NCBI GenBank assembly: GCA_000092065.1 | Contig: CP000598.1 | Direction: 5' to 3' (one strand) | From: Ostreococcus lucimarinus | Taxonomy: Eukaryota | DNA: 64,000 nt | Shown: positions 1-64,000 of the stretch, piece by piece | Numbering within the stretch: position 1 is the first letter of the stretch | Layout of the letters: each line of letters opens with the position of its first letter | The notes under the pieces: generated by a model | Database searches by the model: none | Told to the model about the DNA's origin: nothing | What the model saw: the letters and a program-made list of their open reading frames with translations, nothing else | Program-made: the position numbers and the translations under genes

Positions 1-148
1 CCCTAAACCCTAAACCCTAAACCCTAAACCCTAAACCCTAAACCCTAAACCCTAAACCCTAAACCCTAAACCCTAAACCCTAAACCCTAAACCCTAAACC
101 CTAAACCCTAAACCCTAAACCCTAAACCCTAAACCCTAAACCCTAAAC
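1..148. repeat. Telomeric repeat array (CCCTAAA)n, about 21 units. The G-rich strand TTTAGGG is on the complement, so this is the left chromosome end.
   Basis: Perfect 7-nt period from position 1 to 147, then unique sequence. Orientation (C-rich strand 5' to 3' running inward) is correct for a left telomere. Confidence 0.95.
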
Positions 149-788
149 GACATTGACAGCCCACCTTTCTCGAGATGCGCTTCGCCTTCCCGCTGCAGAG
201 CTTGGCAAACTTTTCCTTGGCATCAACCGAATGGTCTTCAGGACCACAAAAGCAATGCCAGATGGTTATATTCGTGTATAATGACCCCACGCTGTTTGTT
301 CCCCTCCCTTTCTTGTATCTAGAATAAACGCGGAACTCTGTGGCGGCGTCGCACTGCACGCCGCGTCGGAAATCTAGCAACCTCTCCGCCGGGATCACGG
401 CGTGCAGCCAATTACTCGCGCTTTTCTCGTAAGGCCACTGAACATCACATTGCCAAACGATATCTCGATGTGAGAACAATCCCGCAGGCGGTGTCGATAC
501 GAAAAACTTCGGCGGATCGCGCTTGGAAGCTCGCACCTTGAAAGCTCGCATGCTCCTGGCGTACTTGGTTTTGTTCGCTCGCGGGCCTTGGCCACTGACA
601 GAGCGAGTATCGTCCACGTAAAATGTCAGCCAGAACCCGTGACATCGCGTAACACACAGCTCAGAGTCCTTTCCGACGGTTGGAAACGAAAACACCGTCT
701 CGTACTCGTCGACGGGGACGATTCCGAGCGCGTCATCGCCAACCTGGGAGGGCACCGTCACCCCTTCCCCGGCATCTTCCGGCTGCAT
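129..788 (-). CDS. Hypothetical ORF (219 aa) directly next to the telomere. Its last codons and stop lie inside the telomere repeats.
   Basis: Long ORF in the six-frame track with no recognisable motif. The C-terminus reads into CCCTAAA units. In GC-rich DNA it could be spurious, or a gene truncated by telomere healing. Confidence 0.2.
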   Translation of the reverse strand: MQPEDAGEGVTVPSQVGDDALGIVPVDEYETVFSFPTVGKDSELCVTRCHGFWLTFYVDDTRSVSGQGPRANKTKYARSMRAFKVRASKRDPPKFFVSTPPAGLFSHRDIVWQCDVQWPYEKSASNWLHAVIPAERLLDFRRGVQCDAATEFRVYSRYKKGRGTNSVGSLYTNITIWHCFCGPEDHSVDAKEKFAKLCSGKAKRISRKVGCQCRLGFRV

Positions 789-1261
789 ATATCACGTCGC
801 GGCCGGGTTTGACGAGTCGTCGCGACTCTCACGTCGCAGCGACGGCGTCCCGCGCCGCGTTGGCGCCGTCCCCCCCCCGCCGTCGTCGCGCGGGGAGGCG
901 ACGTCTGCCGCGATGGCGACGCAGGGAGCTCGGCGTCTCGGCACAGTCCCTGTTGGCGAGTTATGACTGGTCAACGATTTATTGAGTCATGAACGGTCAC
1001 TGAAACCCTACTGATGTTGCTCTGAACGAGTCAAAATCCCATGGCATGTGATGAGAGATAAGCACATGAATGAAGCCAATCCCGTATTATAGTGGTTCTA
1101 ACGCCTATGTCTATACTACACGACCTAGACCTACATATAGACTTAGCGTGTATGAGTCAGCATCGGACAAGCTCGCGCGGCAACCATCGCGACTCATAAA
1201 CCCAAGGTTTCTCATAGATTATCTAACATTAGCACCAGTGTAATGCGGGATTGGGTTCATC

Positions 1262-1316
1262 TCATGAGTCATTATCCCTCATACTCGTAATCGACATCAC
1301 TTATCGACGCACTTAG
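1262..1316. repeat. Short fragment of the copia LTR family (matches the cgtaatcgacatcacttatcgacgcact core of the 53024/58579 LTRs).
   Basis: Direct by-eye match to the internal LTR segment atcatcacttatcgacgcactaggcccgattg of the intact element. It sits just upstream of the FkbM gene start. Confidence 0.55.
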
Positions 1317-1344
1317 ACGGTGCGAGCTTCGCCTGTAGATTCTG

Positions 1345-2472
1345 ATGTCACTCGTCACAGCAGCCCAGAAAATGTGCGCAACTCGAAAATATATTGCCGC
1401 TGCTAAGATTTTCACCGTCGTGAGCGCGTTGCTGGTGGTGCGAGAGTACGCACGAGCTGCTCAAAGCGATCGACGGGTTCGAGTCGACTCTCAAACGTTC
1501 ACAAACCAAGTCACGGATAGTAGACGCTTCGATCTGTCAACGTGGGCGAGAGAGCTGCTGCGCGACGTCGGTCCGAAAGCAAACTCTGATGGTATACGTG
1601 TGGGCTTGAGATACATGCAGGCTGAAGATAAACCGTTTTGGATGACCGTGCCTTATAAAATTCCACTTGCGGCCCACGATATAAATGAGCACGTATGGGA
1701 CGCGGGTTCATTTTATGTAGACACTGAAGCCGAATGCGCGCGCAAAATCATGTCGACATTCTGCAACCCCGCCGTCCTCGTCTTGGACGTAGGTGCCAAT
1801 TCTGGTTATTTCTCTCTGCTCGCCGCCGCCTCCGGCTGCAGAGCGTTCGCGTTTGAGCCTGTTAAAGACCACGTGTACTTCATCGAACTATCGGCCGCTT
1901 TAAATGGATTCCGTGATAGGCTACAAGTGTTCAACAAGATTGTTTCAAACACTAAAAATGTTATATTCAATGGCTGGAACGCTGCCTCGAGTGACATGTC
2001 GTTTGTTGCAAACGCTGAAGAGCATAACAAAGAAAAGGCCGGACTGGCGCAGTCGAGCATGAAGCAGGCCTCTGCAGATGATGCCGTCGCCATAGACGAA
2101 GTCGTGAAAGAAGACGTGCTATACATGAAGGTCGACGTTGAAGGCTTCGAACCGAGTGTGTTCGCATCTGCACAGAATTTGATCAAGGATTACACAGTGC
2201 GCTATATTCTCTTTGAGATGACATATTACTTGTACAAGTGGACAGATGCCGATTACTTGATGATACTAGAGTCTCTTGACGGATACGGATACCGCTTGTA
2301 CCACATCGAAGCCAACCATCCAATAAAAAATCCTCAGCAGACGCTTCCGAGAGGAGGATCCCGTTTGAAAGCGTGGTTTGATAAACTTAAGGCCACATGT
2401 GATACCCATGCTACGCATTTTTGTCAAGCAAATATATTTGCCGTTCACGCACAAGCAACCTGGCCAGTCTGA
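1345..2472 (+). CDS. FkbM-family SAM-dependent methyltransferase (Methyltransf_21).
   Basis: 375-aa ORF. Motifs LDVGANSGYFSLLAAASGCRAFAFEP and, about 120 aa later, VLYMKVDVEGFEPSV match the FkbM signature (LDVGAN.G ... IDLLKIDVEGAE). Codon use is GC3-rich. Confidence 0.75.
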   Translation: MSLVTAAQKMCATRKYIAAAKIFTVVSALLVVREYARAAQSDRRVRVDSQTFTNQVTDSRRFDLSTWARELLRDVGPKANSDGIRVGLRYMQAEDKPFWMTVPYKIPLAAHDINEHVWDAGSFYVDTEAECARKIMSTFCNPAVLVLDVGANSGYFSLLAAASGCRAFAFEPVKDHVYFIELSAALNGFRDRLQVFNKIVSNTKNVIFNGWNAASSDMSFVANAEEHNKEKAGLAQSSMKQASADDAVAIDEVVKEDVLYMKVDVEGFEPSVFASAQNLIKDYTVRYILFEMTYYLYKWTDADYLMILESLDGYGYRLYHIEANHPIKNPQQTLPRGGSRLKAWFDKLKATCDTHATHFCQANIFAVHAQATWPV

Positions 2473-2619
2473 GTCCAGAAGCCGGTCAAGAGCGCTTCCT
2501 TCATGGCGCTCACGCGCGCTACCACAGACTCGTCGGCGACAGCGACCCAAAGCTGATAGAGATAGCGAGTGCTACAAACATCGCGTATCCCGATTAACTA
2601 CTTTGAAACCAACTCATTT

Positions 2620-3166
2620 GAAGTGTTTTTGTCGTGCGTTCCTTATGCGGCAGGACTTAGAGGTGCGAATACTTGTGGATCCAAATGGGTAGATAAGGTA
2701 AAACCAGATGGTTCCCTTAAGTCTAGATTGGTAGTACAAGGATTCACCCAAGTTTGGTTGAAGGACTACCACGACACATTTAGTGCTTTTGCTTCCATGA
2801 CCACGTTTAGAATATTCATCAACGTTACGGCATCTTAAGATGGGACATCTTCACGAAAGATGTTTCCCAAGCTTAGACTTAGCTTAGAATTTAAGAGGAA
2901 CTTTTCAGGTCCAGCAGAAATTCACGAGTGTTCTAATCACTTCAACGTGATGTGAAGTCATATATCTTCAGAGTACATACAAGATTCCAGCAACCAGAGG
3001 TTGAATGAAGGTAATGTGAAGAGTGATGCGCTGCACACATTTCAAGAGTATCTCGAGAAGGTCGAAAGTGAGGAAACCCAACCTTTCAAAGGGATTGGTA
3101 CGTCTTCAGACTAGAGAAAGCTATAGCTCCTTGTAATCGACATCACTTATCGACGCACTAGGCCCG
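2620..3166 (+). mobile_element. Internally deleted remnant of the same Ty1/copia family: an RT fragment joined to the C-terminal end of pol, then a deleted 3' LTR.
   Basis: Translation CGSKWVDKVKPDGSLKSRLVVQGFTQVWLKDYHDTFSA (2677-2800) is near-identical to the RT segment of the intact pol at 53214-57212. Translation NFSGPAEIHECSNHFNVM...SDALHTFQEYLEKVESEETQPFKGIG (2900-3110) matches the pol C-terminus. Then come stop, the PPT-like ctagagaaagcta, and an LTR fragment ending at about 3166. Confidence 0.85.
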
Positions 3167-3527
3167 ATTGATCACAATTTATCAGGTATATCTCGCAGAA
3201 TCTGTCATTTATTATCAGGTGGAGGCAGCCAGATCACGCTGGTACACTGGTACCGAAAAAGCCTTCAGCAGGTGCTGCGGGCCTCTAGCCGGCGTTGCAT
3301 TGTCGCCCATCCTACCGCGTTGCACTGGTCGCTGTGAGCCGTCCGTGCGCGCGCCCACAGGTGTGCCGGTGGAATAACACCGATACCTTACCGACACACG
3401 TGCTCATCGATGTCGTCGCACGTAAAGAGCTTTTATTAAGACGAGTCGGCTGATTCTGCAACTCGCGGAACGAAACGTTTCGCGCACGAACGAGGGCTTT
3501 TTCGTCGCGAATTTCTCATCGCGCGGA

Positions 3528-4418
3528 ATGAAACGCGGAGGCGTTCGGAACAAGCTGTGCTCAACCAATCGGCGAGTTGATCGTTGCAATAAGGCATGGA
3601 CGCTCGCGCTGGTACCTTTCGCAACCACCTCAATTCTGCTTCTTTTGCTTCACGCGTCGCGGCGAGGTATACAAAGTCATTGGAACGACGCAACAGTGCC
3701 GGCGTTTCCGATGACTACGAATGGCGAAAACACAATGTCTGCTTTGCCTCACACATTGCACACCCTGACGTTACCGAACGATTCGTCGTTCGCGTTAAAA
3801 ATCACCACGCGACTCAACCCGACGTGGACGGTGAAGACGTACGACGCGTACGGCGGAGCCGAGTATATGGAAACGAACTGCAAAAAATATTCACGCGCGT
3901 ACAGAGCACTAAAACCACTCGCGTTCAAAGCTGATTTATTGCGGTACTGCATTCTGTACACCGAAGGCGGCGCTTGGATGGACGACGACATTTTACTGGT
4001 GAAGTCTCTCGACGAATTGACCCACGATATGCGCCACGACGCGTTGTTCGTGTACGACAGACGCGTGTACAAACTCGCGGGCGGGCCGAAACAAGTGTGG
4101 AACGCGTTCATGGTGGCGGTTCCCGGGTTGGACGTTTTCGCGCGCGCGATGGAGAAGATCGCCGCGAACGTCGCCGACCGACGACACTTTTATCATTCGT
4201 TGTACTACACCGGGCCCGCGTTGCTCTACGAAAGCATCGCGGATGGAGATTCGATCGAGTTTCGTTGGCGCGTGCAACATAGAGACGCGCTGAGCGCGGC
4301 GAGTCGACGCGTCGCGGACGTGCGCACGGACGAGGAGGTGTTGTTGCACTTTAAGCTGCCTCGAGCGACGAAGCACTACAGCGAAATGTCGCGGGGAGGG
4401 GACATTTACGCGTCGTGA
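3528..4418 (+). CDS. GT32-family glycosyltransferase (Och1/Gly_transf_sug type, DxD), type II membrane protein.
   Basis: 296 aa with the N-terminal hydrophobic anchor LALVPFATTSILLLLLHA. Motif KADLLRYCILYTEGGAWMDDDI matches the GT32 signature ADILRYxILYxYGGIYLDTDV. Confidence 0.7.
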   Translation: MKRGGVRNKLCSTNRRVDRCNKAWTLALVPFATTSILLLLLHASRRGIQSHWNDATVPAFPMTTNGENTMSALPHTLHTLTLPNDSSFALKITTRLNPTWTVKTYDAYGGAEYMETNCKKYSRAYRALKPLAFKADLLRYCILYTEGGAWMDDDILLVKSLDELTHDMRHDALFVYDRRVYKLAGGPKQVWNAFMVAVPGLDVFARAMEKIAANVADRRHFYHSLYYTGPALLYESIADGDSIEFRWRVQHRDALSAASRRVADVRTDEEVLLHFKLPRATKHYSEMSRGGDIYAS

Positions 4419-4641
4419 AGAAGTCGGCGGAAACGATTTGGCGCGATCGATCGTACGTAGATTCTAGCTCAACGTGTAGTGATGTAGTCTCGAAATCGCA
4501 TCATAGTGTATCATTCTCGTCACGTGCGTAATCACTCACCTCACTTCTCTTTCCCCAGTATTCGTCGTTCGTTTCACGCTTCGCCTCGCTTCGAACGGCT
4601 CCGTCCTCGCACGATCGAAGCGCGCGCGAGAAATCAGCGCG

Positions 4642-5613
4642 TTGTTGCTTTTCGCGGCGTGTTTGACCCTGTTCACACGGTATCGCCGCGCCAAACTCGC
4701 GCGTGCTCGGGTCGAAGAACAGCACTCGTCCGTACAACCGAAGCCGACGCGTTCGACGGCGCCGATCGCAAAAGACGTCGACGCCGCCTTCGATCGCGCG
4801 ATCAACGCGATCAACGCCGATAAGCTCAAGCGCTACGCGCTTTTCGACACCGTCTCGCGCGGAGGCACGCAGAAGGCCGATGGTTGGTACCAAGACAACG
4901 TGGAGCCCGCCGTGACGTGCGCGCGCGAAGAGCGCGCCGGTCCAGCTGGCGAGGGTGGGAAGGGGTTGTGCGACCCGAACCGTCTGCGCGCGCAGGGTGC
5001 GGACTGTTTGATATATAGCGTCGGAAGTTTCGATGACTTTAGTTTCGAAGAAGCGATCACGCGGGACGTGTCGAGCGCGCGCGAAATACACGCGTTCGAT
5101 CACACGGTGTCGAACCCGCGAAACAAACCGTGTGGTGTCCACTTTCATCCATTGGGATTAGGAGGCGCGCGCGAACCCGATGGGAGCGATTTGAAAGGTT
5201 TAGCCGACATCGTCGTCGCGCTCGGTCACAAAGGAAGGACGATAGACGTATTAAAAATTGACTGCGAAGGCTGCGAATGGAGCACTTACGGCAGCTGGTT
5301 CGACGCCGACGTGCGCGTCGATGAAATGCTCGTGGAAATACACGCGGGCACGATTGACTCGAACTTGAACGAAATACATCAATCGTGGCTCTCTCTGATC
5401 GTCGGCGAACAACTTTTCGGCCGCGGCGCGCTCGACCCTTCGCGCGAGCCGGTGGCGAAACGTTTCTTACGACGCCTTTACGACGAAAACTTTTACATTT
5501 TCCACAAAGAGCCGAATATCAAGTATTCACGATTGCACAAAATGTGCGTCGAATTCGCACTCATTCGCTTCGATGGTGGTATTGAGGGTGTGGAAAATTC
5601 CCCAAACTCGTAG
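4642..5613 (+). CDS. Methyltransf_21 (FkbM-domain) methyltransferase-like protein, membrane anchored.
   Basis: 323 aa. N-terminal TM LLFAACLTLF; CLIYSVGSFDDFSFEEAI...EIHAFDHTVS; later IDVLKIDCEGCEWS. These fit the Methyltransf_21 pattern (C.VYSFG.g.D.SFD ... HAFDPT ... ID.LKIDVEG.E). The true start may be internal. Confidence 0.6.
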   Translation: MLLFAACLTLFTRYRRAKLARARVEEQHSSVQPKPTRSTAPIAKDVDAAFDRAINAINADKLKRYALFDTVSRGGTQKADGWYQDNVEPAVTCAREERAGPAGEGGKGLCDPNRLRAQGADCLIYSVGSFDDFSFEEAITRDVSSAREIHAFDHTVSNPRNKPCGVHFHPLGLGGAREPDGSDLKGLADIVVALGHKGRTIDVLKIDCEGCEWSTYGSWFDADVRVDEMLVEIHAGTIDSNLNEIHQSWLSLIVGEQLFGRGALDPSREPVAKRFLRRLYDENFYIFHKEPNIKYSRLHKMCVEFALIRFDGGIEGVENSPNS

Positions 5614-6041
5614 TAGGTGACAGACACTCTTGTAAATCACTGGGCACGTCCTTTCGAGTCAGCGCTCAACTCTTCGATGACGAAACCAGCGCCACCAGCT
5701 CGACGTTCCATCGAGTCTTTCGACGCAAATGCTCGCCTGTCCTCCGTACCCGCCGCCAGTGGGAAAAAAGTACCGCGCGTTCGCCAGATAGACGAAATCG
5801 TCATCCGGGAGCGCGCTCAGCCGCTGCACGATGTCGTGGCCGCGTCGCGTGAGAAGCTCGACCACCTTGATCGTGTACCATTCGCTCCCTTTGCTATCGC
5901 TAAAATGATTCCTATGCACGGCTGAACCGACGACCATGACGGACAATCGCCTCTCGCAAAGGTGGTTATGACTGACAGACACAAGACGCTTAATTAGTTT
6001 CAAGCACTATGCCACTTTGAGCCGATGCAACCGCTCTCAGC

Positions 6042-8318
6042 CTACCCGAAGAAATCCTTTCCACGGTTCTCGCATTCAACGAAACCAATTTGATAGTGTT
6101 TGTCAACCAAGTGGCGCTGCCTCGCCGTGTTGCGCCAGTTATTCCGGCGAATCCATTTTTGATACTCTATTTCGTCGCTTTTCAACGCGAAGAAATACCG
6201 GCGGTGTCGCGCGCTCGATCCACGCGACGCGCGCGAGCACGTAGTCTCGGCTTCATTTCTGTCAAAGAAAAAGTCGTGCGTTCGTAAAGGACGATTTCTT
6301 AGAACTAGCGCATCTCGAAACGAGCCGTACGAAAACGCTACGCGAGCGGCGCAGTTAAACTCCACCAAGTCAGAAATCAAGTCCCGTCCAAGTCTCATGG
6401 TGACGTTTGGAAGTACCGCGGCGAGCTGTTGAAAAAACATACACGTTGGATTGTTCAAGTCTTCGCAGAAAACTCGCACTTGTAATGCCGATTCCGAAGC
6501 GTAACTCTGCACGCTCGCGTAGTACGACGTCGGAAAAGGTCCGTACGTCGTGTGCTTTGACGGCTCTTTCGCAACGAAATGACCCGTCCAACGACTGTAG
6601 GAGCCGCTGACGATGTCTCCCGCGCGCACGTGCACCGCGAGCACATCATCGCCGACACTCTCGCAGGCACGACCAAACGCGTGCGTCACGTTCGTTTCAA
6701 AGTAACGCGAGATAGCATTGGTTACGACAGACCCGTCTGGTATAGACATTCGGTCGTCTGCAAAACCGTTCTGTTGACGAAGCGCATCTTTCGATTTGAG
6801 GTACGTATCGTACCAGCGACGCCCGCTCAGTTTCTGACACTTCTTCGCAGCACGCTTATTCCGCACACCATCGATCTGTTTGTTTGCGAAAAACGTATTT
6901 TCTGATCTCCATCCCGGTAGTATGTCGTCGAGTATGCGCACGTGACAACCGCGGACCAGCGCGTCCTCGAGCATCATCGCAAATATCCGTACCCTATTGC
7001 CGAGCCGACCGTACCATCGCTTAACTGAAACGATATCTGTGTCGTCGTACCTATCGCTCGATGGCTTCATTGGCGTGAAAACCATTCGCTCGTGATCAGT
7101 CTTCGGCTTTGAATCGACGTTTTTGTCGACGCCGGGGCGCGCCGAGCCGTTGCTCCCTCTAGCGATAGGACCATAAAACCAGTCGCGCAGCCATCGTCGC
7201 GCTCCGGGATGCGCTATGTTTTCGAATACATCGCCGTCTGCGGAAAACATACTTTGAAACGTCTTGGCTGTGAACGAAATCGCGCCCACGCGTTCGCCCA
7301 TTTTGACATCCGGCCGTCGAGGACAGACGAGATTCCCCTCCTCGTCAATTGAAAGTTCCAAGTTTTCAACCGTCGGATGCATGAAGTTGGAACAAAAGAA
7401 ACCAAAGTTATGACTCGACAAAAGTTTGTGCAGCAACACATCGCTCGATAACATTTCTTCCTCGAGCATCTGTCCGTAATACGTTTGTAAATCGTATTTC
7501 GGTGGCGTCCTCGCGCTGGACGTAATCCTCCTCCGTTCAAAGTCTCTGACCTTTGCTATTGTTTCGCGATCGAGCGACCAGAGATCTCCGAGTGCGTCGA
7601 ATTCCGGTCGAACCGAAGAGTGCGCGGAATGAAAACATGCTCTTATTCCCTCGCAGTGCGCGCCTCTTTGGTAACCCACGACCCACGACGAGCTTTGCCT
7701 GAACGTCTGTCCCAAGTCTACGAAGACGAGAGTGTCGAGATCGATCCATATCACCCTCGCACCGAACACCGTCATTAAATGTTCTACAGCATCAAGTTTC
7801 GCTCGTGAAAGCGCCGCCCACGGCCCGACGTTCGTGTAAGCGTTTGGCGGAAAAGACTGCGAGTCGCACGCGTGCGTGATTACGTCAACCTCTGTGCCAA
7901 ACGTGGTCTTGAGCGGAATCACGCCCGGCGTGTCCGTGTACACGTGTAAACACGGCGGTTTCCTTGCTTGCGATCTCGCCAACGACGAGTACATGAGCCG
8001 CAAAGCTATCTTCGTGCTTTCCACGCTCCATCTTTTGCCAGCGTTCCGCGCAAAGGCAAACGTAGCGAAGCGAATCGATTCCGGTTCGTCGGCTATCGAC
8101 GCTTCAAGCCGACCTCCGATGCACGGTTCGACGACCACTCGCGACTTTTTACGTTGGAGTGCAACATCATCGCTTTCTCGGGCGCGCTCGCGCGTGCGCT
8201 CTCTGCACAGCCAGCACGCGCACAGCGCGACGAGTACTATCGGAAGCGCTCGTCGTCGCGCGCGCCGCTGCGTTCGATGCGCGGGCAGAGTCGCCCGCGC
8301 ATCGCACGCGAACATCAC
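6042..8318 (-). CDS. Two-domain glycosyltransferase. The N-terminal domain is DxD-type (paralog of 25206-25985). The C-terminal domain is fucosyltransferase-like GT-B with an HxRxGD motif.
   Basis: 758 aa. TM LPIVLVALCACWLC near the N-terminus. The N-domain contains VIWIDLDTLVFVD and aligns by eye residue-for-residue with the 25206 ORF (SRAKLD.VE.LM...WIDLDTLVFVDL...SVRPEFD.LGDLWSLD...PPKYDLQ.Y...NFGF.CSNF.HPT...). The C-domain HVRAGDIV plus RWYGRLGNRVR resembles the GT11/GT23/GT65 fucosyltransferase motifs. Confidence 0.65.
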   Translation of the reverse strand: MMFACDARATLPAHRTQRRARRRALPIVLVALCACWLCRERTRERARESDDVALQRKKSRVVVEPCIGGRLEASIADEPESIRFATFAFARNAGKRWSVESTKIALRLMYSSLARSQARKPPCLHVYTDTPGVIPLKTTFGTEVDVITHACDSQSFPPNAYTNVGPWAALSRAKLDAVEHLMTVFGARVIWIDLDTLVFVDLGQTFRQSSSWVVGYQRGAHCEGIRACFHSAHSSVRPEFDALGDLWSLDRETIAKVRDFERRRITSSARTPPKYDLQTYYGQMLEEEMLSSDVLLHKLLSSHNFGFFCSNFMHPTVENLELSIDEEGNLVCPRRPDVKMGERVGAISFTAKTFQSMFSADGDVFENIAHPGARRWLRDWFYGPIARGSNGSARPGVDKNVDSKPKTDHERMVFTPMKPSSDRYDDTDIVSVKRWYGRLGNRVRIFAMMLEDALVRGCHVRILDDILPGWRSENTFFANKQIDGVRNKRAAKKCQKLSGRRWYDTYLKSKDALRQQNGFADDRMSIPDGSVVTNAISRYFETNVTHAFGRACESVGDDVLAVHVRAGDIVSGSYSRWTGHFVAKEPSKHTTYGPFPTSYYASVQSYASESALQVRVFCEDLNNPTCMFFQQLAAVLPNVTMRLGRDLISDLVEFNCAARVAFSYGSFRDALVLRNRPLRTHDFFFDRNEAETTCSRASRGSSARHRRYFFALKSDEIEYQKWIRRNNWRNTARQRHLVDKHYQIGFVECENRGKDFFG

Positions 8319-8329
8319 GCGACGTGCGC

Positions 8330-8960
8330 GCCGCGTCCCCGCGGACGCGGTCGCTCGTAATGCGGAGCGTCACGCGAAACAGAGCCGTCGCGGTCCGTTT
8401 TAGAGGAGGGTGTCGGCGAGGCGCGCGTCTCGCTCGGTGCGTCGATCCGGGTGCGCGGTGAAGATGATCTCGCGCGCGTCGTGCGTAGCGGACGCGGAGA
8501 ACGTCCCCACGCCTTGTGACGGCGGTTATCCCCCTTCGGCGCCCCAAACGCCCTCTACACACCCATGGCACCTTCGAGGGAGAGCCTAACGTCCAAACCG
8601 ACGTGGAAACTTTAGCCCCAGAACCGCGCGCGCGCGAGCGTCGTTCGCGCGCCGAGCGCGGCACCGATCGTCGCGCGCTGTGCGACGAGGGATTACGACG
8701 CCGACGACGCGGGTGCGCGAGCGCGACGCGCGAAGAAGGAGAACGCGTCGAAACGCGAATGGCGGCGATTCTCGCGGACGAGGATGCGGACGGTGCCCAC
8801 GGGCGCGGGCGTCGTCGGGACGACGCGCGCGGAAGGGGCACGCACGGCGTGGAGCTCGGCGAGCAGGTACGTGTCGCCGTTCATGACGTATTGGTCGCTG
8901 ATATTCGCGATCGCCGACGCTAACTGTCTCGGCGGCGACGCCACGGGGGCGACGTCGGCG
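8330..8960. repeat. GC-rich (CGCG-type) low-complexity block that produces overlapping arginine-rich spurious ORFs on both strands.
   Basis: Sequence is dominated by cgcg/gcgc oligomers. All ORFs here translate to R/A/G-rich low-complexity peptides on both strands. Confidence 0.6.
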
Positions 8961-8977
8961 GGAGCGCGTCGTCGAGC

Positions 8978-9199
8978 GTGCCGATCGCGAACTGGGACGT
9001 GAGCGCGGTGGATGACACGCGCGATTTGTTTCAGTACAAGAGTACCTTGAACGGAGATATCAGGAACTGCAACGTTGGCGCGGTGAAGAACGCGCATTCC
9101 ATGTTCTACCGGGACATCTCGCGCTTGGACGTCCGTGCGGTGAGAGATGTGCAACAAACGTTCTACTCAGCGTCGGCCTGGGAAGCTCTGACGCATTGA
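8978..9199 (+). pseudogene. Possible DUF285-type (BspA-like, WDVS.VT.M..MF) repeat fragment.
   Basis: Translation ANWDVSAVDDTRDLFQYKSTLNGDIRNCNVGAVKNAHSMFYRDISRLDVRAVRDVQQTFYSASAWE contains about 2.5 units resembling the DUF285 repeat W[DN]VS.VT.M..MF....FN.DIS.W. It is not embedded in a long intact ORF. Confidence 0.3.
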
Positions 9200-9235
9200 C
9201 GCACCTCGAGGTGTCTATGAAGAACGCCGCCAGAG

Positions 9236-9448
9236 TACGATCTCCAGGCGTATTTCAGTCTGATGCTCGAAAATGGTGTACTTGCCGAGAACGCTTTGCT
9301 TCACAACTTTCTACCGGACCTCAATTTTGGTTTCACGTGTTCAAACTTTGAGCACCCAACGTCGACTAATATGGAAATTTCTGTCGATAGCGCTGACGAT
9401 CAAGATGTTCGCGCTTGGTTCGCGCGATGGTTTTACTCGCCGCTCTGA
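9236..9448 (+). pseudogene. Truncated duplicate of the 3' end of the 25206-25985 gene (segmental duplication, internal deletion).
   Basis: Translation MLENGVLAENALLHNFLPDLNFGFTCSNFEHPTSTNMEISVDS|DDQDVRAWFARWFYSPL is near-identical to the C-terminus of 25206-25985 minus about 45 aa. The downstream sequence continues the duplication into the GT90 gene. Confidence 0.8.
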
Positions 9449-9490
9449 AAGAATTCGGCAGTAGTTGTCGCTAGATCGTAATATTTAATA

Positions 9491-10696
9491 CTATACCATA
9501 CCTAAGGCTAGCTCATTCAGACGATGGGAAACGCCCTTGACGACGCGCTCGTACGTAAATTCTTGCATCAACGCGCGAGCATTTGCTGTGATATCACGCA
9601 ACTTCGTTAGCGATTCGCCATCGGTGTTCGCCACAATCTTCGTTTTTTCCACTAAATCGTGCAAATCTCCAGATATTCCGATGTAGTGTACTCCATCTAC
9701 CAGCTTGTCGCTGTAATAGTGCTTGAAATTTGACTTGACGAGGAACAGGACGCTCCCGCTTTCCATGCGCCAACGGTTTCCCCACGCGTCGACGTTTCCA
9801 TCGATTTCGAGGATACCTTTGTGCGTGATCCAATGCTGTTCCGATACGTGCGGGCTAATGCGTACATTTGTTTGTCCTTTACACGATTGTACCCTTCGCG
9901 TGATCTCGACGTCGAGCCAAGGAACATTTATGGATGATTGCACCGCTCGCACGCGCGGAAGTTCAACGCACGCGGTAACCCTTTCGTTCACGTCGACGCG
10001 AGCGGGTTCTTCTATTTCGCATTTTGTTGACATACCAGACGTCGAGCCTCTCCAGAATACGTCGGATTTGCGTTCATCAAACGGAATCTCACGTTCACGC
10101 AGATTCCGAAGCAACGGTTTGAACCCGTCGCGCTTGATGAAGTGGAAGTTTGGCGCGAGCACGACTGATTCGTCGGTGAAACAATCCACATTGATAGAAT
10201 GCGCCAGAATGAAAGTGTTCAAGGATTTCAATTCCCGTTTCAGCTCCCTCGGCATAGAGGCATCGTCGTCAATCACCCAAAGGAGTCGTAGAGCCACGTC
10301 GCTTCGTTCTCCTTGGTTCTGTCGCCGTTCCACAGCGACGTCTCGGAGAAACCGCAGGGCACTTTTAAAGTAGCTACGATTCAGCGGTTCACGCCTGCGT
10401 GCGACGAAGGTGTACGACGACGGCGAAGTCGCCTCCGGATGAATGGTGAAACACGCGACGTCTTTACCCAAGCCAAATGAACTGAACTTCAGCATTCGTT
10501 CCCTCACGTCGCCGCAGCAGTTCCGACAGTGCGTCCAAGCATCTTCTCGCATCCACATCTCGCTCAAATACTTCACCGAGCGCTCGCATCCGCGTGTTAT
10601 GAACTGCAAAGACAATACAAACTTCAACAACCAAAAAGCCAACAGCACGCGCAAACCGAGCCGACGTGCGGAGGTTTTCATGGCTGCGGTGGACAT
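9491..10696 (-). CDS. GT90-family glycosyltransferase (CAP10 / protein O-glucosyltransferase-like), membrane anchored. Copy 1.
   Basis: 401 aa. N-terminal TM LRVLLAFWLLKFVLSL; FWRGSTSGM; THKGILEIDGNVDAWGNRWRMESGSVLFLVKS...HYYSDKLVDGVHYIGISGDLHDLVEKTKI. These fit the Glyco_transf_90 pattern (FWRG ... KY.IDIDGN..S.R...L..SVV.K ... HY.P...DLSDL.EK). About 90% identical to 26028-27245. Confidence 0.75.
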   Translation of the reverse strand: MSTAAMKTSARRLGLRVLLAFWLLKFVLSLQFITRGCERSVKYLSEMWMREDAWTHCRNCCGDVRERMLKFSSFGLGKDVACFTIHPEATSPSSYTFVARRREPLNRSYFKSALRFLRDVAVERRQNQGERSDVALRLLWVIDDDASMPRELKRELKSLNTFILAHSINVDCFTDESVVLAPNFHFIKRDGFKPLLRNLREREIPFDERKSDVFWRGSTSGMSTKCEIEEPARVDVNERVTACVELPRVRAVQSSINVPWLDVEITRRVQSCKGQTNVRISPHVSEQHWITHKGILEIDGNVDAWGNRWRMESGSVLFLVKSNFKHYYSDKLVDGVHYIGISGDLHDLVEKTKIVANTDGESLTKLRDITANARALMQEFTYERVVKGVSHRLNELALGMV

Positions 10697-11005
10697 GTCG
10701 AAAAGCTCATAATCACTGCGATTTACCCGAGTCTATGTGTATGAGCGTGCCGTTGTAAATCGAACGCGTCGCGGAGTGGAACGAGTATGCGAACGAGCGA
10801 AAGGCGCCCTCGTTTGCGCAGAAATTTCAAAATCGAGAGGCACGCCGCACTTGTTGACACGTGGTGTACTCTAAGACGAGTGGTGCTCACGATAACTCGA
10901 TGCGCTCTACTATGAAACTTTAACTTTGGATGCGCATTAAAGCTGCTGCGCGGATATGGCGTCGCGTGAAACAACGGAACGGGCGTTGATAGCACTTCGG
11001 TATAC

Positions 11006-12247
11006 GTGAGATTCCACACCCTAGAGCGAGATATCGACGTCAAGGACAGTGCGATGCCGGTGAAACGCCGTGAGCGAACACGAATGATGCGTGCGTTTTT
11101 CCTCTCATCAGCGCTCTTCTACGGGTCTACTCAGCTCAGATCTCAAAGGTACGTGACGTCACAGAGAACTAATTCGAGTTGCTTCACGACGCCCGACTAC
11201 GACGAGTATTGCGTGTTAGAAGATGTATGCGTCACACGTGGTGGACTTTTGGTCTCGACAGCGCTTACGACGCTCAAATCGGACGGGCATGAAATCAGTA
11301 GACTTTCCAACTTACCCACGGTGGATATGTCAAAGTTTCACCAGCTACCACTGAGGGCGTACGTGGACGTAAAAGTCGACCCGGTGATTTTCACGCACGC
11401 TCTCAATAAGAACCACACGTCGAATCTGTTCGTGATCGCTCCAGACGACAAACGCGGCGCAAATCCCTTTCATTTCGCGCAATCTGCCATGTTCTTTTTT
11501 CACAGCGCTCTCAGGACGCTAGAGAATTCGGATAGCTCTTCTGTCGTGATAATTTTTAGACAGCGGCCGCCCGCTCAAAGTTGGATTGATAGTTTGACTC
11601 AGCAGATCTTTGGCGACGTCAGGGTCGTTTATGGTGACGAGTTGACATCGCCTATTTGTGCCAGAAGAGTTGTCGTCGCTGGAACTATGATAGGTTTACT
11701 TCAAGGCCCATATGACGCTCAATTATTTCGAGACCGAGTGTATGGCAATCTCAAAATCAACCCGAAACGAATAAACAGAGCGGATTTGCGAGTGACACTG
11801 ATTGATAGAAAGAAGAGACGTGTCACTAACGTAGGCGAATTACAAGAAATATTGGATGAGCGTCGACTTTGGTACAAAACTGTTCGGCTCGATACGCTTT
11901 CTTTCAAGGAGCAAGTGTCCCTCATGTCAGAAACAGACTTGCTCATTTCATCGCATGGCGCCGATCTTACGAACGTTATATTCATGCAACGAGAAAGCGC
12001 AGTCATTGAGCTCTTTCCTTCGACGGTTTGGTACTATGAGCTCTACGCAAAAATCGCACGGAACGCCGGATTGTTCCACACGTACGCTCTCGGCGATCAA
12101 ACGCACGCCGTTACGAAGACCATTGCGGAGTGCTTTGAAAGTGCCTGTCTGACCGAACTGAAACGCGACTTTATGATACCGCCTGAACGTTTTCGTACTT
12201 CTCTCGATCACGCGCTCAGTCTCCTTGGAGTCGCCAACGCAGTCTAG
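11006..12247 (+). CDS. GT61-family (DUF563, EOGT/xylosyltransferase-like) glycosyltransferase.
   Basis: 413 aa. Motif EQVSLMSETDLLISSHGADLTNVIFMQRESAVIELFPS matches DUF563 (adVLvGvHGAgLtNllFm.pgs.viEl.P). There is a hydrophobic N-terminal segment. An alternative start is at 11054 (MPVKRR). Confidence 0.7.
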   Translation: MRFHTLERDIDVKDSAMPVKRRERTRMMRAFFLSSALFYGSTQLRSQRYVTSQRTNSSCFTTPDYDEYCVLEDVCVTRGGLLVSTALTTLKSDGHEISRLSNLPTVDMSKFHQLPLRAYVDVKVDPVIFTHALNKNHTSNLFVIAPDDKRGANPFHFAQSAMFFFHSALRTLENSDSSSVVIIFRQRPPAQSWIDSLTQQIFGDVRVVYGDELTSPICARRVVVAGTMIGLLQGPYDAQLFRDRVYGNLKINPKRINRADLRVTLIDRKKRRVTNVGELQEILDERRLWYKTVRLDTLSFKEQVSLMSETDLLISSHGADLTNVIFMQRESAVIELFPSTVWYYELYAKIARNAGLFHTYALGDQTHAVTKTIAECFESACLTELKRDFMIPPERFRTSLDHALSLLGVANAV

Positions 12248-12274
12248 TAGATTGATCCGCTTCGAGTTGCGGCA

Positions 12275-13600
12275 TTAGACACGACGTTCAGTGGCGGTCC
12301 AAAAGTCCCAACGCGCGTTCGTGCAATCATCAAAGTACGAGAAGCACGGGTGAGGAGGAAACGTGATCGAGGAAGCTAAGCCGCTGTAAGTACTATTCGA
12401 TCCAACAATACACGATGCTTGAGATAGAACATAAAGCTCAGCAAAAGTATCCATATTCCCTTTTCGCATACTCCGCTTGAAGACGCTCCAACTTCTGTCG
12501 ATGTGAAAAACATTGGTACTGTGCACAGTGCGCACGCCTCGAGCCGACACCAAAGCTGAACTTTTTAGTTCGTCACTATCAGAAAATAAAACTATTGGAG
12601 CGACATGAGTGGTCAACGAATCCTTTGCGTTATCGCGTGTGTGTTCCACGAGCAGCTGTCGCTTCATTTCTGCACAGTCAAAAAACTTTGTCACATCCTC
12701 AATATCGTGGCGCTTCGGGTCAATCCAACCAACGACTCGATTTGAACGTTTCATCTTTCCACCGATCCGTGCGTGGACGGCGATGAAAGGTGAATTGTCT
12801 TGAAGACGAAGCTCTTGAAGCATTTCTAAGGCTCGACGTTTGACGTTGGGCGCAAAGTGAAACAGGTTAGTAAACGCAAAACTAAAAGTATGAGCAGCAC
12901 TCGAATCATGTGCAAGCGTGCTTCCACACTGTGAACTACGGTATTGCGTCATTTTGCCCTTAAAATATTCGGCCACGCCATCAGATCGTGTTCGTGTAGA
13001 CTGATGAGGATCTGACCACAAAAAAATTCCGACATAGTACCGGTTGATGTGAAGTCTAATTGTGGGTGTTCCAGCTCTTTGCAACGCTTCGATCCTTTCG
13101 AGGTCCTTTGAGGGGACTTTGGAATCCACCATGAAAATTTCGGTCTCTTTGAACCCCGTCGAAGCGCATACGCGCTTGCTTTTATGTTTATGGTCCCATC
13201 GAACTGTCTTCGGAACCAAAGTGTGCGTTAGCGGGAAAGGAGACTTGTACTCAATGAAAAATGCCCTATCCAATACGACGGCGAGATAAAACGCACTCAT
13301 GATACCACTCATTCGGTCACCTACACCCCCACAGAGCTTGTCGCAGACGTATATCAAGGACGGTACGCACTGACCCTCCTGCGATCGTCGCACAGCGTTC
13401 GCGTGGAAATCAGCGTAACGCTGAAACCAGCAAGATTCCCGACGGTCAGTGTACAAGGCGCTAACGGAACCGTTGAATCTATTGACGTGCAGATCGCCTT
13501 CGAAACTTTGACCCGTTAGTTTCAGCACACCATAAGTTAAGATGAGTCCCACGGGACAGACTGAAAACTTTGTGAGACGCTTCGAAGACGTCTTCTTCAT
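12275..13600 (-). CDS. Putative fucosyltransferase-like GT-B glycosyltransferase (GT23/NodZ/O-FucT superfamily).
   Basis: 441 aa. TM near the N-terminus. CGGVGDRMSGIMSAFYLAVVLDRAFFI resembles the N-terminal Gly-rich motif of GT23/O-FucT. FIAVHARIGG resembles the HxRRGD motif. The family call is tentative. Confidence 0.5.
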   Translation of the reverse strand: MKKTSSKRLTKFSVCPVGLILTYGVLKLTGQSFEGDLHVNRFNGSVSALYTDRRESCWFQRYADFHANAVRRSQEGQCVPSLIYVCDKLCGGVGDRMSGIMSAFYLAVVLDRAFFIEYKSPFPLTHTLVPKTVRWDHKHKSKRVCASTGFKETEIFMVDSKVPSKDLERIEALQRAGTPTIRLHINRYYVGIFLWSDPHQSTRTRSDGVAEYFKGKMTQYRSSQCGSTLAHDSSAAHTFSFAFTNLFHFAPNVKRRALEMLQELRLQDNSPFIAVHARIGGKMKRSNRVVGWIDPKRHDIEDVTKFFDCAEMKRQLLVEHTRDNAKDSLTTHVAPIVLFSDSDELKSSALVSARGVRTVHSTNVFHIDRSWSVFKRSMRKGNMDTFAELYVLSQASCIVGSNSTYSGLASSITFPPHPCFSYFDDCTNARWDFWTATERRV

Positions 13601-14202
13601 GCCTTCCGTCTACTCGACGCCTAGATATTGATCATGAAGCCTTCTTTCCAAGCTAAATGCCGATCGTAGGTTCTTCTCTGAAGCGTCGAAACGAGTATTA
13701 GTCGTGCGCCCTGCTACTGTACAGGGGCGGACGACTGGCGACCCGTTCGGTGTTTGGACCGGGTTTACTGAGTCAGGTGGTTCGTGTGGTGCGGTGCGAA
13801 CTTTCGACAACCAGTGCTCACGTTTGCAACCCCATGAATGAGTACAAATCGTAGTTAACTCTCGCCAGGCGCACGGCACTGACGACACGGCAACGCCAGG
13901 AGCGCGGTCGACCTAAATAATAAGTCTACGACACTCTAGGACACTACTTTACAAACTTTACAGAAGGAGTGCACGCGCCTTTAGCGCCACGTACACGCGC
14001 GATAGTCCTCGCCCTTCCACGCTCTATCTCTACTATGGCCGCGAAAGCTATGTATCTATGAACGGGGTGGGGTATGAGGGACCTCGCAAACTTCCTACGC
14101 GCTTGCCATGTTTTAGGGCTTGATCTGTGGTCATACCTGGAGCGCAACAGATTTACGAATATCACCTTAGAGCGTACTTATTCTATGCGTTGGAACGATG
14201 TT

Positions 14203-15249
14203 TCAGCTCGCTTTTTTCACGCAATGTTTGGGAACTAAAAGAGGTTTCCAGCAAATATTATGCACCGATCCTGGCGCGCTCATTTTTCCTGCCTGAACGG
14301 ATGTAAGCTCCTTCAAAGAGCATCCTTGTCGCTGAAAAGTGTGCGGTAAGTAACCTAATAGCTTCATGTGATCGATCATGTCGATGAGTGTACAATTGGT
14401 ATATTGCTGAAGACCAGGATTATACTCAGTTAAAATTGTACATGGGTTGCCACCATGTAAGGTCGCCGCCGCGCCTTTCAAGACGCGACACTCATTTCCT
14501 TCAATATCCATTTTCATGAAGGCGATAGGATTCGAACCACTGCCTAGTATTTCATCAAGGGTTATGGACTTCATTTCTTCGGCACAGTGCCCCGTCGCTC
14601 CTTTTGTTTTTCTTTGGCCACCTCCACAGAAAGGATGATCTGCAAACTGAGTAAACGGTACTAGAATACCGTCGCTCGGGTTTCCAATAGGCCGGCACAC
14701 ACAAAACCGTTCGGATTTTGACGCAGGATCAGCAAGTGGCGTATTATGTAGTTTCAACAGCGTGGTCCAGCCGTTGTGATCTGCGCTACAGCGTAACAGA
14801 TTCGCGTTATCCGGGAGTGCCTCCACGGCGACCACTTCGCGGCCCAGAGAAAGCGCAACACTCGTCATAACACCGACATTTGCACCTATATCGACCATCA
14901 TTCCATCTGCAATACTGAGTTGACGCCGAATCAAATTGCTTATCGCTGGCTCGAAAGTGCCCTTCGCCTTAACAGTAGAAGTGATCGCATCGCCCGAATG
15001 AAAAAGCCACGGATTTCCATCGACCGATAGAAGCTGAGCCTGCCGGACGCCGCAGTTAAATCTGCTGGAACGAGCTGCGTTATTGTCACGTACAGGAGAT
15101 TCACTCAAAGCTGTACGAATGTACCAGCACGCGATACAGGCGGCGCAGAAGGCGCAAACAGTCACCAAAGTACTCCTCTTAACAAGTGACGCAACAGCCG
15201 GGAACGAACTTTTCAACCGCCCGGGGTTCGGTTTCGCCATACTCACCAC
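14203..15249 (-). CDS. FkbM-family SAM-dependent methyltransferase, membrane anchored.
   Basis: 348 aa. TM LVTVCAFCAACIACWYI; MVDIGANVGVMTSVALSLGREVVAVEALP and FMKMDIEGNECRVLKGA match the FkbM motifs. Confidence 0.75.
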   Translation of the reverse strand: MVSMAKPNPGRLKSSFPAVASLVKRSTLVTVCAFCAACIACWYIRTALSESPVRDNNAARSSRFNCGVRQAQLLSVDGNPWLFHSGDAITSTVKAKGTFEPAISNLIRRQLSIADGMMVDIGANVGVMTSVALSLGREVVAVEALPDNANLLRCSADHNGWTTLLKLHNTPLADPASKSERFCVCRPIGNPSDGILVPFTQFADHPFCGGGQRKTKGATGHCAEEMKSITLDEILGSGSNPIAFMKMDIEGNECRVLKGAAATLHGGNPCTILTEYNPGLQQYTNCTLIDMIDHMKLLGYLPHTFQRQGCSLKELTSVQAGKMSAPGSVHNICWKPLLVPKHCVKKAS

Positions 15250-15522
15250 TATTTGTGCGCGATGCGTTCGCGGTAATGCGCACCGGGGATGGGAAATGGC
15301 GATCGTATGCGTCGTGTGAGCTTTGAATCGATAGCGACCGTGTATGAAGCCGGAGTGACCTCGTACTCACCCTTGAACGACATCGCCGTGAAAACTTATA
15401 GCGTTCGCTCTAAAACTGATAGTATTTATTCACTACGTACTAGATTACTAAGGCTAAACATCTCTTGAATATGTCGCGAGATTGCCGCGCGCAAGAGCGC
15501 TACCAAGAAGAGGATGTCACTA

Positions 15523-17895
15523 CTAATACCAGTAAAGACACTGCTGAAACATTTCCAACGTTTCCTCGTCGGCGTGAAAACGTTCCATACGTATTTCTTC
15601 GTGGCGATTTTTAACATCTTCAACCGCCGACCGTCGCCTGGAAGACAACGTCACGTAGTCGTAGTGCTTGGCGATAGTTTTCATCGCATCGTGACGTTTT
15701 GATCTTCTCTCGTTGATTTTGTCACTTCCAAGATTTGGGGCTTCGTGCTTTCCGGCTTGTTTCATGCTGCAAGCACAAAGTTCTAGATCGCCTCCATTTT
15801 CCGGTCGAGGGCATCTCGCGCGCTTTGTACCGATGCCCAAGGTTGTTTGCAATACAGCACTTATCCAAAAGTCTTCCGCATTGTAAAGTAAAGGAGGGGG
15901 CGCGCGAAACGCGGCCTGTAACCAGACCATCCTCCCAGCCCACAAATGACCTCCAAAATCGTATTCATCATCTTCGTCAAACGTATCAACCGGACCTTCT
16001 TTCCAGTGACCTCGCCAATCGAATTCTAAAAACTTTTCGTTCAAAAATCTACCATTTCTCGTCGCCAAAAAGCCTTCATCGACGACACGCAGCATGTTCT
16101 CAAAGTACCTCGATCCGAACATAACGTCATCATCCAAAACAATAAACGTTGCGTGTGGAGTCGTTTGTACGAACATCGGCGCGAGAAAGCGACCGTAATA
16201 ACCCGTTTCAACTTTAGAATGCACGTGATATACGTGTGGTGGAACACCCGACCAAGCCTCTGAGCTATTCCATCGATGAAGCGCGTCGCTAATATCCACG
16301 TGCTCCCCGTTTTGAACGACAACGATGGCAGTTCTTTTCGTCATCAGCGTCGTCTGTTTGCTTATCATTTTCATCACTTGTGTGATTGTTTTACGTTTCC
16401 AAACCGTCACGACGACCACATTCTCGTACGGCGCAGTGGAGTGTTCATTATGAAACGAAGACGATACTGGAAGTGTCTTTGGCGGCGGCGTTCTCAACAT
16501 TGTCTCGAGGATGCGCACGATGTTTCCAGCAGCATTCCCATCGCCATAAGTTTTCTTCGAGCCTGACATGGATCTATAAGAATCGGGATCTTTCAGCAAA
16601 GACGCCGCTTCGGTGTATATACTTTCTGCACCGTGACCAACTAGTTTTGCGGCGCCCGCGAGCACTCCTTCTGGTCTCTCTGTTGTGTCTCTGAGCACTA
16701 ACACCGGTTTTCCTAGAGTGACCGCTTCCTCTTGGATACCTCCCGAATCTGTCATGACGAAAAAACTCTCTTTCATCATGAATAATAAATCTGCATGGTC
16801 TAGAGGTGGTACTATCAGCAATCGCCGTAAGTGCGTAGTCGTTGGCGGCGCGTGGTCCGACTGTACAAGGCTGTGGAATGTATCAACGCCGAAGTGCTGT
16901 TCTGCTAAGTGCTTCACCATAGGGTTCAAGTGAATGGGATAAATCACGACGACGTCAGGGTATTCTTGCAGAAGCTTCTCTATGCTTGTGAAGATGTTGA
17001 GTATGGGTTCGCCAAGGTTTTCACGTCGATGAGCGGTGAGAAGTAACAGCCTCACGTCGCGCAGAGTGGATACAGTCTTCACGACTTTGGATAGCTCAAT
17101 CACTCGATCACTCGGTTCAGTCTTTAAAATTGCATATAGGGCATCGACAACAGTGTTACCGGTTGTAAACACATTCGTGCGTCTACCCTCGTCGTACAGA
17201 TTTTTTGCCGCGTGTTCGGTGGGTGCGAAGTGATACGTCGCCATAACTGAGATACACTGTCTATTGACTTCTTCGGGAAAGGGTGAGTAGATATCACGCG
17301 TACGAAGACCCGCTTCGATGTGTCCAACTGGTATTTTCAAGTAAAACGCCGCCAAAGACGTGATAAACGCTGTCGTTGTATCGCCCTGCACGAGCACCGC
17401 GTCTGGTTTTGACGAACGTAGCACGCCGTCTACCGCGCGCACCGCGCTCGATGTGAGCTCTGCGAGCTGTTGATTTGGCTTCATCAGCGCTAGCTCGTGT
17501 TGAATTTTATCTTGCAAGCTGAACTGGCGCAGAACTTGCTCAAGCATCTGTTTGTGTTGACCCGTGGAGATCAGTATCGCACTCAGAGTCGACGATCTGG
17601 CCACCGCTTGAATCACCGGAGCCATTTTCACAGCCTCTGGTCGCGTACCGAAGACAATCGCGATTTTGATTTCAGCAGAATAGGCCGTTCTGTCGAAACG
17701 TTCTGACTCGATATCTTTCATCGAGTCCAACGAGGGCGTGGGAGGATCGCCTTTTCGCGGCCAACCGGCATGTTTGTTCACCGATAGCAGGGCGGCGAAA
17801 CACAACGAGACTAGCGAGACTAACGAGACTAACGAGATCAGAGTTCTCGCTCTTCGGCGATCGAGGACGAGGATACTTTTTAACCGTCCCATCAA
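15523..17895 (-). CDS. Fusion protein: N-terminal signal anchor, a non-hydrolysing UDP-GlcNAc 2-epimerase (WecB/Epimerase_2) domain, and a C-terminal GT64-like (EXT C-terminal type, DDD) glycosyltransferase domain.
   Basis: 790 aa. TM LISLVSLVSLVSLCFAALL, encoded by a 9-nt x3 tandem cgagactaa. The epimerase domain has IAIVFGTRPEAVKMAPVI ... GHIEAGLRTRDIYSPFPEEVNRQCISVMATYHFAPTEHAAKNLYDEG, the canonical WecB motif. The C-terminal domain has FIVLDDDVMF ... FGGHLWAGRMVWL ... NAEDFWISAVL, co-linear with the GT64 motifs (vLSLDDD, LTgaAF.H, CEDI.MNFLV). Confidence 0.8.
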   Translation of the reverse strand: MMGRLKSILVLDRRRARTLISLVSLVSLVSLCFAALLSVNKHAGWPRKGDPPTPSLDSMKDIESERFDRTAYSAEIKIAIVFGTRPEAVKMAPVIQAVARSSTLSAILISTGQHKQMLEQVLRQFSLQDKIQHELALMKPNQQLAELTSSAVRAVDGVLRSSKPDAVLVQGDTTTAFITSLAAFYLKIPVGHIEAGLRTRDIYSPFPEEVNRQCISVMATYHFAPTEHAAKNLYDEGRRTNVFTTGNTVVDALYAILKTEPSDRVIELSKVVKTVSTLRDVRLLLLTAHRRENLGEPILNIFTSIEKLLQEYPDVVVIYPIHLNPMVKHLAEQHFGVDTFHSLVQSDHAPPTTTHLRRLLIVPPLDHADLLFMMKESFFVMTDSGGIQEEAVTLGKPVLVLRDTTERPEGVLAGAAKLVGHGAESIYTEAASLLKDPDSYRSMSGSKKTYGDGNAAGNIVRILETMLRTPPPKTLPVSSSFHNEHSTAPYENVVVVTVWKRKTITQVMKMISKQTTLMTKRTAIVVVQNGEHVDISDALHRWNSSEAWSGVPPHVYHVHSKVETGYYGRFLAPMFVQTTPHATFIVLDDDVMFGSRYFENMLRVVDEGFLATRNGRFLNEKFLEFDWRGHWKEGPVDTFDEDDEYDFGGHLWAGRMVWLQAAFRAPPPLLYNAEDFWISAVLQTTLGIGTKRARCPRPENGGDLELCACSMKQAGKHEAPNLGSDKINERRSKRHDAMKTIAKHYDYVTLSSRRRSAVEDVKNRHEEIRMERFHADEETLEMFQQCLYWY

Positions 17896-18039
17896 CTCCG
17901 CGATGTATGCTGGCGTCGGAATCTTCGGGCACGCGGACGTCCTTCACGGAGGAATGAATCGTGGTTCGCCCGGGCTTCGCTAAATTTAGCTCGGTTTTGG
18001 CCGTTCATGACTCAAGAGTATGGGTAAAGGGTGAGGACT

Positions 18040-18312
18040 CCGCCGGGGTGTTTTTACCTCGTGCAACTTTTTTAGAAATCGATCACTTACAGCGACAAGC
18101 TAGTAGATGTGATACACTTCATCGGAATATCCGAAGATTTGCACGATTTGGCTGAGAAAACGAAGATTGTGGCGAACACCGATGGCGAATCGCTAACGAG
18201 GTTGCGTGAAATCACAGCAAATGCTCGCGCATTCATGCAAGAATTTACGTATGAGCGCGTCGTCACGGACGTTTCACATCGCCTGAATGAGCTAGCCCTA
18301 AGTATAGTATAG
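18040..18312 (+). pseudogene. Degenerate C-terminal fragment of a GT90 gene (duplicate of the 3' end of 9491-10696 / 26028-27245) in the opposite orientation.
   Basis: Translation ...LEID|DKLVDVIHFIGISEDLHDLAEKTKIVANTDGESLTRLREITANARAFMQEFTYERVVTDVSHRLNELALSIV matches the last ~70 aa of the GT90 paralogs, with an internal deletion after LEID. Confidence 0.8.
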
Positions 18313-18764
18313 TATCAGAAACAGAAACCTCCCGGCGACGTTTGTTCGCGAGCAAAGAAACGGCAACCTCACGAGCATCTTTGGCCACTTGAGCGCGCCA
18401 GTCTTCGTCGTCGCAAGCGGGAGCCGTCGTTGCCTCTGCTCCTCCCAGCGAGGCTGAAGATCGCTGAGAAGCCTTCTTACAACCTTTCCGTGCCGTCGAC
18501 ACGGTCGGAGACGCGCTTCGGCGCGCGCGAGGGTGCGTCATACGCGACAGAATCTGGCCCAAAAGTTAACGTGCCCATCGAGCTCCAACGGTCGTGTTCC
18601 GTCAACACCCACGCACAGAATTCAAACTTAAACGGTCGGATATCACGATACGCGGAAACATCGGTTGACTCCGCGCCGCCCGGACGCGCGCGCGGCGCGA
18701 AGTGGCGCGCGACGGCGCGACAAACGTCGACGTTAATTAAATTCATTATTTTACCCTCATACAT

Positions 18765-18860
18765 TATTTTCGAAATGCGAGCTATACCTAATACTATGCG
18801 ATCAATCGGGCCTGCGTCAATAAGTGATGATGATTACAAGTAGCTATCATTGATTAGTAC
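18765..18860. repeat. Divergent LTR-like fragment related to the copia LTR.
   Basis: gctatacctaatactatgcgatcaatcgggcctgcgtcaataagtgatgatgattacaa parallels the LTR start gctataccttatatgatggtgagcaatcgggcctagtgcgtcgataagtgatgataattacaa. Confidence 0.55.
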
Positions 18861-18882
18861 TCGATGGGCACGTTAACTTTTC

Positions 18883-19470
18883 GATTACGAAATATGCGAT
18901 GCTACGGCAGGGGGAGTAGCGCCCATCCCGAACACCACCATGGGAAACCCGCTATCGAGTTACACTAAATGAAAACTCAAATCTATTTTCACTTCGCGTA
19001 CGTACGCTAGGCGTGAGACTCTACACGGCGAGGTACGCTAAGTAAGATATTGAATACGATGTCCAAAGTATCGTCCCCACAGCTTCTTTGTATCGACCAG
19101 CATTTTCAATCCAGTTCAAGCGCGCTGCTTTGTTTGACGTGACGAATTGCGGCTTGAACGACACGAACATTCCATCGAAGGTTAGCGACGTTGTGTGACT
19201 CCATGTCCTCGATCGTTCGATCCCGTTGGTCTGGATGCTTCATCCAGAAAAGAGCCGTGGTTCGCGGCCATGCCGGATGCTCTCGTGCGGACGCTCTCGT
19301 GCGCACCATAGAACGCAGGTTCGGGTGGCACTTGCTCATCACGTGCCACAAGCCACAGGATTCAAAGCATGGTGGACTTTGATGCGTGAAACAGGTTCGT
19401 AGATGACAGCCGTTGTCACGAAGTCAAAGCTCTTTATCGGCGCACTTAAAGTGTATGCAGTAGACCAGAT
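18883..19470. repeat. Segmental duplicate equal to [22524-22880] joined directly to [24641-24850]. These are the flanks of the 22744-24342 gene, with the gene body absent.
   Basis: Near-identical strings run from cgattacgaaatatgcgat...ggatgcttcatccag (18883-19261 vs 22524-22879), then switch at the same point to aaaagagccgtggttcgcgg...aagtgtatgcagta (19262-19470 vs 24641-24850). Confidence 0.85.
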
Positions 19471-19954
19471 CCAAAAATAAACACAAGATAGTTTCGTCCT
19501 CGGAGCGACCTTCGGTGTAAAAGAATACAGACTGAGAGACTCACAGAACTAGCCTCTGACAGAACGTGGAGGGTAGAGGGGTCACCAGTGCTTTAACGAT
19601 CGAAAGACTTTGTCGAAGTGCCGCGTGTACATGAATTTCTGTGGTTTTATTCTCCCCGTTATCTCTGACGCGTGTCGGATCAATACCAGGTATGATATAT
19701 GGGTGAGTAATTTGTACATGAATACGGGAAGCTCGCCTAGGTTACCCCCGAAGGAGTAATCACTTTCGCGCCCCGCCGAACCGCCGTTCGTTTTCTGCGC
19801 GCCGGTGCGAGTGGCGTCAAAAGGCGCGGCGTCGCGTGGACATCGCGCGCAGCACTCGCGAACGCCCTCGAGGCGCGCGCGGTATTCGCGAGCATGTCGT
19901 CGAGATAATCTGCGAAAATCTAGACGCGCTCGACCGAGACGCCCGTCCGCCCGC

Positions 19955-21144
19955 ATGCGCATCCTTCTCACCGGTGGCGCCGGCTTCATCGGCTCGCACG
20001 TCGCCGAGCGCCTCGCGTCGAGGCATCCCGAGTACACGGTGCGCGCACGATTTCGACCCCGTGCGCGTGCGTCGAACAACGCACGGACTTTGCACCCATC
20101 TCTCGCGCGAACGACTGACCGCGAACGACTCGTCGCGCTCGACAGATTGTCATCCTGGACAAGCTCGACTATTGCTCGAGCTTGAAAAATCTCGAGCGCG
20201 CGAAAGAATGCGCGAACGTGCGGTTCGTCAAGGGCGATGTGCGTTCGTTCGATTTATTGAGTTACGTCTTGCAAAGCGAGCGCATCGACACCGTCATGCA
20301 CTTCGCCGCGCAGAGTCACGTGGACAACTCTTTCGGGAACTCGTACGAGTTCACGAAGAATAACATCGAGGGCACGCACGCGTTACTCGAGGCGTGCGTG
20401 CGAGCGCAGAAGACCGAAATTCGACGATTCCTGCACGTGTCCACGGATGAGGTATACGGGGAAAATCTCATGGATTCAAACACCGAGCACGCGTCGCTCC
20501 TGACGCCCACCAACCCGTACGCCGCGACCAAGGCGGGCGCGGAGATGCTCGTCATGGCGTATGGACGCTCGTACGGACTACCGTACATCATCACTCGCGG
20601 AAACAACGTGTATGGGCCGAATCAGTATCCAGAGAAGGCGATTCCAAAGTTTTCAATCCTCGCGAAACGCGGGGAAAAGATTTCGATACACGGCGACGGC
20701 GACGCGACGCGTTCGTACATGCACGTTGACGATGCGTCTTCGGCGTTCGATGTCATTCTCCACCGCGGGACGACGGCGCAGATTTATAACATCGGCTCGC
20801 GCGAAGAGCGGACGATCTTGTCCGTCGCTCGGGATGTCTGTAAGCTCCTCGATCGCGACCCGGAAACGACCATCGAGCACGTGAGCGATCGAGCCTTCAA
20901 CGACCGAAGATATTTCATCGATTGCTCAAAGCTTTTAGCGCTCGGATGGCGACAAGAAAAGTCCTGGGACGTCGGTCTCGCGGAAACCGTGCGTTGGTAC
21001 TCGAATAACGACTTGAGCGCCTACTGGGGCGAATTCTCACCTGCGTTGCGCCCGCACCCTTCGGCGAGCGCGGACGGTCGACGACGATCGCTCGAGTTTG
21101 ATTTCACAAACGAGCTTGATGATTGCACGACACTGGCTTTGTAA
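19955..21144 (+). CDS. dTDP/UDP-glucose 4,6-dehydratase (RmlB/RHM-N-domain type, extended SDR). Copy 1 has two exons: 19955-20038 and 20146-21144.
   Basis: Exon 1 is MRILLTGGAGFIGSHVAERLASRHPEYT. Exon 2 is IVILDKLDYCSSLKNLE...NVRFVKGDV...HFAAQSHVDNSF...YGPNQYPEKAIPKF...GDGDATRSYMHVDD, the textbook 4,6-dehydratase motifs including YxxxK and the YGPNQYPEKLIPKF box. A 107-nt GT...AG intron shifts the frame, so splicing is required. About 97% identical to copy 2 at 36260-37450. Confidence 0.8.
20039..20145 (+). other. Spliceosomal intron (GTGCGC...GACAG), 107 nt, in dehydratase copy 1.
   Basis: The insertion relative to all RmlB homologues lies exactly between HPEYT and IVVLDKL. It has GT/AG borders. 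Its length differs by 1 nt between the two paralogs while the flanking exons are conserved. Confidence 0.7.
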
Positions 21145-21149
21145 GTGTG

Positions 21150-21700
21150 AGTGATTGGAACTCCAGATTGTGGTTCAAATTGGTCCAATCCCGAGTCGAC
21201 GAAAGTCTTTTTCCAAGTTTTTTTCCAAGAATTATTTGCGTACATCATCAGCTTGCACTCGCCTCCCGGTTTGAGAGTCATGAAATATCCTTCACGGCGG
21301 GTTGTACATCGGCGATGTGATGCAGAACTCCGAAACTAAAAAGAGGATCAAAATGGTCGTGCATGAATTCATCGGTCTGTATATCTGCAACGCGCACCTC
21401 ACCATTGAGTTTGAACAGTTTGAGTCGCTTCTCAGCGAGTTCTACACTTCGCAAGGAAACGTCGATGCCTGTGTAAACCGCGCCAGCTTCAGTAAAACTT
21501 TGTGTCGCGGTCCCTATACCGCAACCAACCTCGAGAACAGATTGTTTTCGTACGCGTCGAGACTTGCGAATGCCAAAGTGTGGTTCTCGACGAAATATTT
21601 ACGCCGCGTCACTTCTTCAAAGTATTCCTTCGAGCCGAATGTTACAAGGGCGATCATCGTAAAACGTTTTCACGAACTCATTCGACTCGCGCATGGCGTC
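21150..21700 (-). pseudogene. Class I SAM-dependent methyltransferase remnant with frameshifts.
   Basis: The minus-strand translation gives LEVGCGIGTATQSF (motif I) ... FDLIFSFGVLHHIADVQPAVKDIS, then after a 1-nt frame slip MTLKPGGECKLMMYA (motif II/III region). Upstream is in a third frame. No intact ORF exists. Confidence 0.45.
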
Positions 21701-21887
21701 GCTCACGACCGGTGTACTTAATGTTAGTGCGCGTGTCAAGAGCGTTGTTGCGGTAGTTTCGACGCAGAGGAAAGCAGTGGTGAGTCAACACCGAGGCTGT
21801 GGTCCGCGGTTGCGTTCCTACGACATATACCTAACAAAGTACCAGGGATAATAAAGTCCAGAAAGAGACATGCTTTAAGAGAGTGGA

Positions 21888-22520
21888 GTGATCTTGGGCC
21901 AGTCGCCGTCTCTGACGTTGCAACGTCGCAGAGCGAAGATGGCTACCACTCGATCGATCTTGCAAACAACGCGCGCCAGATTCGTCGGTCTGGGCCGACT
22001 CGGACTATGTACGGCTCTCAAGTGTGAACAAGCTGATTGGGATATCGTTGGTTCGGATGTCTTTCCGGCGCACGTGGACAGCATCAACGAAATCACGCTT
22101 CGTTTGACTGAGCCAAGAGTCGAGGAAGCGCTTCGATCGAGCAAACATCTGCGCGCAACTTTAAAGCTGCGTGAAGTGATCGATCGCGTCGATATGGTCT
22201 TCATCCTCGTCGCCACGCCCACTGACTCTGGAGATCAAGCGTACGACACAAGCGCGCTCAGTCGGTTTTTTGAGTGATATTAGCGACTTGAACCCCGAGA
22301 ACAAACACTTGATGATTTGAGGCACGGTGTTACCTGGCTAGATCTCGATAGGTGTAAGGTATCCTACGTCGCATATGAATCGAATTGTCCTGTGGATATC
22401 ATCGAAGAGTCCCAGCTGCTCGAAATCGCGAAACGACTCGTGCGACGGGGGAAGAAAGTGACAGTTTTCGACCGGGTGGCGATTGTTCACTTAGTGCGAG
22501 GAACGTACGGGCAGTTGTTC
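21888..22520 (+). pseudogene. UDP-sugar (UDP-glucose/GDP-mannose/UDP-ManNAc) dehydrogenase-family remnant with a large internal deletion.
   Basis: The N-terminal fragment RARFVGLGRLGLCTALK...DMVFILVATPTDSGDQAYDTSAL fits the NAD-binding domain (GxGxxG ... dvifI.VpTP ... pDls). A separate downstream frame gives ESNCPVDIIEESQLLEIAKRLVRRGKKVTVFDRVA, the C-terminal UDP-binding domain pattern (ESPA.dIIe.L...GA.V..yDP.a). About 250 central residues are missing. Confidence 0.5.
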
Positions 22521-22743
22521 GATTACGAAATATGCGATACTACGGCAGGGGGAGTAGCGCCCATCCCGAACACCACCATGGAAAACCCGCTATCGAGTTA
22601 CACTAAATGAAAACTCAAATCTATTTTCACTTCGCGTACATACGCTAGGCGTGAGACTCTACATGGCGAGGTACGCCAAGTAAGATATTGAATACGATGT
22701 CCAAAGTATCGCCCCCACAGCTTCTTTGTATCGACCAGCATTT

Positions 22744-24342
22744 TCAATCCAGTTCAAGCGCGCTGCTTTGTTTGACATGACGAATTGCGGCTTGAACGAC
22801 ACGAGCATTCCATCGAAGGTTAGCAACGTTGTGTGACTCCATGTCCTCGATCGTTCGATCCCGTTGGTCTGGATGCTTCATCCAGTTGCTCATGAGTTCC
22901 ACAGCATGCTCGGCACTGTCGAAATACGTCACATGCGGGGTGGTGTAAAGGTCACCTAATGATACCCATTGTTTCAGCGCTTCAGGATCGCATGAATTTG
23001 GATCATGACATACCCCAGTATCGTCAAGACAGCAGAACTCCACTGCCTCAGCGTTTTCGTAAAAAGATGGTGAAGCACAAGGGACATTACCAGCTACTTT
23101 GTGAGGATAGCCACGGTTTTTTGAAAACTCATCGAGCATGAAAGTCAACGATGGCACGAAAAGGGGGACACCACTCGCGTAAAGTTCATGAAATGCGGAA
23201 CTCGGCATACTGTATGGGAAATATACTACGGCTTGCTCTGTTGCAAATTCCGAAGCGTGAGCAAAACTCGTTGGGCGACTTTTCATGGGAACTTGTGACT
23301 CCATAGTGCGCCCGAGGACTCGTATTCTATCAAATGTAATCGATATGCTTGAACTACCTTCGTTGTTCGACCCCCCCCACAAGATGAAGCATGACTCGTT
23401 CGTAAGTGTACGCGATGCGCCCAAACTCTCCAAATACTGTGTTGGCCATGTTATGAATAGACGTTCAGGTTCACGACATGTGTAGAACTTCATGTATGCC
23501 CGATCGTACTCGCTCCCAGCAAGAAGTATTGGCGCCTCGCGTAGAACGCGCATGAGGCTTTTACGTACAAATGACGTGTGATTTATCTTCGAATGAGCCA
23601 CCTGGTGATCAAAACGATGCGTTGTGCGTACTATCAATTTATGTGGGGCAATCTTGTTTAATAGAAGACAAAGGGCGGTAGGAAAGTCCGCCCAGAGCAC
23701 ATGGAACGTAGATAGCATCTCGCTAGCCTCAGCTGCGAAATCATCCAACCATTTCTCGTCTGCTGGATCGATAGCCATGGGAAAACCTCTTACACGCTGT
23801 GTCAATCGATTCAAAGCCTCAGATAATGCATGATCTCTTACGCAAGGAGCAGAATCGAGGACTTTCTCGTACCAAATAATGCCTCCACACACGATATTTT
23901 CGCGACGAACTCCAGCGTTATGAAGTTGCATCGCTGTGTCTTTCGCGGTACCACCATGCCAACTTAAAACCAAGACGCGGGTGCTCTGTGTATCCAAATT
24001 AGCTGACGCTTGTAATCTTGCAGGTGATTCTTCATATCGTTCCATCTTGAAATGTTCATCGTTCCTCTCTTCGACATTTGCGGTTTTGTAGGTTTCGTTA
24101 TGTGTGAGCTCTAAAAATCTTGCTCGGTGATTTTGTTGTCGTCTTTGCTCCGGTGATGGATGTGGTGTGATACTTTTAAATCTGCTGTCACCAATATCGA
24201 ACAAGAACAGTCTCCAAAGCAACACGGCCACAACCGCAAACAGAATGACCGTTCGGCGAGCCATAGTACCGGAATCGCAAGCTACTTTCAGTAGCATGTC
24301 GAAGCGCAACTCCAAGAGCGTTCGAACGTGAATCGTATTCAC
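22744..24342 (-). CDS. Putative GT-B-fold glycosyltransferase (GT1/GT4-like C-terminal motif), membrane anchored.
   Basis: 532 aa. TM VILFAVVAVLLWRLFLF. The C-terminal region AVVYFPYSMPSSAFHELYASGVPLFVPS resembles the GT4 C-terminal sugar-donor binding pattern. It is distantly similar to 28783-30459. Confidence 0.55.
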   Translation of the reverse strand: MNTIHVRTLLELRFDMLLKVACDSGTMARRTVILFAVVAVLLWRLFLFDIGDSRFKSITPHPSPEQRRQQNHRARFLELTHNETYKTANVEERNDEHFKMERYEESPARLQASANLDTQSTRVLVLSWHGGTAKDTAMQLHNAGVRRENIVCGGIIWYEKVLDSAPCVRDHALSEALNRLTQRVRGFPMAIDPADEKWLDDFAAEASEMLSTFHVLWADFPTALCLLLNKIAPHKLIVRTTHRFDHQVAHSKINHTSFVRKSLMRVLREAPILLAGSEYDRAYMKFYTCREPERLFITWPTQYLESLGASRTLTNESCFILWGGSNNEGSSSISITFDRIRVLGRTMESQVPMKSRPTSFAHASEFATEQAVVYFPYSMPSSAFHELYASGVPLFVPSLTFMLDEFSKNRGYPHKVAGNVPCASPSFYENAEAVEFCCLDDTGVCHDPNSCDPEALKQWVSLGDLYTTPHVTYFDSAEHAVELMSNWMKHPDQRDRTIEDMESHNVANLRWNARVVQAAIRHVKQSSALELD

Positions 24343-25205
24343 ATATATTCGTGTTCAAGACTACGTACGTGCCGTACCGCGAGTCGCTTCAACGCGTGCC
24401 ACAATCGCAAGCGCCACACACTCGAGACAATTCCCGCACATTTTTTGAGGAGCTTTTTAATCGAGTTTGGTGTTGTGTCTATACATGGACAGTCACACTT
24501 TTCCCAAAATTAGCCCTAAAATGTGGAGAGCTCGAATTAAACGTTCCGTTTCGATGATGATGACAAAATTAGTCGAAGGAAAAAACGCCCGAACAAATCA
24601 TACACATACAAATCATATACATCGTACACATACAAAAAAGAGCCGTGGTTCGCGGCTATGCCGGATGCTCTCGTGCGCACCATAGAACGCAGGTTTGGGT
24701 GGCACTTGCTACTTGCTCATCACGCGCCACAAACCGCAGGGTTCAAAGCATGGTGGACTTTGATGCGTGAAACAGGTTCGTAGATTCCAGCCGTTGTCAC
24801 GACCTCAAAGCTCTTTATCGACGCACTTAAAGTGTATGCAGTATGATATTAGGGTGAGTAATTTATACATGAAATTTATCTCAACTTCGTGCGAGATCCG
24901 AGGAAACGACGAGCACGGTGGCTAAGATGTGAAAGATCTGTGATTATATCATGGATAGATATTAAATCAAAAGATCTGGCCACCAGCGCATCAGACACGC
25001 GGTGAGTTGGTGACAGCGTTGAAACGTGAACATGGTTGAGCTTACCTCGCGTAGCTTGATAACGGGTTGCCAGCAGAAGTATTTGGTTCTTCGTTAGGTA
25101 CTTTGTATGCTCCGTAGGTAAACATACGCCCGTAAGCGCGGCGTACGAGCTCGATGATGGCGGGTCGATCGTGATGTTCCGGACGTCGTACCTCTCGAAA
25201 CGACG

Positions 25206-25985
25206 ATGGGCACGAGAACGGACATCGTTTCGAGAGTGTGCGATGCGACGTCGTTACCGAAAAATGTTTACACGAGAAACGGCGGAAAAGCGACGAAAAA
25301 TAGTAAGTGGGCGTCGCTTTCGCGAGCTAAACTCGATGTGGTGGAGGACTTGATGCTTCACGGAGTCGGACCCGTGGTCTGGATCGACCTCGACACGCTC
25401 GTTTTCGTGGACTTGGCGCGCGCGTTTCAGCGCGGCGCGTCGACGTGGTTAGTAGGTTATCAGAGAGGAATGCAGTGTACCGGCTTGAAGAGTTGCGTTG
25501 GGTCACACTTTCGTTCCGTGCGTCCGGAGTTTGACGTGCTCGGCGACTTGTGGTCGCTCGATTTAGCCGCAATAGAGAAAGTGAGAGATTACGAACGCCG
25601 ATGGGTGTCGTCGCGATGGGTAAGAAAGCCGCCAAAGTACGATCTCCAGGCGTATTTCAGTCTCATGCTCGAAAATGGTGTACTGGCCGAGAACGTTTTG
25701 CTTCACAACATTCTACCGGACCTCAATTTTGGTTTCACGTGCTCAAACTTTGAGCACCCAACGTCGACTAATATGGAAATTTCTGTCGATAGCGACGACG
25801 CACAGCGTCTGAGGTGCCCTATTCCAAAAGGCGTGAAAATGTCACCGCGAGTAGGAACTCTTTCGTTCACCGCGTGGTCGTTTCAAAAGATGTTTTTGGA
25901 TGAAGAAAAGCCGACGTTTGATTCGCTTTCTGACGATCAAGATGTTCGCGCTTGGTTCGCGCGATGGTTTTACTCGCCGCTCTGA
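25206..25985 (+). CDS. Stand-alone paralog of the DxD-type N-terminal domain of 6042-8318. Probably 5'-truncated.
   Basis: 259 aa and co-linear with residues ~150-400 of the 6042-8318 protein. The homology continues upstream of the annotated Met (DVVPLETT vs GVIPLKTT) until an in-frame TGA at 25155-25157. So either this copy is truncated or the call starts internally. Confidence 0.5.
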   Translation: MGTRTDIVSRVCDATSLPKNVYTRNGGKATKNSKWASLSRAKLDVVEDLMLHGVGPVVWIDLDTLVFVDLARAFQRGASTWLVGYQRGMQCTGLKSCVGSHFRSVRPEFDVLGDLWSLDLAAIEKVRDYERRWVSSRWVRKPPKYDLQAYFSLMLENGVLAENVLLHNILPDLNFGFTCSNFEHPTSTNMEISVDSDDAQRLRCPIPKGVKMSPRVGTLSFTAWSFQKMFLDEEKPTFDSLSDDQDVRAWFARWFYSPL

Positions 25986-26027
25986 AAGAATTCGGCAGTA
26001 GTTGTCGCTAGATCGTAATATTTAATA

Positions 26028-27245
26028 CTATACCATACCTAAGGCGAGCTCATTCAGACGATGGGAAACGCCCTTGACGACGCGCTCGTACGTAAATTCT
26101 TGCATCAACGCGCGAGCATTTGCTGTGATATCACGCAACTTCGTTAGCGATTCGCCATCGGTGTTCGTGATAATCTTCGTTTTTTCCACTAAATCGTGCA
26201 AATCTCCAGATATTCCGATGTAATGTATCCCATCTACCAGCTTGTCGCTGTAATAGTGCTTGAAGTTTGACTTGACGAGGAACAGGACGCTCCCGCTTTC
26301 CATGCGCCAACGGTTTCCCCACGCGTCGACGTTTCCGTCGATTTCGAGGATACCTTTGTGCGTGATCCAATGCTGTTCCGATACGCGCGGGCTAATACGT
26401 ACATTCTTTTGTCCTCTACACGATTGTACCCTTCGCGTGATCTCGAGGTCGAGCCAAGGAACATTTATGGATGATTGCACCGCTCGCACGCGCGGAAGTT
26501 TAACGCACGCGGTAACCCTTTCGTTCCCGTCGACGCGAGTGGACTCTTCTACTTCGCATTTTGTTGACATACCGGACGTCGAGCCTCTCCAGAACACGTC
26601 GGATTTGCGTTCATCGAACGGAATCTCGCGTTCACGCAGGTTCCGAAGGAACAGTTTGAACCCGTCGCGCTTGATGAAGTGGAAGTTTGGCGCGAGCACG
26701 ACTGATTCGTCGGTGAAACAATTCGCATTGATAGAGTGCGCCAGGATGAAAACATTCAAGGATTTCAGCTCCCGTTGCAGCTTCCTCGGTAGAGACGCGT
26801 CGTCGTCAATCACCCATAGGAGTCGTATAGCTACGCCGCTTCGTTCTCCGCGATTCTTCCGCTGTTCCGAGGCGACGTCTCGGAGAAACCGCAGGGCACT
26901 TTTAAAGTAGCTACGATTCAGCGGTTGACGCCTACGTGCGACGAAGGTGTACGAAGACGGGGAAGATGCTTCCGGATGAAAGGTGAAACACGCGACGTCT
27001 TTGCCCAAGCCACGTAAACTGGATTTCAGCATTCGTTCCCTCACGTCGCCGCAGCAGTTCCGACAGTGCGTCCAAGCGTCTTCTCGTATCCAAAGTGCAC
27101 TGAAACTACCCAGCAAGTCCGCGATCGTGCGCGTGACGATCATGTATGATGACGAGAAACAAAAGCAGAGCAATAGAAGCAAACCAACTCGTCGCGCTCG
27201 TGTCTTCGCCATCGGCCCGCGTGTACGAAAGGAACAAACGTCCAA
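26028..27245 (-). CDS. GT90-family glycosyltransferase (CAP10/POGLUT-like). Copy 2.
   Basis: 405 aa with the same motifs as 9491-10696 (FWRGSTSGM, ILEIDGNVDAWGNRWRMESGSVLFLVKS, HYIGISGDLHDLVEKTKI). N-terminal TM RVGLLLLLCFCFSSSYMIV. Confidence 0.75.
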   Translation of the reverse strand: MDVCSFRTRGPMAKTRARRVGLLLLLCFCFSSSYMIVTRTIADLLGSFSALWIREDAWTHCRNCCGDVRERMLKSSLRGLGKDVACFTFHPEASSPSSYTFVARRRQPLNRSYFKSALRFLRDVASEQRKNRGERSGVAIRLLWVIDDDASLPRKLQRELKSLNVFILAHSINANCFTDESVVLAPNFHFIKRDGFKLFLRNLREREIPFDERKSDVFWRGSTSGMSTKCEVEESTRVDGNERVTACVKLPRVRAVQSSINVPWLDLEITRRVQSCRGQKNVRISPRVSEQHWITHKGILEIDGNVDAWGNRWRMESGSVLFLVKSNFKHYYSDKLVDGIHYIGISGDLHDLVEKTKIITNTDGESLTKLRDITANARALMQEFTYERVVKGVSHRLNELALGMV

Positions 27246-27409
27246 GTGTGAGCAGTACGTTTTTATCTCCTCAATTCAGAAGATTTACTGCGGTGCATGA
27301 AGCCTCGATAGCCTCTTCATGGCGACGCACTCTGCCGGGAACGACGCACGAGCATAATCCGCCACTCGAAGCCTCAGACGCTCCACGATTGGCTTCGGGC
27401 GAAGCACTG

Positions 27410-28339
27410 ATGCAGGCCTGCGAACGACTTGCACGTGTGTTGCGTTCGCATCGCGGCCTTGTAGTGGCACTCGCCGCGCCGTTCGCGCTCGTGCTGTACT
27501 TTAGCCATAGCTCTTTGGCTTTCAACAGTCGCAGCTCGAGTGACTCTGTGCCCTTGGCGGTGGTGAAGCTCAGCGGACGACCTCACGCAAAGCTCGCTCG
27601 CGCAGCGATAAACCCTGGCGAGTTTTCGATAGGAGTCGTTTTATGCAGCACGACGCGAGGCGTCGAAAACGTAGAGTGGGATCACCTGGCGCTCACTTCC
27701 ATAATGTTGCCCTCGCTGAAGAGCACCATGGAAGACGAATACACATACTTTTTGTACATCGGCGTGGACACGGATGATGAAGTTTACTCAACGCGAGAAG
27801 CGAAGAGTACGCTTTCTCGTCTCGCGGGTGACAACGTATCCGTCATCATAGACGCGTTCCCAAGAGTTGGCCAGCGCATCCCTATGAACCAAATATTGCG
27901 CCGCGCGTACGAGGACGGGATGGATTACATCGTCCGCGTCAACGACGATACTGAATTCGCCAGTATGATGTGGACTACGCTTTCAATTTCAGAGCTCATG
28001 CGAGGAACGCCTGCAAACATCGGTGTCGTAGGCCCCATCGTCAGCGGACCTCCGAATGTCAACGGGAATATTCTGACACACGACATGGTTCATCGAACAC
28101 ACATGGACATCTTCAACGGCGAGTACTACCCAGAGTGTTTTGAGAATGCATGGATAGATGATTGGATCACGCTTGTGTACGGACACAGATCGCGAGCTAT
28201 ATGGGAATGGCGAGTCCATCACCACACCGATCACCACGGCACTCGATATCGTACGCAGAAGCGGCAGAAACGATGGCTCGTCGGAAAAGTCAAGGATGGT
28301 CGACGTACTATAGACCTCTGGATACAAGCGCGGAACTAG
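27410..28339 (+). CDS. Putative GT-A-fold glycosyltransferase (DxD), membrane anchored.
   Basis: The ORF 27146-28339 overlaps the start of the divergent GT90 gene, so the start is more likely the Met at 27410 (MQACERLARVLRSHRGLVVALAAPFALVLYF, which is a TM). It has DYIVRVNDDTEF and WIDDWITLVYG acidic motifs typical of GT-A enzymes. The family is not resolved. Confidence 0.5.
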   Translation: MQACERLARVLRSHRGLVVALAAPFALVLYFSHSSLAFNSRSSSDSVPLAVVKLSGRPHAKLARAAINPGEFSIGVVLCSTTRGVENVEWDHLALTSIMLPSLKSTMEDEYTYFLYIGVDTDDEVYSTREAKSTLSRLAGDNVSVIIDAFPRVGQRIPMNQILRRAYEDGMDYIVRVNDDTEFASMMWTTLSISELMRGTPANIGVVGPIVSGPPNVNGNILTHDMVHRTHMDIFNGEYYPECFENAWIDDWITLVYGHRSRAIWEWRVHHHTDHHGTRYRTQKRQKRWLVGKVKDGRRTIDLWIQARN

Positions 28340-28782
28340 CTAGATTAGTGGATTGTTTCACGAGCCTAACTCGTTGCATGTTTCGATGTTCGCTCGCGCC
28401 ACGCGCTCCTTTAAGCGTGTTCATGACTCACGCGCGCGTCTACACCGTGCACACGTGAATGCTCGCCGCGAGTCGGCGTGTGACGCGCGCCACGACGTCA
28501 CAGGCCGGCGCGAGAAAGTGCGAGGTTTGAAACCAATAACTATCGAGGGAGTGGATGCCACTGTCGAAACTCAGGCGGCGCGCGTTCGTCAGCTCGTGTA
28601 GCCGTTCTCGTCGCCGACTTTGTAAAGCGAAGTGCCGTCGTGAGTCGGTCAAAAGGCGACGGCGCGAGTCGCTGTGACGTCGAACGTCGCGTGAATCCGG
28701 TCCATCGTCGCAAACGATCGCGCGTCCATCTCTCCAGACTGATTTGGTCTGCGACGTCGAACAGTAAACGTTCGACGAGCGC

Positions 28783-30459
28783 GTGCGAAGCGAAGTGTCG
28801 GCGCGTGGTGGGCGAAAACAACGAAGGATGTCCGCGCGGCGACGAGCGCGCTTCCCGGTGACGTCGTGGACTTCTGGAGACGCCGCGCGGTGGAGTTTTT
28901 ATGCATGCGCCTTTTGCGCGCTCCTCGTGTTGCGCTCGAGCGCTCGTCGAGGCGTCGAAACCGCGTCGAGCAAATATACGCATACGCGAGACTTTGAGCA
29001 CAAAAGTCGAACACCAGAGACGGTGGTGTGGTCGACGGATTTGCACGCCGGTCCAATCGGATGTCAAGTATCGATGTTTGCGACGCTAAACATCGACGTC
29101 GAAGCGGAAGTGGATGTTCCGAATTGCAAATATTTCCAAAACGGCAGAGGCGAAAACCTTTGCGCCTCGGGTCGGGGTCTTCGAAACGATCAAAATCGTG
29201 GATTTTCTCTCGACCCTCACCCGAACAACACGCGACGAAGACTTTATACGCACTTTAGTGCAAACGGGGATTTTTCGCGTGCAGATGTTGTGTTTTGTTC
29301 GCACCCGGCGGCGAACTGCGAAATATATTTACCGTTTGATAAATCGATTCTGATTTACAACACGCAGAGACTAGAATTCGGTCGAGACGACGAATTCATT
29401 TGGTGGCGAGAACCAATCATTGGAGCAGATAGACGCGAGCGCTGGGAGCATTGGGTACACAATTTGAAAGCCATCTCACGGTCGAAGGCCAACGTCGTGG
29501 CGGCGAATAACATGTACGACGTCACGCACATGGAGTACTTCACAGGCATCGAGACAAAATACATTCCTTCGTGGTGCGGTGGTCTCCCGCGAGAGATCGT
29601 GGAGAAAAGTTCATATCGACCTCAGCACAGGGAGATTGTTCTCACGCCGTACCGAGTTAATCTGGAGTATGCGAAAGAGACGATTCCCGAGAGAGGCTGG
29701 CCAGACCAACGTCGTAAGATGTATAAAAATCCATTGACGCACCCGATATTCGATGATCTTATGCAGCTTAAATCGAGATTTGAGCTCATCAGCATGAAAC
29801 AAGCATTTCCAAAACATGGAAAATTCAAAAGTATCCATGACTTTCAAAACTTTCGCGCCGTCGTGCTGATTCCGTATGTACCCTCGACGATGTTCTTCTT
29901 TCAGCTTTATCGCGCGTGCGTACCGATTTTGGTGCCTTCGCGCAAATTGCTGGCGCGTTGGGTCGCCGAGCACGGCATACTTTGGGAAACTTCATACGGA
30001 GATCCTGTGCGCGTCAATGAGACGATGCACTCGCACTTGTCAAATCCAAGTAATTTTGACGCCGTGAGCAGGGAGCGTTGGATGGAGTTCTACGACGTGT
30101 ATCAAACTGAAGTGTTTCCACATATTTTGTACTTTGACAACTGGGAACGCGCTGCACAGATAGTTGAAAGCACAAATTTAGAAACTGTTTCCGAAAACAT
30201 GCGACTTCACAACGTGAACGAGTTTCATCGCATCAGAAATTTATGGCGTGGCACGTTCGAGCAGATGGCTACGAACAGGAAAGCTCGCGGTGGATCGGTG
30301 TCAGCGACTAGAGAATCGCAGCCACGTGTGCTTTCTGTAGACATAAACACTGCGTTGATGCGCCAGTACGAGCTCGAACCGCTTTCATTCGCGACTGAGA
30401 GCGAGGTATTGGGCTTTTTCAGTCGAATTACTCGGGGTGGTATTTTCGGTCGTCGATGA
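28783..30459 (+). CDS. Putative GT-B-fold glycosyltransferase, membrane anchored.
   Basis: 558 aa. TM WSFYACAFCALLVL. FRAVVLIPYVPSTMFFFQLYRACVPILVPS parallels the C-terminal motif of 22744-24342. Confidence 0.5.
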   Translation: MRSEVSARGGRKQRRMSARRRARFPVTSWTSGDAARWSFYACAFCALLVLRSSARRGVETASSKYTHTRDFEHKSRTPETVVWSTDLHAGPIGCQVSMFATLNIDVEAEVDVPNCKYFQNGRGENLCASGRGLRNDQNRGFSLDPHPNNTRRRLYTHFSANGDFSRADVVFCSHPAANCEIYLPFDKSILIYNTQRLEFGRDDEFIWWREPIIGADRRERWEHWVHNLKAISRSKANVVAANNMYDVTHMEYFTGIETKYIPSWCGGLPREIVEKSSYRPQHREIVLTPYRVNLEYAKETIPERGWPDQRRKMYKNPLTHPIFDDLMQLKSRFELISMKQAFPKHGKFKSIHDFQNFRAVVLIPYVPSTMFFFQLYRACVPILVPSRKLLARWVAEHGILWETSYGDPVRVNETMHSHLSNPSNFDAVSRERWMEFYDVYQTEVFPHILYFDNWERAAQIVESTNLETVSENMRLHNVNEFHRIRNLWRGTFEQMATNRKARGGSVSATRESQPRVLSVDINTALMRQYELEPLSFATESEVLGFFSRITRGGIFGRR

Positions 30460-30800
30460 AGCACGCCGTAGAGGAACCGCTCGTTTTAATCAGCGCTCTG
30501 AGACTGTGTAAAAGTCGATGTTGATTTACATTAATGTACTAGCGCATAAATAGGTCGTATTTTTAGCTTTGTCGATATTCAAAATATTGTGACACAAGTT
30601 CCTGGGTCGCGAGCGAATAGACAGACTGTTCGCATTCACTACCGACTGCGAGGATGTCGCGGACGCTGATTCCGTTGTTTTCTTCAAACAAATCGAACAC
30701 GTCTTTCGGTTGGGTGTGCGTTTCGAACTCCCCACGATGCGTGTGCACGTCGAGCAGGCGCGCGCGCTCACGCACGAAAGCCAACGATGACCACGCGTCG

Positions 30801-31075
30801 CGCGCGCGCGGCGCAGAGTGCGCGTCGACGAGCCGAGCAAATGTCTCGCGCCGCGCCGCGCACGTTTTGTGTGCGTCCATCTCATCACGTGATGCCCTAT
30901 AAATTCGTAAAATACGATACTTGCGACGTACAAGACGAACGGTGTTTTTATAAATTGTGGCGACGTTTTCGCCCAGGGATATTTCGCGCCCGTCGCGTCG
31001 CCGCGGTCATGGCGGTCGCGCGCTCGTTACGTACCGACGCCGTCGCGCGCGATGTCACAGGCGAACGGAAAGCGC
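30801..31075. repeat. Direct repeat copy 1 (about 275 bp, about 90% identical to 31402-31690), downstream of the cold-shock gene.
   Basis: gcgcgcggcgcagagtgcgcgtcgacgagccgagcaaatgtctcgcgccgcgccgcgcacgttttgtgtgcgtccatctcatcacgtgat...ttataaattgtggcgacgtttt... recurs 601 bp downstream. Confidence 0.85.
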
Positions 31076-31372
31076 GGGCTCCGCGGTACCGGTCTTCGCC
31101 TCGCCCTTGAGTAACCGGTTCCGTTGCCGCCGCTTCGGCGCCCCTTTCACCGCCGCGCCGTTCGGCCCGGTCACGTTCACGGCCACGGGCCTCCCGTCGG
31201 CGTTGCTGACTTCGTACTCAACCTCCTCGTCCTCCCACGCCGACCGGAACCCCGCGCGCGAGATCCCCGTTTGGTGCACGAATATCTCTTCGCTTCCGTC
31301 GTGCGGTGTGATGAACCCGAATCCTTTCGTGACGTTGAACCATTTCACCTTCCCGCGCGCGCGCGCGCCCAT
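31055..31372 (-). CDS. Cold-shock-domain protein (CspA/Y-box type CSD).
   Basis: MGARARGKVKWFNVTKGFGFITPHDGSEEIFVHQTGI...EGEEVEYEVSNADGRPVAVNVTGPNG. RNP1 (KGFGFI) and RNP2 (IFVHQ) motifs are present, followed by a short basic tail. Confidence 0.8.
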   Translation of the reverse strand: MGARARGKVKWFNVTKGFGFITPHDGSEEIFVHQTGISRAGFRSAWEDEEVEYEVSNADGRPVAVNVTGPNGAAVKGAPKRRQRNRLLKGEAKTGTAEPALSVRL

Positions 31373-31401
31373 CGCGCGCGGCGACGTCGCGTCGCCCCAC
31401 G

Positions 31402-31690
31402 CGCGCGCGGCGCGGAGTGCGCGTCGACGAGCCGAGCAAATGTCTCGCGCCGCGCCGCGCACGTTTTGTGTGCGTCCATCTCATCACGTGATTGTCTAGA
31501 AATTCGTAAAGTACGACACTTGCGACGTACAAGACGAACGGTGTTTTTATAAATTGTGGCGACGTTTTTCGCCCACCTGGGCCGCGGTGGGATATTTCGC
31601 GCCCGTCGCGCGCCGCGGTCGCGCGCTCGTTACGTACCGACGCGGTCGCAGACGAACGGGAATGTCGCAGACGAACGGGAAACGCGATGG
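31402..31690. repeat. Direct repeat copy 2. It contains the 5' region and start codon of the ColD-like fusion gene.
   Basis: See copy 1. The ATG at 31662 lies inside this repeat. Confidence 0.85.
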
Positions 31691-33908
31691 CGACGGCACA
31701 GGCGACGCCGCGCGCGGGGACTGGAAGGCCGTCGTCGCCGATGAGTACGCGCGCCGCAGCGGCGTGTACGCCGCGCCCGACGAAACCTCGTTCCCGCTCA
31801 TCGCGTCGAGCATTTTTTCGGAAGAAATCATCGCCGCCGTGGACTCCATGCTCAGCGGACAGCTCACTATGGCAAATAACGTTCGCGAATTCGAGCAGGC
31901 GTTCGCAAAGTACGTCGGGGCGCCGTTCGCGGTGATGTGCAACTCTGGCAGCTCGGCGAATCTTCTCGCGCTGGCGGCGTTGACGAATCACCTGCGTTCG
32001 AAAAAGCTCTGCGCCGGGGACGAAGTGTTGATCCCGGCGGTGTGCTGGTCCACGAGTTTGTGGCCGATCGTACAAATGGGCCTGATTCCAGTGTTCGTGG
32101 ACGTGGACGTGGCGACGATGAACGTGGACTTGGACGACTTGGAAGCGAGAATCACGGATAAGACGCGAGGCGTGCTCGCGGTGCACGTCCTCGGCAACAT
32201 GTGCGATATGGACAGGCTGATGGATATTTGTGCCCGTCGCGACTTGCTCCTCGTCGAAGACACGTGCGAATCGCTGGGAAGCACGTACGGCGGGAAGTGC
32301 GTGGGGACGTTTGGGAGTTTTGGCTCGTACAGTTTTTACTTTTCCCACCACATCACCACGGGCGAAGGTGGAATGGTCGTGTGTCAGACTCAAGAAGACG
32401 CCGATCTCGTCCGATGCTTGCGCGCGCACGGCTGGACGCGCGAGCTTTCTAACAAAGATGAGTTACACGAACAAAACGCGCACATAGATTCGCGTTTCAT
32501 GTTCGTCAACGTCGGGTACAACTTGCGCCCCATGGAAATCTCTGGGGCTGTCGGGAAGTGCCAGCTTCTTCGTCTGGACTCGATGAACGCCAACAGAAAA
32601 GAAAACCGCGAGCGCTTGCTTCGAGCTCTGCAGTCGCACGATAAATGGAACGATCAATTCCGCTTCCCGGTCGCCCCGAATGCGTCCGCCGACCCGGCGT
32701 GGTTCGGCTTCGTGGCCGTGCTTCGACGCGATCTGCAGAAGCGCCTGCCGACGTATTTGGAATTTCTCACCAGACACAAGATTGAAAATCGTCCAATCAT
32801 CAGCGGTAACTTTGTGCACCAGCCGGCGATCAAAACTTTGGGATTGAGCGTTGACCCGAACGGATATCCTGGCTCGGACGAGCTGGGCACGTGCGGGTTT
32901 TTCATCGGCGTGCACACGTATCGCCTGTCGGATGCGCAGATCTCGTACCTCGCCGACACCATGCTCGCCTTCGACTTTGACTGCGCCGTGAACAGAAAAG
33001 TCGTGCTCGTGACTGGTGGCAGCGGTCTCGTCGGTCGAGCGCTCAAAGAACACGTCAAAACATCGGCGAACACAAACGATTCATGGATTTTTACATCTTC
33101 CAAAGATGCTGATTTGTGCTCTTACGACGAGACGAAGAGGCTCTTCGAGCGATATCGCCCGACGCACGTCATTCACCTCGCGGTGAAGCTCATGGCGGGC
33201 GGCGACATGTCGAAAATGGCGGCGAGTCTCATTCAGGATAACAACGCGATTAACGCTAATGTTCTTCGTTGCGCGCACGAAATCGACTGCGACAAGGTTG
33301 TCTCTGTCTTATCTTCTTTCGCTTACCCGAAAGACGTGAGTTTGCCGATCACAGAAAAGCGACTGCACGACGGTCCTTGCCATCCGTTGTATGAGTCTTA
33401 CGGTTCGTCAAAGCGTAACCTCGAAATTCTATCGCGCGCCTACCGCGCGCAACATGGTAGGAAGTTCGTCACCGTCATTCCGAGCAATATATTTGGAACC
33501 ATATCGCAACTGCGCGAGGGTGGTCCGGTCATCGACGCGCTCATGAGCAAGGCTGCGCAATCCGCGGCTACAGGTTCTGAATTCACATGCAGAGGCACCG
33601 GTGCGCCGTGCCGTCAGTTCTGCTACGCACCCGATCTAGCGCGCGTGCTCATTTGGTCTTTGGAACATTACGACGAAGAAGAGCCAATAAATGTCGCTGG
33701 GGAAGAGATCAGCATACGCGCCGTGGCGGAGCTCATCGCCAACATGTTCGGCGTCGAGAAACGCTTGTCGTTTGACGCGTCGTTTCCAGATGGGCCCATG
33801 TACCGCACGCTAAGCGATGATAAGCTCCGACGTCTGTATGAAGGTTACGAGCAAACCGATTTCGAAACGGCACTTCGAAGCGTCGTCGCACGCGTCATCA
33901 ACGCGTAA
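31662..33908 (+). CDS. Bifunctional fusion: an N-terminal DegT/ColD-type PMP-dependent GDP-4-keto-6-deoxy-D-mannose 3-dehydratase-like domain, and a C-terminal GDP-L-fucose synthase/ColC-like (GMER) 3,5-epimerase/4-reductase domain.
   Basis: 748 aa from the ATG at 31662 (the track ORF starts at a TTG). The N-domain FPLIASSIFSEEIIAAVDSMLSGQLTMANNVREFEQAFAKYVGAPFAVMCNSGSSANLLA ... SFYFSHHITTGEGGMVV is DegT-family, with His-His where aminotransferases have the Schiff-base Lys. That substitution is the ColD/E1 dehydratase hallmark, and the His falls at about 189 of the domain. The C-domain KVVLVTGGSGLVGRALKEH...SSKDADLCSYDETKRLFERYRPTHVIHLAV...YGSSKRNLEI...VIPSNIFGT...GTGAPCRQFCYAPDLARV is co-linear with GDP-fucose synthase, including YxxxK. 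Confidence 0.85.
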   Translation: MSQTNGKRDGDGTGDAARGDWKAVVADEYARRSGVYAAPDETSFPLIASSIFSEEIIAAVDSMLSGQLTMANNVREFEQAFAKYVGAPFAVMCNSGSSANLLALAALTNHLRSKKLCAGDEVLIPAVCWSTSLWPIVQMGLIPVFVDVDVATMNVDLDDLEARITDKTRGVLAVHVLGNMCDMDRLMDICARRDLLLVEDTCESLGSTYGGKCVGTFGSFGSYSFYFSHHITTGEGGMVVCQTQEDADLVRCLRAHGWTRELSNKDELHEQNAHIDSRFMFVNVGYNLRPMEISGAVGKCQLLRLDSMNANRKENRERLLRALQSHDKWNDQFRFPVAPNASADPAWFGFVAVLRRDLQKRLPTYLEFLTRHKIENRPIISGNFVHQPAIKTLGLSVDPNGYPGSDELGTCGFFIGVHTYRLSDAQISYLADTMLAFDFDCAVNRKVVLVTGGSGLVGRALKEHVKTSANTNDSWIFTSSKDADLCSYDETKRLFERYRPTHVIHLAVKLMAGGDMSKMAASLIQDNNAINANVLRCAHEIDCDKVVSVLSSFAYPKDVSLPITEKRLHDGPCHPLYESYGSSKRNLEILSRAYRAQHGRKFVTVIPSNIFGTISQLREGGPVIDALMSKAAQSAATGSEFTCRGTGAPCRQFCYAPDLARVLIWSLEHYDEEEPINVAGEEISIRAVAELIANMFGVEKRLSFDASFPDGPMYRTLSDDKLRRLYEGYEQTDFETALRSVVARVINA

Positions 33909-34034
33909 TACATCGGCTGTTTGACGATATACATCTTGTAAAAGTCGCATTTGTATGTCGCATACAGCTATGATGAGATAGTTCAGTAAGCGTAGCTCAA
34001 CGCTTTGTAAGTTGATCTACAAACTCTATAAACT

Positions 34035-34940
34035 CTACTTTTTCGTGCCGGCAAAGCTGTAGTGCGCCGCGCAAATCATCACGATAGCAGCGCCGGCGAC
34101 AGTCGACTCGGACAAGGTGGAGTAATCCATAAAGTATGCGGTAAAAAATATCAGCGCAAACTTGTTGGTGTTGTTGAGTATCGTAATACTCGTCGGGGTG
34201 ATCAAGCGATTGAGCTGAAACGCGGAAACGCTCAAGCAAAATCCTAGCGTGCACGAAACGAAGAGTGCGACGCACTGCGATTTTGTCGCGCCGCTCGCCA
34301 TAAACTTTTGTAGCGTCTCGTTTTCTCTTTGAGCGAACCCGACGATGGCGCACACGGGTAAGGATAGTAAGTTATTATAGTACGCCATGGTCCAGCTGTT
34401 CATATCGAGCTCGTTCACGAGCGATTTGACCTTGATTTGATACGCCGTCGTCGCCGCTACGTTCACCGCAAGCCAGGCGTACCCCGTAAAGTCAAAATTC
34501 GAAGCCGCGTCCAGATCGCCCGACGCGTACACCAACGACCCTGCGCACATTCCTAATATCGCCAAAATCCTCGGTTTCGTCTGCACCGTGCCCAGACAAA
34601 AATAATCCGCTATGGCGATCGTCACCGTACCTAAATTTCTTTGCACTATGAGCGTCGTCGCCGTCACGAACTTGAGCGCCAGCATGGACGACGCGAGCAT
34701 GGCGTAAAACAAAAGCACGAGCGCGAACCAACGTTTGGCTTTATGTCGCCGCACCGGCTCGATCTGCAGACTCAGCACCGATTTCCCGAACGCGAGCAAC
34801 ACCAGCGTCACCGCGTTTTGCGCGAACAGCACCGCGTTCGGGGCGGGGAAGAACCCCATGATTTGTTTATTCAGCACGGTGAGCGCGCTGCCGGATAGAC
34901 AAAACGCCGCGGCGACCAAGGTGATCGTGACGACCGCCAT
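34035..34940 (-). CDS. Nucleotide-sugar transporter (TPT/SLC35C-VRG4-like, GDP-sugar transporter type).
   Basis: About 302 aa from the Met at 34940 (MAVVTITLVAAAF). There are about 10 hydrophobic helices. ITILNNTNKFALIFFTAYF resembles the NST GALNK region. The longer track ORF (start 35216) has a low-complexity N-terminus. Confidence 0.65.
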   Translation of the reverse strand: MAVVTITLVAAAFCLSGSALTVLNKQIMGFFPAPNAVLFAQNAVTLVLLAFGKSVLSLQIEPVRRHKAKRWFALVLLFYAMLASSMLALKFVTATTLIVQRNLGTVTIAIADYFCLGTVQTKPRILAILGMCAGSLVYASGDLDAASNFDFTGYAWLAVNVAATTAYQIKVKSLVNELDMNSWTMAYYNNLLSLPVCAIVGFAQRENETLQKFMASGATKSQCVALFVSCTLGFCLSVSAFQLNRLITPTSITILNNTNKFALIFFTAYFMDYSTLSESTVAGAAIVMICAAHYSFAGTKK

Positions 34941-36259
34941 CGCGACGGCTGCGTGTCGTCCGCCGTCGCGCGCGATCGCGTCGTCCGGTTTCGCGTCGAC
35001 TCGAGGCCCGCCGTCTCGCGAGCCGCGCCGACGACTGACTCGCGCGCGTTTTGAATTCGTCCGTCGATTTCCGGAATTCCAAAATTCCACGTCAAAATTT
35101 TGCGCCGCGCCGCGTCCGGCTGGCGCCGCACCACTCCGCACGGGCGATCGCGCCCGGAAAGCGATCGGATCGTCGGGAAACTGATCAATAAACGACGTGC
35201 AATATTTTGATAGCATTAATATATTATTAAATATGATAATTCAGATCCGTCTGGTCATCGCAAACCCTGGATCCTTCGGACTGTGCTGATTCGACCCCCT
35301 GGAAATTTCAGACAGTTTCCCAAACGAGGCCCGTTTTTTCAAACGCCACCAGTGAGTTTTTTGAGCCCATTTGACCGACCGTGACTCAAGAACGACCCCC
35401 TCATTGTGTACATTCACTACTCTACGCGCGCGACGCGCCCGCGAACGCGCGAGAAAAGCGCACGGCGCGGTCGTACACGAACTTTTTTCTCTTCGCAGCG
35501 ACTTTTACGCGTCGAGACGTCCCAGCGACGGCTGGGGATCGCCATTTGATGCGATTTTGGACGATTTTGGCATTCGAGTCCCACGTGCTAAGTTGAGTCA
35601 TGACTCGTCAAATTTAGTAAAATTCAACACGCTTTTGCGGCGCCGTGAACGCGCACTTCGAAATAAAAACAAATTCACATCGCGTGAATCATTTGAGGTA
35701 AGCTTGAACGTTCAGAATACTCCGTGAAACTGCCTTGAACACCTTCGATTAAGATGTCAAACGTGTCGAATTTGGTACTTTTTTGTGAATTTGGGATATT
35801 TCACGCCGCGTTATCTCTCAATCGCGCGCTTTCCCCGCACGTCGGTTGACCTACACGCTCGTGAAATGTCTGAATGACCCCCTGTTTCAGGGGATCTGGA
35901 AACTGTCTGAAATTTCCAGGGGGTCGAATCCGCAAAGTCCCGGAAATTTCGAAAATTTGGATTCCTGCGCAGCGGGTGTCCCGCGATGATGATCGAAATC
36001 GTCTCGCATCATCGTATTCAGAGATGTATGAAATCTATGAAAATACGAAATGTGATTTAAATCAGTTTTTCCCGACGCCGCACCGACGTTCGTTTCTGCG
36101 CGCGCCGGTGCGCGCGGCGCCAATAGGCGAGGCGTCGCGTCGAGATCTCGTGAGCGTCGTCATCGAGCGCCCTCGAGGCGCGCGCGGTATTCGCGAGCAT
36201 GTCGTCGAGATAATCTCCGAAAATCTAGACGCGCTCGACCGAGACGCCCGTCCGCCCGC

Positions 36260-37450
36260 ATGCGCATCCTTCTCACCGGTGGCGCCGGCTTCATCGGCTC
36301 GCACGTCGCCGAGCGCCTCGCGTCGAGGCATCCCGAGTACACGGTGCGCGCACGATTTCGACCACGTGTGCGTGCGTCGAACAACGCACGGACTTTGCAC
36401 CCATCTCTCGCGCGAACGACTGACCGCGAACGACTCGTCGCGCTCGGACAGATTGTCGTCCTGGACAAGCTCGACTATTGCTCGAGCTTGAAAAATCTCG
36501 AACGCGCGAAAGAATGCGCGAACGTGCGGTTCGTCAAGGGCGATGTGCGTTCGTTCGATTTATTGAGTTACGTCTTGCAAAGCGAGCGCATCGACACCGT
36601 CGTGCACTTCGCCGCGCAGAGTCACGTGGACAACTCTTTCGGGAACTCGTACGAGTTCACGAAGAATAACATCGAGGGCACGCACGCGTTACTCGAGGCG
36701 TGCGTGCGAGCGCAGACGACCGAAATTCGACGATTCCTGCACGTGTCCACGGATGAGGTATACGGGGAAAATCTCATGGATTCAAACACCGAGCACGCGG
36801 CGCTCCTGACGCCCACCAACCCGTACGCCGCGACCAAGGCGGGCGCGGAGATGCTCGTCATGGCGTACGGACGCTCGTACGGATTGCCGTACATCATCAC
36901 TCGCGGAAACAACGTGTACGGGCCGAATCAGTATCCAGAGAAGGCGATTCCAAAGTTTTCAATCCTCGCGAAACGCGGGGAAAAGATTTCTATACACGGC
37001 GACGGCGACGTGACGCGTTCGTACATGCACGTCGACGATGCGGGTTCGGCGTTCGACGTCATTCTCCACCGCGGAACGCCGGCGCAGATTTATAACATCG
37101 GCTCGCGCGAAGAACGGACGATCTTGTCCGTCGCTCGGGATGTCTGTAAGCTCCTCGATCGCGACCCGGAAACGACCATCGAGCACGTGAGCGATCGAGC
37201 CTTCAACGACCGAAGATATTTCATCGATTGCTCAAAGCTTTTAGCGCTCGGATGGCGACAAGAAAAGTCCTGGGACGTCGGTCTCGCGGAAACCGTGCGT
37301 TGGTACTCGAATAACGATTTGAGCGCGTACTGGGGCGAATTCTCACCCGCGTTGCGCCCGCACCCTTCGGCGAGCGCGGATGGGCGACGACGATCGCTCG
37401 AGTTTGATTTCACGAATGATTCTGACGATCGCGCGACACCGACTTTGTAA
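36260..37450 (+). CDS. dTDP/UDP-glucose 4,6-dehydratase, copy 2. Here the 108-nt intron equivalent (36344-36451) is in frame and lacks stops.
   Basis: 396-aa continuous ORF. Apart from the 36-aa insert VRARFRPRVRASNNARTLHPSLARTTDRERLVALGQ between HPEYT and IVVLDKL it matches RmlB-type dehydratases end to end. About 97% nt identity to 19955-21144. Confidence 0.85.
   Translation: MRILLTGGAGFIGSHVAERLASRHPEYTVRARFRPRVRASNNARTLHPSLARTTDRERLVALGQIVVLDKLDYCSSLKNLERAKECANVRFVKGDVRSFDLLSYVLQSERIDTVVHFAAQSHVDNSFGNSYEFTKNNIEGTHALLEACVRAQTTEIRRFLHVSTDEVYGENLMDSNTEHAALLTPTNPYAATKAGAEMLVMAYGRSYGLPYIITRGNNVYGPNQYPEKAIPKFSILAKRGEKISIHGDGDVTRSYMHVDDAGSAFDVILHRGTPAQIYNIGSREERTILSVARDVCKLLDRDPETTIEHVSDRAFNDRRYFIDCSKLLALGWRQEKSWDVGLAETVRWYSNNDLSAYWGEFSPALRPHPSASADGRRRSLEFDFTNDSDDRATPTL
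36344..36451 (+). other. Intron (GT...AG, 108 nt) of dehydratase copy 2. It is in frame, so a retained-intron isoform would still be translatable.
   Basis: Positional homolog of the frame-breaking 107-nt intron in copy 1. The 36 extra residues are absent from the dehydratase family consensus. Confidence 0.65.
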
Positions 37451-37779
37451 TACGCGCATCTATCTTCCTCGGGCGCGAGTATCACTTTGCGCGTCCATGT
37501 AATTATTTGCGGCGCGCTGTTGGAGGCGGGTTGAAAAACACCCCGCGTGGCGTCACGCGTCACTCACCGCCTCGCTTCGCTCGATTATGACACGCGTCTC
37601 AATCGCTTGAGAGGAGGCAGAGAAAGCATGCTTTCCTAGCAACAGCCTTTATTTTTCGACCGAGGCGCGGACGAGTCGCGGGGACGCCGCGACGGCGTTC
37701 GGTTTTCGCGAAGGGAAACGACGCACTGAGGGGTGACGCGCACGACCGTTGGGGCGGAGGGGCGTTTTTCTAAGCGGCG

Positions 37780-39192
37780 ATGGATCATGGATGCCAACCA
37801 CCACGGACGTTTCAAGCGAGGCACTCGTGTCGACTGTGGTTCGTTTTCACCGTCTCAGTGGCGTGCGTCGTCGTCGGATCGCGCGGGGCGTCGTACGGAA
37901 CGTACGAGAACGACGGCGGTGTCACTCGGGAGCGGCGCGCGGATCGTGCGCGACGACCGGCTATAGAGTCTAGATCATCCTTGAGCGAAGTGACTCGTGA
38001 AACGTACGAGCGCGCACGAACGGTCTTCGAGGAATTTTTAAATGAGCGGAGCGCGCAGTGCGGGCGCGCGTTCACGGAGACGCGCACGCACTTTGGCGCT
38101 CCCGTGGAAACACCTCCATACCCTGGGGGACCTCCTCCTGGTACCGGTGCGGTGCTCACAGAGATGGTGCGAGCTGCGGCGGCGGCGTGGCATAGAAACA
38201 TGTCGTACGTGATGCGTGGTAAATGGGCGTTGGTTTCGGATAGCGACTGCGCTGAGGCAGAGTTTCAAGGATTTGCCTGCATGTTCCCAGGATTGTCGCG
38301 CTCGTGTCGAGCCTTGGAAGGTGAAAACCCGATGTTGAATTTACAAGACGCGCAAGACTTCTGGCGTCACTGGAGCAAAAATCTCAGCGTTGATGCGATT
38401 TTTTTATTTGGGCTCGCCGCGGATGCGCTGACAGACGTCCGTCGCGCGAGCGTCAAAGTGAAGAGTTTTCTCGAACACGACCTATCGAGTGCATTAGCGG
38501 GATCTGAGAGCGAAGGAATCGCAGTCGGTATACATTTTCGCAACCGTGGAGATATCAGACTCGATGGGAGATTGAGGATACCTCTGGAGCGTTACGTCGA
38601 GTGGGTGGATGGGCTTGGGAATTCAACGAAAATTCGTGCCGTTTACGTCGCCACAGATCACGATGGACTGGATGTTCGCGAGCTCAACGAGCGTTTTCCC
38701 GGTCGTTCGTACGAATTCCGAATGATCAAGCGTTTGTGGGCACCAGCGACCGCCACAAACCTGTGGCAGACGACGACGACGGCGACGGCGGGTGGTTTGA
38801 AGTTTGAAACCGCGAAAACACAAATGGTCGTCGAGGCGTTGAGCGACATCAACATTCTCTCGCACTGCGACGCATTTCTCGGCTCGATATCAAACTTTTT
38901 GCCCTTCATCATGTCGCTTTTACACGCGCGGGATCCACTTCGTGAACGCGGTCGTATTTGCGGTTTCATGAACACAAACGTAACCACTTTCGGAGGTCAC
39001 GCCGCGGCGGAAGAACTCACGAAAGCTACGAGCGAATTCGCCTCGGGGCTGGATGACGCGCACGCCGGAGACGTAGGATCAAAGGAAGCGATCGTTTCGT
39101 GTGTTGGGGATAGATCGTTACGCGACTATTGGATGGTGCTTTACGGGCATAACATTCCGAGCGAGACCGTAGACGTGCTGCCCCTGCGATGA
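37780..39192 (+). CDS. Putative GT23/NodZ-like fucosyltransferase-family glycosyltransferase, membrane anchored.
   Basis: 470 aa. TM LWFVFTVSVACVVVG. VGIHFRNRGD (the HxRRGD-like motif), VYVATDHDGLDVRELNERFPG and SDINILSHCDAFLGSISNFLPFIMSLL fit the three conserved GT23/O-FucT motifs. Confidence 0.6.
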   Translation: MDHGCQPPRTFQARHSCRLWFVFTVSVACVVVGSRGASYGTYENDGGVTRERRADRARRPAIESRSSLSEVTRETYERARTVFEEFLNERSAQCGRAFTETRTHFGAPVETPPYPGGPPPGTGAVLTEMVRAAAAAWHRNMSYVMRGKWALVSDSDCAEAEFQGFACMFPGLSRSCRALEGENPMLNLQDAQDFWRHWSKNLSVDAIFLFGLAADALTDVRRASVKVKSFLEHDLSSALAGSESEGIAVGIHFRNRGDIRLDGRLRIPLERYVEWVDGLGNSTKIRAVYVATDHDGLDVRELNERFPGRSYEFRMIKRLWAPATATNLWQTTTTATAGGLKFETAKTQMVVEALSDINILSHCDAFLGSISNFLPFIMSLLHARDPLRERGRICGFMNTNVTTFGGHAAAEELTKATSEFASGLDDAHAGDVGSKEAIVSCVGDRSLRDYWMVLYGHNIPSETVDVLPLR

Positions 39193-39280
39193 ACGTAGAA
39201 ATGATCCATCCAACACAAATACTACTTGTAACTACTCGCAAGCTATTTTGTTCGCTATTTTGTTCGTTGTCGATACGATT

Positions 39281-40858
39281 TTATCGGCGTCCACCCTCGT
39301 CGAGAAGTCTTTTGATTTCCGCGGTGGGGTACTTTGACTTGTAGACAAAGTGCGGTAAAGGTCCCGCCGGATCGAGATTCTGGACGGGATCTGTTTGAGG
39401 CACCCATATATCAACCTTTCTGAGCCATTTCGCGGATATCGTGAATTGTTTCTCTTCGTGCCCGCCGCCGGGATACGGCCAGATGATCAAGTGCGAATCT
39501 TTCGCGAGGAAAAAGGACGAAAAGCCTACGCCGCCACCCGGGCAGACAAGAGTTGACGCGTTGAGAAATACGTCGATTTGTTCTTCCAAAGTGGTGTCAG
39601 GCGTAATGACGTAGTGCTTGACATTTTCGGCGCCGCGAGTCGATCGCAGCATACCGAGCACTTCCTCTTGATTGTCAAAGTCGTAAAAAGAGTACGAATC
39701 TTCCCGTCGCTTTGTGACGAACACAGTCGCGTTCTTCGAAGCCTTACGTTCGGGGTCGCGCCCGATGTTGCGAATGATGTGATCTCTGTACCCTTCGACG
39801 TCCGAGGCGTTCGCATGTAATATGCGTGCCAAGTGGTCTGGAGATCCAATGACGAGATGTTCGTAACACGTCGTCTCTCCTTGGGCGAGCGCTCGCAACT
39901 CTACGCCTAAAGCCCGCGAGAGAACCTCGACGTGTCTTTCGCACGCGGGGACCGCTAGGTGCGCGGTGTGGGGTAAATTCACCGGGTGGGCCGTCGTACA
40001 ATTCCTCATCACTAGAGCGGTGCGCTTCGTGCTCGCGCTATTCCAATGTGTTGAATACGACGAAGGTGCATCGTCAAGGTTTTGTGACAAGAAACGAAGA
40101 CGCGTCCAAATCCCAAAAAAGTTGTCTGCAAGCATATGCCCCCAGTTTCCAGCGGCAAAATAGGACGCCAACGTGAAAAATCCTTTGAGTTCAATCGGCC
40201 ATTCTCGATTCTTGCCGTTCGCGTCGACGTGAGAGAGTGTGGTTGCGTACTGAATGTCATTGGGCATCGCCGCATCCACGCGTACGACGCCGTACGACAC
40301 ACCAGCGGAGTAGTCACCGCTCGTCGACTGAACCGGATCCACCGCGTACACAACTCCTCGCTCGAGCCCCGCTTGCGTGAGCAATTCTTCGTCTCCAAAC
40401 AATGTCACCTTCGCGACGTATGGCGGGTCCAGAGGAGTCGCGCCGTACGCGGACTGTCTCGGAAACGACACGCAGGCGTGCTTCACGTAACAAGAAAACT
40501 GCGCTTTGCCGTTGACCGCAAAAGTTCTCTCGCAGCGTAGCTTTGACGCTCGGCGGTGCGTTCCCATCGCGCCGTCAACGCTAAACGACGCTGTCTTTGA
40601 GCTGTGAGAAGAGTTGTCAGTGCTCTCTCTCTCGCGCTCTTCACCGACCGAGGTCGTCGACGTCGACCTCGCCTCGACCCGTGGGTTGACGATATGCGAC
40701 GACGTGTCATCAAATCGCACGCGCGCCGTTATCGAGGCGAGAAGACGAGTTTCGCCTCGCCACGTGAGGCAGACGCTCGCGAGCGCGAGCGCGAGGACGA
40801 GGAGAAATAGTCCCGCGCGTCCAGGACGACCAGTGTGACTTCGCAGCGCTGAATCCAT
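39281..40858 (-). CDS. GT61-like (DUF563) glycosyltransferase, membrane anchored.
   Basis: 525 aa. TM LFLLVLALALASVCL. EQIDVFLNASTLVCPGGGVGFSSFFLAKDSHLIIWPYP aligns with EQVSLMSETDLLISSHGADLTNVIFMQRESAVIELFP of 11006-12247 and with the DUF563 motif. Confidence 0.55.
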   Translation of the reverse strand: MDSALRSHTGRPGRAGLFLLVLALALASVCLTWRGETRLLASITARVRFDDTSSHIVNPRVEARSTSTTSVGEERERESTDNSSHSSKTASFSVDGAMGTHRRASKLRCERTFAVNGKAQFSCYVKHACVSFPRQSAYGATPLDPPYVAKVTLFGDEELLTQAGLERGVVYAVDPVQSTSGDYSAGVSYGVVRVDAAMPNDIQYATTLSHVDANGKNREWPIELKGFFTLASYFAAGNWGHMLADNFFGIWTRLRFLSQNLDDAPSSYSTHWNSASTKRTALVMRNCTTAHPVNLPHTAHLAVPACERHVEVLSRALGVELRALAQGETTCYEHLVIGSPDHLARILHANASDVEGYRDHIIRNIGRDPERKASKNATVFVTKRREDSYSFYDFDNQEEVLGMLRSTRGAENVKHYVITPDTTLEEQIDVFLNASTLVCPGGGVGFSSFFLAKDSHLIIWPYPGGGHEEKQFTISAKWLRKVDIWVPQTDPVQNLDPAGPLPHFVYKSKYPTAEIKRLLDEGGRR

Positions 40859-41189
40859 GACACGCGTTCGCGCGCGCGATCGACCGGGTGAATCATGGTG
40901 CCATCGCCGTCGCGAGAGGTGTCTCGCGACGTTTTAAACGCTCGATCGCTTTTGTGAAGTCGTCGAGCTTTGAGGTGCGATGTTTGCAGAATGACCTCTG
41001 AACCCGGCGGCGGTTTGAAGAGTAGTCTACCCGAGGTGCGACTTCATCGTGCGAGTATGTTTGGATCGCGAGTATTTGTACTGCATTACTTAGTACTGTT
41101 ACAAACGTATTCAGAATACTATCACGGCACTATTGCACCGTGTTACGTTCCCGCGCCGACAAAAATTGCAGTCTTTGTCGACGTCGCGA

Positions 41190-42398
41190 TCATCCATCCA
41201 TAATAGTCAACTTATCCCCCGGAAGAATTTCACGGATATCAACGCACGCATCACCTTTAGGTTCGAAATTTTCGTCACACCAAGTACACCCCCCATGATG
41301 TACGCCGAGGCAAGCTGAACAGTTGGCAAAGTGAAGCAAGTACGACGCGACGGCGGCGCCCTTTGCCCGCGGCGGTTTGTGCGCAAACCAATGCTCTAGA
41401 AAGCTGTAATGAAAAACTGGCCCTATGTTTACGACTGGGTTAATCTCTACTTGAAAGTGCGCGTCGGTCACGGTTCGCGCCATGAACGCAGCTAATTCTC
41501 GGAAGAAATCGCTGTGTGGTTTCCCCGCCGCCATGACGCTGCTCAACACGTCTATTTTCGAACTAAAATCAGCCAAAAGAGGAGAGATGACGTCCGGTTT
41601 GCTCGAATCAAAGTGCTGATATATCCCACCGCGACTCTCATCGCCCGGTTCGAGCACCATGAGCGCCTCGAACTCGCTCAAAATTGGCCGCCACGACTTC
41701 TTGCATTCCACGTCCAAGTCAAACGCCAATCCTCCAAACTTTTCAAGTAAAAGCGGTCGCGACATTTCCGCCAATTTCAACCCATGGTTCGATCGCGAGC
41801 TGTTCATTTTACGCACGGCCTCGTCCATGCCCTCGATTCCACTTTCTTTGGCGTACTCGTCCAAAAACTTGGCGATGCCCTTGTCGGTGAAGAACACGTA
41901 TCGCAAATCCGGCATGCACTCGAGGAACGATTTTATAAACGGCGCTTTCACGGCCGGCACGCACGTGGTCTTCCACGTGAGAAATCTCGTGTATTCTCGT
42001 CGCGATGCGCCCTCGCACGCGTATTCGGTTTGCGGGAGATCGTTTCCGCGCAAAACGTACTCGTCCCAAACGCGCGTGGGCGTCGCGCTCGCCGCGCCTT
42101 CTCTCACCTCGCGCACGCGACGAGGCGCGTCGCACGGTGCGTCACCATCGTCGCCGTCTTCGCGCGGATCGTTCGCGAATGCATCGTCGCCGCCGTCGGA
42201 CGTCGCGCGCGCGAATCCACCGTCGCCCCGTCCCGAGGCTCGCGACACGTCGGCGGCGAGCCCAGGGCGCGCGCGCGCCCGCCTCGAGCCCGAGAACAGG
42301 CGTCGTTCGCGCGACGACGCGACGACGCACGCCGTACCGAGCAGCGCGACGGCGATGAAAACGCGCTTACTCCGCCCCGCGCGCACCTTGCCCGTCAT
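41190..42398 (-). CDS. GT32-family (Och1-like) glycosyltransferase, membrane anchored.
   Basis: 402 aa. TM VFIAVALLGTACVVA. AEMSRPLLLEKFGGLAFDLDVECKKSWRPIL matches ADILRYxILYxYGGVYLDTDFECLKP. Confidence 0.65.
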   Translation of the reverse strand: MTGKVRAGRSKRVFIAVALLGTACVVASSRERRLFSGSRRARARPGLAADVSRASGRGDGGFARATSDGGDDAFANDPREDGDDGDAPCDAPRRVREVREGAASATPTRVWDEYVLRGNDLPQTEYACEGASRREYTRFLTWKTTCVPAVKAPFIKSFLECMPDLRYVFFTDKGIAKFLDEYAKESGIEGMDEAVRKMNSSRSNHGLKLAEMSRPLLLEKFGGLAFDLDVECKKSWRPILSEFEALMVLEPGDESRGGIYQHFDSSKPDVISPLLADFSSKIDVLSSVMAAGKPHSDFFRELAAFMARTVTDAHFQVEINPVVNIGPVFHYSFLEHWFAHKPPRAKGAAVASYLLHFANCSACLGVHHGGCTWCDENFEPKGDACVDIREILPGDKLTIMDG

Positions 42399-42594
42399 CG
42401 ACGACGACCGCGCGTTCGCGTTCGCGTTGTGGGGCGACGTCGCGACGGGCGCGCGTTCGCCCCGAGTCGTCGGCGCGCTTCAAAGCTCGACGCGGAGACG
42501 AATTCGATCGATCCGACCATCGCGCACCGCGAATGTCCGACGCGTCACGCGAACCGGCGCGCGTCGAGTAGAGCGACTCGGCGCGCGCGCCGCG

Positions 42595-43395
42595 ATGCGC
42601 GTGCTCGTGCTCGGGTCGAGCGGGTTGATCGGCGCACCCTTGGTGGCTCGTCTTCGTCGCGCCGGTCACGATGTCACGGAATGGGACGTCGCCATGGATC
42701 GCGCGCACGATTTAACGGACGCCGCGAACGTGCCTGGCGCGCGCGACGCGATCGAGTCGAGTGATTTCGTCTTCTTTCTCGCCTTTGACGTCGGCGGCGC
42801 AAAGTACATCAGTACTCCCACCGCGAGTTTCATCCATCGAAACAGTCTCTTGATGGCGAACACGTTTAGTTTACTGCACGGCAAGCGGTTCGTTTTCGCC
42901 TCGAGCACGATGTCAAACATGGACGTCCCTTACGGCACTTTAAAACGTCTCGGCGAGCACTACACGAGCGTGCTCTCTGGAATCTCTGTGCGATTCTGGA
43001 ACGTCTACGGTCCTCAAAAGTACGGCGAGAGATCGCACGTGATCACCGATTTTATTCACAAGCTTCGAACGACCGGTTCGATTACCATGATGACTTCTGG
43101 CGCAGAAAAGCGCCAGTTTCTGCACACAGAAGACTGCGCGCGGTGTTTGGAAACAATCGCCGCGCACTACGACGAGATGCCACCCGTAGTAGACGTCACG
43201 AGTTTCGAGTGGACGACTGTTAGGGAGCTGGCTGAGTTGCTTTGCGATGACGTGGTCGCTCGTAACGACAACCGAGACAGCCACACGAAGTCGAACGAAC
43301 CGAGTCCGTTCATCCTTAGTTACTGGCGCCCCGCGATAAGTTTACGAGAAGGCATCGCGCAACTGCTCGCAGAATCAAGGACGGCGAAACGTTAA
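42595..43395 (+). CDS. NAD(P)-dependent epimerase/reductase of the extended SDR family (RmlD/4-ketoreductase-like).
   Basis: About 266 aa from the ATG at 42595. MRVLVLGSSGLIGAPLVARLRRAGHDV is the Rossmann GxxGxxG. PYGTLKRLGEHY is the YxxxK catalytic dyad. The long upstream part of track ORF 41659-43395 is antisense to the GT32 gene and is spurious. Confidence 0.65.
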   Translation: MRVLVLGSSGLIGAPLVARLRRAGHDVTEWDVAMDRAHDLTDAANVPGARDAIESSDFVFFLAFDVGGAKYISTPTASFIHRNSLLMANTFSLLHGKRFVFASSTMSNMDVPYGTLKRLGEHYTSVLSGISVRFWNVYGPQKYGERSHVITDFIHKLRTTGSITMMTSGAEKRQFLHTEDCARCLETIAAHYDEMPPVVDVTSFEWTTVRELAELLCDDVVARNDNRDSHTKSNEPSPFILSYWRPAISLREGIAQLLAESRTAKR

Positions 43396-43599
43396 AGACG
43401 TAGTGCGCAAAACACGTAGCACTCTTAGTAGTTTAGCAGTAGTGTTCAACTTAGCCGTAAAACGATGCTTTAAGACGCCGAGATGGAGAATGGCTCGTCC
43501 TCACTCCGCAGCGCTTTGTCACGCGAAGACGCTCGCGAGTCAGAAGTACGATGAGACATCACTACAAACCCACACACGTGATCTCACAGTAGCTTTACG

Positions 43600-45117
43600 A
43601 TGCCGCGATTCAGTAGGAAACGCGCGTTGAGCATACTTTTTGCGTGCGTCGTCACGAGTTCGATTTATTTCTACGCTTCGCACACGGGACGTTCGAAAAT
43701 CTCGATAGCAGTCGACGACATCGCGAAACGTGCGAGTGCGCTCCATTCGCCACGCTCGCGAGATGTGGAAAGCTTACGCAGCGTCTCTCGTCGCGCGAGC
43801 CCGGTTGCGAGTTTTGACTTTGAGTTCGCCGAGTTGAAGTTTCAAAGAGTCGTCGACGCGAGCGCCGTCGGCGACGCCGCTTCAACCACGCCGGCGTCTA
43901 TATCGTGCGACTCCGCTATTAACGACTCCGCGCGAGTCTTGACGGATGATTTCAGCGAAATCCTGGCGTGGGCATCGGCGGTGCGGCGCGAGTCGAAACT
44001 AGTGCATCTGGTGAAGTCAGCGACGCCGAGGGTGTTCGTCACCGGCTTGCTACACAACAGCTGCGTGCTCATGCACCACTACGTCGTCGAGGTGTTGAAG
44101 TTTATTCTCCTGTACGGCAACGATGAAGGTTTTGAGAATGTCTTCGTATCCCTGTACTCGAGCGGCGACGGTGACTGCGCGGTGTTGACGCTCGAAGCGT
44201 TCAAAGAACTTTTAGACGCCATCGGCGTTCCAAACGTCATCAAGACTCGGCAACGCGAGCGTATTCCTGGCATGGCGCGCATCGACTTTTTGCAAAGCAT
44301 TCGAAACGCGGCGATGGAACCTTTATATTTGAGTGATACACCGTACGACGAAGTCGTGTTTCTTTCTGACGCATTCTTTTGCGCCGGAGACATTGTGCGC
44401 TTGCTACGTCACACCGAAGCGAGCATCAAGTGTGGATTAGATTTTGATGGTACCACGAACGCGATGAAGTTTCGAGACACGTGGGTCGCGCACGACATGA
44501 GTGGACGCATGTTCACCAAAGAGTTCCCGTTTGTGCACGACGTCGTCTCGTCGCACGCCTTGAACGGCGGGGCACCTTTCCAGGTTTTGTGCTGCTGGAA
44601 TGGCCTACTGACCTTGCGTGCAAAAGTATTTACTGATCTCGGCGTGCGGTTTAGACGCTCTTTAGACGATACAGAGTGTCACGCCGCGGAAACCGAGCTC
44701 ATTTGTCACGATTTTGCGGCGCTTGGACACCCGAAGATGTTGGTTGATCCGCAAGTGACGGTGACGTATACAAAGGCGGAGTACGTCGCGCTGAGTAATT
44801 CGCGCTCGAGCCCGCACTCGTATTCTTTGAGGCGCACAAACATGTTCTCGAATGAGTCGATCGCTACGGTGGAGACGTGGGCAGAGCGCCCGTCGAGCAC
44901 GGAATGTGCCCCACTCGATGGGCACGCGGGCGATCATCCAGACAGAGGACGAATTCGACACGTCGATTGGAACGCGCACTACGCCGAAATGGGTGTTCCT
45001 GTTGCATCGGAGAAGAAGATTACGAGTTTACACGCCTGTGACGGTCCTTCGGCGAGCCAGTGCGTGCTGAGTGGTGGTAAACGCGCATTTGTTTCGCGCG
45101 ACGCGATGAGTAGATGA
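43600..45117 (+). CDS. GT69-family (CAP59/Cmt1 alpha-1,3-mannosyltransferase-like) glycosyltransferase, membrane anchored.
   Basis: 505 aa. TM LSILFACVVTSSIYFY. VVFLSDAFFCAGDIVRLL matches the CAP59 motif I.FLNDVvFc..DiLeLl. QVLCCWNGLLTLRAKVF matches the downstream SCWNG motif. Confidence 0.6.
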   Translation: MPRFSRKRALSILFACVVTSSIYFYASHTGRSKISIAVDDIAKRASALHSPRSRDVESLRSVSRRASPVASFDFEFAELKFQRVVDASAVGDAASTTPASISCDSAINDSARVLTDDFSEILAWASAVRRESKLVHLVKSATPRVFVTGLLHNSCVLMHHYVVEVLKFILLYGNDEGFENVFVSLYSSGDGDCAVLTLEAFKELLDAIGVPNVIKTRQRERIPGMARIDFLQSIRNAAMEPLYLSDTPYDEVVFLSDAFFCAGDIVRLLRHTEASIKCGLDFDGTTNAMKFRDTWVAHDMSGRMFTKEFPFVHDVVSSHALNGGAPFQVLCCWNGLLTLRAKVFTDLGVRFRRSLDDTECHAAETELICHDFAALGHPKMLVDPQVTVTYTKAEYVALSNSRSSPHSYSLRRTNMFSNESIATVETWAERPSSTECAPLDGHAGDHPDRGRIRHVDWNAHYAEMGVPVASEKKITSLHACDGPSASQCVLSGGKRAFVSRDAMSR

Positions 45118-45235
45118 ATAAAACATTCAGATTTGCTGGCAGCGGTGATTGGAACGCTTGCAGTATGACTTTCGTTTGACGTGATGAAACGTGTAGTAAC
45201 CTGTGCATTATAACTATCAACATTTATTACCAATT

Positions 45236-46300
45236 TTAGACTACATTTGAATACAGAAACGTCGACCCGATGACGAGCGCTATGCCGAGAGATGCCGTAA
45301 CGCTCAGGTTGTGTCCGTCGTTGGCGAACACCGTCGTCGCGAGGGCGCAATTACATATGGAAATAGACACGGCAAAGCATTTGAGCACGTTCCCCGCGTA
45401 TCGCAACACCGCCGCGACGACTAAACCACCGGCGGCTTGTAGCGCGATGACGAGCAACACGACGCTGTCGTATCCTTGAAACACGCTTTCGTTCGCGCGC
45501 AAGCGCTCTCCATCGCGCCACACTGATCCAATCAACGCCACTGGAAGTGAAAAGCACGCCAGTTGTGCGTTTCGGAACCATACCGATCGCTTTTGAGCGT
45601 CCACTTCTTTGTACATTTTCTCTAAATACGCCCCCGCGAAACCAGACGTAAACGCGGCGGTGAGCACGGCGACCATACCTCGCAGAGTGTCTTCCGGCCG
45701 CGCTCTATCCGACGGCACATTGCTCCGATGTCCTTCCTCGTTCTGTACCATGATCATCCCACACACGAGCACCAACAACGCTACATATTGTTTACGCGTG
45801 ATTCGCGTTCCCAGGAGCACGACGCTACAAATCGCGCTCGTGAGAATTTTGCTCTGCGAACACACCATGTATGCGGTCGGGCTCAGCAACCGCACGCCCT
45901 CGAAAAGGAGGTTGTTTTGTATCACGTACAGCACCGATGGGACCGCGAGCCGCGTCGCGTTGGATGGCACCTCGCGAAGCGCGTCCCGGGCGGCGCTTTG
46001 TCCGTCGGACGCGACCAACAAAATATAGCTCAAAACGAGTTTGACGAGCTCGGCGCTCGCGATGACTGTGGATACGACGTAAGGCGTCGCGGCTGTTCGA
46101 TACGAAAACTTCGTCATGAGCACCAAGGCGGTGTTTTGGATCGTCAAGATGAAAAGCGCCAGCGCTTGATGCTTTCGCGACGCTGACGAAGTGACTGGAA
46201 CGACGCCTGATGCACGCGTCGTGGTGTTTGCCTTTCGCTCCAGGTAAGGTGCCTGCATATGTCGATTCGCCAACGCTGTTTCGCTGAACGCAATACTCAA
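45236..46300 (-). CDS. Nucleotide-sugar transporter, SLC35A-like (UDP-Gal/UDP-GlcNAc/CMP-Sia type).
   Basis: 354 aa and polytopic. TSGFAGAYLEKMYKEVDAQKRSVWFRNAQLACFS matches the SLC35A signature LSGFAGVYFEK.LK.....S.W.RN.Q. Confidence 0.7.
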   Translation of the reverse strand: MSIAFSETALANRHMQAPYLERKANTTTRASGVVPVTSSASRKHQALALFILTIQNTALVLMTKFSYRTAATPYVVSTVIASAELVKLVLSYILLVASDGQSAARDALREVPSNATRLAVPSVLYVIQNNLLFEGVRLLSPTAYMVCSQSKILTSAICSVVLLGTRITRKQYVALLVLVCGMIMVQNEEGHRSNVPSDRARPEDTLRGMVAVLTAAFTSGFAGAYLEKMYKEVDAQKRSVWFRNAQLACFSLPVALIGSVWRDGERLRANESVFQGYDSVVLLVIALQAAGGLVVAAVLRYAGNVLKCFAVSISICNCALATTVFANDGHNLSVTASLGIALVIGSTFLYSNVV

Positions 46301-46559
46301 CTACACTTCGTTACTGCGATGCGACGTAAACTTCCCGTAGGACAGCGACGTGTCGCGCGAAAATCTTCGCGAGCGCCGAATGAAGATTTCGCCGCGATGC
46401 GTCTCTCGGCCGAAGGATGAGCGGAAGTGTATATCACGCTCGCAGGCGCGATATGTTGTCGAAACTGCGCGGGGCGAAAATTTCACCTGTTGAATTAATT
46501 TCACCGCGTAAAATTTAAGGGCGAGTAAGAGATAGAAATTCCTTGTCGGAATAGCGAGT

Positions 46560-47170
46560 AATTTTCCAATTTTCGCTATTCTTTTTTTTCAAAAGAGATG
46601 GGCCGGAATAAAAACGCTCCGTGCCAACCTCGCGACGCGTTGCGCGCGAACGACGCGCGCTCAACGACGAAAGATCAACGCATGACGTGAGCGAGACACA
46701 ATTTCACGAGCGTGGCGTCGCGACTCGACCGATATCACGGTGGTGCGCGCTCATTCAATTTGAGGTGCTTTTCCAAAAGAGTTAGAACATGATGTTACAA
46801 CAACGACGCACGGCGCGCGCGACTGCCCGCTATCGACTATGAAACGGTTGAAAACGATGCGCGCGCGTTACTGTTAATTAATGCGCGTCACGGCTTCCAC
46901 CATCGCGCGCGGCACTGGCGCGGCGACGGTGACGCTTCGAATTGTTTTTCAAAAGAGATAGCCGGAAGAGCGTTGTCGGCATAAGACCCCCTAAAAATTA
47001 ACTCGTCACGTGACGAGTCGTCGCTATGCGAACAAGATCCTTGTCCGCGTAAATCGGCCCGATTTACGCGGATAAAAAGCTTGTCCGCATAAGATTTACG
47101 CGGATAAGCCATCTCTTATGAAAAAAAACGGCCCTTATCCGCGTAAATCGCCGATTCTATTTTCGAATTT
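46560..47170. repeat. Cluster of short inverted/direct repeats including a perfect palindrome (tccgcgtaaatcgg cc cgatttacgcgga) and ttttcaaaagagat..gccgga direct repeats. Possibly a MITE-like element or a regulatory hairpin array.
   Basis: The motif ccgcgtaaat / atttacgcgg occurs at least 4 times in both orientations within 150 bp (47040-47160). ttttcaaaagagatgggccggaa (46574) recurs as tttttcaaaagagatagccggaa (46941). Confidence 0.5.
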
Positions 47171-47242
47171 CGCATCTCTTAGTCGGCCTAACGCGGTTAA
47201 CGTTCATCTAGACCGACGGTCGGGTATGTCCTGGTAAAACCG

Positions 47243-48436
47243 TTGTCGCACTCTGAGGCCCCGCGCACATTCGACAGACGTCGCTGTTTTGAAGCGATGC
47301 GAAACAAACGAAGGACGCGACGGCTTCGTATCACGGTGATTTCCATTACGCTGGCGTCATCCATGTCGTTCATCATGTACCGTAGTCTTTCGTCGTCGTC
47401 GTCGTCGTTGAAAACGCACCGTGACGACGTCTCGCCACTTGAACGTTCAATCGCTGACGTCGTGCGCGACTTAAAGGCTACGCGCGAGCGTGTGTTGCGC
47501 GATGTTTTAGCGACCGCAGTGAGTACGGATACGACGGATGCGCGAGAGGTCGAAAACAGTTCGCCGATCGCGGACGCGCTCGATCAAGCGAAGCGAATCA
47601 TCGAGAACTTTGACCGCGCTGGTCGCTCGAACGCCAGAGAGGATGAAGCCGAATCACTCGAGACGTTACGTAGTGTAGTCGAGAGCGTGAGTGATGTACA
47701 ACGTTTAGCGGCAAATCCGAATTCGCCGGTGGTGAGGCGCGCGAAGAAGCGTTCAGAGCTGTTCAACAGAATTCACGACGCAAATTTATGGGGCAGCGCG
47801 GAGTCGAGATCCGGGGGCGGTTCGACGAAAGCGACGACGAGTACCGCGGCGAGATGTATCGGCGAATGGATTCGAAAGTATGACATCAAGACTTTCTTGG
47901 ACTTGCCGTGCGGCGACGCGAATTGGCAAGCAGGCATCCCTGGGATTGAGAACGTAAGATACACTGGCATGGATATAAGCGTCGGCGCGCTCGAGACGGC
48001 GAAGACGCGCATGTCTGAGGTTCAAACCGATATCGACGATTTTCGCACGCATGATATCGTCGCGTTACCTATGCGCCAACGTTACGACGCCATCATGCAT
48101 CGCGACGTCGTGCAACACTTGTCTTACGAAGAAGCCCTGCGAGGTTTGTCCAATTTCGCGAAGAGCGGTTCGACGTACTTCATCGTCAGCACGCACCCGA
48201 AATCGACGGAGCGAGGCGTGGAATCGGACGTCGGTGTAGCGCGCGATATTGGATACACGTATCAAAACAACATGCAGTCGGAGCCATTCAACTTCCCGCC
48301 GCCGTTGGAAATGTGCGACAACTACGCGAACAACGACGCTTCAAAGATTGCGATTTGGAGAATCGCGGACCTTCCGAATTTCGAACGTAAGCTCGCGCAT
48401 ATTTCAACGCACGAAAGCGGCGCGCGAAAGATTTGA
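47243..48436 (+). CDS. Class I SAM-dependent methyltransferase, membrane anchored.
   Basis: 397 aa. TM ITVISITLASSMSFIMY. Motif I FLDLPCGDANW. Motif II YDAIMHRDVVQHL. Motif III FAKSGSTYFIVS. Confidence 0.6.
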   Translation: MSHSEAPRTFDRRRCFEAMRNKRRTRRLRITVISITLASSMSFIMYRSLSSSSSSLKTHRDDVSPLERSIADVVRDLKATRERVLRDVLATAVSTDTTDAREVENSSPIADALDQAKRIIENFDRAGRSNAREDEAESLETLRSVVESVSDVQRLAANPNSPVVRRAKKRSELFNRIHDANLWGSAESRSGGGSTKATTSTAARCIGEWIRKYDIKTFLDLPCGDANWQAGIPGIENVRYTGMDISVGALETAKTRMSEVQTDIDDFRTHDIVALPMRQRYDAIMHRDVVQHLSYEEALRGLSNFAKSGSTYFIVSTHPKSTERGVESDVGVARDIGYTYQNNMQSEPFNFPPPLEMCDNYANNDASKIAIWRIADLPNFERKLAHISTHESGARKI

Positions 48437-48439
48437 CGT

Positions 48440-49260
48440 TAGCGTAGCGCGGGTTGTCATTCGCCACCACGCGCTCGAGCGTCGCGCGCGGCGACGCGCG
48501 GCGCGACGCTCGAGCGCGCATCGACCGGCGTCGCTCGTTCGCACCAAACCGCGCGCCAAACGCGCGCGGCGCGTTCGAACGTCGCCGTCGCGCGCGTCGC
48601 GAGAAAAGGCGCGAAATCACACGCGCGCGCGGCGCTAAGATTGCGTGTCCACGTGATCGTATTGCAGTGATCCAAACGACCGTGTGAATAAAACTCGAAA
48701 CACCATAAAAACCAACGCCGCGCCCGCGTCGCGCGCGGCGTCGCGCGTCGCCGCGCGCGAGGGCGTCTCGGGGTTGGGCGTCGCGCGCGTCGAGCGACGC
48801 GCCGCTCGCGGACGGGCGAATCGAATCGTGCGCGCGCGCGGCGCGCACGTCGCGCGGCGCGCGGCTTGCGGCGCACGTCGCGCGGCGTGCGCGCGGCGAG
48901 AGGTCGCGCGGCGCGCGGTCGCGCGCGCGCGCGACGAATTCGACGACGTTCCGTGAGCCGCATTCCGCGTCGTCATCCATCGACGCTCACGGCGTCGGGA
49001 TCGCGACGACGACGCGCGCGCGCGGTGCGTTAGGTGCGTCGTGTTGTTGAATAGTGCGCGAGCGCGTCGGTGCGCGTCGGGGCGATCGCCGCGCGCGTGT
49101 GGCGAGCAAACACGCGTCGGGCGCTCTGATAGATTTGATTTGATTTGTTTGATGTGTTTGATTTGATTAGTGATATTGAAGTCGCCGTCGGCGCGGCGCG
49201 TCCGCGGTTCGGTCATCGCTACCGCGAAGACACCGCGGGACCACCGGTGCATTCAGCTGG
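48440..49260. repeat. GC-rich CGCG low-complexity block with overlapping Arg/Ala-rich spurious ORFs on both strands. It ends in a (GATTT/GTTT)n microsatellite at about 49130-49175.
   Basis: cgcgcg-dominated sequence. The six-frame track shows 8 overlapping R-rich ORFs with no domain-like content. Confidence 0.6.
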
Positions 49261-51159
49261 TGAACGATTGACGTGTCTCGCACCGAGCAAAATCCCCGAG
49301 GCTTGCTTGCGTCGCTTATAGGGAGTTGCTTCGTCGCACACACGCTGCGAAAAAAAAGCGTGTCATTATTAATTATTTTATTTCTGATGAGATCAACCTT
49401 GGCGTGCTCGAAGATCCATCGAGCCGCCTTTAATGCGGGTAGGATTGCTCGCGAAAATGTGGCGGTATCGATGTATGCGTCGCCGGCCGCAGCGGACCTC
49501 GCCGCGCCTAAGTAGACGAAACACTAACTGAAGAATAATTCCAATGAAAAAATTGCGAGGGGCATGGTCAAAACGCAACGTACGGGATTTGACGATGCTC
49601 AAGAGTCTCGATTCATTGGGTGGGGCTAATCATTACGACATATGTCGAACCGCGTAGCGTTCTAACGTCGCCTCTTTGCGTTCAAAGTGTATGGAGGAAT
49701 TCAAAATAATTTTGCATTCAGTAAAATAAACCAGTGTAATTCGTGAAAACTAAAATCTGCAAGAATCGAGCGACGGGCGCGAATTACGACTGCTGGCTCC
49801 TCACATCGATCCAGATGATGACGTTGGTTGTCTGCAAACAGCGATGAAACCAACTTCGCGTCGAGTGCGTGCCGCAAATAATTAATATTTAAAATAAATA
49901 TTTAAAATAAATTACAATGAATTCCCTCGGATTGGTGATGTTGTTCGCTTTAACGCACGTTCAAACACTCGAGCGTCATCCTCGCCTCGTGCACTCCTTC
50001 GTGACGCTCAATTGGCTGTCTATGTGCCACACCACGGTCACTCTACCTGTCTAACTTTGACGAACAGCGCGTTGAAGACGTGCGTAATTATTTAATTAGT
50101 ATTTGTTTTCAGGAAATAAATTTTGCGGCAGACAATGGTGACCTTAATCTCACACGTTAGCGACCTGTAGACGCCGACCTCGTTAATCTTATCCGTTTAC
50201 GCGAAAATGGCTTCTTTCTGCACAACCATCTGCGTATTTTGGAATTATTTCACGTCGATTGCTTACATAAATATTTCAAAGACGGCCTCGTTTTCGTGGT
50301 CGCGGAGTGCGTCGATGTCGATTCTCCGGCACAATTACCCTGCCACGCTTCTGCACTTCGCGCGCTGATACTGATGAGCGCGACGACGGCGTCGTTCGAA
50401 TTCGAGACGCCAGTCGGTCGGTTTCAAGCCGCGCGGCGCAGCGACAAAAGTTAGAACAGAGCGAACGTCCACGCGCTCGCGTTTTGCGCACGACGAGGCG
50501 TTCGTGCGTCAATGTCACCCATCAAGCGTCGCGCGACGCGCGATGAGATTAGTGGCGCGTCGTGTGGGAACACGGACGAGCGAACCAATTCTCGTGACGG
50601 GGGTGTCTTCGTCTCCGGCGATGATGACTGTCGCACGCCAGATTCGGATTTTCGCACGCCTGGTTCAACGTTCGCCGGTGTTTATATAAGGGGGGTTGTC
50701 ACGCAGACCGCCAATGTCTCAGTAGTGGCGTGTGTATGCACATCGAACAATGGTGTCTTTCAGTGATGGCGTGTGTATTTTTGTAATGTATGTTTCCGTG
50801 ATGGCGTGTGTATTTTGCAATATATCAGTACTAAGTATATATTACTTTCCACGCCCTAATGTATGGGGTGTTAGCACTTCTCGATCGCCACGCGCGCGCG
50901 CTTGGCTTTTGCATGTGAAATTTCGCGAGTCATCACTCGAGAATAAGTACACCGCACGCACCGATTCTCGCGTCTTAAGTCCGCGCCGTCGCCGAGATAT
51001 CAGTCGATGTTGAGCTCATTTTTTTGTGGGCGACGACGCGAGGTAGCACTCGGTGACGCAAAACGCGAGCGCGGTCGATTTGCGGCGTGGTATTACATTG
51101 TCATCTACTGTTCAATTCCTAGTTTGTCATTTCGCTATCTTTTCGTACATTTGTTTCGT

Positions 51160-51381
51160 CTAGTTTTCTTCGTCGCTCGGGACGTCATCATCTTCATCGT
51201 CTTCGTCGTCATTTTCGTCGGCAGCGCCGCTCGCATTCACGGGCCGCCCTGGAAGCTCCTGGTCGGAGTCGGGGTAGAATTCGGGATGGTGCACGGAGAG
51301 GTACTCCAAGCATTCATCTTTGATCGCCTGCTTTCTGTCACCTTGCCTCGGTCGCTTGTTCGTCGCGACGCCGTAAATCAC
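51160..51381 (-). CDS. Small ORF (73 aa) with a strongly acidic C-terminal tail. Possibly an exon or a small acidic protein.
   Basis: GC3-rich codon usage in an otherwise AT-richer intergenic region. Tail ENDDEDDEDDDVPSDEEN. No family recognised. Confidence 0.25.
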   Translation of the reverse strand: MIYGVATNKRPRQGDRKQAIKDECLEYLSVHHPEFYPDSDQELPGRPVNASGAADENDDEDDEDDDVPSDEEN

Positions 51382-51722
51382 CCTCCGCGATCCTCAACTA
51401 GTAGCATCATCAGTTAATACCATCAAACTGAAGTTATTTTTATGAACACGATATCGATAGTTTGTCCAGACGGACGAGATGTAAATCAATGAAACTGAGA
51501 CCGTGTCTCGAGCAGAGACACTAATCGCCGTGTGAGACAACACCGATCAACGTGATGTCGCAACATCAGTTTATTACCTTCGCGAACTGACGAGTAAAAT
51601 TCACCAGTGATGAATGTGGTCTTCAGCAGCCGCCCGCTTTAGGATTTTGACTCCTTTGTGGTCTAACGTCAATGTAATATCAAGATGGGTTCCGGTTGAC
51701 TACTGAAACCACCTGCGGTGAA

Positions 51723-52814
51723 TTACACGATTACATTGATATGTTTCGCCAGTTCAACGGCATACTCATAGAGTTCTACGTCGTATTTGAACTTTTGATA
51801 TAAAGCTGCCTGAACTTGTACATCGCCTTGATAAAAATCCTCGTCCTTCACACTACGTAGAGTATTGTTTGAGCTACGACTCGAATCAATCGTGAAGTTG
51901 GTAACACCAAGATTTTGAAAGAACACGCGCAAATCCTGATCGTATGTTTCTCTGACCAATATTGCGCTGAAGTGTCGTAATCGTTCTTTCGCGGTTTCAA
52001 GAAGAAGGGCCATTATTTCATCTCTAGTCATCGTCGCTAGTTGCGTGGTGTTCTTCAATGATGTCGCTGTCGCTATCGATTGTATGTCATCAGTTCTTGT
52101 TATGCCAGTCAAAGAAAATATTATATGCCCTGGTACGCTTTCACGATGTGTGTCCATGAGGAGGTTTTCTCTGAATGAATGCGATGCCAGTCTAGCCGCA
52201 TAGCTTGTCGCAGACAGCTCGGAAATTTGCTGCGCTGTATACCCGCTCTTTCTGAAATAGTTGACGTTATGCGCGATATGACTGTTATACATGTCGTATG
52301 GATGTCGAATAGCGGTGGCGTACACCCAAGGACGTTCAGTGCTTGTGTTGAAATGAGGTGACATAGGGTGCTCCATCCCAAAAAATTCAACTCGTCGTCC
52401 CCCGGTAGTCAACTCAGAGAACAAATCCTGCTGCTGTTCGAAGTCACCGTAGGCACGCGCGTCAGGTCCGCAGGTTGGTGAGGTCACTAACTCACAGTTA
52501 CAACTCCGGTTTCCGCGCACTCCTGCTCCTGACGCATCCATGGAGCTGCACAGCGTTGTCCCACCAGCCTTCTTCAAGTGCACAAAATATACTACACTCT
52601 GTCCCTGGCGCGTTCTGAACCGCCTAACAGCATCAATATCACTTCGCTCGTATTCCGTCGGGATGACGTGCTTTGCAACTCGTTTTACCAGATCATCACC
52701 AGAGTTTCGCAAGTATATCGATGAGCCCCACGTGGCGATTAAACACCCTATGACGAAGATTCGCGCTTGCATACGTCGTTCACGGTGGTTCGAAAACGAA
52801 ATAGTTGCATCCAA
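51723..52814 (-). CDS. Carbohydrate sulfotransferase (Sulfotransfer_2/3 type, Golgi type II membrane protein).
   Basis: 363 aa. TM IFVIGCLIATWGSSIY. VVYFVHLKKAGGTT is the 5'-PSB motif (F.H.PKTGGTT). RHPYDMYNS is the 3'-PB motif (RdP.dR..S.y). Confidence 0.6.
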   Translation of the reverse strand: MDATISFSNHRERRMQARIFVIGCLIATWGSSIYLRNSGDDLVKRVAKHVIPTEYERSDIDAVRRFRTRQGQSVVYFVHLKKAGGTTLCSSMDASGAGVRGNRSCNCELVTSPTCGPDARAYGDFEQQQDLFSELTTGGRRVEFFGMEHPMSPHFNTSTERPWVYATAIRHPYDMYNSHIAHNVNYFRKSGYTAQQISELSATSYAARLASHSFRENLLMDTHRESVPGHIIFSLTGITRTDDIQSIATATSLKNTTQLATMTRDEIMALLLETAKERLRHFSAILVRETYDQDLRVFFQNLGVTNFTIDSSRSSNNTLRSVKDEDFYQGDVQVQAALYQKFKYDVELYEYAVELAKHINVIV

Positions 52815-53023
52815 GTTTGTTCATGTCGTAGCGCGTCACTACACACCGCGCGCGTCCGGGTGACGCTGATTGGCGCGGGAAGCGGCCGTGGCAGCCTATG
52901 AGAAACCTTGGGTATAAGTCGCGATGGTTGCCGCGGAACTGGCTAAATCCAGCCTTGTTTTTTGGGGTGGGGTAAAACGACCAATCGTGACTCAATATCC
53001 GTTTATATATTTAGTGCACACTT

Positions 53024-53196
53024 TGCGAGCTATACCTTATATGATGGTGAGCAATCGGGCCTAGTGCGTCGATAAGTGATGATAATTACAATCAGTTGTG
53101 GTTAGTTCATTAATGAGTGTTAACTCGTCAATTAGTCCCGCTAGGTTACTAGGGGAAGCTACTATATTTCATATTTTACTCTTCAGATTTCTAACA
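53024..53196 (-). repeat. 3' LTR (in element orientation) of the copia element.
   Basis: Identical to 58579-58751. Confidence 0.9.
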
Positions 53197-53213
53197 CACC
53201 TCCTTAGCTTTCT

Positions 53214-56200
53214 CTAGTCTGAGGGCTTACCAATACCTTTGAAAGGTTGGATTTCCTCACTTTCGACCTTCTCGAGATATTCTTGAAATGTGTGCAGAGC
53301 GTCACTCTTCACCATACCTTCACTCAACCTCTGGTTGATGAAGTCTCGTATGTCCTTCGAAGATATATGACTTAACATCACGTTGAAGTGATTAGAACAC
53401 TCGTGAACGTCTGCTGGACCTGAAAAGTTCTTCTTGTTCGGCAATATCTTTGTCAACATATCGGCTAAGTTGTGTGATGATCCTATGTTAAATGGCTGTA
53501 TAATCCCTTCTCTGTGAGCATAATGTTGGATCCAGGAGTATCTTATTTCCATATGCTTGTTTGACTTAGACGACATAGTTTCCATTGCCTGTCGAATGGC
53601 TGTCGTATTATCGCAGAAGAGTGGTACTCTTGACAGTTTAAATCCAAGCTCTCGAAACAACAAAATTTGAAAGAATAAATCTTTCGCGGCTTCATACATT
53701 GCCATGAACTCTGCTTGCGCTGAACTCGTGGCTGGTATTCCTTGCAGTTTGCTCTTCCAATTGGTAGGGCCGCATGAAAAAGATATATACCCCGATGTGG
53801 ATTTTCTTCCGCATCTATCTTTCGAATTTAAGGATAACTTTTGGCCTGCCCAATCCGAGTCTGTAAATCCTGCAAGTCTCACTATACCATTGCATTCAGC
53901 ACCGTTGTAGGTTAATGGAATATTGGGGTTCCTCTTGAGATATCCAACCGCTCTGCATAAAGCGCTAAATTGCTTATGCGTTGGGTTACTTGCTACCCTT
54001 CCAGCTAGACTGCATACCACAGCAAGATCTGGTCGAGTAGCAGTATTAAACCAATTCAGACTTCCCAGCACTTGTTGATATGTTGTCCGCTTCATCCTGT
54101 CTACTGCATCTGTGTCATCCTCCTTGGCGAGAACAAACGTATCTGATGGTAGTAATGGCGAATTGCAAGCATTGATATCTTGCACAGGACATTTTGCCAG
54201 AAACTGCGCAATTGAATATTCTTGGTTGAGTGTGTAACAATTCTTCCCTAATCTCTTTATATGGATGCCGTTGTACACCTTTATCCTTTCAAATTGCGAA
54301 ACTTTGTAAATTCTGGAAAATTCTTTGTGGAACTGCTTGACAACCTCATCGTTCTCAGCGGTTATCAGAAGATCATCTACCAATACTGAAATGATCATGA
54401 AGGGCTTGCTATTGCTCATCTTAACAAACAAACAGCTATCCTTACATAATTGGTTCAAACCCAGAGACCTTAGAGTCTTGGTTACATGCAAATACCAACA
54501 CCGTCCCGCTTGCTTTGTGCCATACAAGGGTCTGCGTAACTTGTAGACCATTCCTTTCGGAAGCGGATGTGACCTTGGGGCCTTGACGTATATATCATCT
54601 AGGAGTTCCCCTTGCGTGTAAGCTTGGGATACATCTATCGTAAAGATGTCCCATCCTAATATCGCCGCCAAGTTTATGAGTATCCTAAATGTGGTCATGG
54701 AAGCAACGGCACTAAATGTGTCGTGGTAGTCCTTCAACCAAACTTGGGTGAATCCTTGCACTACCAATCTAGACTTAAGGGAACCATCTGGTTTTACCTT
54801 ATCTACCCATTTGGATCCACAAATATTTGCATCTCCGGCTTCAACAATACTGACCTCCATTAATGTGGTTTCGAGCAATCCATTGAGCTCTTTTGCTCTG
54901 CTCTCTGAGAAATCCACACTTGACTCATCAATAATTTTACCGTATTCTTCGCCTTTTGCGACGGCTGTGGCTAGCACACTGTGTGCTGCCCTATTTGTCG
55001 AATCAGCGTTATTTAGCGCAGGATTCAATTTTACCGTTTTATCGCCGTAACTCCCGCCCTGGAGCTGGATATGCGAATACTTACATGTGAGGTAGATAAC
55101 CTGTTTCTTGAGCTCATCCTCAGAAACTCTACCATTCTCTTTGAAGTGGTTAACGAGATGTTCAATATCGTCAGTCGGTTGATCAGTCCCAACATCAGCA
55201 TTGTTCTCTGCGTCAACACCTCCTTCAACTTCTTCAAGGATCTCTGGAGAAAACCCGCTAGGCCCCCAGCCTGGATACTTATCCTGAAGGCTACTCTGGT
55301 CCATCCTTGTCCGTTCCCTCGCAAATTCGAGAAAATCCTCGACTAGACCAGCATTGGCGTTATTGAGCGCCGGAACTACATCGCTAGCGTTATTGAGCGC
55401 TGAGCCAGCGTTATTTAGCGCTGCTTCGGCGTTATTGAGCGCCGGAAATGGTTCGCTAGCGTTATTGAGCGCTGAGCCAGCGTTATTTAGCGCTGCTTCT
55501 CCCCCGGACTGCGGATAATCCTCGTCAAGATCGTCATCTTCGCAATCACTTTCAGATTTGTATCCTTGGTCCTCCTTTTGAGAATCCAACAAATCATTCA
55601 ACCAATCGTCCAGGTCACGGCGGTCGGAAAGCTCCGGTGGGAGGATAACAAGCTCCGGTGGGAGGATACTATTGTCGGTTAGCTCTGTTCGGTCTCCTGT
55701 TAATCCAGGATGCTCCCCATTCTGTGCATTCACCGACCCAGCGTTATTGAGCGCCGGTCTATTTACATAATTTTCATGGTCGAAGATCAACTCCGACGTT
55801 TCTTGAACATAACCTGGTGCTGATCCTTGGCGTTTCAGGATGCTGTTGGACAAAACCACAACATATTTCTTCGGGTGCAAAGTTACACTAGAGTAACCTA
55901 TGAACCACACTGGAAATCTACTCACACACCAATCCGGCCTTGAAGCCGGGTGCTGATTACTCAAATTTTGAGCAATCACATTCCGCGCCATATACGCCTT
56001 ACAACCAAATGGATGTAAGACTTGGATATCCACACCGTGTCCAAAAACTTCATAATACGGAGATTGCAACTTATTGTGCACTTTGACTCCAGTTATATTT
56101 CTTACTGTGGCGGCGTACTTCATGGCATATACCCAAAACTCACTCGGCACGCCACTTGCTATCAAGAGCTTTTTGGCGATTATCTTGAGTGCTTGATTCG

Positions 56201-57212
56201 TCCTTTCTGCTACGCCATTTTGCCACGGATGTCCTACATCACTCTTGGAAAATACCATTCCATGATCATCACAGAATTTTCCAAATGTAGACTTGATATC
56301 GCCACCACCATCGGAGTGTATCCGCTTGAGTCGAATTTCTCCATCTTGATGGTATCTTCTGCGGTGGTCTTGTATTAACGCTAGATCGCGCTTAAATTCC
56401 TTAAGCGCATGTGTCAGTGACCTTTCCTCAACGGTGGACGGCCGATTGCTCTCTACGGGGTAGACCAGCTGGAATCTGGTATACTCATCTGTAACGGTCA
56501 AACATGCCTTTTGATCTACAATCTTACAAACCATAGAACCTCTTGGCGGTCCGAAAGTCACGTCCATGTGGACAATTTCAAACGGTTTTGTACATCGCTT
56601 GGTACTCCTCTTACCGTGATTCGTTTGTCTTGTATGACCTATCTTGCATGTGACGCAATTATCGGCAGCATTATTCAACTTTGCTTGTAGCTCGTCCAGA
56701 GGTTTGTCACTTGTTATCCAACTATTGTTGAATGCAGTAAGTAATGTATTACTTGACACATGGCCAAGTGTATCATGTATTAACGTCGGTATCCAGAATA
56801 TGGGCCGTTTTGACGATATATCTATCACCGGCAATCCATCGTGACGTCGACGAACATTAACATCATGATATTTTCCATCTTCATCTGGTAATTTGATACT
56901 TCCGCCGGAGTCATTTAGGCTAATCGGGTAACCTGTGCATGATAATATTCCGGCTCCTGGAAGATCGGCTCCAGGGGCACAGTTTGCCTCGAAATGGAAT
57001 TCAAAATGTTTTCCTTCCGTGTCAACTAGATCAACCTTTGCAACTCCTGATTTGGTCACTACCGTAGTGCCGTTGATAGAGGTCAAGATTTCGTTTCCTC
57101 GAGACTTCACGTTGTGCAACTTTAGTGCATCATTTATTACACTCACACACGCTCCACTGTCGACCAGTAAAGTATTTTTGTTGCCTAGATGATATGTCTC
57201 GAGGATTATCGG
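53214..57212 (-). CDS. Copia Pol (protease, integrase, RT, RNaseH), in the same reading frame as gag directly downstream of the gag TGA.
   Basis: Translation immediately after the gag stop reads PIILETYHLGNKNTLLVDSGACVSVINDA... (protease DSGA). Integrase has HDTLGHV...CVTCKIGK and D..E. RT has YVDDLLI-like VLVDDLLITA. The C-terminus ends KGIGKPSD. Confidence 0.85.
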   Translation of the reverse strand, partial: PIILETYHLGNKNTLLVDSGACVSVINDALKLHNVKSRGNEILTSINGTTVVTKSGVAKVDLVDTEGKHFEFHFEANCAPGADLPGAGILSCTGYPISLNDSGGSIKLPDEDGKYHDVNVRRRHDGLPVIDISSKRPIFWIPTLIHDTLGHVSSNTLLTAFNNSWITSDKPLDELQAKLNNAADNCVTCKIGHTRQTNHGKRSTKRCTKPFEIVHMDVTFGPPRGSMVCKIVDQKACLTVTDEYTRFQLVYPVESNRPSTVEERSLTHALKEFKRDLALIQDHRRRYHQDGEIRLKRIHSDGGGDIKSTFGKFCDDHGMVFSKSDVGHPWQNGVAERTNQALKIIAKKLLIASGVPSEFWVYAMKYAATVRNITGVKVHNKLQSPYYEVFGHGVDIQVLHPFGCKAYMARNVIAQNLSNQHPASRPDWCVSRFPVWFIGYSSVTLHPKKYVVVLSNSILKRQGSAPGYVQETSELIFDHENYVNRPALNNAGSVNAQNGEHPGLTGDRTELTDNSILPPELVILPPELSDRRDLDDWLNDLLDSQKEDQGYKSESDCEDDDLDEDYPQSGGEAALNNAGSALNNASEPFPALNNAEAALNNAGSALNNASDVVPALNNANAGLVEDFLEFARERTRMDQSSLQDKYPGWGPSGFSPEILEEVEGGVDAENNADVGTDQPTDDIEHLVNHFKENGRVSEDELKKQVIYLTCKYSHIQLQGGSYGDKTVKLNPALNNADSTNRAAHSVLATAVAKGEEYGKIIDESSVDFSESRAKELNGLLETTLMEVSIVEAGDANICGSKWVDKVKPDGSLKSRLVVQGFTQVWLKDYHDTFSAVASMTTFRILINLAAILGWDIFTIDVSQAYTQGELLDDIYVKAPRSHPLPKGMVYKLRRPLYGTKQAGRCWYLHVTKTLRSLGLNQLCKDSCLFVKMSNSKPFMIISVLVDDLLITAENDEVVKQFHKEFSRIYKVSQFERIKVYNGIHIKRLGKNCYTLNQEYSIAQFLAKCPVQDINACNSPLLPSDTFVLAKEDDTDAVDRMKRTTYQQVLGSLNWFNTATRPDLAVVCSLAGRVASNPTHKQFSALCRAVGYLKRNPNIPLTYNGAECNGIVRLAGFTDSDWAGQKLSLNSKDRCGRKSTSGYISFSCGPTNWKSKLQGIPATSSAQAEFMAMYEAAKDLFFQILLFRELGFKLSRVPLFCDNTTAIRQAMETMSSKSNKHMEIRYSWIQHYAHREGIIQPFNIGSSHNLADMLTKILPNKKNFSGPADVHECSNHFNVMLSHISSKDIRDFINQRLSEGMVKSDALHTFQEYLEKVESEEIQPFKGIGKPSD

Positions 57213-57215
57213 TCA

Positions 57216-58391
57216 CTCGTCTTTCTCTTTTGGATCAGACTCGTTCCCTCTTGGTTTCTTATTGGCAAACTTGTCTACCCGCCGCTGCAGATCAGGACGT
57301 AACGGCGATTTACACTCCCAATACCTGTGACCTTTCCTGTTACAGTTGAAGCAAGCTCCTTTCGGCTGAAACTTCTTCCGCTTCAGATTATTCACAGCAA
57401 GCTGTTTAGGTGATGTCTCCTGATCGAGTTTATCAGCTATAACAAGCTTATTCGTGCATTTGGTAAAGTCCAGTTTGTCGCGCTGCTGGGAAAGTAACTC
57501 CTCACACACCTTTTTGACATTCGTTCGAGACAGCGGAGACGCCAACAACATAACGAGTATTGTTTCGGTGAAACCACTGAATTCGATCGTTTCCGAAGTG
57601 GTGAGTTCGTTCCCATTTATCGTGAACGCAGATTGAACCTGCCGACGCAACCTCAGCCCGTTGTTGAGTCTAACTTGACTATCATTTGGGAGGGAAGTAA
57701 ACAATTTTCTTTTGTTACCCAAGAATTCCGCCATGTTTCCGGATCCAGTGTACTTTATGTCATTTAACCGATTCTCTACGAGAGTTTGGATCGTTGAGTA
57801 AGGGTCTAATTCCAGAAGTAATCTGTCTAACAAAGTAATCCCCGACCAAGTCGCTCTTGACGCTCTCATGTCGCTTACGAGCTTCTTGAGTTGTTCAGGA
57901 AATACATTTGATAAATCAAAAACGCCGTCAGCCAGTTCTTGATCCGCAACATCGAGCGGTACCAATGTCCTATCCGGATGTAACTTCTCATAGTCTTTCA
58001 CTGTAACACGATTATTCTCAGCGTTAGCAGGTGGTAACCCCGGGAGTCCGTTGGAATCCCTTTCATCCTGCATTACGTTGTAAACGTATTTACACAAATC
58101 GATGTTATCACGGAATGTAATATCCAGCGAAGCTACGATTGCGGTGATCCTGCAAAGATCCATATTGGCATTTTTATACTTTGCATCAATGTAGTGGCGC
58201 AACAGCTTATCCGCAGCGATCGACACACTGACGGCCTCCGTTTTCCTTCTTCCGTTGATTTTAGAAGATGTAAACCTGTAGTTCAAAGATTGAACCATTA
58301 AATCTATAAATTCGACTACGTTGTCGCCTTGAACACCGCTCTTGAAACGCGTGAACGACGCCAGGTCCGTTGGTAGGAACGCTTCCGACAT
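57216..58391 (-). CDS. Copia Gag with CCHC zinc knuckle.
   Basis: 391 aa. The C-terminal CFNCNRKGHRYWECK is a CX2CX4HX4C motif. It ends at TGA 57213-57215. Confidence 0.85.
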
Positions 58392-58578
58392 CTTGCTTTG
58401 GTTAAGCGTTTTAAGGCGTTACTAAATTTAGAATCTTCTAAAAATAGAACGATTCGCTCTAAAAATAGAACGACTCTTTACAAACCGATCGAGGCGCAAA
58501 AGGCACTCTTCCGATTGACACTAATCGTAGGTCCACGCTAGCGTGCTGCACGTCGTCGCAGATGGCAGAATCGTACGA

Positions 58579-58751
58579 TGCGAGCTATACCTTATATGAT
58601 GGTGAGCAATCGGGCCTAGTGCGTCGATAAGTGATGATAATTACAATCAGTTGTGGTTAGTTCATTAATGAGTGTTAACTCGTCAATTAGTCCCGCTAGG
58701 TTACTAGGGGAAGCTACTATATTTCATATTTTACTCTTCAGATTTCTAACA
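58579..58751 (-). repeat. 5' LTR (in element orientation) of the copia element.
   Basis: Identical to 53024-53196. Confidence 0.9.
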
Positions 58752-60842
58752 CACTTCGACTATGTATCACGAATGCGGATCCTCGCACTTGAGAAACCTC
58801 GGATTTATACGTCGCGATGGGTGTCGTGCGTGAGAAACCTTGGGTTTATAAGTCGCAATAGATGTCGTGCGTGCTTGGCTTGTCTGATGCTGATTCATAC
58901 GCGCTAAGTCTATATGTAGGTCTAGTTCGTGTACAAGTAGTGTAGACATGCACGTCAGCAACAAAAAACTCCGCCGGTGCATTTGGCTTGAAAAAGTTCG
59001 AGCTCTATCACTAGATGCGACCTACCAATGATCACACCGTTCGTGTTCCTCTTAACCAACTTTGCTTGTGTGCTTCTCTGTCGGATATCTTGTCATTCTT
59101 GACCTTCTCGAAATTTGTCTCTATCCAATCCATGATCCACTTGCCCCACTCATGAATATGGCGACTCCAGACGTCGACTTCATTCCAAGATCTGATTTTC
59201 CAGGAAATAATTCTTCATTTACAAAGTTCGAATCACTAAACGCTGCCGGACATATACTCGAGTCCTTCCTGAAGTACAGTTCTACGACTTAAAATGTTCG
59301 TCAAATCAAGATTCGATACAAAGTGCGCAAATTCCGAATCGTCCAGAAGGCTGCGGCATAGATTTGTTTTTGCAACGTAAAAACGGCTTGAAAACTATCG
59401 GCCTTGAGAAATCTCAAGACAATGTCAATGTTGGCACACGTCAGCTCATCGGCGCTCACACACTCACTAAGCGCGATCATGCCGAGTCTGCAAACAGTGT
59501 TGTAAGTCTGGCTATCATATTTGTATTTGCTTACTGCGCTCTTTTCATTTTAAAGAGGATGCCGAAGCGGATTTAAAGTTGGCCACGTTGAGAGGCTCAG
59601 ATAAGAGCATGTATTATTAGCTTGTATTCTTGATAAGCCTTTCCGGATAGAATGCGTGACGAGTTACGACTCAACTGCAACTGTGAACATCAATCGAAAC
59701 TGAAAGTTCAGAAGTTGTGACCGCTCGCTGGAAAATTGACCCACTACCGACGGTGACAGTCGCCGTGGCGAATTGTTTTTGTTTGGGCACTGCGCAGACG
59801 AAATCGAGAATTTTGGCGATATGAGGTGAGGACTATGCGAGGCGGGGGGAGAGTCTACGCGGTCTTGGTCCCAGTGGCATTCCTTCCTAGCCGACTGCGT
59901 CTCTGTAGGAACGTTTCGCCGTCGATGAGCTACACCAGAAGTATCGCGACGGCATATCGCGACGATGGGCGCCGCCGCCTAGGCGCGGGAAGTCTGATCC
60001 CGGCTACGAAAGATATAAGACCCACCCCGCGTTACGAAAGTCTTGATACAGTGTATGGTTTTTCATAGTGCAGTGCAACGAACGTGTCGAATACGATGAC
60101 GCGTGAAATGAAGGGGAAACGACGACCAAACGGGGTTCCACAGCGCGCAGGGTTCGTGCGTATTTCGCGCGCGGCGTCTTGTCGGCGTGCTCATCCATCG
60201 CGACGAAAGTGGGCGAGGCCGATGCACGTTGGCTTTTACACGTTCTGCGCGTCGTTCGCCGATCCGGCGTGGGGACGCGGTTCTCGCGCGCGCGTCGCGC
60301 GTCGCGCGCGCCGCGAAGGCGACGACGACGACGATCGCGCTTCCGAGACCCTCGTCGCGCGTCTCCGCGCGCGTCGCGTCGCGTGCGGTTCGCGCGACGC
60401 GTCGCGCGCGCGCGACTGGGCTCGTTCGGTGCGTTGCGCCGCCGCGGTGCGGTGGCGGCGCGCGCGACCGCGCGGGCGCGCGTTTCAGTGATGGCGTGCG
60501 TGATTGCATAACGCCCGTTTCAGTGATGGCGTGTGTGTCTGTTGCGATGATGGTATATATGGCTCGTTTCGAAGTAAAATATGTATATTAGATCGTATTA
60601 TGATACATTTAAGTCTATCTGTGTGATCCATGGATACATTTTCGTTCGATTGATTTTTTCGGTCGCGAAAGCGCGCGGTCGCCGGGTCAACCAACACCTT
60701 CATCTCCGGGGGGGATCGAAGATTGTTTTTTACGGTCGCGCGCGCGGTCGCCGCGGACGCCCCCGCCCTCGTCGACGCCGCGCTGACTGTCGCGCGCTGA
60801 CTGACGCGCGCTGACTGACGCGCGCGCGATCGAACGCCGCGA

Positions 60843-61538
60843 GTGGGGAAAGGCGAACGCGCGACGTCGTCGCGCGCGCCCCCGCGCGTCCCGGAGCGAA
60901 CCGCGCGTCGTCGTCGTCGCCGTCGCCGTCGCGCGCGTACGCTTCGGAACGCGAAAATCGTTTTTCGTCGCGGGGGGACTGCGGTGCGGGTCGTCTCACA
61001 CTTCGGGACGCCGACGATGGTGTCGTCCGGCGACGCCGACGTCGACGACGCGGTCGAACGACGCCATCGGCGCGGTCGCGGTCGCGCCGTTCACGATCTT
61101 CTGCCGTCGTCCTCGACGGCGCCAGCGCGCGCAGCGGCAGATCTCGCGGCGATTCAAAAAACCGATACGATCGACGATCGCGCCAACGCGAAACGCGCGC
61201 GAACAGCGACGGCGTCGCCCGACGAGAGTTCCCCTCCCATGATTTCGTTCGACGATATGTTCATCGATGCGCTCGACGGCTTCACGACGTACACCGAGGC
61301 GAAAACGAACACCGTCCCGCCGGTTGAAGCAGCAACCGGTCGAGGCGCGCTCCCGAGGCGGTTTTGCAAGAGCTGTCGGAAAGCGCTCGACGTGTTTCGT
61401 GATTTCGACGGGGAGCTGAAGACGTGTCGACTGTGTTTGCGCGTGCGCAAGAAGGACGCGAAACGCAAACGCGCGCTACGGCGGGCGGACGCGAAAAGGT
61501 CGGGCGACGGCGACGGTAAAAAAGGCGCGGCTTCGTAG
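60843..61538 (+). CDS. Hypothetical basic protein with a C-terminal CxxC...CxxC motif. Low confidence.
   Basis: 231-aa ORF. The N-terminus is inside GC-rich low-complexity sequence. The C-terminal segment RFCKSCRKALDVFRDFDGELKTCRLCLRVRKKDAKRKRA looks less repetitive. No family recognised. Confidence 0.2.
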   Translation: MGKGERATSSRAPPRVPERTARRRRRRRRRARTLRNAKIVFRRGGTAVRVVSHFGTPTMVSSGDADVDDAVERRHRRGRGRAVHDLLPSSSTAPARAAADLAAIQKTDTIDDRANAKRARTATASPDESSPPMISFDDMFIDALDGFTTYTEAKTNTVPPVEAATGRGALPRRFCKSCRKALDVFRDFDGELKTCRLCLRVRKKDAKRKRALRRADAKRSGDGDGKKGAAS

Positions 61539-61629
61539 AGAAGCTGAACGCAGGGAACGACGACGAGTCGCGGATGCGCGCGAAACGATCGATCTTTGAT
61601 TCGACGCGCCTTCGGTATAGTAGTGTGTT

Positions 61630-62292
61630 TTGCTCTGTAGCGACACGGCGATTGGGGTCAGGCTCAACGCGCTGGAGTCGGCGAAGACGGCGCTCGAGCA
61701 AGTGGACGTGGACGTGCGCGCGCTCATCGGTGCGCTGAACGCGACGGACACGGTGATGCGCGCGACAAATGCTGAGTTGAAGACACGGTTGGATGCTTTG
61801 AATACCACGGACGTAGAGATGAAAGCCAAAGACACCGAGTTGAGCGGGCGAATTGATGCCTTGAACGCCACGGATACAGAATTGAAGACCGCGGATGCGT
61901 TGCTGGGGAGCAGAATTGATGCCCTGAATACGACAGACGCGGCGTTGAAAGCCGAGGATGCGAATCTGTCGAACAGAATCGACATCCTGAACGCCACCGA
62001 CGCTGTACTGAAGGGCGTGGACGACGGCTTGTCGAGCCGCATCGACGCCCTGACGAACATTTACGTCAACGAGCTCAATCTCACGGACGAGCAGCTCATC
62101 GTCACCGACGCGACGCTTGGCTCGCGCATCGACAGGTTGAACGAGACGCAGTACGAGCTCAAGGGCATGGACGCGGGTTTATCGATTCGAATCGACGCGC
62201 TCGACGACTCGAAAGCCGAGCTGCAGCGCGTGGATACCGAAGTCGCCGCGGTCATAGCGTCTTTGAACACCATGGGTGAGGAGCTCAAGTAG
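61630..62292 (+). CDS. Tandem-repeat protein with 21-aa (63-nt) repeats of the form RIDALN[AT]TD.ELK..D..L.S, each carrying an N-x-T sequon.
   Basis: At least 7 consecutive units visible in the translation (RLDALNTTDVEMKAKDTELSG / RIDALNATDTELKTADALLGS / RIDALNTTDAALKAEDANLSN / RIDILNATDAVLKGVDDGLSS ...). The same repeat type opens the gene at 63079->64000. Confidence 0.55.
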   Translation: MLCSDTAIGVRLNALESAKTALEQVDVDVRALIGALNATDTVMRATNAELKTRLDALNTTDVEMKAKDTELSGRIDALNATDTELKTADALLGSRIDALNTTDAALKAEDANLSNRIDILNATDAVLKGVDDGLSSRIDALTNIYVNELNLTDEQLIVTDATLGSRIDRLNETQYELKGMDAGLSIRIDALDDSKAELQRVDTEVAAVIASLNTMGEELK

Positions 62293-62321
62293 CTATTTTT
62301 TTCGAAAACACGAGTACTACT

Positions 62322-62546
62322 ATGGCTACTATCTCTACTCCAACTGGCCGCGAAGCCGCGTGGACCGAGCGACTGGAGTCCGTCAGGAAGGATGTCGAGC
62401 GATGTTTTGGTCACTTGAAGAAGCGCTTTCAGATACTTCGCTTGCCATCTAGCGTGATATCGTTCGCCCAGATCGTGTGTCTCCTAAGGTTGAGTCAAGC
62501 CTTCGTGAGGACTAACGGCGCCGTCAGTGGTCGGGGCGTCGGTTAA
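62322..62546 (+). pseudogene. C-terminal fragment of a PIF/Harbinger (DDE_Tnp_4) transposase.
   Basis: RLESVRKDVERCFGHLKKRFQILRLPS matches the characteristic Harbinger C-terminal motif R..VE.aFG.LK.RWRIL. Only about 60 aa are present. Confidence 0.5.
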
Positions 62547-63078
62547 TTCAATGTCTCTGTCTTCTTCGTGTGCGCTATTGTCCACAAAGGCGCGCGTCGC
62601 AATGCGCGCCAGCACCACGCGCCCGGCGTCATCAAGCGCCCGCCCAACGTATTCAACGCTTGTGTGAGGGCTAGCCGCATTTTAACGTCGCACGCTTGCG
62701 ACGTTAACTCGGTTTGTTCCGCAACTTCGAGGTGGTTGTGTATGACTCGGAGGCGCGCGACGCCGTTTTCGCTGCGCCTTCTGATGTGCGCATGCTGTGC
62801 GCTCGCGATAATTCAATCTCATATTGCTTACAGCCTTCGGACCAGGCATTTCCTTCTCTTTTACCTTGTGACAAAGAAGTGGATGAATCAGTGAATACTG
62901 GTATGCTCTGATACTTGAAACCCATGGTCGGGTAATTCTATGTCTCTGTCTTCTTCTTGTTCACATCCAACGTATTCGACACTTGTGCGACAACGAGCGG
63001 AGTAAAAATTTGGCTAAATTCCTGGGCAAATACACACGAATGCACACTGGGCGACTCTAGCGGCGCGGCGTGATCAAA

Positions 63079-64000
63079 TCACCAATACGTTCCGTCGACA
63101 GAGCTCTCAAAAGAGGTGATCGCCACCACGGCGCTGTATGCCCCATTACCGAGGACGAAAACGAACCGATACTCGCCACCATTTGATACACTGAAAACAA
63201 CACTGCTCGCGTCAGATCCGTGCGCGAAGATTTTCGTCCAAGATGATGTCGAACTCTCCAAGTACACATCGCATGAATCGTCAAAAATCAGAGACATAGT
63301 GTAAGAACCACTCGCCAAGGCGTACCAGCCAGAAATTGTGATCCAATTGTTGTTTGTGCCGTAAAAAGAATCGCCCGACGGTCCGCACGCATCGATCCAG
63401 CAGTGCCAGTGATTGCAAAATCCAGTGTTGAACGTTCGATCGGGCTCGTCTTTCTCCAAACACGGTTGACCGTCGATCGTCTCCCATCCGAGACCAATTG
63501 ACCCCGAAGTCTTTGAGTACGCCATGCCCACCTCTCGCCATGCACCCTCGCCACATTGTGTGTAATCGGAGACCCATGTGGAGGCGGCACACGTAGCGCT
63601 GAAAGAAAAGACTCGTTCTTTGACGACAGTTTCCGAAGGACGGCTGCTCCCTGAATATGAAGGTGAACGGTACCACACGTCACTGGATGACGGTCTTCCG
63701 CTTTGCGTCGTTTGACTCACCTGATTAGGACTCGGTGGCGGCGGACTCGGTGGCGGACTCGGCGGCGGGCTCGGCGGCGTCTCGCACGTTTCTCCCGACC
63801 AAGAGCCGGCACACACGCATGTCCACTGCGTGCCGTCGTACTGCAACTTTTCGCCTCCGGGAGGTATACATTTTGGTGGTAAAGTGCTGTTTGAAAGCGC
63901 GTCCACGCGCGCGAGAAGCTCGTTGATTCTGCTCAGCAACGCCGTTTCGTTCGCCTTGAGTTCGGCGTTCGTGGCGTTGAGCGCGTCCAGTCTGCTCGTC
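63079..64000 (-). CDS. Partial gene; the N-terminus lies beyond the window. Order: NxT-containing coiled-coil repeats, a Cys-rich segment, a PSPPPSPPPSPPPPSP linker, and a Trp/Cys-rich C-terminal domain (possible carbohydrate-binding or adhesion domain).
   Basis: The minus-strand translation of 63940-64000 gives SRLDALNATNAELKANETALLSRINELLARVDALSNST, the same repeat family as 61630-62292. Then CIPPGGEKLQYDGTQWTCVCAGSWSGETCE, an extensin-like SPPP run, and a 200-aa domain with GFCNHWHCWIDACG. Confidence 0.55.
   Translation of the reverse strand, partial: TSRLDALNATNAELKANETALLSRINELLARVDALSNSTLPPKCIPPGGEKLQYDGTQWTCVCAGSWSGETCETPPSPPPSPPPSPPPPSPNQVSQTTQSGRPSSSDVWYRSPSYSGSSRPSETVVKERVFSFSATCAASTWVSDYTQCGEGAWREVGMAYSKTSGSIGLGWETIDGQPCLEKDEPDRTFNTGFCNHWHCWIDACGPSGDSFYGTNNNWITISGWYALASGSYTMSLIFDDSCDVYLESSTSSWTKIFAHGSDASSVVFSVSNGGEYRFVFVLGNGAYSAVVAITSFESSVDGTYW

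What the first reader, a model, noticed from the sequence alone, without database searches (positions are those of the whole stretch)
30801..31690. Cold-shock-domain gene bracketed by 275-bp direct repeats that duplicate the 5' end (including the ATG) of the ColD-like fusion gene
The structure is [repeat][CSD gene, minus strand][repeat, then the ColD-ColC gene, plus strand] with a 601-bp period. The downstream repeat contains the start codon and 5' region of the fusion gene. The upstream copy ends inside the 3' end of the CSD gene. This looks like a tandem duplication of a promoter module, or an insertion of a small CSD cassette with long terminal direct repeats (TRIM-like). It could place a stress-responsive RNA chaperone and the unusual-sugar gene under a shared bidirectional, duplicated promoter.
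Basis: seen in the sequence. Interest (0 to 1): 0.55.

Follow-up and report, generated by a model that had tools for sequence, protein, structure and literature searches.

The report
Duplicated two-way promoter around cold-shock gene
On the small, rearrangement-prone chromosome of the marine alga Ostreococcus lucimarinus, a roughly 600-base local duplication copied the two-way promoter shared by a cold-shock-domain gene and a sugar-synthesis gene, clipping the end of the cold-shock gene and probably creating a new orphan reading frame; it is a tidy but ordinary structural variant, not a mobile element.

Summary
Two direct copies of about 285 nt, R1 (30794-31076) and R2 (31393-31686), bracket a cold-shock-domain (CSD) gene on the minus strand, about 600 nt apart. 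The core is 94% identical; the whole is 84.5% with three indels. R2 carries the ATG and first 8 codons of the ColD/GDP-fucose-synthase-like fusion gene. R1 ends inside the last 7 codons of the CSD gene and supplies its stop codon.

In R1 these form the 5' end of an orphan 105-aa ORF ("geneX"). In R2 they form an upstream ORF ahead of the CSD start.

The window matches the O. lucimarinus small outlier chromosome. More than 20 independent metagenome contigs share this layout. A diverged lineage has CSD-R-ColD without R1 or geneX, and it departs from the window exactly at the R1/CSD junction, at a CGCG microhomology.

The best reading is that CSD and ColD were an ancestral divergent pair. A local duplication then copied the promoter module, truncated the CSD tail and fused the CSD leader to new DNA. 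Three contigs lack the CSD and have one hybrid repeat, which indicates either repeat-mediated deletion or assembly collapse. There are no TRIM/LTR features. Interest is low to moderate.

The parts
30563..30880 (-). 'geneX': an orphan 105-aa ORF. Codons 1-30 (30791-30880) lie inside repeat R1 and are the duplicated CSD leader/uORF. Codons 31-105 are unrelated DNA.
   Evidence: ORF list. No Pfam match. Only relatives at 86% identity or more, all in this species cluster, plus one MMETSP-labelled transcript ORF. Population SNPs are 4 nonsynonymous to 1 synonymous, with several frameshift or indel variants.
30794..31076 (.). Repeat copy R1. Contents: the minus-strand ATG (30880) plus 30 codons; two TATAAAT boxes and CACGTG; the conserved promoter block (30927-30965); and a decayed copy of the ColD 5' leader with ATG at 31052 plus 8 codons. 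Its right end forms the last 7 codons and the stop of the CSD ORF.
31072..31076 (.). Duplication junction. ColD codon 8-9 (antisense) is joined to the CSD 3' end at a CGCG microhomology.
   Evidence: Lineage B reads ...GAACCCGCG|ATCGAGGAG... The ColD reverse complement reads ...CCATCGCG|TTTCCCGTTCG... The window reads ...GAGCCCGCG|CTTTCCGTTCG....
31055..31372 (-). Cold-shock-domain gene, 105 aa, RNP1 KGFGFI and RNP2 IFVHQ intact. The C-terminal tail LSVRL* is supplied by R1, replacing the IEEKADGVI* seen in lineage B.
   Evidence: Pfam PF00313 E=1e-23. Nearest named relatives are green-lineage CSD proteins at 62-67% identity. dN/dS against lineage B is 0.6 overall, with the first 47 codons nearly invariant. 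Within the population there is 1 synonymous and 0 nonsynonymous change.
31345..31479 (-). Upstream 44-codon ORF in R2, homologous to the geneX start. It overlaps the CSD ATG out of frame. Its frame relative to the CSD varies between haplotypes through (CG)n indels.
31354..31414 (.). (CG)n-rich tract spanning the CSD start and the left boundary of R2. It is a site of length polymorphism.
   Evidence: TRF. Inverted and direct short repeats. Frame table.
31393..31686 (.). Repeat copy R2: the working intergenic region between CSD (-) and ColD (+). It contains the conserved block 31526-31564 and the ColD ATG at 31662.
31645..31681 (+). A 19-nt perfect tandem duplication (GTCGCAGACGAACGGGAAT x1.9) at the ColD start. 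It is specific to R2 of this lineage.
   Evidence: TRF. Comparison with R1 and with lineages B and C.
31662..33908 (+). ColD-like (PLP/PMP 3-dehydratase with the SHH motif) fused to a GDP-L-fucose-synthase/ColC-like reductase, 748 aa.
   Evidence: Pfam DegT 5.5e-79 and Epimerase 3.7e-35. PDB 2GMS/3GR9 ColD E=6e-83, and GDP-fucose synthases E=5e-59.

Best explanation
This is a small segmental duplication on the hypervariable small outlier chromosome (chromosome 18) of Ostreococcus lucimarinus or a near-identical wild strain. It is not a mobile element.

Inferred history:
1. Ancestrally the CSD gene (minus strand) and the ColD-ColC fusion gene (plus strand) were divergent neighbours. They shared a roughly 290-nt intergenic promoter region, R.
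2. One rearrangement produced a second copy of R on the far side of the CSD gene. It could have been a roughly 600-nt tandem duplication of [CSD body + R] followed by a deletion. It could equally have been a single replication template-switching event with two jumps. The copied segment runs from codon 30 of the CSD leader ORF to codon 8-9 of ColD.
3. The duplication junction, at a CGCG microhomology, cut off the last 9 CSD codons and gave the gene a new 5-codon tail and a new stop codon.
4. At its other end the copied promoter, ATG and 30 codons were fused to unrelated DNA. This created the chimeric orphan ORF 'geneX', which sits next to its own promoter copy.

Consequences:
- R2 remains the working CSD/ColD promoter.
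- The leftward half of R1 faces geneX.
- The rightward half of R1 is decaying but keeps an intact core block that now points antisense into the CSD gene.
- The two direct repeats are a substrate for looping out the CSD gene.

What is shown and what is inferred: the anatomy, its recurrence across many metagenome assemblies and the lineage comparison are shown. The polarity of events is inferred, as is any transcription from a given promoter copy.
For: Organism and chromosome:
- The exact CSD cluster includes O. lucimarinus CCE9901 XP_001422318.1, on a 149,386-bp record.
- The O. lucimarinus SOC is chromosome 18, 150 kb (PMC5082852 Table 1).
- The window holds about 10 other segmental duplications.

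Structure:
-.
- The same layout occurs in more than 20 independent contigs at 99.5-99.99% identity.

Polarity:
- Lineage B (L014, L025-L027, L030-L031; 83-86% identical) has ColD-R-CSD with the leader part of R upstream of the CSD. It has no R1 and no geneX within 2.6 kb downstream. Its own CSD end is ...AEPAIEEKADGVI*.
- Lineage B and the window diverge exactly at the R1 boundary, at CGCG.
- R1 and R2 are closer to each other (84.5-94%) than either is to R of lineage B (75-86%).
- Each of R1 and R2 keeps different B-like ancestral states.

geneX as the derived partner:
- It is an orphan with no diverged homologue.
- Its SNP pattern is weakly constrained and it has frameshift variants.
- Its first 30 codons use the same frame as the in-frame leader of the lineage-B CSD.

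CSD as a real gene:
- Pfam match.
- Conserved RNP motifs, with substitutions in the first 47 codons mostly synonymous.

Promoter module:
- The block ACTTGCGACG..CAAGACGAACGGTG.TTTTA.AAATTGTGGCGACGTTTT is conserved upstream of ColD in lineages A, B and C.
Against: - The ancestral position of the geneX body could not be found in lineage B, so the second junction (...GCGTGG|TCATCG..., about 30789-30794) is unexplained in detail.
- The left third of the repeat is 99% identical between copies while the right part is about 85% identical. This implies gene conversion or unequal constraint, and it weakens any clock-based dating of the duplication relative to the lineage split.
- Lineage B is known only from contigs of 3.3 kb or less, and its chromosome is rearranged relative to the window.
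- No strand-specific transcript data were available, so promoter use is inferred from position and conservation only.
Confidence: 0.62

Rival explanations
1. Insertion model. geneX and ColD were the ancestral divergent pair. A 317-nt CSD fragment (31076-31392), copied from a CSD gene elsewhere, was inserted into their shared promoter. About 285 nt of target was duplicated on both sides, either by fill-in of a long staggered break or by a templated insertion.
For: - Contigs with geneX-single R-ColD and no CSD exist (L011, L017, L020).
- The unique segment between the repeats is almost exactly the CSD ORF and lacks its own stop codon.
- Lineage C (L012) has ColD and a geneX remnant but no CSD.
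Against: - The CSD-less contigs are 99.6-99.9% identical to the window in both flanks, far closer than R1 is to R2. Their single repeat is a clean R1-left/R2-right hybrid, so they are derived, not ancestral.
- Lineage B already has the CSD beside R-ColD, with a different and complete 3' end that breaks exactly at the R1 junction.
- No parent CSD copy closer than about 67% identity was found among 5.8 billion proteins.
Confidence: 0.2
2. TRIM/LTR-type miniature retroelement or other mobile cassette carrying the CSD gene between terminal direct repeats.
For: Two direct repeats of about 285 nt flank a roughly 320-nt internal region, which is the size class of TRIMs.
Against: - The repeats begin ..CCACGCG/GCGCGG and end ..AAGCGCG, not TG..CA.
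- The flanks (CAACGATGA | ATGGCGACG) give no target-site duplication.
- The internal region starts GGCTCCGCGG and ends ..GTCGCGTCGCC, so there is no tRNA primer-binding site or polypurine tract.
- There are only two copies in 64 kb and none in IMG/VR.
- Both repeat ends are the native 5' coding ends of flanking genes, and R2 runs on seamlessly into ColD.
Confidence: 0.02
3. The duplication is an assembly artefact, or the CSD-less form is the only real one.
For: Assemblers do struggle here. Three scaffolds have N-gaps inside R2 (L004, L007, L029), and some contigs collapse to one repeat.
Against: - R1 and R2 differ by three indels and more than 15 substitutions.
- The two-copy layout is recovered by different assemblers in more than 20 samples. 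It is also implied by the finished CCE9901 genome, which annotates the CSD.
Confidence: 0.02

Closest known systems
Structural hypervariability of the Mamiellales small outlier chromosome (SOC): duplications, deletions and translocations, with NHEJ/microhomology junctions
   Same: - Same chromosome type: O. lucimarinus chr18, about 150 kb, lower GC, rich in sugar-modification genes (PMC5082852).
- A 4-nt microhomology at a rearrangement junction, as reported for an O. mediterraneus SOC fusion (PMC13390643).
- The window is a patchwork of other duplicated segments.
   Different: Published cases are tens to hundreds of kb and were seen in virus-resistant laboratory lines. This is a 0.6-kb event that recurs across many natural-sample assemblies. 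It specifically copies a promoter plus two start codons.
Chimeric or new genes formed by partial tandem duplication (a duplicated promoter and 5' coding end fused to unrelated sequence), as described in Drosophila and other eukaryotes (own knowledge)
   Same: A duplicated promoter, ATG and 30 codons are joined to unrelated DNA. The result is a lineage-restricted ORF of 105 codons that appears weakly constrained.
   Different: Whether geneX makes a protein is unknown. The donated 5' part is a leader/uORF of the CSD gene rather than a conserved protein domain.
Microhomology-mediated break-induced replication / fork stalling and template switching (own knowledge)
   Same: The event is a duplication plus replacement with short GC-rich microhomology (CGCG) at the junction that could be reconstructed. 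The junctions lie in (CG)n tracts.
   Different: The mechanism cannot be told apart from two successive simple events, namely an unequal exchange followed by a deletion. Only one of the two junctions can be reconstructed.
TRIM (terminal-repeat retrotransposon in miniature)
   Same: Overall geometry only: direct repeats of about 285 nt around roughly 320 nt.
   Different: It lacks every diagnostic sequence feature and is single-copy (see the membership test).

Membership tests
TRIM / LTR retroelement | Terminal repeats begin with TG and end with CA | tested here: not met
   R1 and R2 start ..CCACGCG/CGCGCGGCGC and end ..GGAAAGCGCG / GGGAAACGCG.
TRIM / LTR retroelement | Short (about 5 bp) target-site duplication immediately outside the two repeats | tested here: not met
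   The left flank is ..GCCAACGATGA and the right flank is ATGGCGACGG.. There is no matching 4-6-mer at the boundaries.
TRIM / LTR retroelement | Internal primer-binding site next to the 5' repeat and polypurine tract next to the 3' repeat | tested here: not met
   The internal segment 31077-31392 is the CSD coding sequence from end to end. Its ends are GGCTCCGCGGTACC and GACGTCGCGTCGCC.
TRIM / LTR retroelement | Multiple dispersed copies in the genome | tested here: inconclusive
   Only the two local copies occur in the 64-kb window, and there are none in IMG/VR. The rest of the genome was not available. All 30+ related contigs come from this one locus.
Tandem segmental duplication | Direct, collinear copies with one novel junction joining the distal end of the unit to its proximal end | tested here: met
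   The junction at 31072-31076 joins ColD codon 8-9 to the CSD 3' end. Lineage B supplies the unduplicated state.
Tandem segmental duplication | The whole unit is present twice (unit = R + CSD body) | tested here: not met
   Only R is present twice. Where a left CSD copy would be expected, the unrelated geneX body is found. A second event (a deletion) or a two-jump template switch is therefore required.
Bidirectional promoter shared by a divergent gene pair | Head-to-head genes with start codons less than about 1 kb apart | tested here: met
   The CSD ATG is at 31372 (-) and the ColD ATG at 31662 (+), 290 nt apart.
Bidirectional promoter shared by a divergent gene pair | Arrangement and intergenic elements conserved in related lineages | tested here: met
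   Lineage B keeps CSD-R-ColD. The TATA-containing block is conserved in lineages A, B and C.
Bidirectional promoter shared by a divergent gene pair | Transcription initiates in both directions from the shared region | not testable with these tools
   No strand-specific RNA or TSS data were available. An 8.1-kb contig (L029) linked to an MMETSP transcript id covers the whole locus but gives no strand or start information.
Cold-shock domain protein (PF00313) | CSD fold signature with RNP1 (K/R-G-F-G-F-I) and RNP2 (V-F-V-H) motifs | tested here: met
   Pfam E=1e-23 over residues 6-69. KGFGFI and IFVHQ are present.
ColD (GDP-4-keto-6-deoxy-D-mannose 3-dehydratase) | DegT-family fold with His replacing the PLP-binding Lys (SHH motif) | tested here: met
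   E=6e-83 to 2GMS/3GR9 ColD. The query's fshhittgegg aligns to yshhiatmegg. Enzymatic activity and the sugar product were not tested.

The most novel reading that the evidence does not exclude
The locus could act as a natural on/off and dosage switch for an RNA chaperone on the virus-resistance chromosome, through three routes:
- The direct repeats recurrently loop out the CSD gene (the CSD-less contigs would be real alleles, 2 of the 10 places shown for geneX).
- (CG)n length changes toggle an overlapping upstream ORF in or out of frame with the CSD.
- The intact ColD-type core promoter in R1 drives an antisense RNA across the CSD gene.

Together these would make CSD expression heritably variable between cells, and possibly linked to expression of the surface-sugar gene.
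Probability: 0.07. Interest if true: 0.6.

Novelty: new member of a known kind. Interest (0 to 1): 0.3.

Why it matters
If the reconstruction is right, this is a clean, base-pair-resolved example of one small rearrangement on the Ostreococcus outlier chromosome doing three things at once. It re-tails an existing gene, gives birth to a chimeric orphan ORF placed next to a ready-made promoter copy, and leaves direct repeats that can later delete the gene between them. It shows that the chromosome's known large-scale plasticity extends down to sub-kilobase promoter shuffling in wild populations. It does not reveal a new kind of element or mechanism.

Tried and rejected
1. TRIM/LTR reading. I checked termini, target-site duplication, primer-binding site, polypurine tract and copy number. 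All were negative.

2. CSD-less contigs (L011, L017, L020) as the ancestral empty site. Rejected because their flanks are 99.6-99.9% identical to the window and their repeat is an R1-left/R2-right hybrid. Whether they are real deletions or assembly collapse could not be decided. N-gaps inside R2 in L004, L007 and L029 show the repeat does break assemblies.

3. Apparent 56-nt and 133-nt 'insertions' in R2 of L004, L007 and L029. These are scaffold N runs, not biology.

4. Search for a recent parent copy of the CSD. The nearest non-locus proteins are only 65-70% identical. P0078 (91%) has a different N-terminus, comes from a 1.1x-coverage contig, and is probably chimeric.

5. Search for the geneX body or an R1 copy downstream of the CSD in lineage B. 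Neither was found within 2.6 kb.

6. Lineage-B 3' flank in the window: no match.

7. Rfam scan of 30300-31900: nothing near any gathering score.

8. The bacterial promoter/terminator scanner was not used because the organism is a eukaryote.

9. The long plus-strand ORFs antisense to the CSD (180 aa here; 983-aa 'ColD' calls in some contigs) were judged to be by-products of GC-rich sequence and prokaryotic gene callers.

Full report
**1. What is in the sequence**

The region reads, left to right on the plus strand:
- an orphan ORF, 'geneX', on the minus strand (30563-30880, 105 aa, no Pfam match);
- repeat copy R1 (about 30794-31076);
- a cold-shock-domain gene on the minus strand (31055-31372, 105 aa, PF00313 E=1e-23);
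- repeat copy R2 (about 31393-31686);
- a 748-aa fusion gene on the plus strand starting at ATG 31662.

The fusion gene's N-terminal half matches solved ColD structures (2GMS, 3GR9; E=6e-83), including the His-for-Lys SHH motif. Its C-terminal half matches GDP-L-fucose synthases (E=5e-59).

The repeat core (176 nt) is 94% identical at a spacing of 599 nt. With indels of 14, 10 and 7 nt, the homology runs 30801-31076 vs 31400-31686 at 84.5%. A 39-nt piece occurs exactly twice in the window against none expected. There is no third copy in the 64 kb.

- R2 contains the ColD ATG and 8 codons, and R1 contains their diverged copy with ATG at 31052.
- R1 ends inside the CSD ORF, whose last 7 codons and stop are the antisense of that ColD-start copy.

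**2.

The left third of the repeat carries a minus-strand ATG and 30 codons.
- In R1 these are the start of geneX (MDAHKTCAARRETFARLVDAHSAPRARDAW|SSLAF...).
- In R2 the same ATG (31479) opens a 44-codon ORF that overlaps the CSD ATG out of frame.

The repeat is therefore a complete divergent-promoter module: a start codon on each strand, two TATAAAT boxes, a CACGTG, and a conserved core block in between.

**3. Where it comes from**

The exact protein sequences are in public collections. The CSD cluster includes O. lucimarinus CCE9901 XP_001422318.1, on a 149,386-bp record. That size matches the 150-kb small outlier chromosome, chromosome 18, of that species (PMC5082852 Table 1).

That chromosome class is known for sugar-modification genes, low synteny and large rearrangements tied to virus resistance. 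The window itself contains about ten other segmental duplications, up to 1.4 kb at 94-99% identity.

**4. Population and lineage comparison**

I fetched more than 30 related contigs. They fall into four classes.

| Class | Contigs | Layout | Identity to window |
|---|---|---|---|
| A1 | L001-L010, most of L015-L024, L029 | same as the window | 99.5-99.99% |
| A2 | L011, L017, L020 | no CSD; one repeat, R1-like on the left and R2-like on the right; 599 nt shorter | flanks 99.6-99.9% |
| B | L014, L025-L027, L030-L031 | ColD-R-CSD; no R1 or geneX within 2.6 kb downstream | 83-86% here |
| C | L012 | ColD and the right half of R; only the last ~130 nt of geneX; 1.7 kb of other DNA between | 88-93% |

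A2 is either a recent recombination between R1 and R2 or an assembly collapse. It is not an old pre-duplication allele. Three scaffolds have N-gaps inside R2, so assemblers do fail here.

In lineage B the leader part of R sits upstream of the CSD, and the CSD has its own C-terminus, ...AEPAIEEKADGVI*. A different gene follows downstream. It is 79% identical to window 25173-26084.

**5. Polarity of events**

Lineage B and the window are collinear through ColD, R and the CSD. They part exactly at the right-hand end of R1:
- lineage B reads GAACCCGCG|ATCGAGG;
- the ColD start in antisense reads CCATCGCG|TTTCCCGTTCG;
- the window reads GAGCCCGCG|CTTTCCGTTCG.

This is a junction at a 4-nt CGCG microhomology.

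If the CSD had been inserted together with the duplication, lineage B would have had to lose R1 by a break at precisely the same base. It is simpler that the CSD already sat beside R-ColD, and that the duplication joined ColD codon 8-9 to the CSD 3' end. That replaced IEEKADGVI* with LSVRL*.

Three further observations are consistent with this:
- R1 and R2 resemble each other more than either resembles R of lineage B.
- Each copy keeps a different subset of B-like states. R1 keeps the GTCGCGCGCGATG start context. R2 keeps the CCGCGGTGGGA segment.
- geneX has no relative below 86% identity anywhere.

Only R is present twice. The left copy of the CSD body expected from a simple tandem duplication is absent. 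Either a second deletion fused leader codon 30 to the geneX body (junction ...GCGTGG|TCATCG), or a single template-switching event made both junctions. I could not reconstruct the second junction, because the geneX body was not found in lineage B.

**6. Are the genes real?**

- CSD. The RNP1 and RNP2 motifs are intact. Against lineage B, the first 47 codons show one amino-acid change and about four synonymous changes. Overall dN/dS is about 0.6, with changes clustered in residues 48-72. Within lineage A I saw one synonymous change and no nonsynonymous change in the CSD body. Its nearest named relatives are green-algal and plant CSD proteins at 62-67% identity.
- geneX. It shows 4 nonsynonymous changes to 1 synonymous, plus frameshift, in-frame deletion and rearranged variants. 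It looks weakly constrained. One variant carries an MMETSP transcript label, and an 8.1-kb contig linked to it spans the whole locus. That suggests transcription but gives no strand or start site.

**7. The leader**

The distance from the upstream ATG to the CSD frame varies: 123, 124 or 125 nt in lineage A and 138, 139 or 140 nt in lineage B. The variation arises through (CG)n indels. The upstream ORF is therefore sometimes fused in frame to the CSD and usually not. It is not a conserved N-terminal extension. It is best seen as a leader/uORF, and it is this leader that was donated to geneX.

**8. Mobile-element reading**

- The repeat termini are not TG..CA.
- No target-site duplication flanks the pair.
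- The internal segment is coding sequence end to end, with no primer-binding site or polypurine tract.
- The repeat is not in IMG/VR.
- Nothing in Rfam approaches threshold.

The TRIM-like idea is rejected.

**9. Verdict**

The 'tandem duplication of a promoter module' reading is essentially right, and the 'cassette with terminal repeats' reading is wrong.

The feature is one more small rearrangement on a chromosome known for them. Its points of interest are a reconstructable junction, a probable newborn chimeric ORF, and a possible presence/absence polymorphism of the CSD gene that needs long reads or PCR to confirm.

Noticed in passing
window 9220-10555 vs 25622-27092; 19758-21144 vs 36060-37450; 18880-19247 vs 22518-22885; 53024-53202 vs 58579-58757; inverted pairs 2660-3123 vs 53205-54835 and 9488-9716 / 18087-18315 / 26025-26253: The window is a patchwork of other segmental duplications, 180 nt to 1.4 kb at 85-99% identity, direct and inverted. 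Some include whole genes and their upstream regions.
   Followed up: partly
L028:1-181 joined to 175-3335 (window 30843-31023 forward, then 30766 downward): One low-coverage contig (2.5x) has the R1 promoter segment inverted relative to the geneX body. The junction lies in a palindromic CGCGCGC run, giving the ORF variant P0203. It is either a real 257-bp promoter inversion or a hairpin/chimera artefact.
   Followed up: partly
window 31354-31414 and the homologous tracts in L006, L018, L026, L027, L030, L031: (CG)n tract length differs by 1-2 nt between haplotypes in both lineages. This shifts the upstream ATG in or out of frame with the CSD, giving 140-aa and 149-aa fused forms against a 44-49-codon overlapping uORF.
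   Followed up: partly
L017:3290-3620, L020:3290-3620, L011:90-430: Three contigs from different assemblers lack the CSD and carry one hybrid repeat. Two of them are among the 10 places shown for geneX. This is a candidate natural deletion allele, not distinguishable here from repeat collapse.
   Followed up: partly
L004, L007 (about 3803-3904) and L029 (about 3212-3313): Runs of N inside R2 in scaffolds show that the repeat breaks short-read assemblies. At first sight they mimic 56-nt and 133-nt insertions.
   Followed up: yes
window 30957-31499 (+) and gene calls P0037 (983 aa), P0038, P0040: A long open frame runs antisense to the CSD. In strains with TAT instead of TAG at 31497-31499 it continues in frame into ColD. 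Prokaryotic gene callers therefore report 805-983-aa 'ColD' proteins. This is probably a GC-rich antisense-ORF artefact.
   Followed up: partly
L012:6290-7956 (lineage C): Between the geneX remnant and the ColD promoter, this strain has 1.7 kb of different DNA with two ORFs (182 and 114 aa). Its last 335 nt resemble window 53023-53342 (79%).
   Followed up: no
L013:735-1040 (protein P0078): A CSD variant whose first ~25 residues differ ([25 protein letters not shown]...) is joined to the exact Ostreococcus CSD C-terminal part. It sits on a 1.1x-coverage contig and is probably an assembly chimera.
   Followed up: no
window 1-148 and 55356-55499: Short tandem repeats. A 56-nt period lies at the very start of the window. 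A 72-nt unit, two copies at 94%, lies inside the 1310-aa ORF at 53214-57146.
   Followed up: no
window 31645-31681: A perfect 19-nt tandem duplication lies immediately upstream of and including the ColD ATG. It is absent from R1 and from lineages B and C, and it changes the ColD 5' leader in this lineage.
   Followed up: yes

Follow-up and report, generated by a model that had tools for sequence, protein, structure and literature searches.

ColD (WbdK), the GDP-4-keto-6-deoxy-D-mannose 3-dehydratase of E. coli O55 and Yersinia pseudotuberculosis, carries a His where aminotransferases have Lys, an Asp-x-x-Glu and a Ser around the cofactor and no Fe-S cluster motif, and its relatives usually adjoin gmd. 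E1 (RfbH/DdhC; CDP-6-deoxy-L-threo-D-glycero-4-hexulose 3-dehydrase) has the same fold and the same replacement of Lys by His but requires an E3 reductase and, like SpnQ and unlike ColD, a [2Fe-2S] cluster (PMC8987622). ColC (GDP-L-colitose synthase) and GDP-L-fucose synthase (GFS; GMER, Fcl, human TSTA3) act after the 4-keto intermediate and share an extended SDR fold with a glycine-rich segment and a Ser-Tyr-Lys triad. In GFS, epimerisation at C3 and C5 depends on Cys109 as the base and His179 as the acid, whereas the GFS homologues DdahC and MlghC, which lack this dyad, are reductases only (PMC7949155). In the C. jejuni GDP-3,6-dideoxyheptose pathway, a GDP-linked ColD-like C3-dehydratase is followed by dyad-less C4 reductases of the GFS family; the natural route includes a cupin C5 epimerase and, when the epimerase is left out, the products are GDP-3,6-dideoxy-D-arabino- and D-lyxo-heptose (PMC10440746, PMC7949155). 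In Vrg4, which with the fungal GDP-mannose transporters belongs to the SLC35 family, an FYNN motif serves guanine recognition and a GALNK motif sugar recognition (PMC6789118).

The window, the whole 64-kb stretch of DNA analysed here, comes from the minute marine green alga Ostreococcus lucimarinus CCE9901 and belongs to its chromosome 18, a glycosylation-rich small outlier chromosome whose gene content agrees with published descriptions (PMC5082852, PMC3491373). The eukaryotic host assumed in the earlier note was confirmed, as the annotated CCE9901 proteins of a 149,386-bp record include exact matches to six proteins encoded nearby. The features discussed below are the following.

31662..33908, + strand: whole fused gene, a single ORF with Pfam DegT and Epimerase domains (748 aa plus stop), a ColD-like 3-dehydratase joined to a GFS-like 4-reductase
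31779..32966, + strand: N-terminal domain (residues 40-435), PMP-dependent sugar 3-dehydratase of ColD type by homology to ColD 2gms
32343..32351, + strand: Ser228-His229-His230, of which His229 corresponds to the catalytic His188 of ColD and takes the place of the aminotransferase Lys
32994..33905, + strand: C-terminal domain (residues 445-748), an extended SDR related to GDP-L-fucose synthase and in that family, predicted to reduce the C4 keto group with NADPH and to have no epimerase function
33312..33413, + strand: SDR catalytic triad Ser551 (33312-14), Tyr580 (33399-401) and Lys584 (33411-13), equivalent by alignment to Fcl Ser107/Tyr136/Lys140
33318..33320, + strand: Phe553, aligned at Fcl Cys109, the epimerisation base
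33525..33527, + strand: Pro622, aligned at Fcl His179, the epimerisation acid
33909..34034, no strand: AT-rich spacer of 126 nt (37% GC) between two convergent stop codons
34035..34940, - strand: 301-aa nucleotide-sugar transporter, GDP-mannose-transporter (Vrg4) lineage (PDB matches 9s35 and 5oge)
36260..37450, + strand: UDP/dTDP-glucose 4,6-dehydratase-like gene, a syntenic neighbour of uncertain membership (TIGR01181, 2e-98; PDB 6vlo, 3.2e-80), not a GMD

The stop-free frame spans 31554 to 33908 and the ATG at 31662 opens 748 codons uninterrupted by any in-frame stop, so that the single-polypeptide fusion proposed earlier is real. Pfam DegT_DnrJ_EryC1 matches residues 54-394 (E 5.5e-79) and Epimerase residues 448-678 (E 3.7e-35); these and the other domain-match E-values of this analysis are far beyond chance, and the scores of both domains fall under the NCBIfam equivalog cut-offs. 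An AlphaFold model of the protein (mean pLDDT 90.8) had ColD 2gms (TM 0.91, rmsd 2.5 A) and human GFS 4bl5 (TM 0.93, rmsd 1.5 A) as its top fold matches. The identical 748-aa product was found on 121 contigs in public collections. When compared to the orthologues in loci L089 and L091, the whole gene gave a dN/dS of 0.09-0.10, with 0.05-0.06 for the N-terminal domain, 0.09 for the C-terminal domain and 0.13 for the transporter, and purifying selection therefore acts on both domains and on the transporter.

The N-terminal domain is homologous to ColD over its full length (2gms, E 1.6e-83, residues 44-433; E1 3bcx gave E 1.8e-65). A HMMER alignment pairs the motif SFYFSHHITTGEGG of the window with ColD ...SFYSHHIATMEGG. 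The first His of the ColD motif is His188, because the deposited H188N (3b8x, SNHIA) and H188K (2r0t, SKHIA) chains show it to be so, and His229 (codon at 32346-32348) aligns with it whether the wild-type or either mutant chain is used. The Schiff-base position is thus occupied by His and not by Lys, which upholds the assignment to the ColD type. Ser-His-His was recovered by motif search in 107 of 109 fused homologues and is invariant in alignments A2 and A3; the Asp-x-x-Glu and Ser around the cofactor are conserved, and RAHGWTR is common to this domain and ColD. No E1-type Fe-S cysteines were found in the domain, the query being gapped in the alignment where E1 carries its Cys-rich segment, and although RfbH/E1 is the top NCBIfam match (7.9e-91), it reaches 305 bits against a cut-off of 423. 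Judged by these sequence features, the domain is of ColD rather than E1 type. It differs from ColD in being fused to a reductase, in being encoded by eukaryotic nuclear and giant-virus genomes, in having a substrate that is predicted, and in sharing only 38% identity with the E. coli protein, compared to 57-59% with stand-alone homologues from an uncharacterised bacterial clade (Bdellovibrionota-type MAGs).

Over its whole length the C-terminal domain aligns with human GFS (E 6e-60, 40% identity) and with E. coli Fcl (27% identity); it is nearer to eukaryotic GFS than to bacterial Fcl/ColC-like proteins (24-31%), Fcl-like genes adjoining colD homologues standing in here for biochemically characterised ColC. 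It contains the glycine-rich segment VLVTGGSGLVG, which we take to be the nucleotide-binding motif of SDR proteins. Ser551, Tyr580 and Lys584 are in register with human GFS and Fcl, in line with the family membership and SDR triad expected from the earlier note, and 97 of 109 fused homologues retain all three residues. The same note had equated this domain with exactly the ColC step, and this does not hold: the dyad that epimerises C-5 is replaced by Phe553 and Pro622. In each of the 13 fused homologues aligned, the Cys109 position is F, M or V and the His179 position is P; Pro occupies the latter in about 92 of 105 N-to-C fusions and is invariant in alignment A2 and nearly so in A3. No Cys/His dyad was detected in any of the 105 database proteins of the same N-to-C domain order. 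In contrast, where an Fcl-like gene is no more than 1.4 kb from a bacterial colD-like gene, it keeps Cys/His in 31 of 33 cases; at viral loci, the same is true of all but one of the 16 stand-alone Fcl-like genes that are full-length and have the SYK triad intact. Because the dyad is missing here and in all 105 fusions and is kept by nearly all of the bacterial Fcl-like neighbours, dehydratase plus reductase only is the best reading, and L-colitose is therefore probably not the product. The position of the guanine-stacking Trp208 of human GFS (PMC7949155) is Arg in this domain and M, R, F, L or Y across the family.

The fusion is also present in Bathycoccus, dinoflagellate, Chromera, Phalansterium and bdelloid rotifer sequences and on giant-virus contigs, and transcriptome-derived sets (EukProt/MMETSP) hold single-ORF entries for a dinoflagellate, Phalansterium and Chromera. 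It had been thought undescribed; no paper describing it was found in the literature that could be searched, but sequence databases contain many copies of it with automatically assigned names. Fusions that keep the dyad exist, in the N-to-C order on giant-virus contigs L093 and L094 and in the C-to-N order in P0088, P0240, P0282 and P0305. In one relative with an 88% identical N-terminal domain, the dehydratase is unfused and no reductase remnant lies nearby. Among the colD-like loci, a Gmd-like gene occurs in the flanks of 49 of the 80 bacterial and 37 of the 80 viral ones; L007, which is the closest of the bacterial loci, carries Gmd and an RMD-like reductase without an Fcl-like gene, and at a giant-virus locus the fusion adjoins an Fcl-like domain fused to a GT11 (fucosyltransferase-family) domain.

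The convergent transporter announced 130 bp downstream was found at a distance of 126 nt. Its ORF is open to 35216, 301 aa being counted from the Met chosen in the earlier note. The only solved transporters matched are GDP-mannose transporters (9s35, 4.8e-16; Vrg4 5oge, 1e-7), no other transporter class being hit, and no Pfam model reached threshold. YYNN (34371-34382) stands in the place of FYNN, with both asparagines kept, and NNTNK (34161-34175) in that of GALNK, with the Lys kept. Both motifs are conserved across the transporter's own small subfamily; unlike in Vrg4, the sugar motif is its own, the essential Tyr28 is Phe and the cargo is predicted. The convergent pair recurs in the diverged relatives L089-L092, with a transporter of about 81% identity but different genes around the pair, suggesting a functional coupling of transporter and fusion.

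These results are best accounted for, in our judgement with slightly better than even probability, by a bifunctional dehydratase and reductase encoded by one gene, yielding a D-series GDP-3,6-dideoxyhexose that the adjacent transporter imports into the Golgi. That GDP is the nucleotide we infer from ColD being the best solved relative, the Gmd-like neighbours, locus L007, the viral GT11 locus and the family and guanine motif of the transporter. Against the preferred reading weigh the lack of a GMD gene in the window and the UDP/dTDP-glucose type of its 4,6-dehydratases, the Arg at the guanine-stacking position, the Phe at the Tyr28 position of the transporter and its missing Pfam match, the domain scores under the equivalog cut-offs and the unfused dehydratase of the 88% identical relative. 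A true ColD-ColC fusion making GDP-L-colitose would match the protein families and reaction order of the bacterial route, gmd-colC-colD clusters being the commonest context of bacterial and viral homologues, and fusions that keep the dyad do exist. C-5 would then be epimerised by non-canonical residues of the C-terminal domain or by a separate epimerase elsewhere; C. jejuni does pair a separate C5 epimerase with dyad-less reductases, and a cupin-type enzyme encoded elsewhere in the genome could still give an L-sugar. Phe and Pro are incapable of the acid/base role, however, no RmlC-like epimerase was found within the window (tblastn E > 2), and restoring the Cys in C. jejuni DdahC gave no epimerase activity (PMC7949155), so that we consider this explanation unlikely.

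A glucose-configured UDP, dTDP or CDP substrate, supplied by the neighbouring NDP-glucose 4,6-dehydratase and converted to a paratose- or abequose-type NDP-3,6-dideoxyhexose, appears quite improbable. The 4,6-dehydratase-like gene, probably interrupted by an in-frame intron of 108 nt, lies 1.3 kb past the transporter, a homologue adjoins the transporter in L092, and the 64-kb window holds no GMD gene, its only 4,6-dehydratases being of the UDP/dTDP-glucose type; the RfbH/E1 match and the lack of conservation of the guanine-stacking Trp point the same way. Yet that match stays well under its cut-off, the Fe-S cysteines of E1 and SpnQ are missing, the C-terminal domain and the transporter both come from GDP-sugar families, and the usual neighbour of the relatives is Gmd. 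Furthermore, the L092 homologue is RHM-like with two domains and suffices by itself for a rhamnose-type route, and a second copy of the window's dehydratase, 16.3 kb away, adjoins no fusion gene; this dehydratase more likely belongs to a separate rhamnose-type route. Least credible is that the gene, on a fast-evolving chromosome, is a horizontally transferred relic in decay or without function, or that its N-terminal domain acts as an aminotransferase. Genes of the small outlier chromosome are described as hypervariable and rich in transferred genes (PMC3491373), and six neighbours have an NCBI or UniRef accession but the identical product does not. Against decay stand the intact reading frame, the low dN/dS of 0.05-0.10, the conservation of every catalytic and cofactor residue checked, the 121 contigs and the single-ORF transcriptome entries; against an aminotransferase stands the His at the Schiff-base position.

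In the preferred reading, that of a D-series GDP-sugar, the fusion protein would be a cytosolic bifunctional enzyme. PMP and the His229 base would strip the 3-hydroxyl from an NDP-4-keto-6-deoxyhexose, most likely GDP-4-keto-6-deoxy-D-mannose from a GMD whose gene would lie outside the window; hydrolysis of the enamine and regeneration of PMP from glutamate would proceed as in ColD, with need for neither an Fe-S cluster nor an E3-type reductase. The C-terminal domain, putatively a eukaryote-type GDP-fucose synthase that has since lost its epimerisation dyad, would use NAD(P)H to reduce the 4-keto group without inverting C-5. The predicted product has the D-arabino (tyvelose) configuration or is its C4 epimer, D-lyxo; the C. 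jejuni pathway offers a precedent, although it is bacterial, uses separate polypeptides and makes a heptose. No report of a 3,6-dideoxyhexose from Mamiellophyceae was found in the searchable literature, and the earlier view of these sugars as bacterial is too strong, as tyvelose caps the N-glycans of Trichinella (PMC6272458). The adjacent transporter, presumably a diverged GDP-mannose-transporter paralogue that kept the guanine-recognition asparagines and has its own sugar motif, would bring the product into the Golgi, where glycosyltransferases of the outlier chromosome may attach it to surface glycans. On the sequence evidence, the probable role of the gene is the synthesis of a rare GDP-3,6-dideoxy sugar destined for the cell surface.

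The fusion gene is read as a single uninterrupted frame, and its stop codon lies 126 nt from that of the convergent transporter gene, across a spacer of 37% GC. The features used in the analysis are as follows.

31554-33908, plus strand: stop-free frame of the fusion gene, 748 aa from the first ATG at 31662 (ORF reading)
Residues 54-394 of the fusion protein, plus strand: Pfam DegT_DnrJ_EryC1 (PF01041), E 5.5e-79
Residues 448-678 of the fusion protein, plus strand: Pfam NAD-dependent Epimerase, E 3.7e-35
34035-34940, minus strand: transporter, Met at 34940, stop ending at 34035, 301 aa, frame open to 35216 (ORF reading)
36260-37450, plus strand: NDP-glucose 4,6-dehydratase-like gene, UDP/dTDP-glucose type (TIGR01181 2e-98; 6vlo 3.2e-80)
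Other genes of the window, sugar and methyl transfer: FkbM methyltransferases; GT32-, GT61-, GT90- and CAP59-type glycosyltransferases; UDP-GlcNAc 2-epimerase
Other genes of the window, remainder: two NDP-glucose 4,6-dehydratase genes; a second nucleotide-sugar transporter; a copia retrotransposon

As the 748-aa frame is free of stops, carries two Pfam domains and faces an ORF on the opposite strand, the coordinates and description of the pair in the earlier note are correct. The exact fusion protein is encoded on 121 contigs of public collections. No NCBI or UniRef accession for it was present in the collection searched, though its neighbours have them, and the gene is probably unannotated or differently modelled in the reference annotation. 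An Rfam scan of 30000-37600 gave no match. A 176-nt direct repeat (30794-30969 and 31393-31568, 94% identical) flanks a cold-shock-domain gene (31055-31462, minus strand). The repeat stops 94 nt short of the fusion ATG and runs into the part of the fusion ORF that extends in frame upstream of that ATG.

The best solved relative of the N-terminal domain is E. coli ColD (2gms, E 1.6e-83, residues 44-433 against 6-388, 38% identity), followed by Yersinia E1 (E 1.8e-65). The segment FYFSHHITTGEGG is aligned with SFYSHHIATMEGG of ColD. Since the deposited ColD mutant chains read SNHIA for H188N and SKHIA for H188K, the first His of the motif is His188, which corresponds to His229 here; the Schiff-base position is thus occupied by His and not Lys, as had been proposed, and a motif search retrieved S-H-H in 107 of 109 fused homologues. 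In this class of enzymes the His replacing the aminotransferase Lys is the catalytic base; E1 and SpnQ also require a [2Fe-2S] motif of four cysteines, together with an external reductase, whereas in ColD the intermediate is hydrolysed and PMP is regenerated from glutamate (PMC8987622). The N-domain lacks the [2Fe-2S] cysteine motif, the feature separating ColD from E1/SpnQ: it is gapped exactly opposite the cysteine-rich segment of E1 (CYCAPGCDNTC) and has RAHGWTR in common with ColD. Although its top NCBIfam match is RfbH (E1), the score of 304.9 bits is below the cut-off of 423 bits, and an E1/RfbH identity was rejected on this ground and on the absence of the Fe-S cysteines. The N-domain is, as far as homology can tell, a ColD-type 3-dehydratase. 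Stand-alone proteins of uncultured Bdellovibrionota-like and other bacteria are 57-59% identical to it.

Over its whole length the C-terminal domain can be aligned with human GDP-L-fucose synthase (GFS; E 6e-60, 40% identity) and E. coli Fcl (27%). It contains the glycine-rich segment VLVTGGSGLVG, which we take to be the NAD(P)-binding motif of SDR enzymes, and its triad Ser551/Tyr580/Lys584 corresponds to Ser107/Tyr136/Lys140 of Fcl. The score against the NCBIfam GDPFucSynFcl model is 151.8 bits, below the equivalog cut-off of 500. The C3 and C5 epimerisations of GDP-fucose synthase are catalysed by Cys109 as base and His179 as acid, and the Campylobacter jejuni homologues DdahC and MlghC, in which this dyad is absent, are reductases only (PMC7949155). 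The C-domain has Phe553 and Pro622 at the two positions, and Phe, Met or Val with Pro was found in all 13 diverse fused homologues first examined. The Cys/His dyad occurs in none of the 105 database proteins with the N-to-C order, about 92 of which have a hydrophobic residue with Pro. For comparison, Fcl-like genes adjacent to colD homologues were used as a stand-in for ColC: of 33 Fcl-like genes lying no more than 1.4 kb from a bacterial colD-like gene, 31 keep the dyad, as do all but one of 16 stand-alone full-length Fcl-like genes with an intact triad in viral loci. Its absence from the fusions, yet retention in Fcl-like neighbours of colD, argues that the dyad-less state is a defining trait of the fusion family and not an alignment artefact. 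Nor does the loss reflect decay: 97 of 109 fused homologues have the full triad, and the dN/dS of the C-domain is 0.09. The assignment of this domain to exactly the ColC step, made in the earlier note, is thus not upheld, as the dyad needed for C5 epimerisation is missing.

An AlphaFold2 model of the fusion protein, built on 61 homologues, had a mean pLDDT of 90.8. Its best PDB folds by Foldseek were ColD (TM 0.91 on target, rmsd 2.5 A) and human GDP-fucose synthase (TM 0.93, rmsd 1.5 A), with further matches to E1, Naegleria GFS and GDP-perosamine synthase. The pTM was 0.65 and the relative orientation of the two domains is not fixed.

The neighbouring gene had been described as a VRG4-like transporter, and this was borne out: against all solved structures it matched GDP-mannose transporters only (9s35 4.8e-16; 5oge 1.1e-7). 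It gave no Pfam TPT/EamA match even at E <= 1; more distant homologues carry PF03151. In Vrg4, FYNN on TM7 recognizes guanine, its asparagines being critical, and GALNK on TM9 discriminates the sugar, with Lys289 on the phosphate (PMC6789118). The counterpart of FYNN is YYNN (residues 187-190) with both Asn kept; a motif of this type (x-x-N-N) is present in 34 of 50 subfamily members, the remainder showing no pattern match. GALNK is replaced by NNTNK, with only N-K in common; NN[T/A/V/S]NK is found in 45 of the 50 members of this small subfamily and G-x-L/M-NK in more distant members, and the essential Tyr28 of Vrg4 is Phe. These substitutions fit, and do not prove, a predicted cargo other than GDP-mannose. 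The convergent pair recurs on four independent metagenomic contigs (transporter 81-82% identical, fusion domains 78-91% identical), where the other neighbours differ, and is partly duplicated in two of them. Combined with a dN/dS of 0.13 for the transporter, this recurrence amid differing neighbours supports a functional coupling of the two genes. No transporter was found within 10 kb on either side of the Bathycoccus fusion copy, and a 363-aa gene downstream of a 79%-identical homologue in another locus (L004) was discarded as the transporter, having no similarity.

We infer that the nucleotide of the substrate is GDP. ColD is the closest characterised relative of the N-domain, and the C-domain and the transporter are both of GDP-sugar family descent. 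Among colD-like loci, 49 of 80 bacterial and 37 of 80 viral ones have a Gmd-like gene (44-78% identity to E. coli Gmd) in their flanks, the usual order being gmd-colC-colD. The closest bacterial locus (L007) encodes Gmd and a reductase best matching GDP-6-deoxy-D-mannose reductase RMD (6x3b, 2.4e-26), and on a giant-virus contig the neighbours of the fusion include FkbM methyltransferases and a GT11 (fucosyltransferase-family) domain joined to an Fcl-like one. Against GDP, a tblastn search with E. coli Gmd found no GMD in the 64-kb window, and the nearest 4,6-dehydratase, at 36260-37450, is of the UDP/dTDP-glucose type. A homologue of that dehydratase adjoins the transporter in another locus (L092); it has two domains and is RHM-like, pointing to a rhamnose-type route that is complete in itself. 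The guanine-stacking Trp of human GFS is likewise not conserved: of Val187 and Trp208 in its guanine pocket (PMC7949155), the C-domain keeps Val (in GPVID) and has Arg for Trp, the family showing M/R/F/L/Y.

With GDP as the nucleotide, a dehydratase-then-reductase mechanism in two steps is most likely. The ColD-type domain (PMP, His229) would convert GDP-4-keto-6-deoxy-D-mannose to GDP-4-keto-3,6-dideoxy-D-mannose, and the C-domain, a reductase without the dyad (NAD(P)H, Tyr580), would then yield a GDP-3,6-dideoxy-D-hexose of either C4 configuration. The calculated [M-H]- of such a product, one oxygen less than GDP-fucose, is about 572.07-572.08, in keeping with the m/z of 602.08 reported for its heptose analogue (PMC10440746). 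There is a direct precedent in C. jejuni, where a GDP-linked ColD-like product and C4 reductases of the GFS family give D-arabino or D-lyxo 3,6-dideoxy sugars without a C5 epimerase, L-series sugars requiring a separate cupin epimerase (PMC10440746). No C5 epimerase was found in the 64-kb window by tblastn with RfbC as query; it is possible that one is encoded elsewhere in the O. lucimarinus genome. The L007 locus (1273-5284), in a Pseudobdellovibrionaceae MAG, places Gmd, the RMD-like reductase and three glycosyltransferases beside the closest bacterial relative of the N-domain and has no Fcl-like gene in the cluster; it may represent a bacterial non-epimerising route to GDP-3,6-dideoxyhexoses.

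The same architecture was found in Bathycoccus prasinos, on a 160-kb chromosome of the size of a small outlier chromosome (SOC), in a dinoflagellate transcriptome, Phalansterium, Chromera velia and bdelloid rotifers (Rotaria, Adineta), on many marine metagenome contigs, and on contigs with giant-virus hallmark genes (Evr1/Alr, RNase III, Pox_A22, RNA polymerase, PCNA). Many viral "full-length" matches were set aside as adjacent colD and colC genes, only 3 of 80 loci being truly fused. A dyad-keeping N-to-C ColD-Fcl fusion exists in one form (5890-8070 in L093/L094, giant-virus contigs of 133 kb and 330 kb), and four reverse-order Fcl-ColD fusions also keep the dyad (proteins P0088, P0240, P0282 and P0305); all of these are better candidates for single-polypeptide GDP-L-colitose synthases. 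Giant-virus-type multi-domain proteins (L088, 7367-9055, adjoining a fusion gene, and P0303) join an Fcl-like SDR to a GT11 glycosyltransferase domain, P0303 having an additional FkbM methyltransferase domain. In a further locus (L174, 860-2242) the dehydratase stands alone, with 460 aa and 88% identity to the N-domain, and no reductase domain or remnant was found near it in the 6.2 kb available. The nearest relatives of the N-domain are bacterial and the C-domain is nearer to eukaryotic than to bacterial fucose synthases, which suggests, from identities and not from a tree, a chimeric origin of the fusion.

The window belongs to the alga itself. Six of its proteins are residue-for-residue identical to annotated O. 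lucimarinus CCE9901 proteins (ABP00596/XP_001422279, ABP00597, ABP00625, ABP00637, ABP00608 and ABP00643), all on one record of 149,386 bp; chromosome 18 of this species is an SOC of ~150 kb (PMC5082852; PMC3491373), and the gene content is in line with published SOC descriptions. Bacterial contamination was ruled out by these exact matches, the copia retrotransposon and the Golgi transporters. The retrotransposon, of the Ty1/copia type (53024-58757), has 179-nt LTRs that are 99% identical (53024-53202 and 58579-58757), a pol ORF (53214-57146) with RVT_2 and integrase domains, and a gag-like ORF (57213-58391) annotated in O. lucimarinus as a CCHC-type protein. Direct repeats spaced by 16.3-16.5 kb and 95-99% identical (9220-9692 with 25622-26229; 19859-20440 with 36164-36746) duplicate a GT90 gene and the 4,6-dehydratase gene. 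Between the duplicated ends the two blocks hold different genes, the fusion gene and transporter being in the second block only. The 36260-37450 dehydratase gene contains an in-frame 108-nt GT...AG insert (36344-36451) that breaks the conserved EY-x-IVVLDKLDY stretch, probably an intron that the ORF finder took as coding; in the second copy (19760-21141, protein 94% identical) the coding sequence changes frame near this point and so lies in two frames.

A 441-aa ORF (12275-13600, minus strand) has faint matches only, to two GDP-fucose-dependent transferase families (O-FucT, E 0.028; xyloglucan fucosyltransferase, E 0.057), and possibly uses a GDP-6-deoxyhexose donor. A 578-aa ORF (41659-43395, plus strand) has a C-terminal SDR domain weakly like GDP-fucose synthase and GDP-mannose 3,5-epimerase (E 2e-9 to 1e-6), its N-terminal 300 residues giving no match. 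Several long ORFs flanking the fusion gene (28783-30459, 27146-28339 and 37780-39192, plus strand; 6042-8318, minus strand) have no significant Pfam match even at E <= 1; the first has a hydrophobic stretch at its N-terminus, and all are candidates for new glycosyltransferases of the outlier chromosome.

The two enzyme families, like the logic of the pathway, were known before. The novelty lies in the fusion itself, in its occurrence in eukaryotes and giant viruses, in the systematic loss of the epimerase dyad and in the dedicated transporter. In agreement with the earlier note, the literature search found no description of a eukaryotic or viral ColD-type enzyme or of such a fusion; a 2022 review of giant-virus glycans has no mention of 3-dehydratase, 3-dehydrase or DegT, and ColD and dideoxyhexose are matched in it only by unrelated words and by an aminosugar title among its references; database entries of the fusion proteins bear automatic names only. 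The accompanying view of 3,6-dideoxyhexoses as bacterial sugars is not strictly accurate, tyvelose being found on Trichinella N-glycans (PMC6272458). No nematode homologue that would link the fusion to this tyvelose was found, bdelloid rotifers being the only named animal matches.

Tentatively, and with more doubt than confidence, we propose a route, contained in one polypeptide and common to giant viruses and eukaryotes of several supergroups, to a GDP-3,6-dideoxy-D-hexose (GDP-tyvelose or its C4 epimer), a nucleotide sugar not so far known from nature. In the enzyme a ColD of bacterial origin would have been combined with a eukaryotic GDP-fucose synthase minus its dyad, and in Ostreococcus it would be paired with a dedicated Golgi transporter on a chromosome implicated in prasinovirus resistance, the sugar forming part of a variable surface code in the arms race between alga and virus. 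If this is true, 3,6-dideoxyhexose synthesis would be no bacterial speciality and would be common among marine protists, bdelloid rotifers and giant viruses. The enzyme architecture and, probably, the product (a D-series GDP-3,6-dideoxyhexose) would both be so far uncharacterised. The family would also offer a clean case of a chimeric enzyme, in which a horizontally acquired bacterial domain is joined to a duplicated host-type enzyme stripped of its second activity, and the "viral immunity" chromosome of Ostreococcus would gain a concrete and testable biochemical output.

Follow-up and report, generated by a model that had tools for sequence, protein, structure and literature searches.

The Gag to Gag-Pol ratio of a Ty1/copia retrotransposon family of Ostreococcus is probably set by programmed readthrough of a single UGA codon, directed in an intact and recently inserted element by a signal that consists of UGA-C plus a downstream RNA helix. 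Under this mechanism, most ribosomes would stop at the UGA and release Gag, and a minority would accept a near-cognate tRNA there and read on in frame through the protease, integrase, reverse transcriptase and RNase H; the Gag-Pol fusion would then be cut by the protease. The leaky UGA-C tetranucleotide, found in eight of the nine junction variants compared, would be accompanied by the helix in three of the four lineages of the family. Programmed readthrough is the best explanation of the junction because TGA is an ordinary stop codon in this host, no selenocysteine insertion (SECIS) element was detected, and no methionine precedes the protease.

We analyzed a stretch of 64,000 nucleotides from Ostreococcus lucimarinus (contig CP000598.1), referred to below as the window. 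The element occupies 5,728 bp on the minus strand (53024-58751), and its boundaries are as follows.

53019-53023, unstranded: target-site duplication CACTT, downstream side; the identical 5-mer is found at both ends and abuts the LTR terminus
53024-53196, minus strand: 3' LTR, 173 bp, TG...CA, matching the 5' LTR at 173 of 173 bases
53199-53213, minus strand: polypurine-rich tract AGAAAGCTAAGGAGG, directly upstream of the 3' LTR, read from the sequence
58564-58578, minus strand: primer-binding-site region TCGTACGATTCTGCC, adjoining the 5' LTR; TCGTACGAT is kept in three lineages
58579-58751, minus strand: 5' LTR, 173 bp, 100% identical to the 3' LTR
58752-58756, unstranded: target-site duplication CACTT, upstream side, the same 5-mer, abutting the LTR terminus

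The span of 53019-58756 given in an earlier note on this DNA coincides exactly with the element including its target-site duplications, and the identity of the LTRs and the intactness of CACTT on both sides, also claimed there, were reproduced. On the element strand, the LTR ends read TGTTAG...GCTCGCA; thus, both the TG...CA termini and the 5-bp target-site duplication that characterize Ty1/copia are present, and the element is an intact, recently inserted LTR retrotransposon of this superfamily. The 179 nt at 99% identity reported by a repeat finder comprise the LTR and flanking bases, the actual LTR being 173 bp long. The polypurine-rich tract is placed as is typical for a plus-strand primer site and may serve as one. 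The primer-binding-site region shows no complementarity to a tRNA 3' CCA end, and TCGTACGAT does not start with TGG; neither the window nor the fetched loci contained a tRNA gene with which to compare it.

The coding part of the element consists of two open reading frames in one frame, separated by the stop codon.

57216-58391, minus strand: gag open reading frame, 392 aa, with one CCHC zinc knuckle near the C-terminus and TGA as its stop
57213-57215, minus strand: in-frame TGA between gag and pol, context GAG-UGA-C
53214-57212, minus strand: pol open reading frame, 1,332 codons plus TAG, covering the protease, integrase, reverse transcriptase and RNase H region in the frame of gag
57150-57170, minus strand: protease active-site motif LLVDSGA, 14 codons past the stop (pol aa 15-21)

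The gag product is identical to XP_001422326.1 (OSTLU_25775) of O. lucimarinus CCE9901 and gave no Pfam match. In pol, which is terminated by TAG at 53216-53214, the D-S-G-A motif of the protease lies at aa 18-21. It is followed by an integrase core (Pfam rve, aa 208-329, window 56591-56226), which scored 27.7 bits (E=3.3e-6) and is thus below the Pfam cut-off of 32.6 bits, and by a copia-type reverse transcriptase (RVT_2, aa 796-1021, window 54827-54150, 154.8 bits). The order of rve before RVT_2 is that of Ty1/copia, and the best named homologues of pol are plant copia polyproteins. The combined gag-pol frame of 1,726 codons contains exactly one internal stop. The earlier note had gag ending in TGA, followed in the same frame by LLVDSGA and the rest of pol in the context TGA-CCG-ATA-ATC-CTC-GAG. 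The context is correct as quoted, the TGA occupies 57215-57213, and the frame relation between 57216 and 57212, which that note had named as a possible misreading, is right. The stretch from the stop to the protease holds no methionine codon, either in the window or in the related elements L005 and L006; in the window, the first methionine in the pol frame is aa 216. Therefore, expression of pol from the full-length RNA requires a bypass of the stop, and we infer that the bypass is translational readthrough with insertion of an amino acid at the UGA.

A sense codon at this position in other copies would be expected if the window carried a simple nonsense mutation, as the earlier note had recognized. 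We compared 15 junction-bearing sequences (the window and 14 public loci), which comprise nine distinct variants in four lineages, with pol protein identities to the window of 53-94%. All 15 sequences have TGA as the homologous codon, in the reading frame of pol, and none of these relatives has a sense codon there. The TGA-bearing sequences are the window, L001, L002, L003, L004, L005, L006, L007, L008, L009, L011, L016 and L024 and, in a second set, L058, L059 and L060. The codon preceding the TGA always encodes Glu (GAG or GAA), and the following base is C in eight of the nine variants and U in L002/L059. In the intact members (the window, L002, L005, L006 and L058), this is the single stop across a gag-pol frame of approximately 1,700 codons, and the elements are otherwise under coding constraint. 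Thus, three features expected of a readthrough site are present, namely a single in-frame stop, its conservation in diverged intact relatives and a permissive context, which supports the reading of the junction put forward in the earlier note. Some relatives are degraded: additional stops and a frameshift are present in L003, and the protease region is missing from L060.

The earlier note had also suggested that the sequence 3' of the stop could hold a readthrough signal. Folding predicted a conserved long-range helix there, with the following arms in the window.

57196-57205, minus strand: 5' arm of the predicted helix, UCCUCGAGAC, pairing with 57105-57096
57096-57105, minus strand: 3' arm of the predicted helix, GUCUCGAGGA, nt +111 to +120 counted from the U of UGA, pairing with 57205-57196

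In the window, the predicted helix consists of CCUCGAGAC paired with GUCUCGAGG. A helix of 8-10 bp, with a loop of 89-111 nt and a spacer of 8 nt, was predicted for the window, L008, L016, L005, L024, L002 and L058, which represent three of the four lineages. The invariant core starts 8 nt past the stop, and an extra U-A pair in the window reduces the spacer to 7 nt. For the window, L005, L024, L002 and L058, minimum free energy (MFE) and centroid folding both return the helix; for L008 and L016, it is part of the MFE structure. When codons were resampled synonymously, such that the protein was kept, the duplex was in significant excess (p = 0.002 for the window, 0.002 for L005 and <0.001 for L002), the windows for this test having been picked after the fold of the window had been seen. 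The MFE of 150 nt was likewise unusual under synonymous-codon resampling (p < 0.001 for the window, 0.012 for L005 and 0.005 for L002), and dinucleotide shuffling yielded z-scores of -3.55 for the window, -4.53 for L002 and -2.26 for L024. L058 keeps the helix, yet its whole fold is not unusually stable (z=-0.75). When all positions were scanned element by element, the stop site ranked in the top 1.5%, 3.2%, 0.2% and 3.5% for such duplexes.

Across eight distinct sequences, the core of the helix (pairs 12-19) is paired in 63 of 64 cells. Pair 17 occurs as A-U, G-U and G-C, pair 19 changes from A-U to G-C, and wobble changes are found at pairs 15 and 16. Altogether, two pairs are altered on both sides and three show wobble changes; in this sample of only eight sequences, covariation is modest, its observed score having been reached by 17 of 500 shuffles. 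Three lineages share the 3'-arm motif CYYGAGG, which falls in codon phases 2, 3 and 1 and encodes SRG, FSRE and PEE, respectively. Because both the codon phase and the encoded peptide differ, the motif is conserved as RNA and not as protein. In the fourth lineage (L006, L004, L007 and L011), UGA-C is kept, but no significant structure was found (duplex p=0.058, MFE p=0.35, z=-0.43).

The helix could be real and have another role, such as RNA dimerisation, packaging or control of reverse transcription, the UGA-C context alone setting the level of readthrough. We consider this unlikely. Both arms in the window contain the self-complementary CUCGAG and could pair between two RNA molecules, and the L006 lineage manages without the helix. 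However, the arms in L002/L058 (CCUCGGGG and CCCGAGG or CCCUGAGG) are not self-complementary, yet pair together, and the 5' arm lies 8 nt from the stop in all three helix-bearing lineages, which is the spacing relevant to readthrough stimulators. The helix probably stimulates readthrough.

This geometry resembles that of the alphavirus-type signals (Venezuelan equine encephalitis virus, VEEV, and Sindbis virus, and also furo-, tobra- and pecluviruses), in which UGA followed by C, a 7-9 nt spacer, a stem of approximately 10 bp and a loop of approximately 100 nt are likewise combined. In VEEV, UGA-C is followed by an 8-9 nt spacer and an 11-12 bp stem with a 101-nt loop, with 10- to 14-fold stimulation, and the alphavirus architecture raises UGA-C readthrough up to about 10-fold (PMC3159437). 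As in the Ostreococcus family, the loop is within coding sequence, and there is at least one compensatory change from A-U to G-C (PMC3159437). A stem 7-9 nt past the stop with a loop of approximately 100 nt was predicted for seven of our sequences, and not in the L006 lineage. There are also differences: the alphavirus-type stems, which mutagenesis has tested, measure at least 11-12 bp, whereas the invariant core in Ostreococcus is 7-8 bp and predicted, and the viral signals belong to replicase or coat-extension genes of RNA viruses, in contrast to the gag-pol junction of a retrotransposon. In Moloney murine leukaemia virus (MuLV), gag and pol are likewise separated by an in-frame stop, which is followed by an 8-nt spacer and an RNA structure; readthrough of about 5% sets its Gag to Gag-Pol ratio. 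This virus is a retrovirus, however, and uses UAG, not UGA, and a compact pseudoknot, not an extended stem-loop.

The earlier note had described in-frame stop suppression as rare. This holds within Ty1/copia, where Tca2 (pCal) of Candida albicans is the only studied precedent (PMC2194720), and does not hold beyond this superfamily: gammaretroviruses, and Ty3/gypsy elements including Tj1, are well-known users of gag-UGA-pol readthrough (PMC2194720; bioRxiv 10.1101/2022.12.06.519325). GAA-TGA-CT is strictly conserved in Tj1, Tcry1 and Tosmo1-3 of fission yeasts, compared with GAR-TGA-C in the Ostreococcus family, and the stop of Tj1 is essential for transposition. These elements belong to the Ty3/gypsy superfamily, with the domain order PR-RT-RH-IN, and a downstream structure is not described for them in the text consulted. 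The Glu-UGA-C context common to the two groups is convergent.

Tca2 is closer in organization: it is likewise a Ty1/copia element with a single in-frame UGA between gag and pol and a predicted RNA structure after an 8-nt spacer, and its Pol must likewise come from the full-length gag-pol RNA (PMC2194720). The structure in Tca2 is a compact pseudoknot, in contrast to the predicted long-range helix that closes approximately 100 nt in Ostreococcus. A specific kinship to the Tca2 lineage was rejected by means of a stand-in for this yeast group: the one yeast Gag-Pol among the matches to pol (P0046, Diutina catenulata) has 27% identity to the element in the reverse transcriptase-RNase H region and is thus no closer than plant copias, at approximately 30%. 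In the search with pol, the E values were 3e-45 for P0046 and 1e-70 or better for the plant copias. Because gag and pol are fused into one open reading frame in the nearest outgroups, the stop probably arose independently of that in Tca2.

It should be noted that an in-frame stop with a predicted structure is not proof of canonical readthrough. The 300 nt around the UGA of Tca2 gave no readthrough in Saccharomyces cerevisiae and showed weak promoter activity, from which the authors of that study concluded that the bypass is non-canonical (PMC2194720). The stop in Ostreococcus could be circumvented through a small intron or editing, through expression of pol from an internal transcript of its own that starts translation at a non-AUG codon, or by a bypass such as that proposed for Tca2; the lineage of L006, which is without significant structure, would fit, as would the conserved GAG|TGA, which holds GU at a possible splice-donor position. 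This, too, is improbable. A frame-preserving intron starting from GA|GUGA must end at an AGN codon, and the first such codon in the window is the Ser of the catalytic DSG, so that the catalytic Asp would be lost; an alternative GU...AG in the window spans 32 nt and would break the frame. No Met precedes the protease, as noted above. The family is expressed in Ostreococcus sp. RCC789: transcriptome-derived gag peptides end exactly at the stop with the same ...KRKTE (P0207), and the 1,669-aa prediction P0206 crosses the junction solely by a hop of the reading frame, which implies that the mRNA contains the stop. Programmed readthrough remains the preferred explanation.

Ostreococcus has an unusually large selenoproteome, and the UGA could be decoded as selenocysteine, or its decoding could be modulated by the selenocysteine machinery, with the stem-loop being similar to a Sec-redefinition element. 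If so, the output of Gag-Pol and hence transposition would vary with selenium or tRNA-Sec status. All nine variants have UGA as their stop, and never UAA or UAG, and a stable stem-loop is predicted a few nucleotides past it. Nevertheless, we regard this reading as very improbable. Simple leakiness already predicts that UGA followed by C would be used exclusively. No match to SECIS families was found in 52900-58900 on both strands at E<=10, or in the whole window at the gathering threshold, and the 3' untranslated region of the element consists of 17 nt plus the LTR. The host uses TGA as its commonest ordinary stop: in the window, it terminates 15 of the 32 stop-to-stop open reading frames of at least 250 codons, and the element itself uses TGG 18 times and TGA once.

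Finally, a dead copy or family, with the TGA as a mere nonsense mutation or with Gag-only elements that rely on Pol supplied in trans, is scarcely credible: although some fraction of new LTR insertions is expected to be defective on arrival (PMC9744471), and the degraded L003 and L060 exist, a neutral nonsense mutation would not be kept amid downstream purifying selection, whereas this TGA, with no sense codon at the site in any relative compared, persists in four lineages down to 53% pol identity, and the approximately 1,300 pol codons that follow it are open and conserved.

The stop codon between gag and pol lies within a complete Ty1/copia retrotransposon (the element), whose features are as follows, in window coordinates.

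53024-58751, minus strand: complete LTR retrotransposon, 5,728 bp
53024-53196 and 58579-58751, minus strand: LTRs, 173 bp each, identical at all bases, TGTTAG...GCTCGCA on the element strand
53019-53023 and 58752-58756, flanking the LTRs: 5-bp target duplication CACTT
58564-58578, minus strand: primer-binding-site region TCGTACGAT, directly after the 5' LTR
58391..57216, minus strand: gag ORF, 392 aa, with a CCHC knuckle near the C-terminal end
57215-57213, minus strand: gag-terminal TGA, read from the sequence
57212 to the TAG at 53216-53214, minus strand: pol ORF, 1,332 codons, in the same frame as gag
57205-57196 and 57105-57096, minus strand: arms of the predicted RNA helix, UCCUCGAGAC pairing with GUCUCGAGGA

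The LTRs and the CACTT duplications match exactly the outer coordinates proposed in the earlier note (53019-58756), and its description of identical LTRs (173/173 bp) with the duplication intact on both sides holds. The ORF coordinates confirm that pol follows the gag TGA in the same frame (57216 vs 57212), and the protease motif LLVDSGA, said to be encoded in frame soon after the TGA, starts 14 codons past it; the TGA at 57215-57213 is the sole stop inside a gag-pol frame of 1,726 codons. In the Pfam matches, rve (pol aa 208-329) precedes RVT_2 (pol aa 796-1021), and thus integrase lies before RT, which is the Ty1/copia order; the element is a Ty1/copia member, as judged from its LTRs, the length of the duplication, the order of the domains and the type of RT. 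A purine-rich tract lies just 5' of the 3' LTR. The primer-binding-site region is kept in three lineages of the family as ...CGCA/TCGTACGAT (in the window, and upstream of gag in the related loci L005 and L006); it does not begin with TGG and is therefore not complementary to a tRNA 3' CCA end. Some other copia elements use an internal tRNA fragment as primer, and the primer here may likewise be such a fragment, or something else.

Relatives were gathered by a pol protein search with exact look-up of the encoding contigs, by scanning metagenome contigs with an alignment of pol from four lineages, and by a profile search with gag. By pol identity to the window, the public loci form groups at 84-94% (L008, L016), 73-82% (L005, L009, L024, L003, L060), 53% (L002, L059, L058) and 53-55% (L006, L004, L007, L011); the L002 cluster takes in an O. 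tauri protein and Ostreococcus sp. RCC789 transcripts. In all junction-bearing sequences, i.e., the window and 14 public loci representing nine variants in four lineages, the homologous codon is TGA and lies in the pol frame. The codon 5' of the TGA encodes Glu (GAG or GAA) in all variants, and the base 3' of it is C in 8 of the 9. In the intact members (window, L002, L005, L006, L058), a frame of 1,665-1,763 codons is interrupted by this TGA alone, and the TGA is kept even in the degraded L003 and the internally deleted L060. A sense codon at this position in other copies, which the earlier note proposed to look for, was found in none of these 15 sequences; a nonsense mutation in one copy is rejected, since TGA is present in every relative. 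Two metagenome contigs carry non-autonomous or chimeric derivatives: L060 (691-2217) keeps gag and the TGA and has lost the protease region, and L061 (2218-3171) holds a truncated gag fused to unrelated sequence, beside glycosyltransferase genes.

Gao et al. (2003) reportedly found a single gag-pol ORF in most Ty1/copia elements. The nearest outgroups of the family, approximately 30% identical, combine their gag, protease, integrase and RT domains in a single-ORF protein of 1,300-1,500 aa. The only yeast Gag-Pol among the pol matches, P0046 from Diutina catenulata, which stands in for the group of the Candida albicans gag-UGA-pol element Tca2, has 27% identity and is no closer than these outgroups. 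Given the TGA in all members, the single-ORF outgroups and the distance of P0046, sequence comparison places the stop as ancestral to the Ostreococcus family and the element outside the Tca2 lineage, and the stop probably arose independently of Tca2.

Several ways of producing pol other than readthrough of the UGA were considered. A nearby suppressor tRNA is rejected because ARAGORN predicted no tRNA genes across the window and the fetched loci, and selenocysteine decoding is very unlikely, because no SECIS-like match was found in the element at E<=10. For splicing from the conserved GA/GUGA to keep the frame, the acceptor would have to lie in the DSG codons, at the cost of the catalytic Asp; a second GU...AG in the window spans 32 nt and breaks the frame. 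Reinitiation cannot supply the protease, because the first Met of the pol frame in the window is residue 216, well past it; a Met ahead of the protease occurs only in the L002 lineage. A reassigned genetic code is rejected, because 15 of the 32 stop-to-stop ORFs in the window that reach at least 250 codons end in TGA, the commonest ordinary stop there, and the element has 18 TGG Trp codons vs one TGA; the code is therefore standard.

The family is transcribed, as seen from peptides derived from the RCC789 transcriptome, and the gag peptides among them terminate at the same ...KRKTE. One database protein, P0206 (MMETSP0938, Ostreococcus sp. RCC789), is a predicted Gag-Pol of 1,669 aa that crosses the junction and could be taken for a sense-codon fusion. 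Compared with L002 (1474-1520), its junction residues DGLSSGLSQKT represent 11 residues of the +1 frame, after which frame 0 resumes; P0206 is thus a frame-hopping software prediction and no real fusion. The need for the hop implies that the stop is present in the mRNA, and that the database proteins of this family can hide a stop codon.

The RNA 3' of the stop was folded as 150 nt from the UGA onward. The same closing helix is predicted in every minimum free energy (MFE) structure (window, L008, L016, L005, L024, L002, L058); centroid structures were computed for the window, L005, L024, L002 and L058, and all of them have it too. Its 5' arm starts at nt 11-12 from the U of the UGA, leaving an 8-nt spacer, and its predicted loop of 89-111 nt holds the protease active-site codons. 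As a null model, the codons of each element were exchanged at random for synonymous ones drawn from its own usage, so that the protein stayed unchanged. The duplex of the two arms beats at least 99.8% of the resamples (p=0.002 for the window, 0.002 for L005 and <0.001 for L002), and the 150-nt MFE gave p<0.001, 0.012 and 0.005, respectively. It should be noted that the regions for the duplex test were picked after the fold of the window was seen. When the duplex measure was moved position by position along each element, the stop ranked in the top 1.5%, 3.2%, 0.2% and 3.5%. Dinucleotide-shuffle z scores ranged from -4.5 (L002) and -3.6 (window) to -0.75 (L058).

A plain MAFFT alignment of the junction misaligned the 3' arms, which have differing codon offsets, and pairs were counted on motif-anchored 46-nt constructs. 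Across the eight distinct sequences, core pairs 12-19 can form in 63 of the 64 cells of these arm-anchored constructs. Pair 17 is A-U in the window group and L005, G-U in L024, and G-C in L002 and L058; pair 19 is A-U in most variants, G-C in L058 and a mismatch in L002; a single wobble change is seen at each of pairs 15 and 16. With only eight distinct sequences, 17 of 500 shuffles of the columns reached the observed covariation score. In the three lineages, the motif CYYGAGG of the 3' arm occurs in codon phases 2, 3 and 1, encoding SRG, FSRE and PEE, and is thus conserved as nucleotides and not as protein. The downstream structure that the earlier note had proposed to look for is found, as a conserved predicted helix after an 8-nt spacer, in three lineages, whereas the helix predicted in the L006 lineage is another one and falls short of significance (p=0.058 and 0.35; z=-0.43).

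The most likely working of the junction, on our analysis, is UGA readthrough. Most ribosomes would terminate at the UGA and release Gag, whereas a few per cent would insert a near-cognate amino acid and continue, yielding Gag-Pol; the C at +4 and the helix at the mRNA entrance may aid this step. The sequences show the stop, its context and the predicted helix, together with their conservation; that readthrough takes place, how often, with which residue and with what help from the helix is inferred.

Programmed gag-pol readthrough is textbook knowledge for gammaretroviruses, and the 8-nt spacing of the Ostreococcus helix is shared with the MuLV pseudoknot. Gag-pol readthrough is also documented for some Ty3/gypsy elements: GAA-TGA-CT is strictly conserved in Tj1, Tcry1 and Tosmo1-3, and Tj1 transposition requires the stop (bioRxiv 10.1101/2022.12.06.519325). 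The Glu-UGA-C context is common to these elements and the Ostreococcus family. Venezuelan equine encephalitis virus (VEEV) has UGA-C, a spacer of 8-9 nt, a stem of 11-12 bp and a loop of 101 nt, which raise readthrough 10- to 14-fold, and several plant virus genera have similar stems with 7-8 nt spacers (PMC3159437). The geometry of the Ostreococcus junction matches this alphavirus stimulator, although the latter was defined experimentally and the former is predicted. The family appears to have converged on the Glu-UGA-C context of the fission-yeast Tj1 and on an alphavirus-style spacer with an extended stem-loop. The junction would accordingly represent a known kind of gag-pol readthrough system with a signal that looks alphavirus-type, and no new principle. 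Tca2 calls for caution, because its UGA with a predicted pseudoknot did not bring about readthrough when placed in S. cerevisiae, and its authors settled on no mechanism (PMC2194720).

Full-text literature searches returned no description of this stop codon in Ostreococcus elements. The family is a well-supported second copia case of gag-UGA-pol in a distant host and, as the earlier note had envisaged, apparently an independent one. The one case studied in Ty1/copia, Tca2, is mechanistically open, and the Ostreococcus family adds comparative evidence across four lineages.

A recent insertion is consistent with the identity of the LTRs, the undamaged duplication and the intact gag and pol ORFs; activity, which the earlier note held to be probable, is plausible. 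A gag and junction identical to those of the element were assembled from an independent sequencing run (L001). The gag cluster at 90% identity has 188 members across marine data sets, and the family is common in marine metagenomes.

Ostreococcus, a marine alga of tiny size, has a very compact genome. The gag protein of the element has the same sequence as XP_001422326.1 (OSTLU_25775) from Ostreococcus lucimarinus CCE9901, carried on a record of 149,386 bp; the window is 52.6% G+C and gene-dense, with sugar-metabolism genes. Ty1/copia elements of Ostreococcus are reported to cluster strongly on its small outlier chromosome, one such element of ~5 kb is shown with RNA-seq coverage in O. tauri, and sugar-modifying genes are reported on such chromosomes (bioRxiv 10.1101/2025.04.21.649811). 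The size and content of the record suggest that the element resides on this TE-rich, hypervariable chromosome. Because the family is transcribed, common in marine metagenomes and probably located there, how tightly Pol output is throttled matters for the evolution of outlier chromosomes. A 790-aa ORF in the window (15523-17895, minus strand) has a UDP-N-acetylglucosamine 2-epimerase domain (PF02350), with marine metagenome proteins as best matches (97%, then 60% identity), and fits the reported sugar-modifying content.

An older relic of the family (2660-3197, plus strand) consists of two pol fragments, each ~90% identical to the element (its nt 3918-4137 and 5318-5548), joined to part of an LTR that is 87% identical. 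At 18775-18839 there is also an isolated LTR piece of ~65 nt with 84% identity, so the family has struck this chromosome region more than once. The 375-aa ORFs beside the relic and beside the L058 element are unrelated, and kinship between them is rejected. The element lies within a short run of tandem repeats with a 41-bp unit (consensus TGAGAAACCTCGGATTTATAAGTCGCAATAGATGTCGTGCG), and units are present on both sides (58783-58873 and 52900-52930). GC-rich simple repeats lie just past the insertion (60284-60414 and 60774-60825) and comprise a CGCGCG-type array with a period of 12-18 nt and a 14-nt repeat, GACGCGCGCTGACT, in 3.6 copies.

Within pol, the 14-nt motif GCGCTMAATAACGC has eight copies in the integrase-RT linker (55006-55754, minus-strand coding), each encoding ALNNA, and is absent elsewhere in the window; a 72-bp tandem duplication (55356-55499) falls among them. 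The copies may represent a peptide repeat or a nucleic-acid site. A perfect 21-nt tandem duplication in pol (55629-55668), encoding ILPPELV/ILPPELS, is recent, in frame and located in the variable linker.

Follow-up and report, generated by a model that had tools for sequence, protein, structure and literature searches.

The stretch of DNA considered here (64,000 nucleotides in full; hereafter, the window) opens with a (CCCTAAA)21 telomere at positions 1-148, and its gene content includes sugar-nucleotide enzymes, GT61, GT90, a CAP59 transferase, a nucleotide-sugar transporter and a Ty1/copia element. Judged by this content, the window is eukaryotic, telomere-proximal and rich in sugar genes, like the Ostreococcus small outlier chromosome (SOC). 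At its far end two open reading frames converge, one on the plus strand (61630-62292) and one on the minus strand (63079-64000). Translation places 21-residue repeats in both ORFs at the positions reported in an earlier note on this DNA, with a strong 21-residue periodicity in the plus ORF; what that note called a pair of genes turns out to be one gene and one relic. We identified two metagenome contigs that are near-identical to this region: L010 (99.8% identical to 61442-64000 over 2559 nt), which adds 490 nt to the minus-strand gene, and L002 (99.6% identical). The arrangement of plus ORF and minus gene is unchanged in the natural population represented by L010. Ostreococcus sp. RCC789 is the sole relative with a taxon label.

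The minus ORF comprises the 3' 921 nt of exon 2 and a stop codon (63079-63081), and its frame stays open to the window end. The start of the gene lies past that end, and only ~2 of its stalk units fall within the window. In order of translation, two repeat units are followed by LPPKCIPPGGEKLQYDGTQWTCVCAGSWSGETCE, TPPSPPPSPPPSPPPPSP and a 215-aa domain containing seven Cys and ten Trp. This reproduces the reported passage from stalk repeats through a Cys-rich module (here with four Cys) and a proline-rich linker (here PPSPPP) into a domain rich in Trp and Cys. The earlier note had proposed recovering the full gene from flanking sequence, and L010 and L002 together complete it. A signal-peptide exon is separated by a 113-nt intron from the sequence for a conserved head of ~50 aa, which precedes five heptad-repeat units, the Cys module, the linker, and the C-terminal domain. 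The full product consists of the signal-peptide exon plus 413 aa. The question of a signal peptide, which the earlier note had also raised, is answered positively, the peptide being encoded by a separate exon 1 – though its Arg-rich N-region is unusually long if the upstream ATG serves as the start. We found neither a transmembrane segment nor a GPI-like tail in the minus-gene product that would hold it at the cell surface.

The completed gene is a member of a group of at least 55 loci, which we refer to as the head-stalk family. Three features define its members: a signal peptide on exon 1 with QRW at its end, an intron in phase 0, and a head with the signature PV..D.TL.RVT..N.DGDVYVE..G..E.V.K..KVRV.GDVY, all of which are seen in the minus gene when L010 and L002 are combined. 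Exon 1 codes for a hydrophobic stretch that terminates in [AG]-x-[AG]|QRW, and in ~30 distinct loci the introns read GT[AG]CG...[CT]AG and span 56-156 nt. A transcript from MMETSP0937 (P0051) reads ...ALARAQRW-PVAHDADLGRVT..., joining exons 1 and 2 exactly and proving the splice in the family. Compared by hhalign, the head and the alternative N-terminus of P0002 showed no significant similarity, and a PDB sequence search with the head profile returned nothing significant.

Within the family, the head is constant, the stalk ranges from 0 to ~12 units, and the C-terminal domains are swapped. Tails found behind the common head and stalk include Kelch+DUF7495, DUF285+FG-GAP_2, FG-GAP_2, Laminin_G_3 and PA14-like domains, a range of lectin-like and propeller-type domains that fits the adhesin-like reading first offered for this locus. 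The prediction that repeat number would vary is borne out by the spread in unit number and, at closer range, by an exact two-unit (42-aa) difference between stalks that are 96-99% identical: in L011-L013, the head, stalk and Cys module are 96-99% identical to those of the minus gene, the tails are different, and two units fewer are present. Other members carry homogenised arrays (63-nt x 8.5 and 42-nt x 3.2). At three loci (L009, L033, and L042), a family member is the last gene before the telomere, as marked by TTTAGGG arrays; we restrict the claim of telomere adjacency to these loci because the position of a gene at a contig end may be an assembly artefact. Since the head and stalk are constant, the tails exchanged, and several members telomere-adjacent, the sequence pattern points to recombination-driven diversification of what would be an extracellular binding or recognition repertoire.

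Viral fibres have a similar layout, in which a constant N-terminal module is followed by a coiled-coil shaft and by distal domains that can be exchanged, and the family might in principle descend from fibre or receptor-binding proteins of an endogenous giant virus or another mobile element. Weak PHROG matches (E 2e-7 to 1e-3) to tail-fibre families and to unknown ones, and the presence of DUF5906, DUF5763 and ankyrin genes near one member (L007) would suit such an origin, but the PHROG matches are confined to low-complexity coiled coil, the neighbours of family members are housekeeping genes, and the genes combine a spliceosomal intron with an ER signal peptide. Because the head profile matched 0 of 2.9 million viral contigs and nothing in prokaryote genomes, we reject a viral or bacterial origin, and regard the viral-fibre explanation as highly improbable.

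The stalk itself is built from heptads. In the plus ORF, residue identity reaches 0.38 at a lag of 21, 0.33 at a lag of 42, and 0.19-0.22 at lags of 7, 14 and 28, against a background of ~0.05, and identity along the stalk sequence peaks at lags 7, 14, 21, 28, 35 and 42; the plus-ORF repeat is a three-heptad super-repeat. Four canonical 21-aa units of the form R-I-D-A-L-N-[AT]-T-D-x-E-L-K-x-x-D-x-x-L-S-[SG] lie at 61786-62037 on the plus strand with 63-nt spacing. In the minus ORF, the end of the stalk, TSRLDALNATNAELKANETALL SRINELLARVDALSNST, occupies 63883-64000. An AF2 model of the 306-aa minus-ORF fragment (single-sequence, monomer; quality poor outside the helix) predicts a helix over residues 2-36 at pLDDT 90-94, which, together with the clear lag-7 periodicity, supports the original description of the repeats as heptad-like and helical. 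The tandem-repeat search that had been suggested gave a different outcome at the DNA level: Tandem Repeats Finder on 60000-64000 detected no 63-nt array, and the repeat is visible only in protein or with permissive seeds. The units are only ~58% identical to one another in DNA and 44% identical at third codon positions, so the stalk repeat is old and has been maintained as protein sequence; consensus residues are retained across synonymous codon changes.

Units of 14 residues and units of 21 residues are both found in the family, and the consensus of 49 distinct units is dominated by R1 (84%), L5 (96%), N6 (86%), T8 (90%), L12 (92%), D16 (88%) and L19 (94%). Position d of the heptad (residues 5, 12 and 19) is Leu in 92-96% of units, and position a holds Ile, Leu or Val at residue 2, Asp, Gln or Asn at residue 9, and Asp at residue 16, so that one third of the core is polar. 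With Asp conserved at two of its three a positions, the repeat would represent an unusual natural coiled coil, and natural stalks are known in which polar cores reach 57% (PMC13580157). Each 21-residue unit includes one R(g)-x-D motif. In trimeric coiled coils this motif acts between chains (PMC13580157), which suggests a trimer; the presence of Asp, Asn or Gln at two of three a positions is unusual enough that this oligomer state is tentative.

We next consider the N-x-[ST] sequons within the stalk. The plus ORF contains 8 of them, compared with 2.1 +/- 1.3 in composition-preserving shuffles, of which 1 in 5000 reaches 8. The claim that every unit carries a sequon proved too strong: it is in register in 7 of ~10 plus-ORF units and lacking in units 11-31, 187-207 and 208-220. 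Unit 137-165 has an 8-aa insertion. Across the family, the sequon is in register in 41 of 49 units. In the minus gene, three sequons lie within the window (NAT at 63970-63978, NET at 63943-63951, and NST at 63883-63891), the full ~130-residue stalk has five, and the 269 residues C-terminal to it have none. As the minus-gene chain would enter the ER, the N-x-T of its stalk would be available to oligosaccharyltransferase and its SPPP linker to Hyp-O-glycosylation, and N-glycosylation of the stalk is plausible on sequence grounds. The earlier idea that such proteins are substrates of the adjacent glycosylation machinery does not extend to the family as a whole, other members of which adjoin housekeeping genes at ordinary chromosome ends.

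A less probable explanation, to which we nonetheless give real weight, is that the N-x-T is structural and glycosylated sporadically or not at all, in which case the stalks would be plain coiled-coil rods and the sequon incidental. The motif could form a polar e/g layer around the Asp-rich core, or T-D-x-E could act as a capping box with A/L staple residues. Consistent with such a role, the conservation of N6 and T8 does not exceed that of R1, D3, L5, K13, D16 and L19, and the third sequon position is T in 41 of 41 in-register units and never S, as would suit a specific side-chain function. The sequon places N at heptad position e and T at position g, where both residues border the core and a glycan could clash with tight packing. 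Conserved polar motifs (N-T, R-x-D) are known from trimeric stalks that are not glycosylated (PMC13580157), and the DUF285 repeats of the family hold a conserved W-[ND]-[VT]-S motif that is present in bacteria too. Set against these points, proteins of the family enter the secretory pathway, the middle residue of the sequon varies freely (A, T, V, S, E) yet is never Pro, and sequons concentrate in the stalk. Moreover, sequon-bearing coiled-coil stalks are known in heavily N-glycosylated surface proteins such as SlaB, the S-layer stalk protein of Sulfolobus acidocaldarius (PDB 8QOX), whose coiled-coil stalk is trimeric (PMC10903991). SlaB resembles the stalk described here in its repeated LN[ST][ST] sequons, at a weak sequence match (E 0.03 over 87 residues) that is compositional and provides no evidence of homology; it differs in being archaeal and in having a C-terminal membrane anchor and N-terminal beta-sandwich domains.

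Distal to the stalk, the minus ORF encodes a connector with the pattern LPPKC..PPGG.KLQYDG..W.CVC..SWSGETCE (63781-63882), which we call EGF-like – though it has four Cys (C-x15-C-x-C-x8-C) where EGF has six, and the window protein has no Pfam EGF match. Its sole Pfam signal comes from a paralogue, L031, in which EGF_DL_JAG scores 19.7 bits, under the cut-off of 27. Modules 45-79% identical to it occur in proteins with different N- and C-terminal domains. It is followed by an extensin-like Ser-Pro3-4 linker (63727-63780), at the DNA level a 12-nt tandem repeat (63737-63779). Linker length varies within the family, ~3-fold between L049 and L050.

The C-terminal domain (63082-63726), with its Cys and Trp enrichment, is modelled as a jelly roll like those of PA14 and galactose-binding domains, at a moderate fold match; the best-modelled part is the last ~90 residues, with strands from residue 125 of a 213-residue query. 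Pfam PA14 (PF07691) had no match in the window protein at E<=1, a PDB sequence search with an alignment profile of the domain returned nothing at E<=10, and Pfam searches of both ORFs produced only sub-threshold coiled-coil noise. A F/C-D-D-S motif is conserved in the window protein and in four of the five homologues that cover the column, and is a candidate counterpart of DcisD, the Asp-Asp motif by which PA14 domains bind calcium and sugar. Giant bacterial Big_5 proteins also matched this domain; these were dismissed as compositional or short-stretch matches.

The plus-strand copy (61630-62292) has a different organization. The earlier suspicion that it is truncated was well founded: it is a mid-stalk fragment of ~10 heptad-repeat units without exon 1, head, or C-terminal modules. 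It has no ATG start (the ORF as listed opens with TTG, two in-frame stops come shortly before it, and ATG first appears at codon 43, at 61756), and its homology begins inside a stalk unit of the intact paralogue L045 (..NDTALGVRVSALEAAKNALEQVDVDVRQLIGSLNATD..). A tblastn search over the whole window found no head for it, and the upstream sequence has no similarity to exon 1 or the intron. At its 3' end (62263-62292), ..IASLN gives way to a novel tail, TMGEELK, and a stop, where the intact paralogues P0015 and L045 continue ASLNATD... Immediately downstream (62322-62450, plus strand) is what remains of the C-terminal part of a DDE transposase of the PIF/Harbinger type (Plant_tran in Pfam at E 3.6e-6, with 27.2 bits against a cut-off of 22; DDE_Tnp_4 at E 3.6e-5), an incomplete domain covering ~50 profile positions (135-185 of 205). 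Because it lacks an ATG, signal peptide, head, and C-terminal modules, and abuts this remnant, the plus ORF is most likely a relic – probably a mosaic made up of units from within the stalk, truncated on either side and fused at its 3' end to the Harbinger transposase tail. Having no start, signal peptide or head, it falls outside the head-stalk family and has no route into the ER; as it stands, it thus cannot be an N-glycosylation acceptor, and a secreted or glycosylated product is not expected from it.

It is doubtful, in our judgment, that the plus ORF instead encodes a functional stalk-only protein that co-assembles with or regulates full-length members. Translation would have to begin at the internal ATG at 61756 or follow splicing to an exon further upstream, for example the ORF at 60843-61538, and a pyrimidine-rich acceptor-like site, ...TTTTGCTCTGTAG, is present at 61628-61640; however, a CTGAC branch motif of the family-intron type is absent, as are the ordinary start and the upstream modules. 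The 220 codons are uninterrupted, the arrangement persists in L010, and dN/dS against relatives is 0.2-0.4, which speaks somewhat against a relic. Another locus, L003, has the identical truncated 3' end joined to an intact signal peptide and head, and shares the plus-ORF tail plus 34 nt downstream at 99% identity. This shared segment contains a single difference, so dN/dS is uninformative on constraint after the truncation; the low values mostly reflect the time before it. The position of the fragment beside a transposase remnant likewise favors a relic.

For the minus ORF, we consider it somewhat probable that the best explanation of the whole is the distal part of an intact nuclear gene, from a clade-D-like Ostreococcus, for a secreted, rod-shaped modular protein. 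Exon 1 would supply a cleavable signal peptide ending A-x-A|QRW ahead of the phase-0 intron, and the beta-rich head of ~50 aa that bears the family signature may serve as an assembly or attachment module. Units of 14 and 21 residues would then form a parallel, probably trimeric, coiled coil, followed by the EGF-like knot, the polyproline linker, and a jelly roll that may bind carbohydrate. The mature product would most likely be a glycosylated stalk presenting a lectin-like tip.

Several characterized systems resemble this architecture. Among type II C-type lectin receptors, CD23 has a neck of 21-residue repeats, and DC-SIGN and L-SIGN have necks of 23-residue repeats with repeat-number polymorphism. 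These receptors are alike in their N-proximal anchoring end, an oligomerising tandem neck of ~3-heptad units with N-glycan sites, a C-terminal carbohydrate-binding head, and variable neck length. There is no homology: the protein described here would have a cleavable signal peptide in place of a signal anchor, its lectin-like domain has another predicted fold, and it has additional EGF-like and SPPP modules. The fungal PA14 adhesins (Flo1, Flo5, Epa1, Cea1) and the PA14 domain of a Marinomonas RTX adhesin set a lectin-type PA14 jelly roll on a glycosylated tandem-repeat stalk, as the minus-gene product putatively does. FLO and EPA genes are subtelomeric, and the fungal adhesins and the head-stalk family have in common variable repeat number, a multigene family, and telomere-adjacent members. 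The order is reversed here, with the lectin-like domain C-terminal, the stalk is built of alpha-helical heptads and is not Ser/Thr-rich, and the GPI signal is absent; there is no Pfam PA14 sequence match, and the match in fold is only moderate. Trimeric autotransporter adhesins provide a further analogy in their fibrous head-stalk layout, a repetitive coiled coil whose core is rich in polar residues, and motifs of the R(g)-x-D type that act between chains (PMC13580157). The likeness is analogy only, as these are bacterial proteins with a C-terminal 12-stranded beta-barrel anchor, polar layers formed mainly by N at d, no N-glycosylation and no sequence homology, whereas the gene here is eukaryotic, has an intron, and ends in a predicted soluble jelly roll.

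Chlorophyte hydroxyproline-rich glycoproteins (HRGPs) combine Ser-Pro3-4 rods with globular ends. Like these proteins and the chimeric extensins (Chlamydomonas agglutinins, pherophorins), the minus-gene product is predicted to be secreted and has a Ser-Pro3-4 rod joining globular domains, and its linker shows repeated Ser-Pro3-5 motifs in a protein with a signal peptide, as expected of an HRGP. This likeness raises the alternative that the family consists of structural extracellular-matrix or agglutinin-like gamete-recognition glycoproteins rather than lectin adhesins or virus-interaction molecules, with variable tails that mediate self-assembly or mating-type recognition. It overlaps the secreted-rod explanation in all but biological role, and we judge it unlikely. 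Ostreococcus has no cell wall, the tails are typical ligand-binding modules, and SPPP is here only an 18-residue linker with neither Tyr cross-linking motifs nor the extended SPn-rich body of an extensin, the main shaft being a coiled coil. In its favor are the absence of a membrane anchor, the prolyl-4-hydroxylase-like gene that adjoins one member (L018), and a report of extensin-like proteins in Ostreococcus (PMC4769139).

A possible biological setting for these secreted rods is the interaction of Ostreococcus with its viruses. Ostreococcus and its relatives can change from susceptibility to resistance to viruses and back, a process that involves rearrangement and re-expression of the glycosylation-gene-rich SOC (PMC5082852, PMC13390643). 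Kindred C-terminal modules (DUF285, FG-GAP) are found on the chromosome type implicated in virus resistance, among 'cell surface repeat lipoprotein' genes of O. tauri chromosome 19 (PMC5082852) and differentially expressed FG-GAP/integrin-like genes of the O. mediterraneus SOC (bioRxiv 10.64898/2026.02.10.705097). The head, the 21-residue stalk, and the modular family are not described in those papers, and our literature search found no description of the head-stalk family. Predicted to be secreted, sequon-dense and SPPP-bearing, with lectin-like, integrin-like or BspA-like tips, its members are concrete candidates for the surface molecules that SOC enzymes decorate and viruses bind, and thus candidate participants in an alga-virus arms race.

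At its most far-reaching, and as a speculation we would bet against, the family might form a variable extracellular Ostreococcus coat of telomere-associated, cassette-swapping glycosylated stalks with lectin or propeller tips – including attachment or decoy targets for prasinoviruses – whose stalk and linker glycans SOC glycosyltransferases remodel to toggle susceptibility and resistance. Telomere adjacency, domain swapping, changes in unit number, and relics beside transposons are characteristic of the yeast and parasite gene families that serve contingency or surface variation. The conserved head offers a site that could be used for antibodies or tags.

Translation reproduced the two convergent repeat-encoding ORFs described in the earlier note: a plus-strand ORF of 220 codons (61630-62292, +) and a minus-strand ORF with its stop at 63079-63081 and a frame open to the window end. 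Within the window, the minus-strand ORF encodes two units of a 21-residue repeat (the 'stalk'), a 4-Cys module (63781-63882, –), a linker (TPPSPPPSPPPSPPPPSP; 63727-63780, –), and a terminal domain of 215 residues that includes 7 Cys and 10 Trp. Two metagenome contigs – L010 (99.8% identical to 61442-64000 and running 490 nt further) and L002 (99.6% identical) – supplied the full exon 2 of this gene, which encodes 413 amino acids in the order head (PVAHDSTLKRVTVANDDGDVYVESVGTDAEIVLKTQKVRVDGDVYC), five stalk units, Cys module, linker, and terminal domain. The end of L002 (1040-1076) is Illumina adapter sequence (..ATCTCGTATGCCGTCTTCTGCT), so the called protein P0001 has an artefactual C-terminus.

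Prokaryote-style gene calls place a GTG start at the head, but this start is overruled by the structure of family loci. In about 30 distinct loci, an intron of 56-156 nt that starts with GT[AG]CG and closes in a [CT]AG acceptor separates the head from an upstream exon; this exon codes for a hydrophobic signal peptide with the terminal motif [AG]-x-[AG]|QRW. The MMETSP transcript P0051 crosses the exon junction (...ALARAQRW-PVAHDADLGRVT), which proves the splice at the family level. The signal-peptide exon and the spliced transcript indicate that family products are targeted to the ER – a positive answer to whether the full-length protein carries a signal peptide.

The whole fragment returned few matches as a query, and the plus-strand ORF returned five. 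A head profile identified 26 protein clusters and 55 metagenome loci, and all family members found share an identical head type. Stalks have up to about 12 units and may be missing altogether, with the head running straight into ..PPKC; the Cys module usually comes next, and after it a PPSPPP linker whose length varies. The tails comprise DUF285 plus FG-GAP_2, FG-GAP_2 alone, Kelch plus DUF7495, Laminin_G_3, unassigned domains, and the terminal domain of the window gene. Three loci (L011-L013) are 96-99% identical to the window gene across head, stalk, and Cys module, but their stalks are shorter by exactly two units and their tails are wholly different. The expectation that repeat number varies is thus borne out, both by the family range and by this two-unit difference. 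Homogenised DNA arrays are present in L007 (63 nt x 8.5 copies, 95%) and L049 (42 nt x 3.2 copies, 97%); the L049 linker is about three times the length of that in the otherwise identical L050. The L007 member (10174-10708) also contains frameshifts, possibly long-read errors, and its neighbours on a 1.74-Mb contig are DUF5906, DUF5763, and ankyrin genes – surroundings that may represent a virus-like or mobile region.

The head profile found no relatives in viral contigs or prokaryote genomes, the head has no counterpart in Pfam, PDB, or PHROG, and the hit list includes no head-containing protein from the annotated O. tauri and O. lucimarinus proteomes. All protein matches derive from ENA and JGI metagenomes, except one entry labelled only 'src' and one MMETSP transcript from Ostreococcus sp. 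RCC789, the sole taxon-labelled relative. The family may be clade-restricted, or may have been mis-annotated because of its exon 1 and intron structure.

The terminal domain of the window gene has no Pfam match and only 14 relatives among 1.84 billion representatives. It follows the same Cys module in one related protein (P0029) and a discoidin-like region in another (P0019); giant bacterial matches were discounted as Big_5 repeat proteins. For an AF2 model built with a 9-sequence alignment (pLDDT 70.8, pTM 0.76), the top Foldseek matches were PA14 lectins and Flo/Epa adhesins (E 2e-4), and the viral models matched include PA14 and GLEYA proteins. An [FC]-D-D-S motif is conserved. We read the modelled domain as a putative carbohydrate-binding-type jelly roll with a PA14-like fold, outside the PA14 family by sequence.

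Self-lag comparison of the plus-strand ORF revealed residue identity of 0.38 at lag 21 and 0.33 at lag 42 (background ~0.05), with secondary peaks of 0.18-0.22 at lags 7, 14, 28, and 35, and thus a repeat unit of three heptads. The ORF contains eight N-x-[ST] sequons, compared to 2.1 ± 1.3 in composition-preserving shuffles (1/5000 shuffles reaches eight). Seven of these are in register, at unit positions 6-8; three units lack a sequon and one carries an 8-residue insertion, so the claim that every unit has one is overstated. Tandem Repeats Finder, suggested as a check, did not detect the 63-nt array, and permissive seeding recovered the 63-nt spacing at 61-76% identity. The five canonical units share 58% DNA identity, falling to 44% at third codon positions, and R1, D3, L5, N6, T8, K13, D16, and L19 are invariant across them despite synonymous codon changes. 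Judged by these codons, the stalk repeat is old and has been kept by selection acting on the protein.

The consensus of 49 distinct family units is R-[IL]-D-A-L-N-[AT]-T-D-x-E-L-K-x-x-D-x-x-L-S-[SG]. Only one heptad register is consistent, with Leu 5, 12, and 19 at position d and residues 2, 9, and 16 (Ile, Asp/Gln/Asn, and Asp) at position a; in natural stalks, the core can be up to 57% polar (PMC13580157). This register puts R1 at g and D3 at b, giving R(g)-x-D, an interchain motif of trimeric coiled coils, and AF2 modelled the window stalk units as one helix (pLDDT 90-94). The stalk is thus predicted to be a parallel coiled coil, for which we infer a probably trimeric state.

In this register, the sequon places N6 at e and T8 at g. 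It is in register in 41 of the 49 units, its third residue is always Thr, and its middle residue is free but never Pro; the N and T are conserved no better than other consensus residues. These features would suit a used sequon and a structural polar motif equally well. N-glycosylation of the stalk is plausible given ER entry and, in the window gene, a sequon distribution concentrated in the stalk, with none in the 269 residues that follow it. SlaB, which the stalk matches weakly, has a sequon-bearing trimeric stalk within a glycosylated surface layer (PMC10903991).

The plus-strand ORF begins in the interior of a stalk: its N-terminal residues match the middle of that in the intact paralogue L045 (..NDTALGVRVSALEAAKNALEQVDVDVRQLIGSLNATD.. 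vs SDTAIGVRLNALESAKTALEQVDVDVRALIGALNATD in the window), relative to which its unit order is a mosaic. Two stop codons lie directly upstream, nothing there resembles exon 1 or the intron of the family, and no family head is present anywhere in the window. At the 3' end, the stalk stops after ..IASLN and is followed by TMGEELK and a stop, whereas paralogues read on ATD... A PIF/Harbinger DDE transposase remnant (62322-62450, +), which covers roughly a quarter of the profile with its last ~50 residues, lies 30 nt past this stop. In locus L003, the same TMGEELK tail follows three stalk units behind a head and signal peptide; the locus is 99% identical to the window over 62190-62326 and ~70% identical upstream of there, a drop that marks a recombination breakpoint. 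We conclude from these comparisons that the ORF is a gene relic, in agreement with the earlier suggestion of a truncated duplicate. Its dN/dS against relatives (0.2-0.4) reflects mostly pre-truncation history. A stalk-only protein could still be made from an internal ATG (61756) or a chimeric transcript, but would be neither secreted nor N-glycosylated.

Twenty-one perfect CCCTAAA copies at 1-148 identify the window as the terminal 64 kb of a chromosome. Genes for glycosylation and sugar-nucleotide enzymes are densely clustered at 6000-49000 and include a UDP-GlcNAc 2-epimerase (15523-17895), a DegT aminotransferase-epimerase fusion (31554-33908), a dehydratase/epimerase (36260-37450), two GT61 genes (11006-12247; 39281-40858), a GT90 (26028-27245), a CAP59-type transferase (43600-45117), a nucleotide-sugar transporter (45236-46300), and a methyltransferase (47243-48436); GDP-mannose-dehydratase-like genes are also present in the window. 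A Ty1/copia-type polyprotein (RVT_2, rve; ORF 53214-57146, –) sits in a low-GC (0.44-0.49), A-poor block (50000-60000), beside ORFs without a Pfam match (51723-52814 and 57213-58391). This gene content agrees with the published small outlier chromosome of Ostreococcus (PMC5082852; PMC13390643).

Three metagenome contigs end in a TTTAGGG array (L009, last 300 nt; L033, 3061-3137; L042, 6327-6389). In each, a family member oriented toward the telomere is the final gene before the array, about 0.3-0.4 kb from it in L033 and L042 and under 1 kb in L009. The other neighbours of these members are housekeeping genes, so linkage to glycosylation genes is peculiar to the window rather than a family trait – and the proposed role as substrates for the adjacent machinery would not be general to the family. 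The Cyt-b5 and SIR2 neighbours of L009 also occur in L049 and L052.

The closest functional parallels to the window gene are yeast PA14 adhesins (telomere-linked families with a lectin on a glycosylated, length-variable repeat stalk), type II lectin receptors (tandem-repeat coiled-coil necks), bacterial trimeric autotransporter stalks, and SlaB, though the gene belongs with none of them. The FLO and EPA adhesin genes of yeasts are subtelomeric. The head, 21-residue unit, and family architecture were not found in the profile libraries or literature searched. We rate the family as putative modular secreted adhesin-like glycoproteins. The 'cell surface repeat lipoprotein' genes of O. tauri (PMC5082852) and FG-GAP genes of O. 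mediterraneus (bioRxiv 10.64898/2026.02.10.705097), both on outlier chromosomes, probably overlap with the family. Its members are specific candidates for the glycosylated surface molecules that underlie virus susceptibility in Ostreococcus.

Locus L018 encodes a prolyl-4-hydroxylase-like protein (2OG-FeII_Oxy_3 + ShK; 971-2377) ~0.8 kb upstream of a family member with a long PPSPPP linker. In the window, a short DUF285-like ORF (8978-9199, +; ..NWDVSAVDDTRDLF..) matches family DUF285 tails (E 2e-7) and is probably also the relic of a gene of this type. Between the two repeat ORFs, the spacer contains direct repeats at 62538-62571/62927-62960 (91%, 389 nt apart) and 62644-62667/62967-62990 (88%, 323 nt apart), a spacing that suggests a small repeated element or partial duplication. 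A 62%-GC stretch contains a 14-nt tandem repeat (3.6 copies) and CG-rich tracts resembling microsatellites (60284-60531 and 60774-60825); downstream of it, a 231-aa ORF (60843-61538) has a weak SBP-like zinc-finger match.
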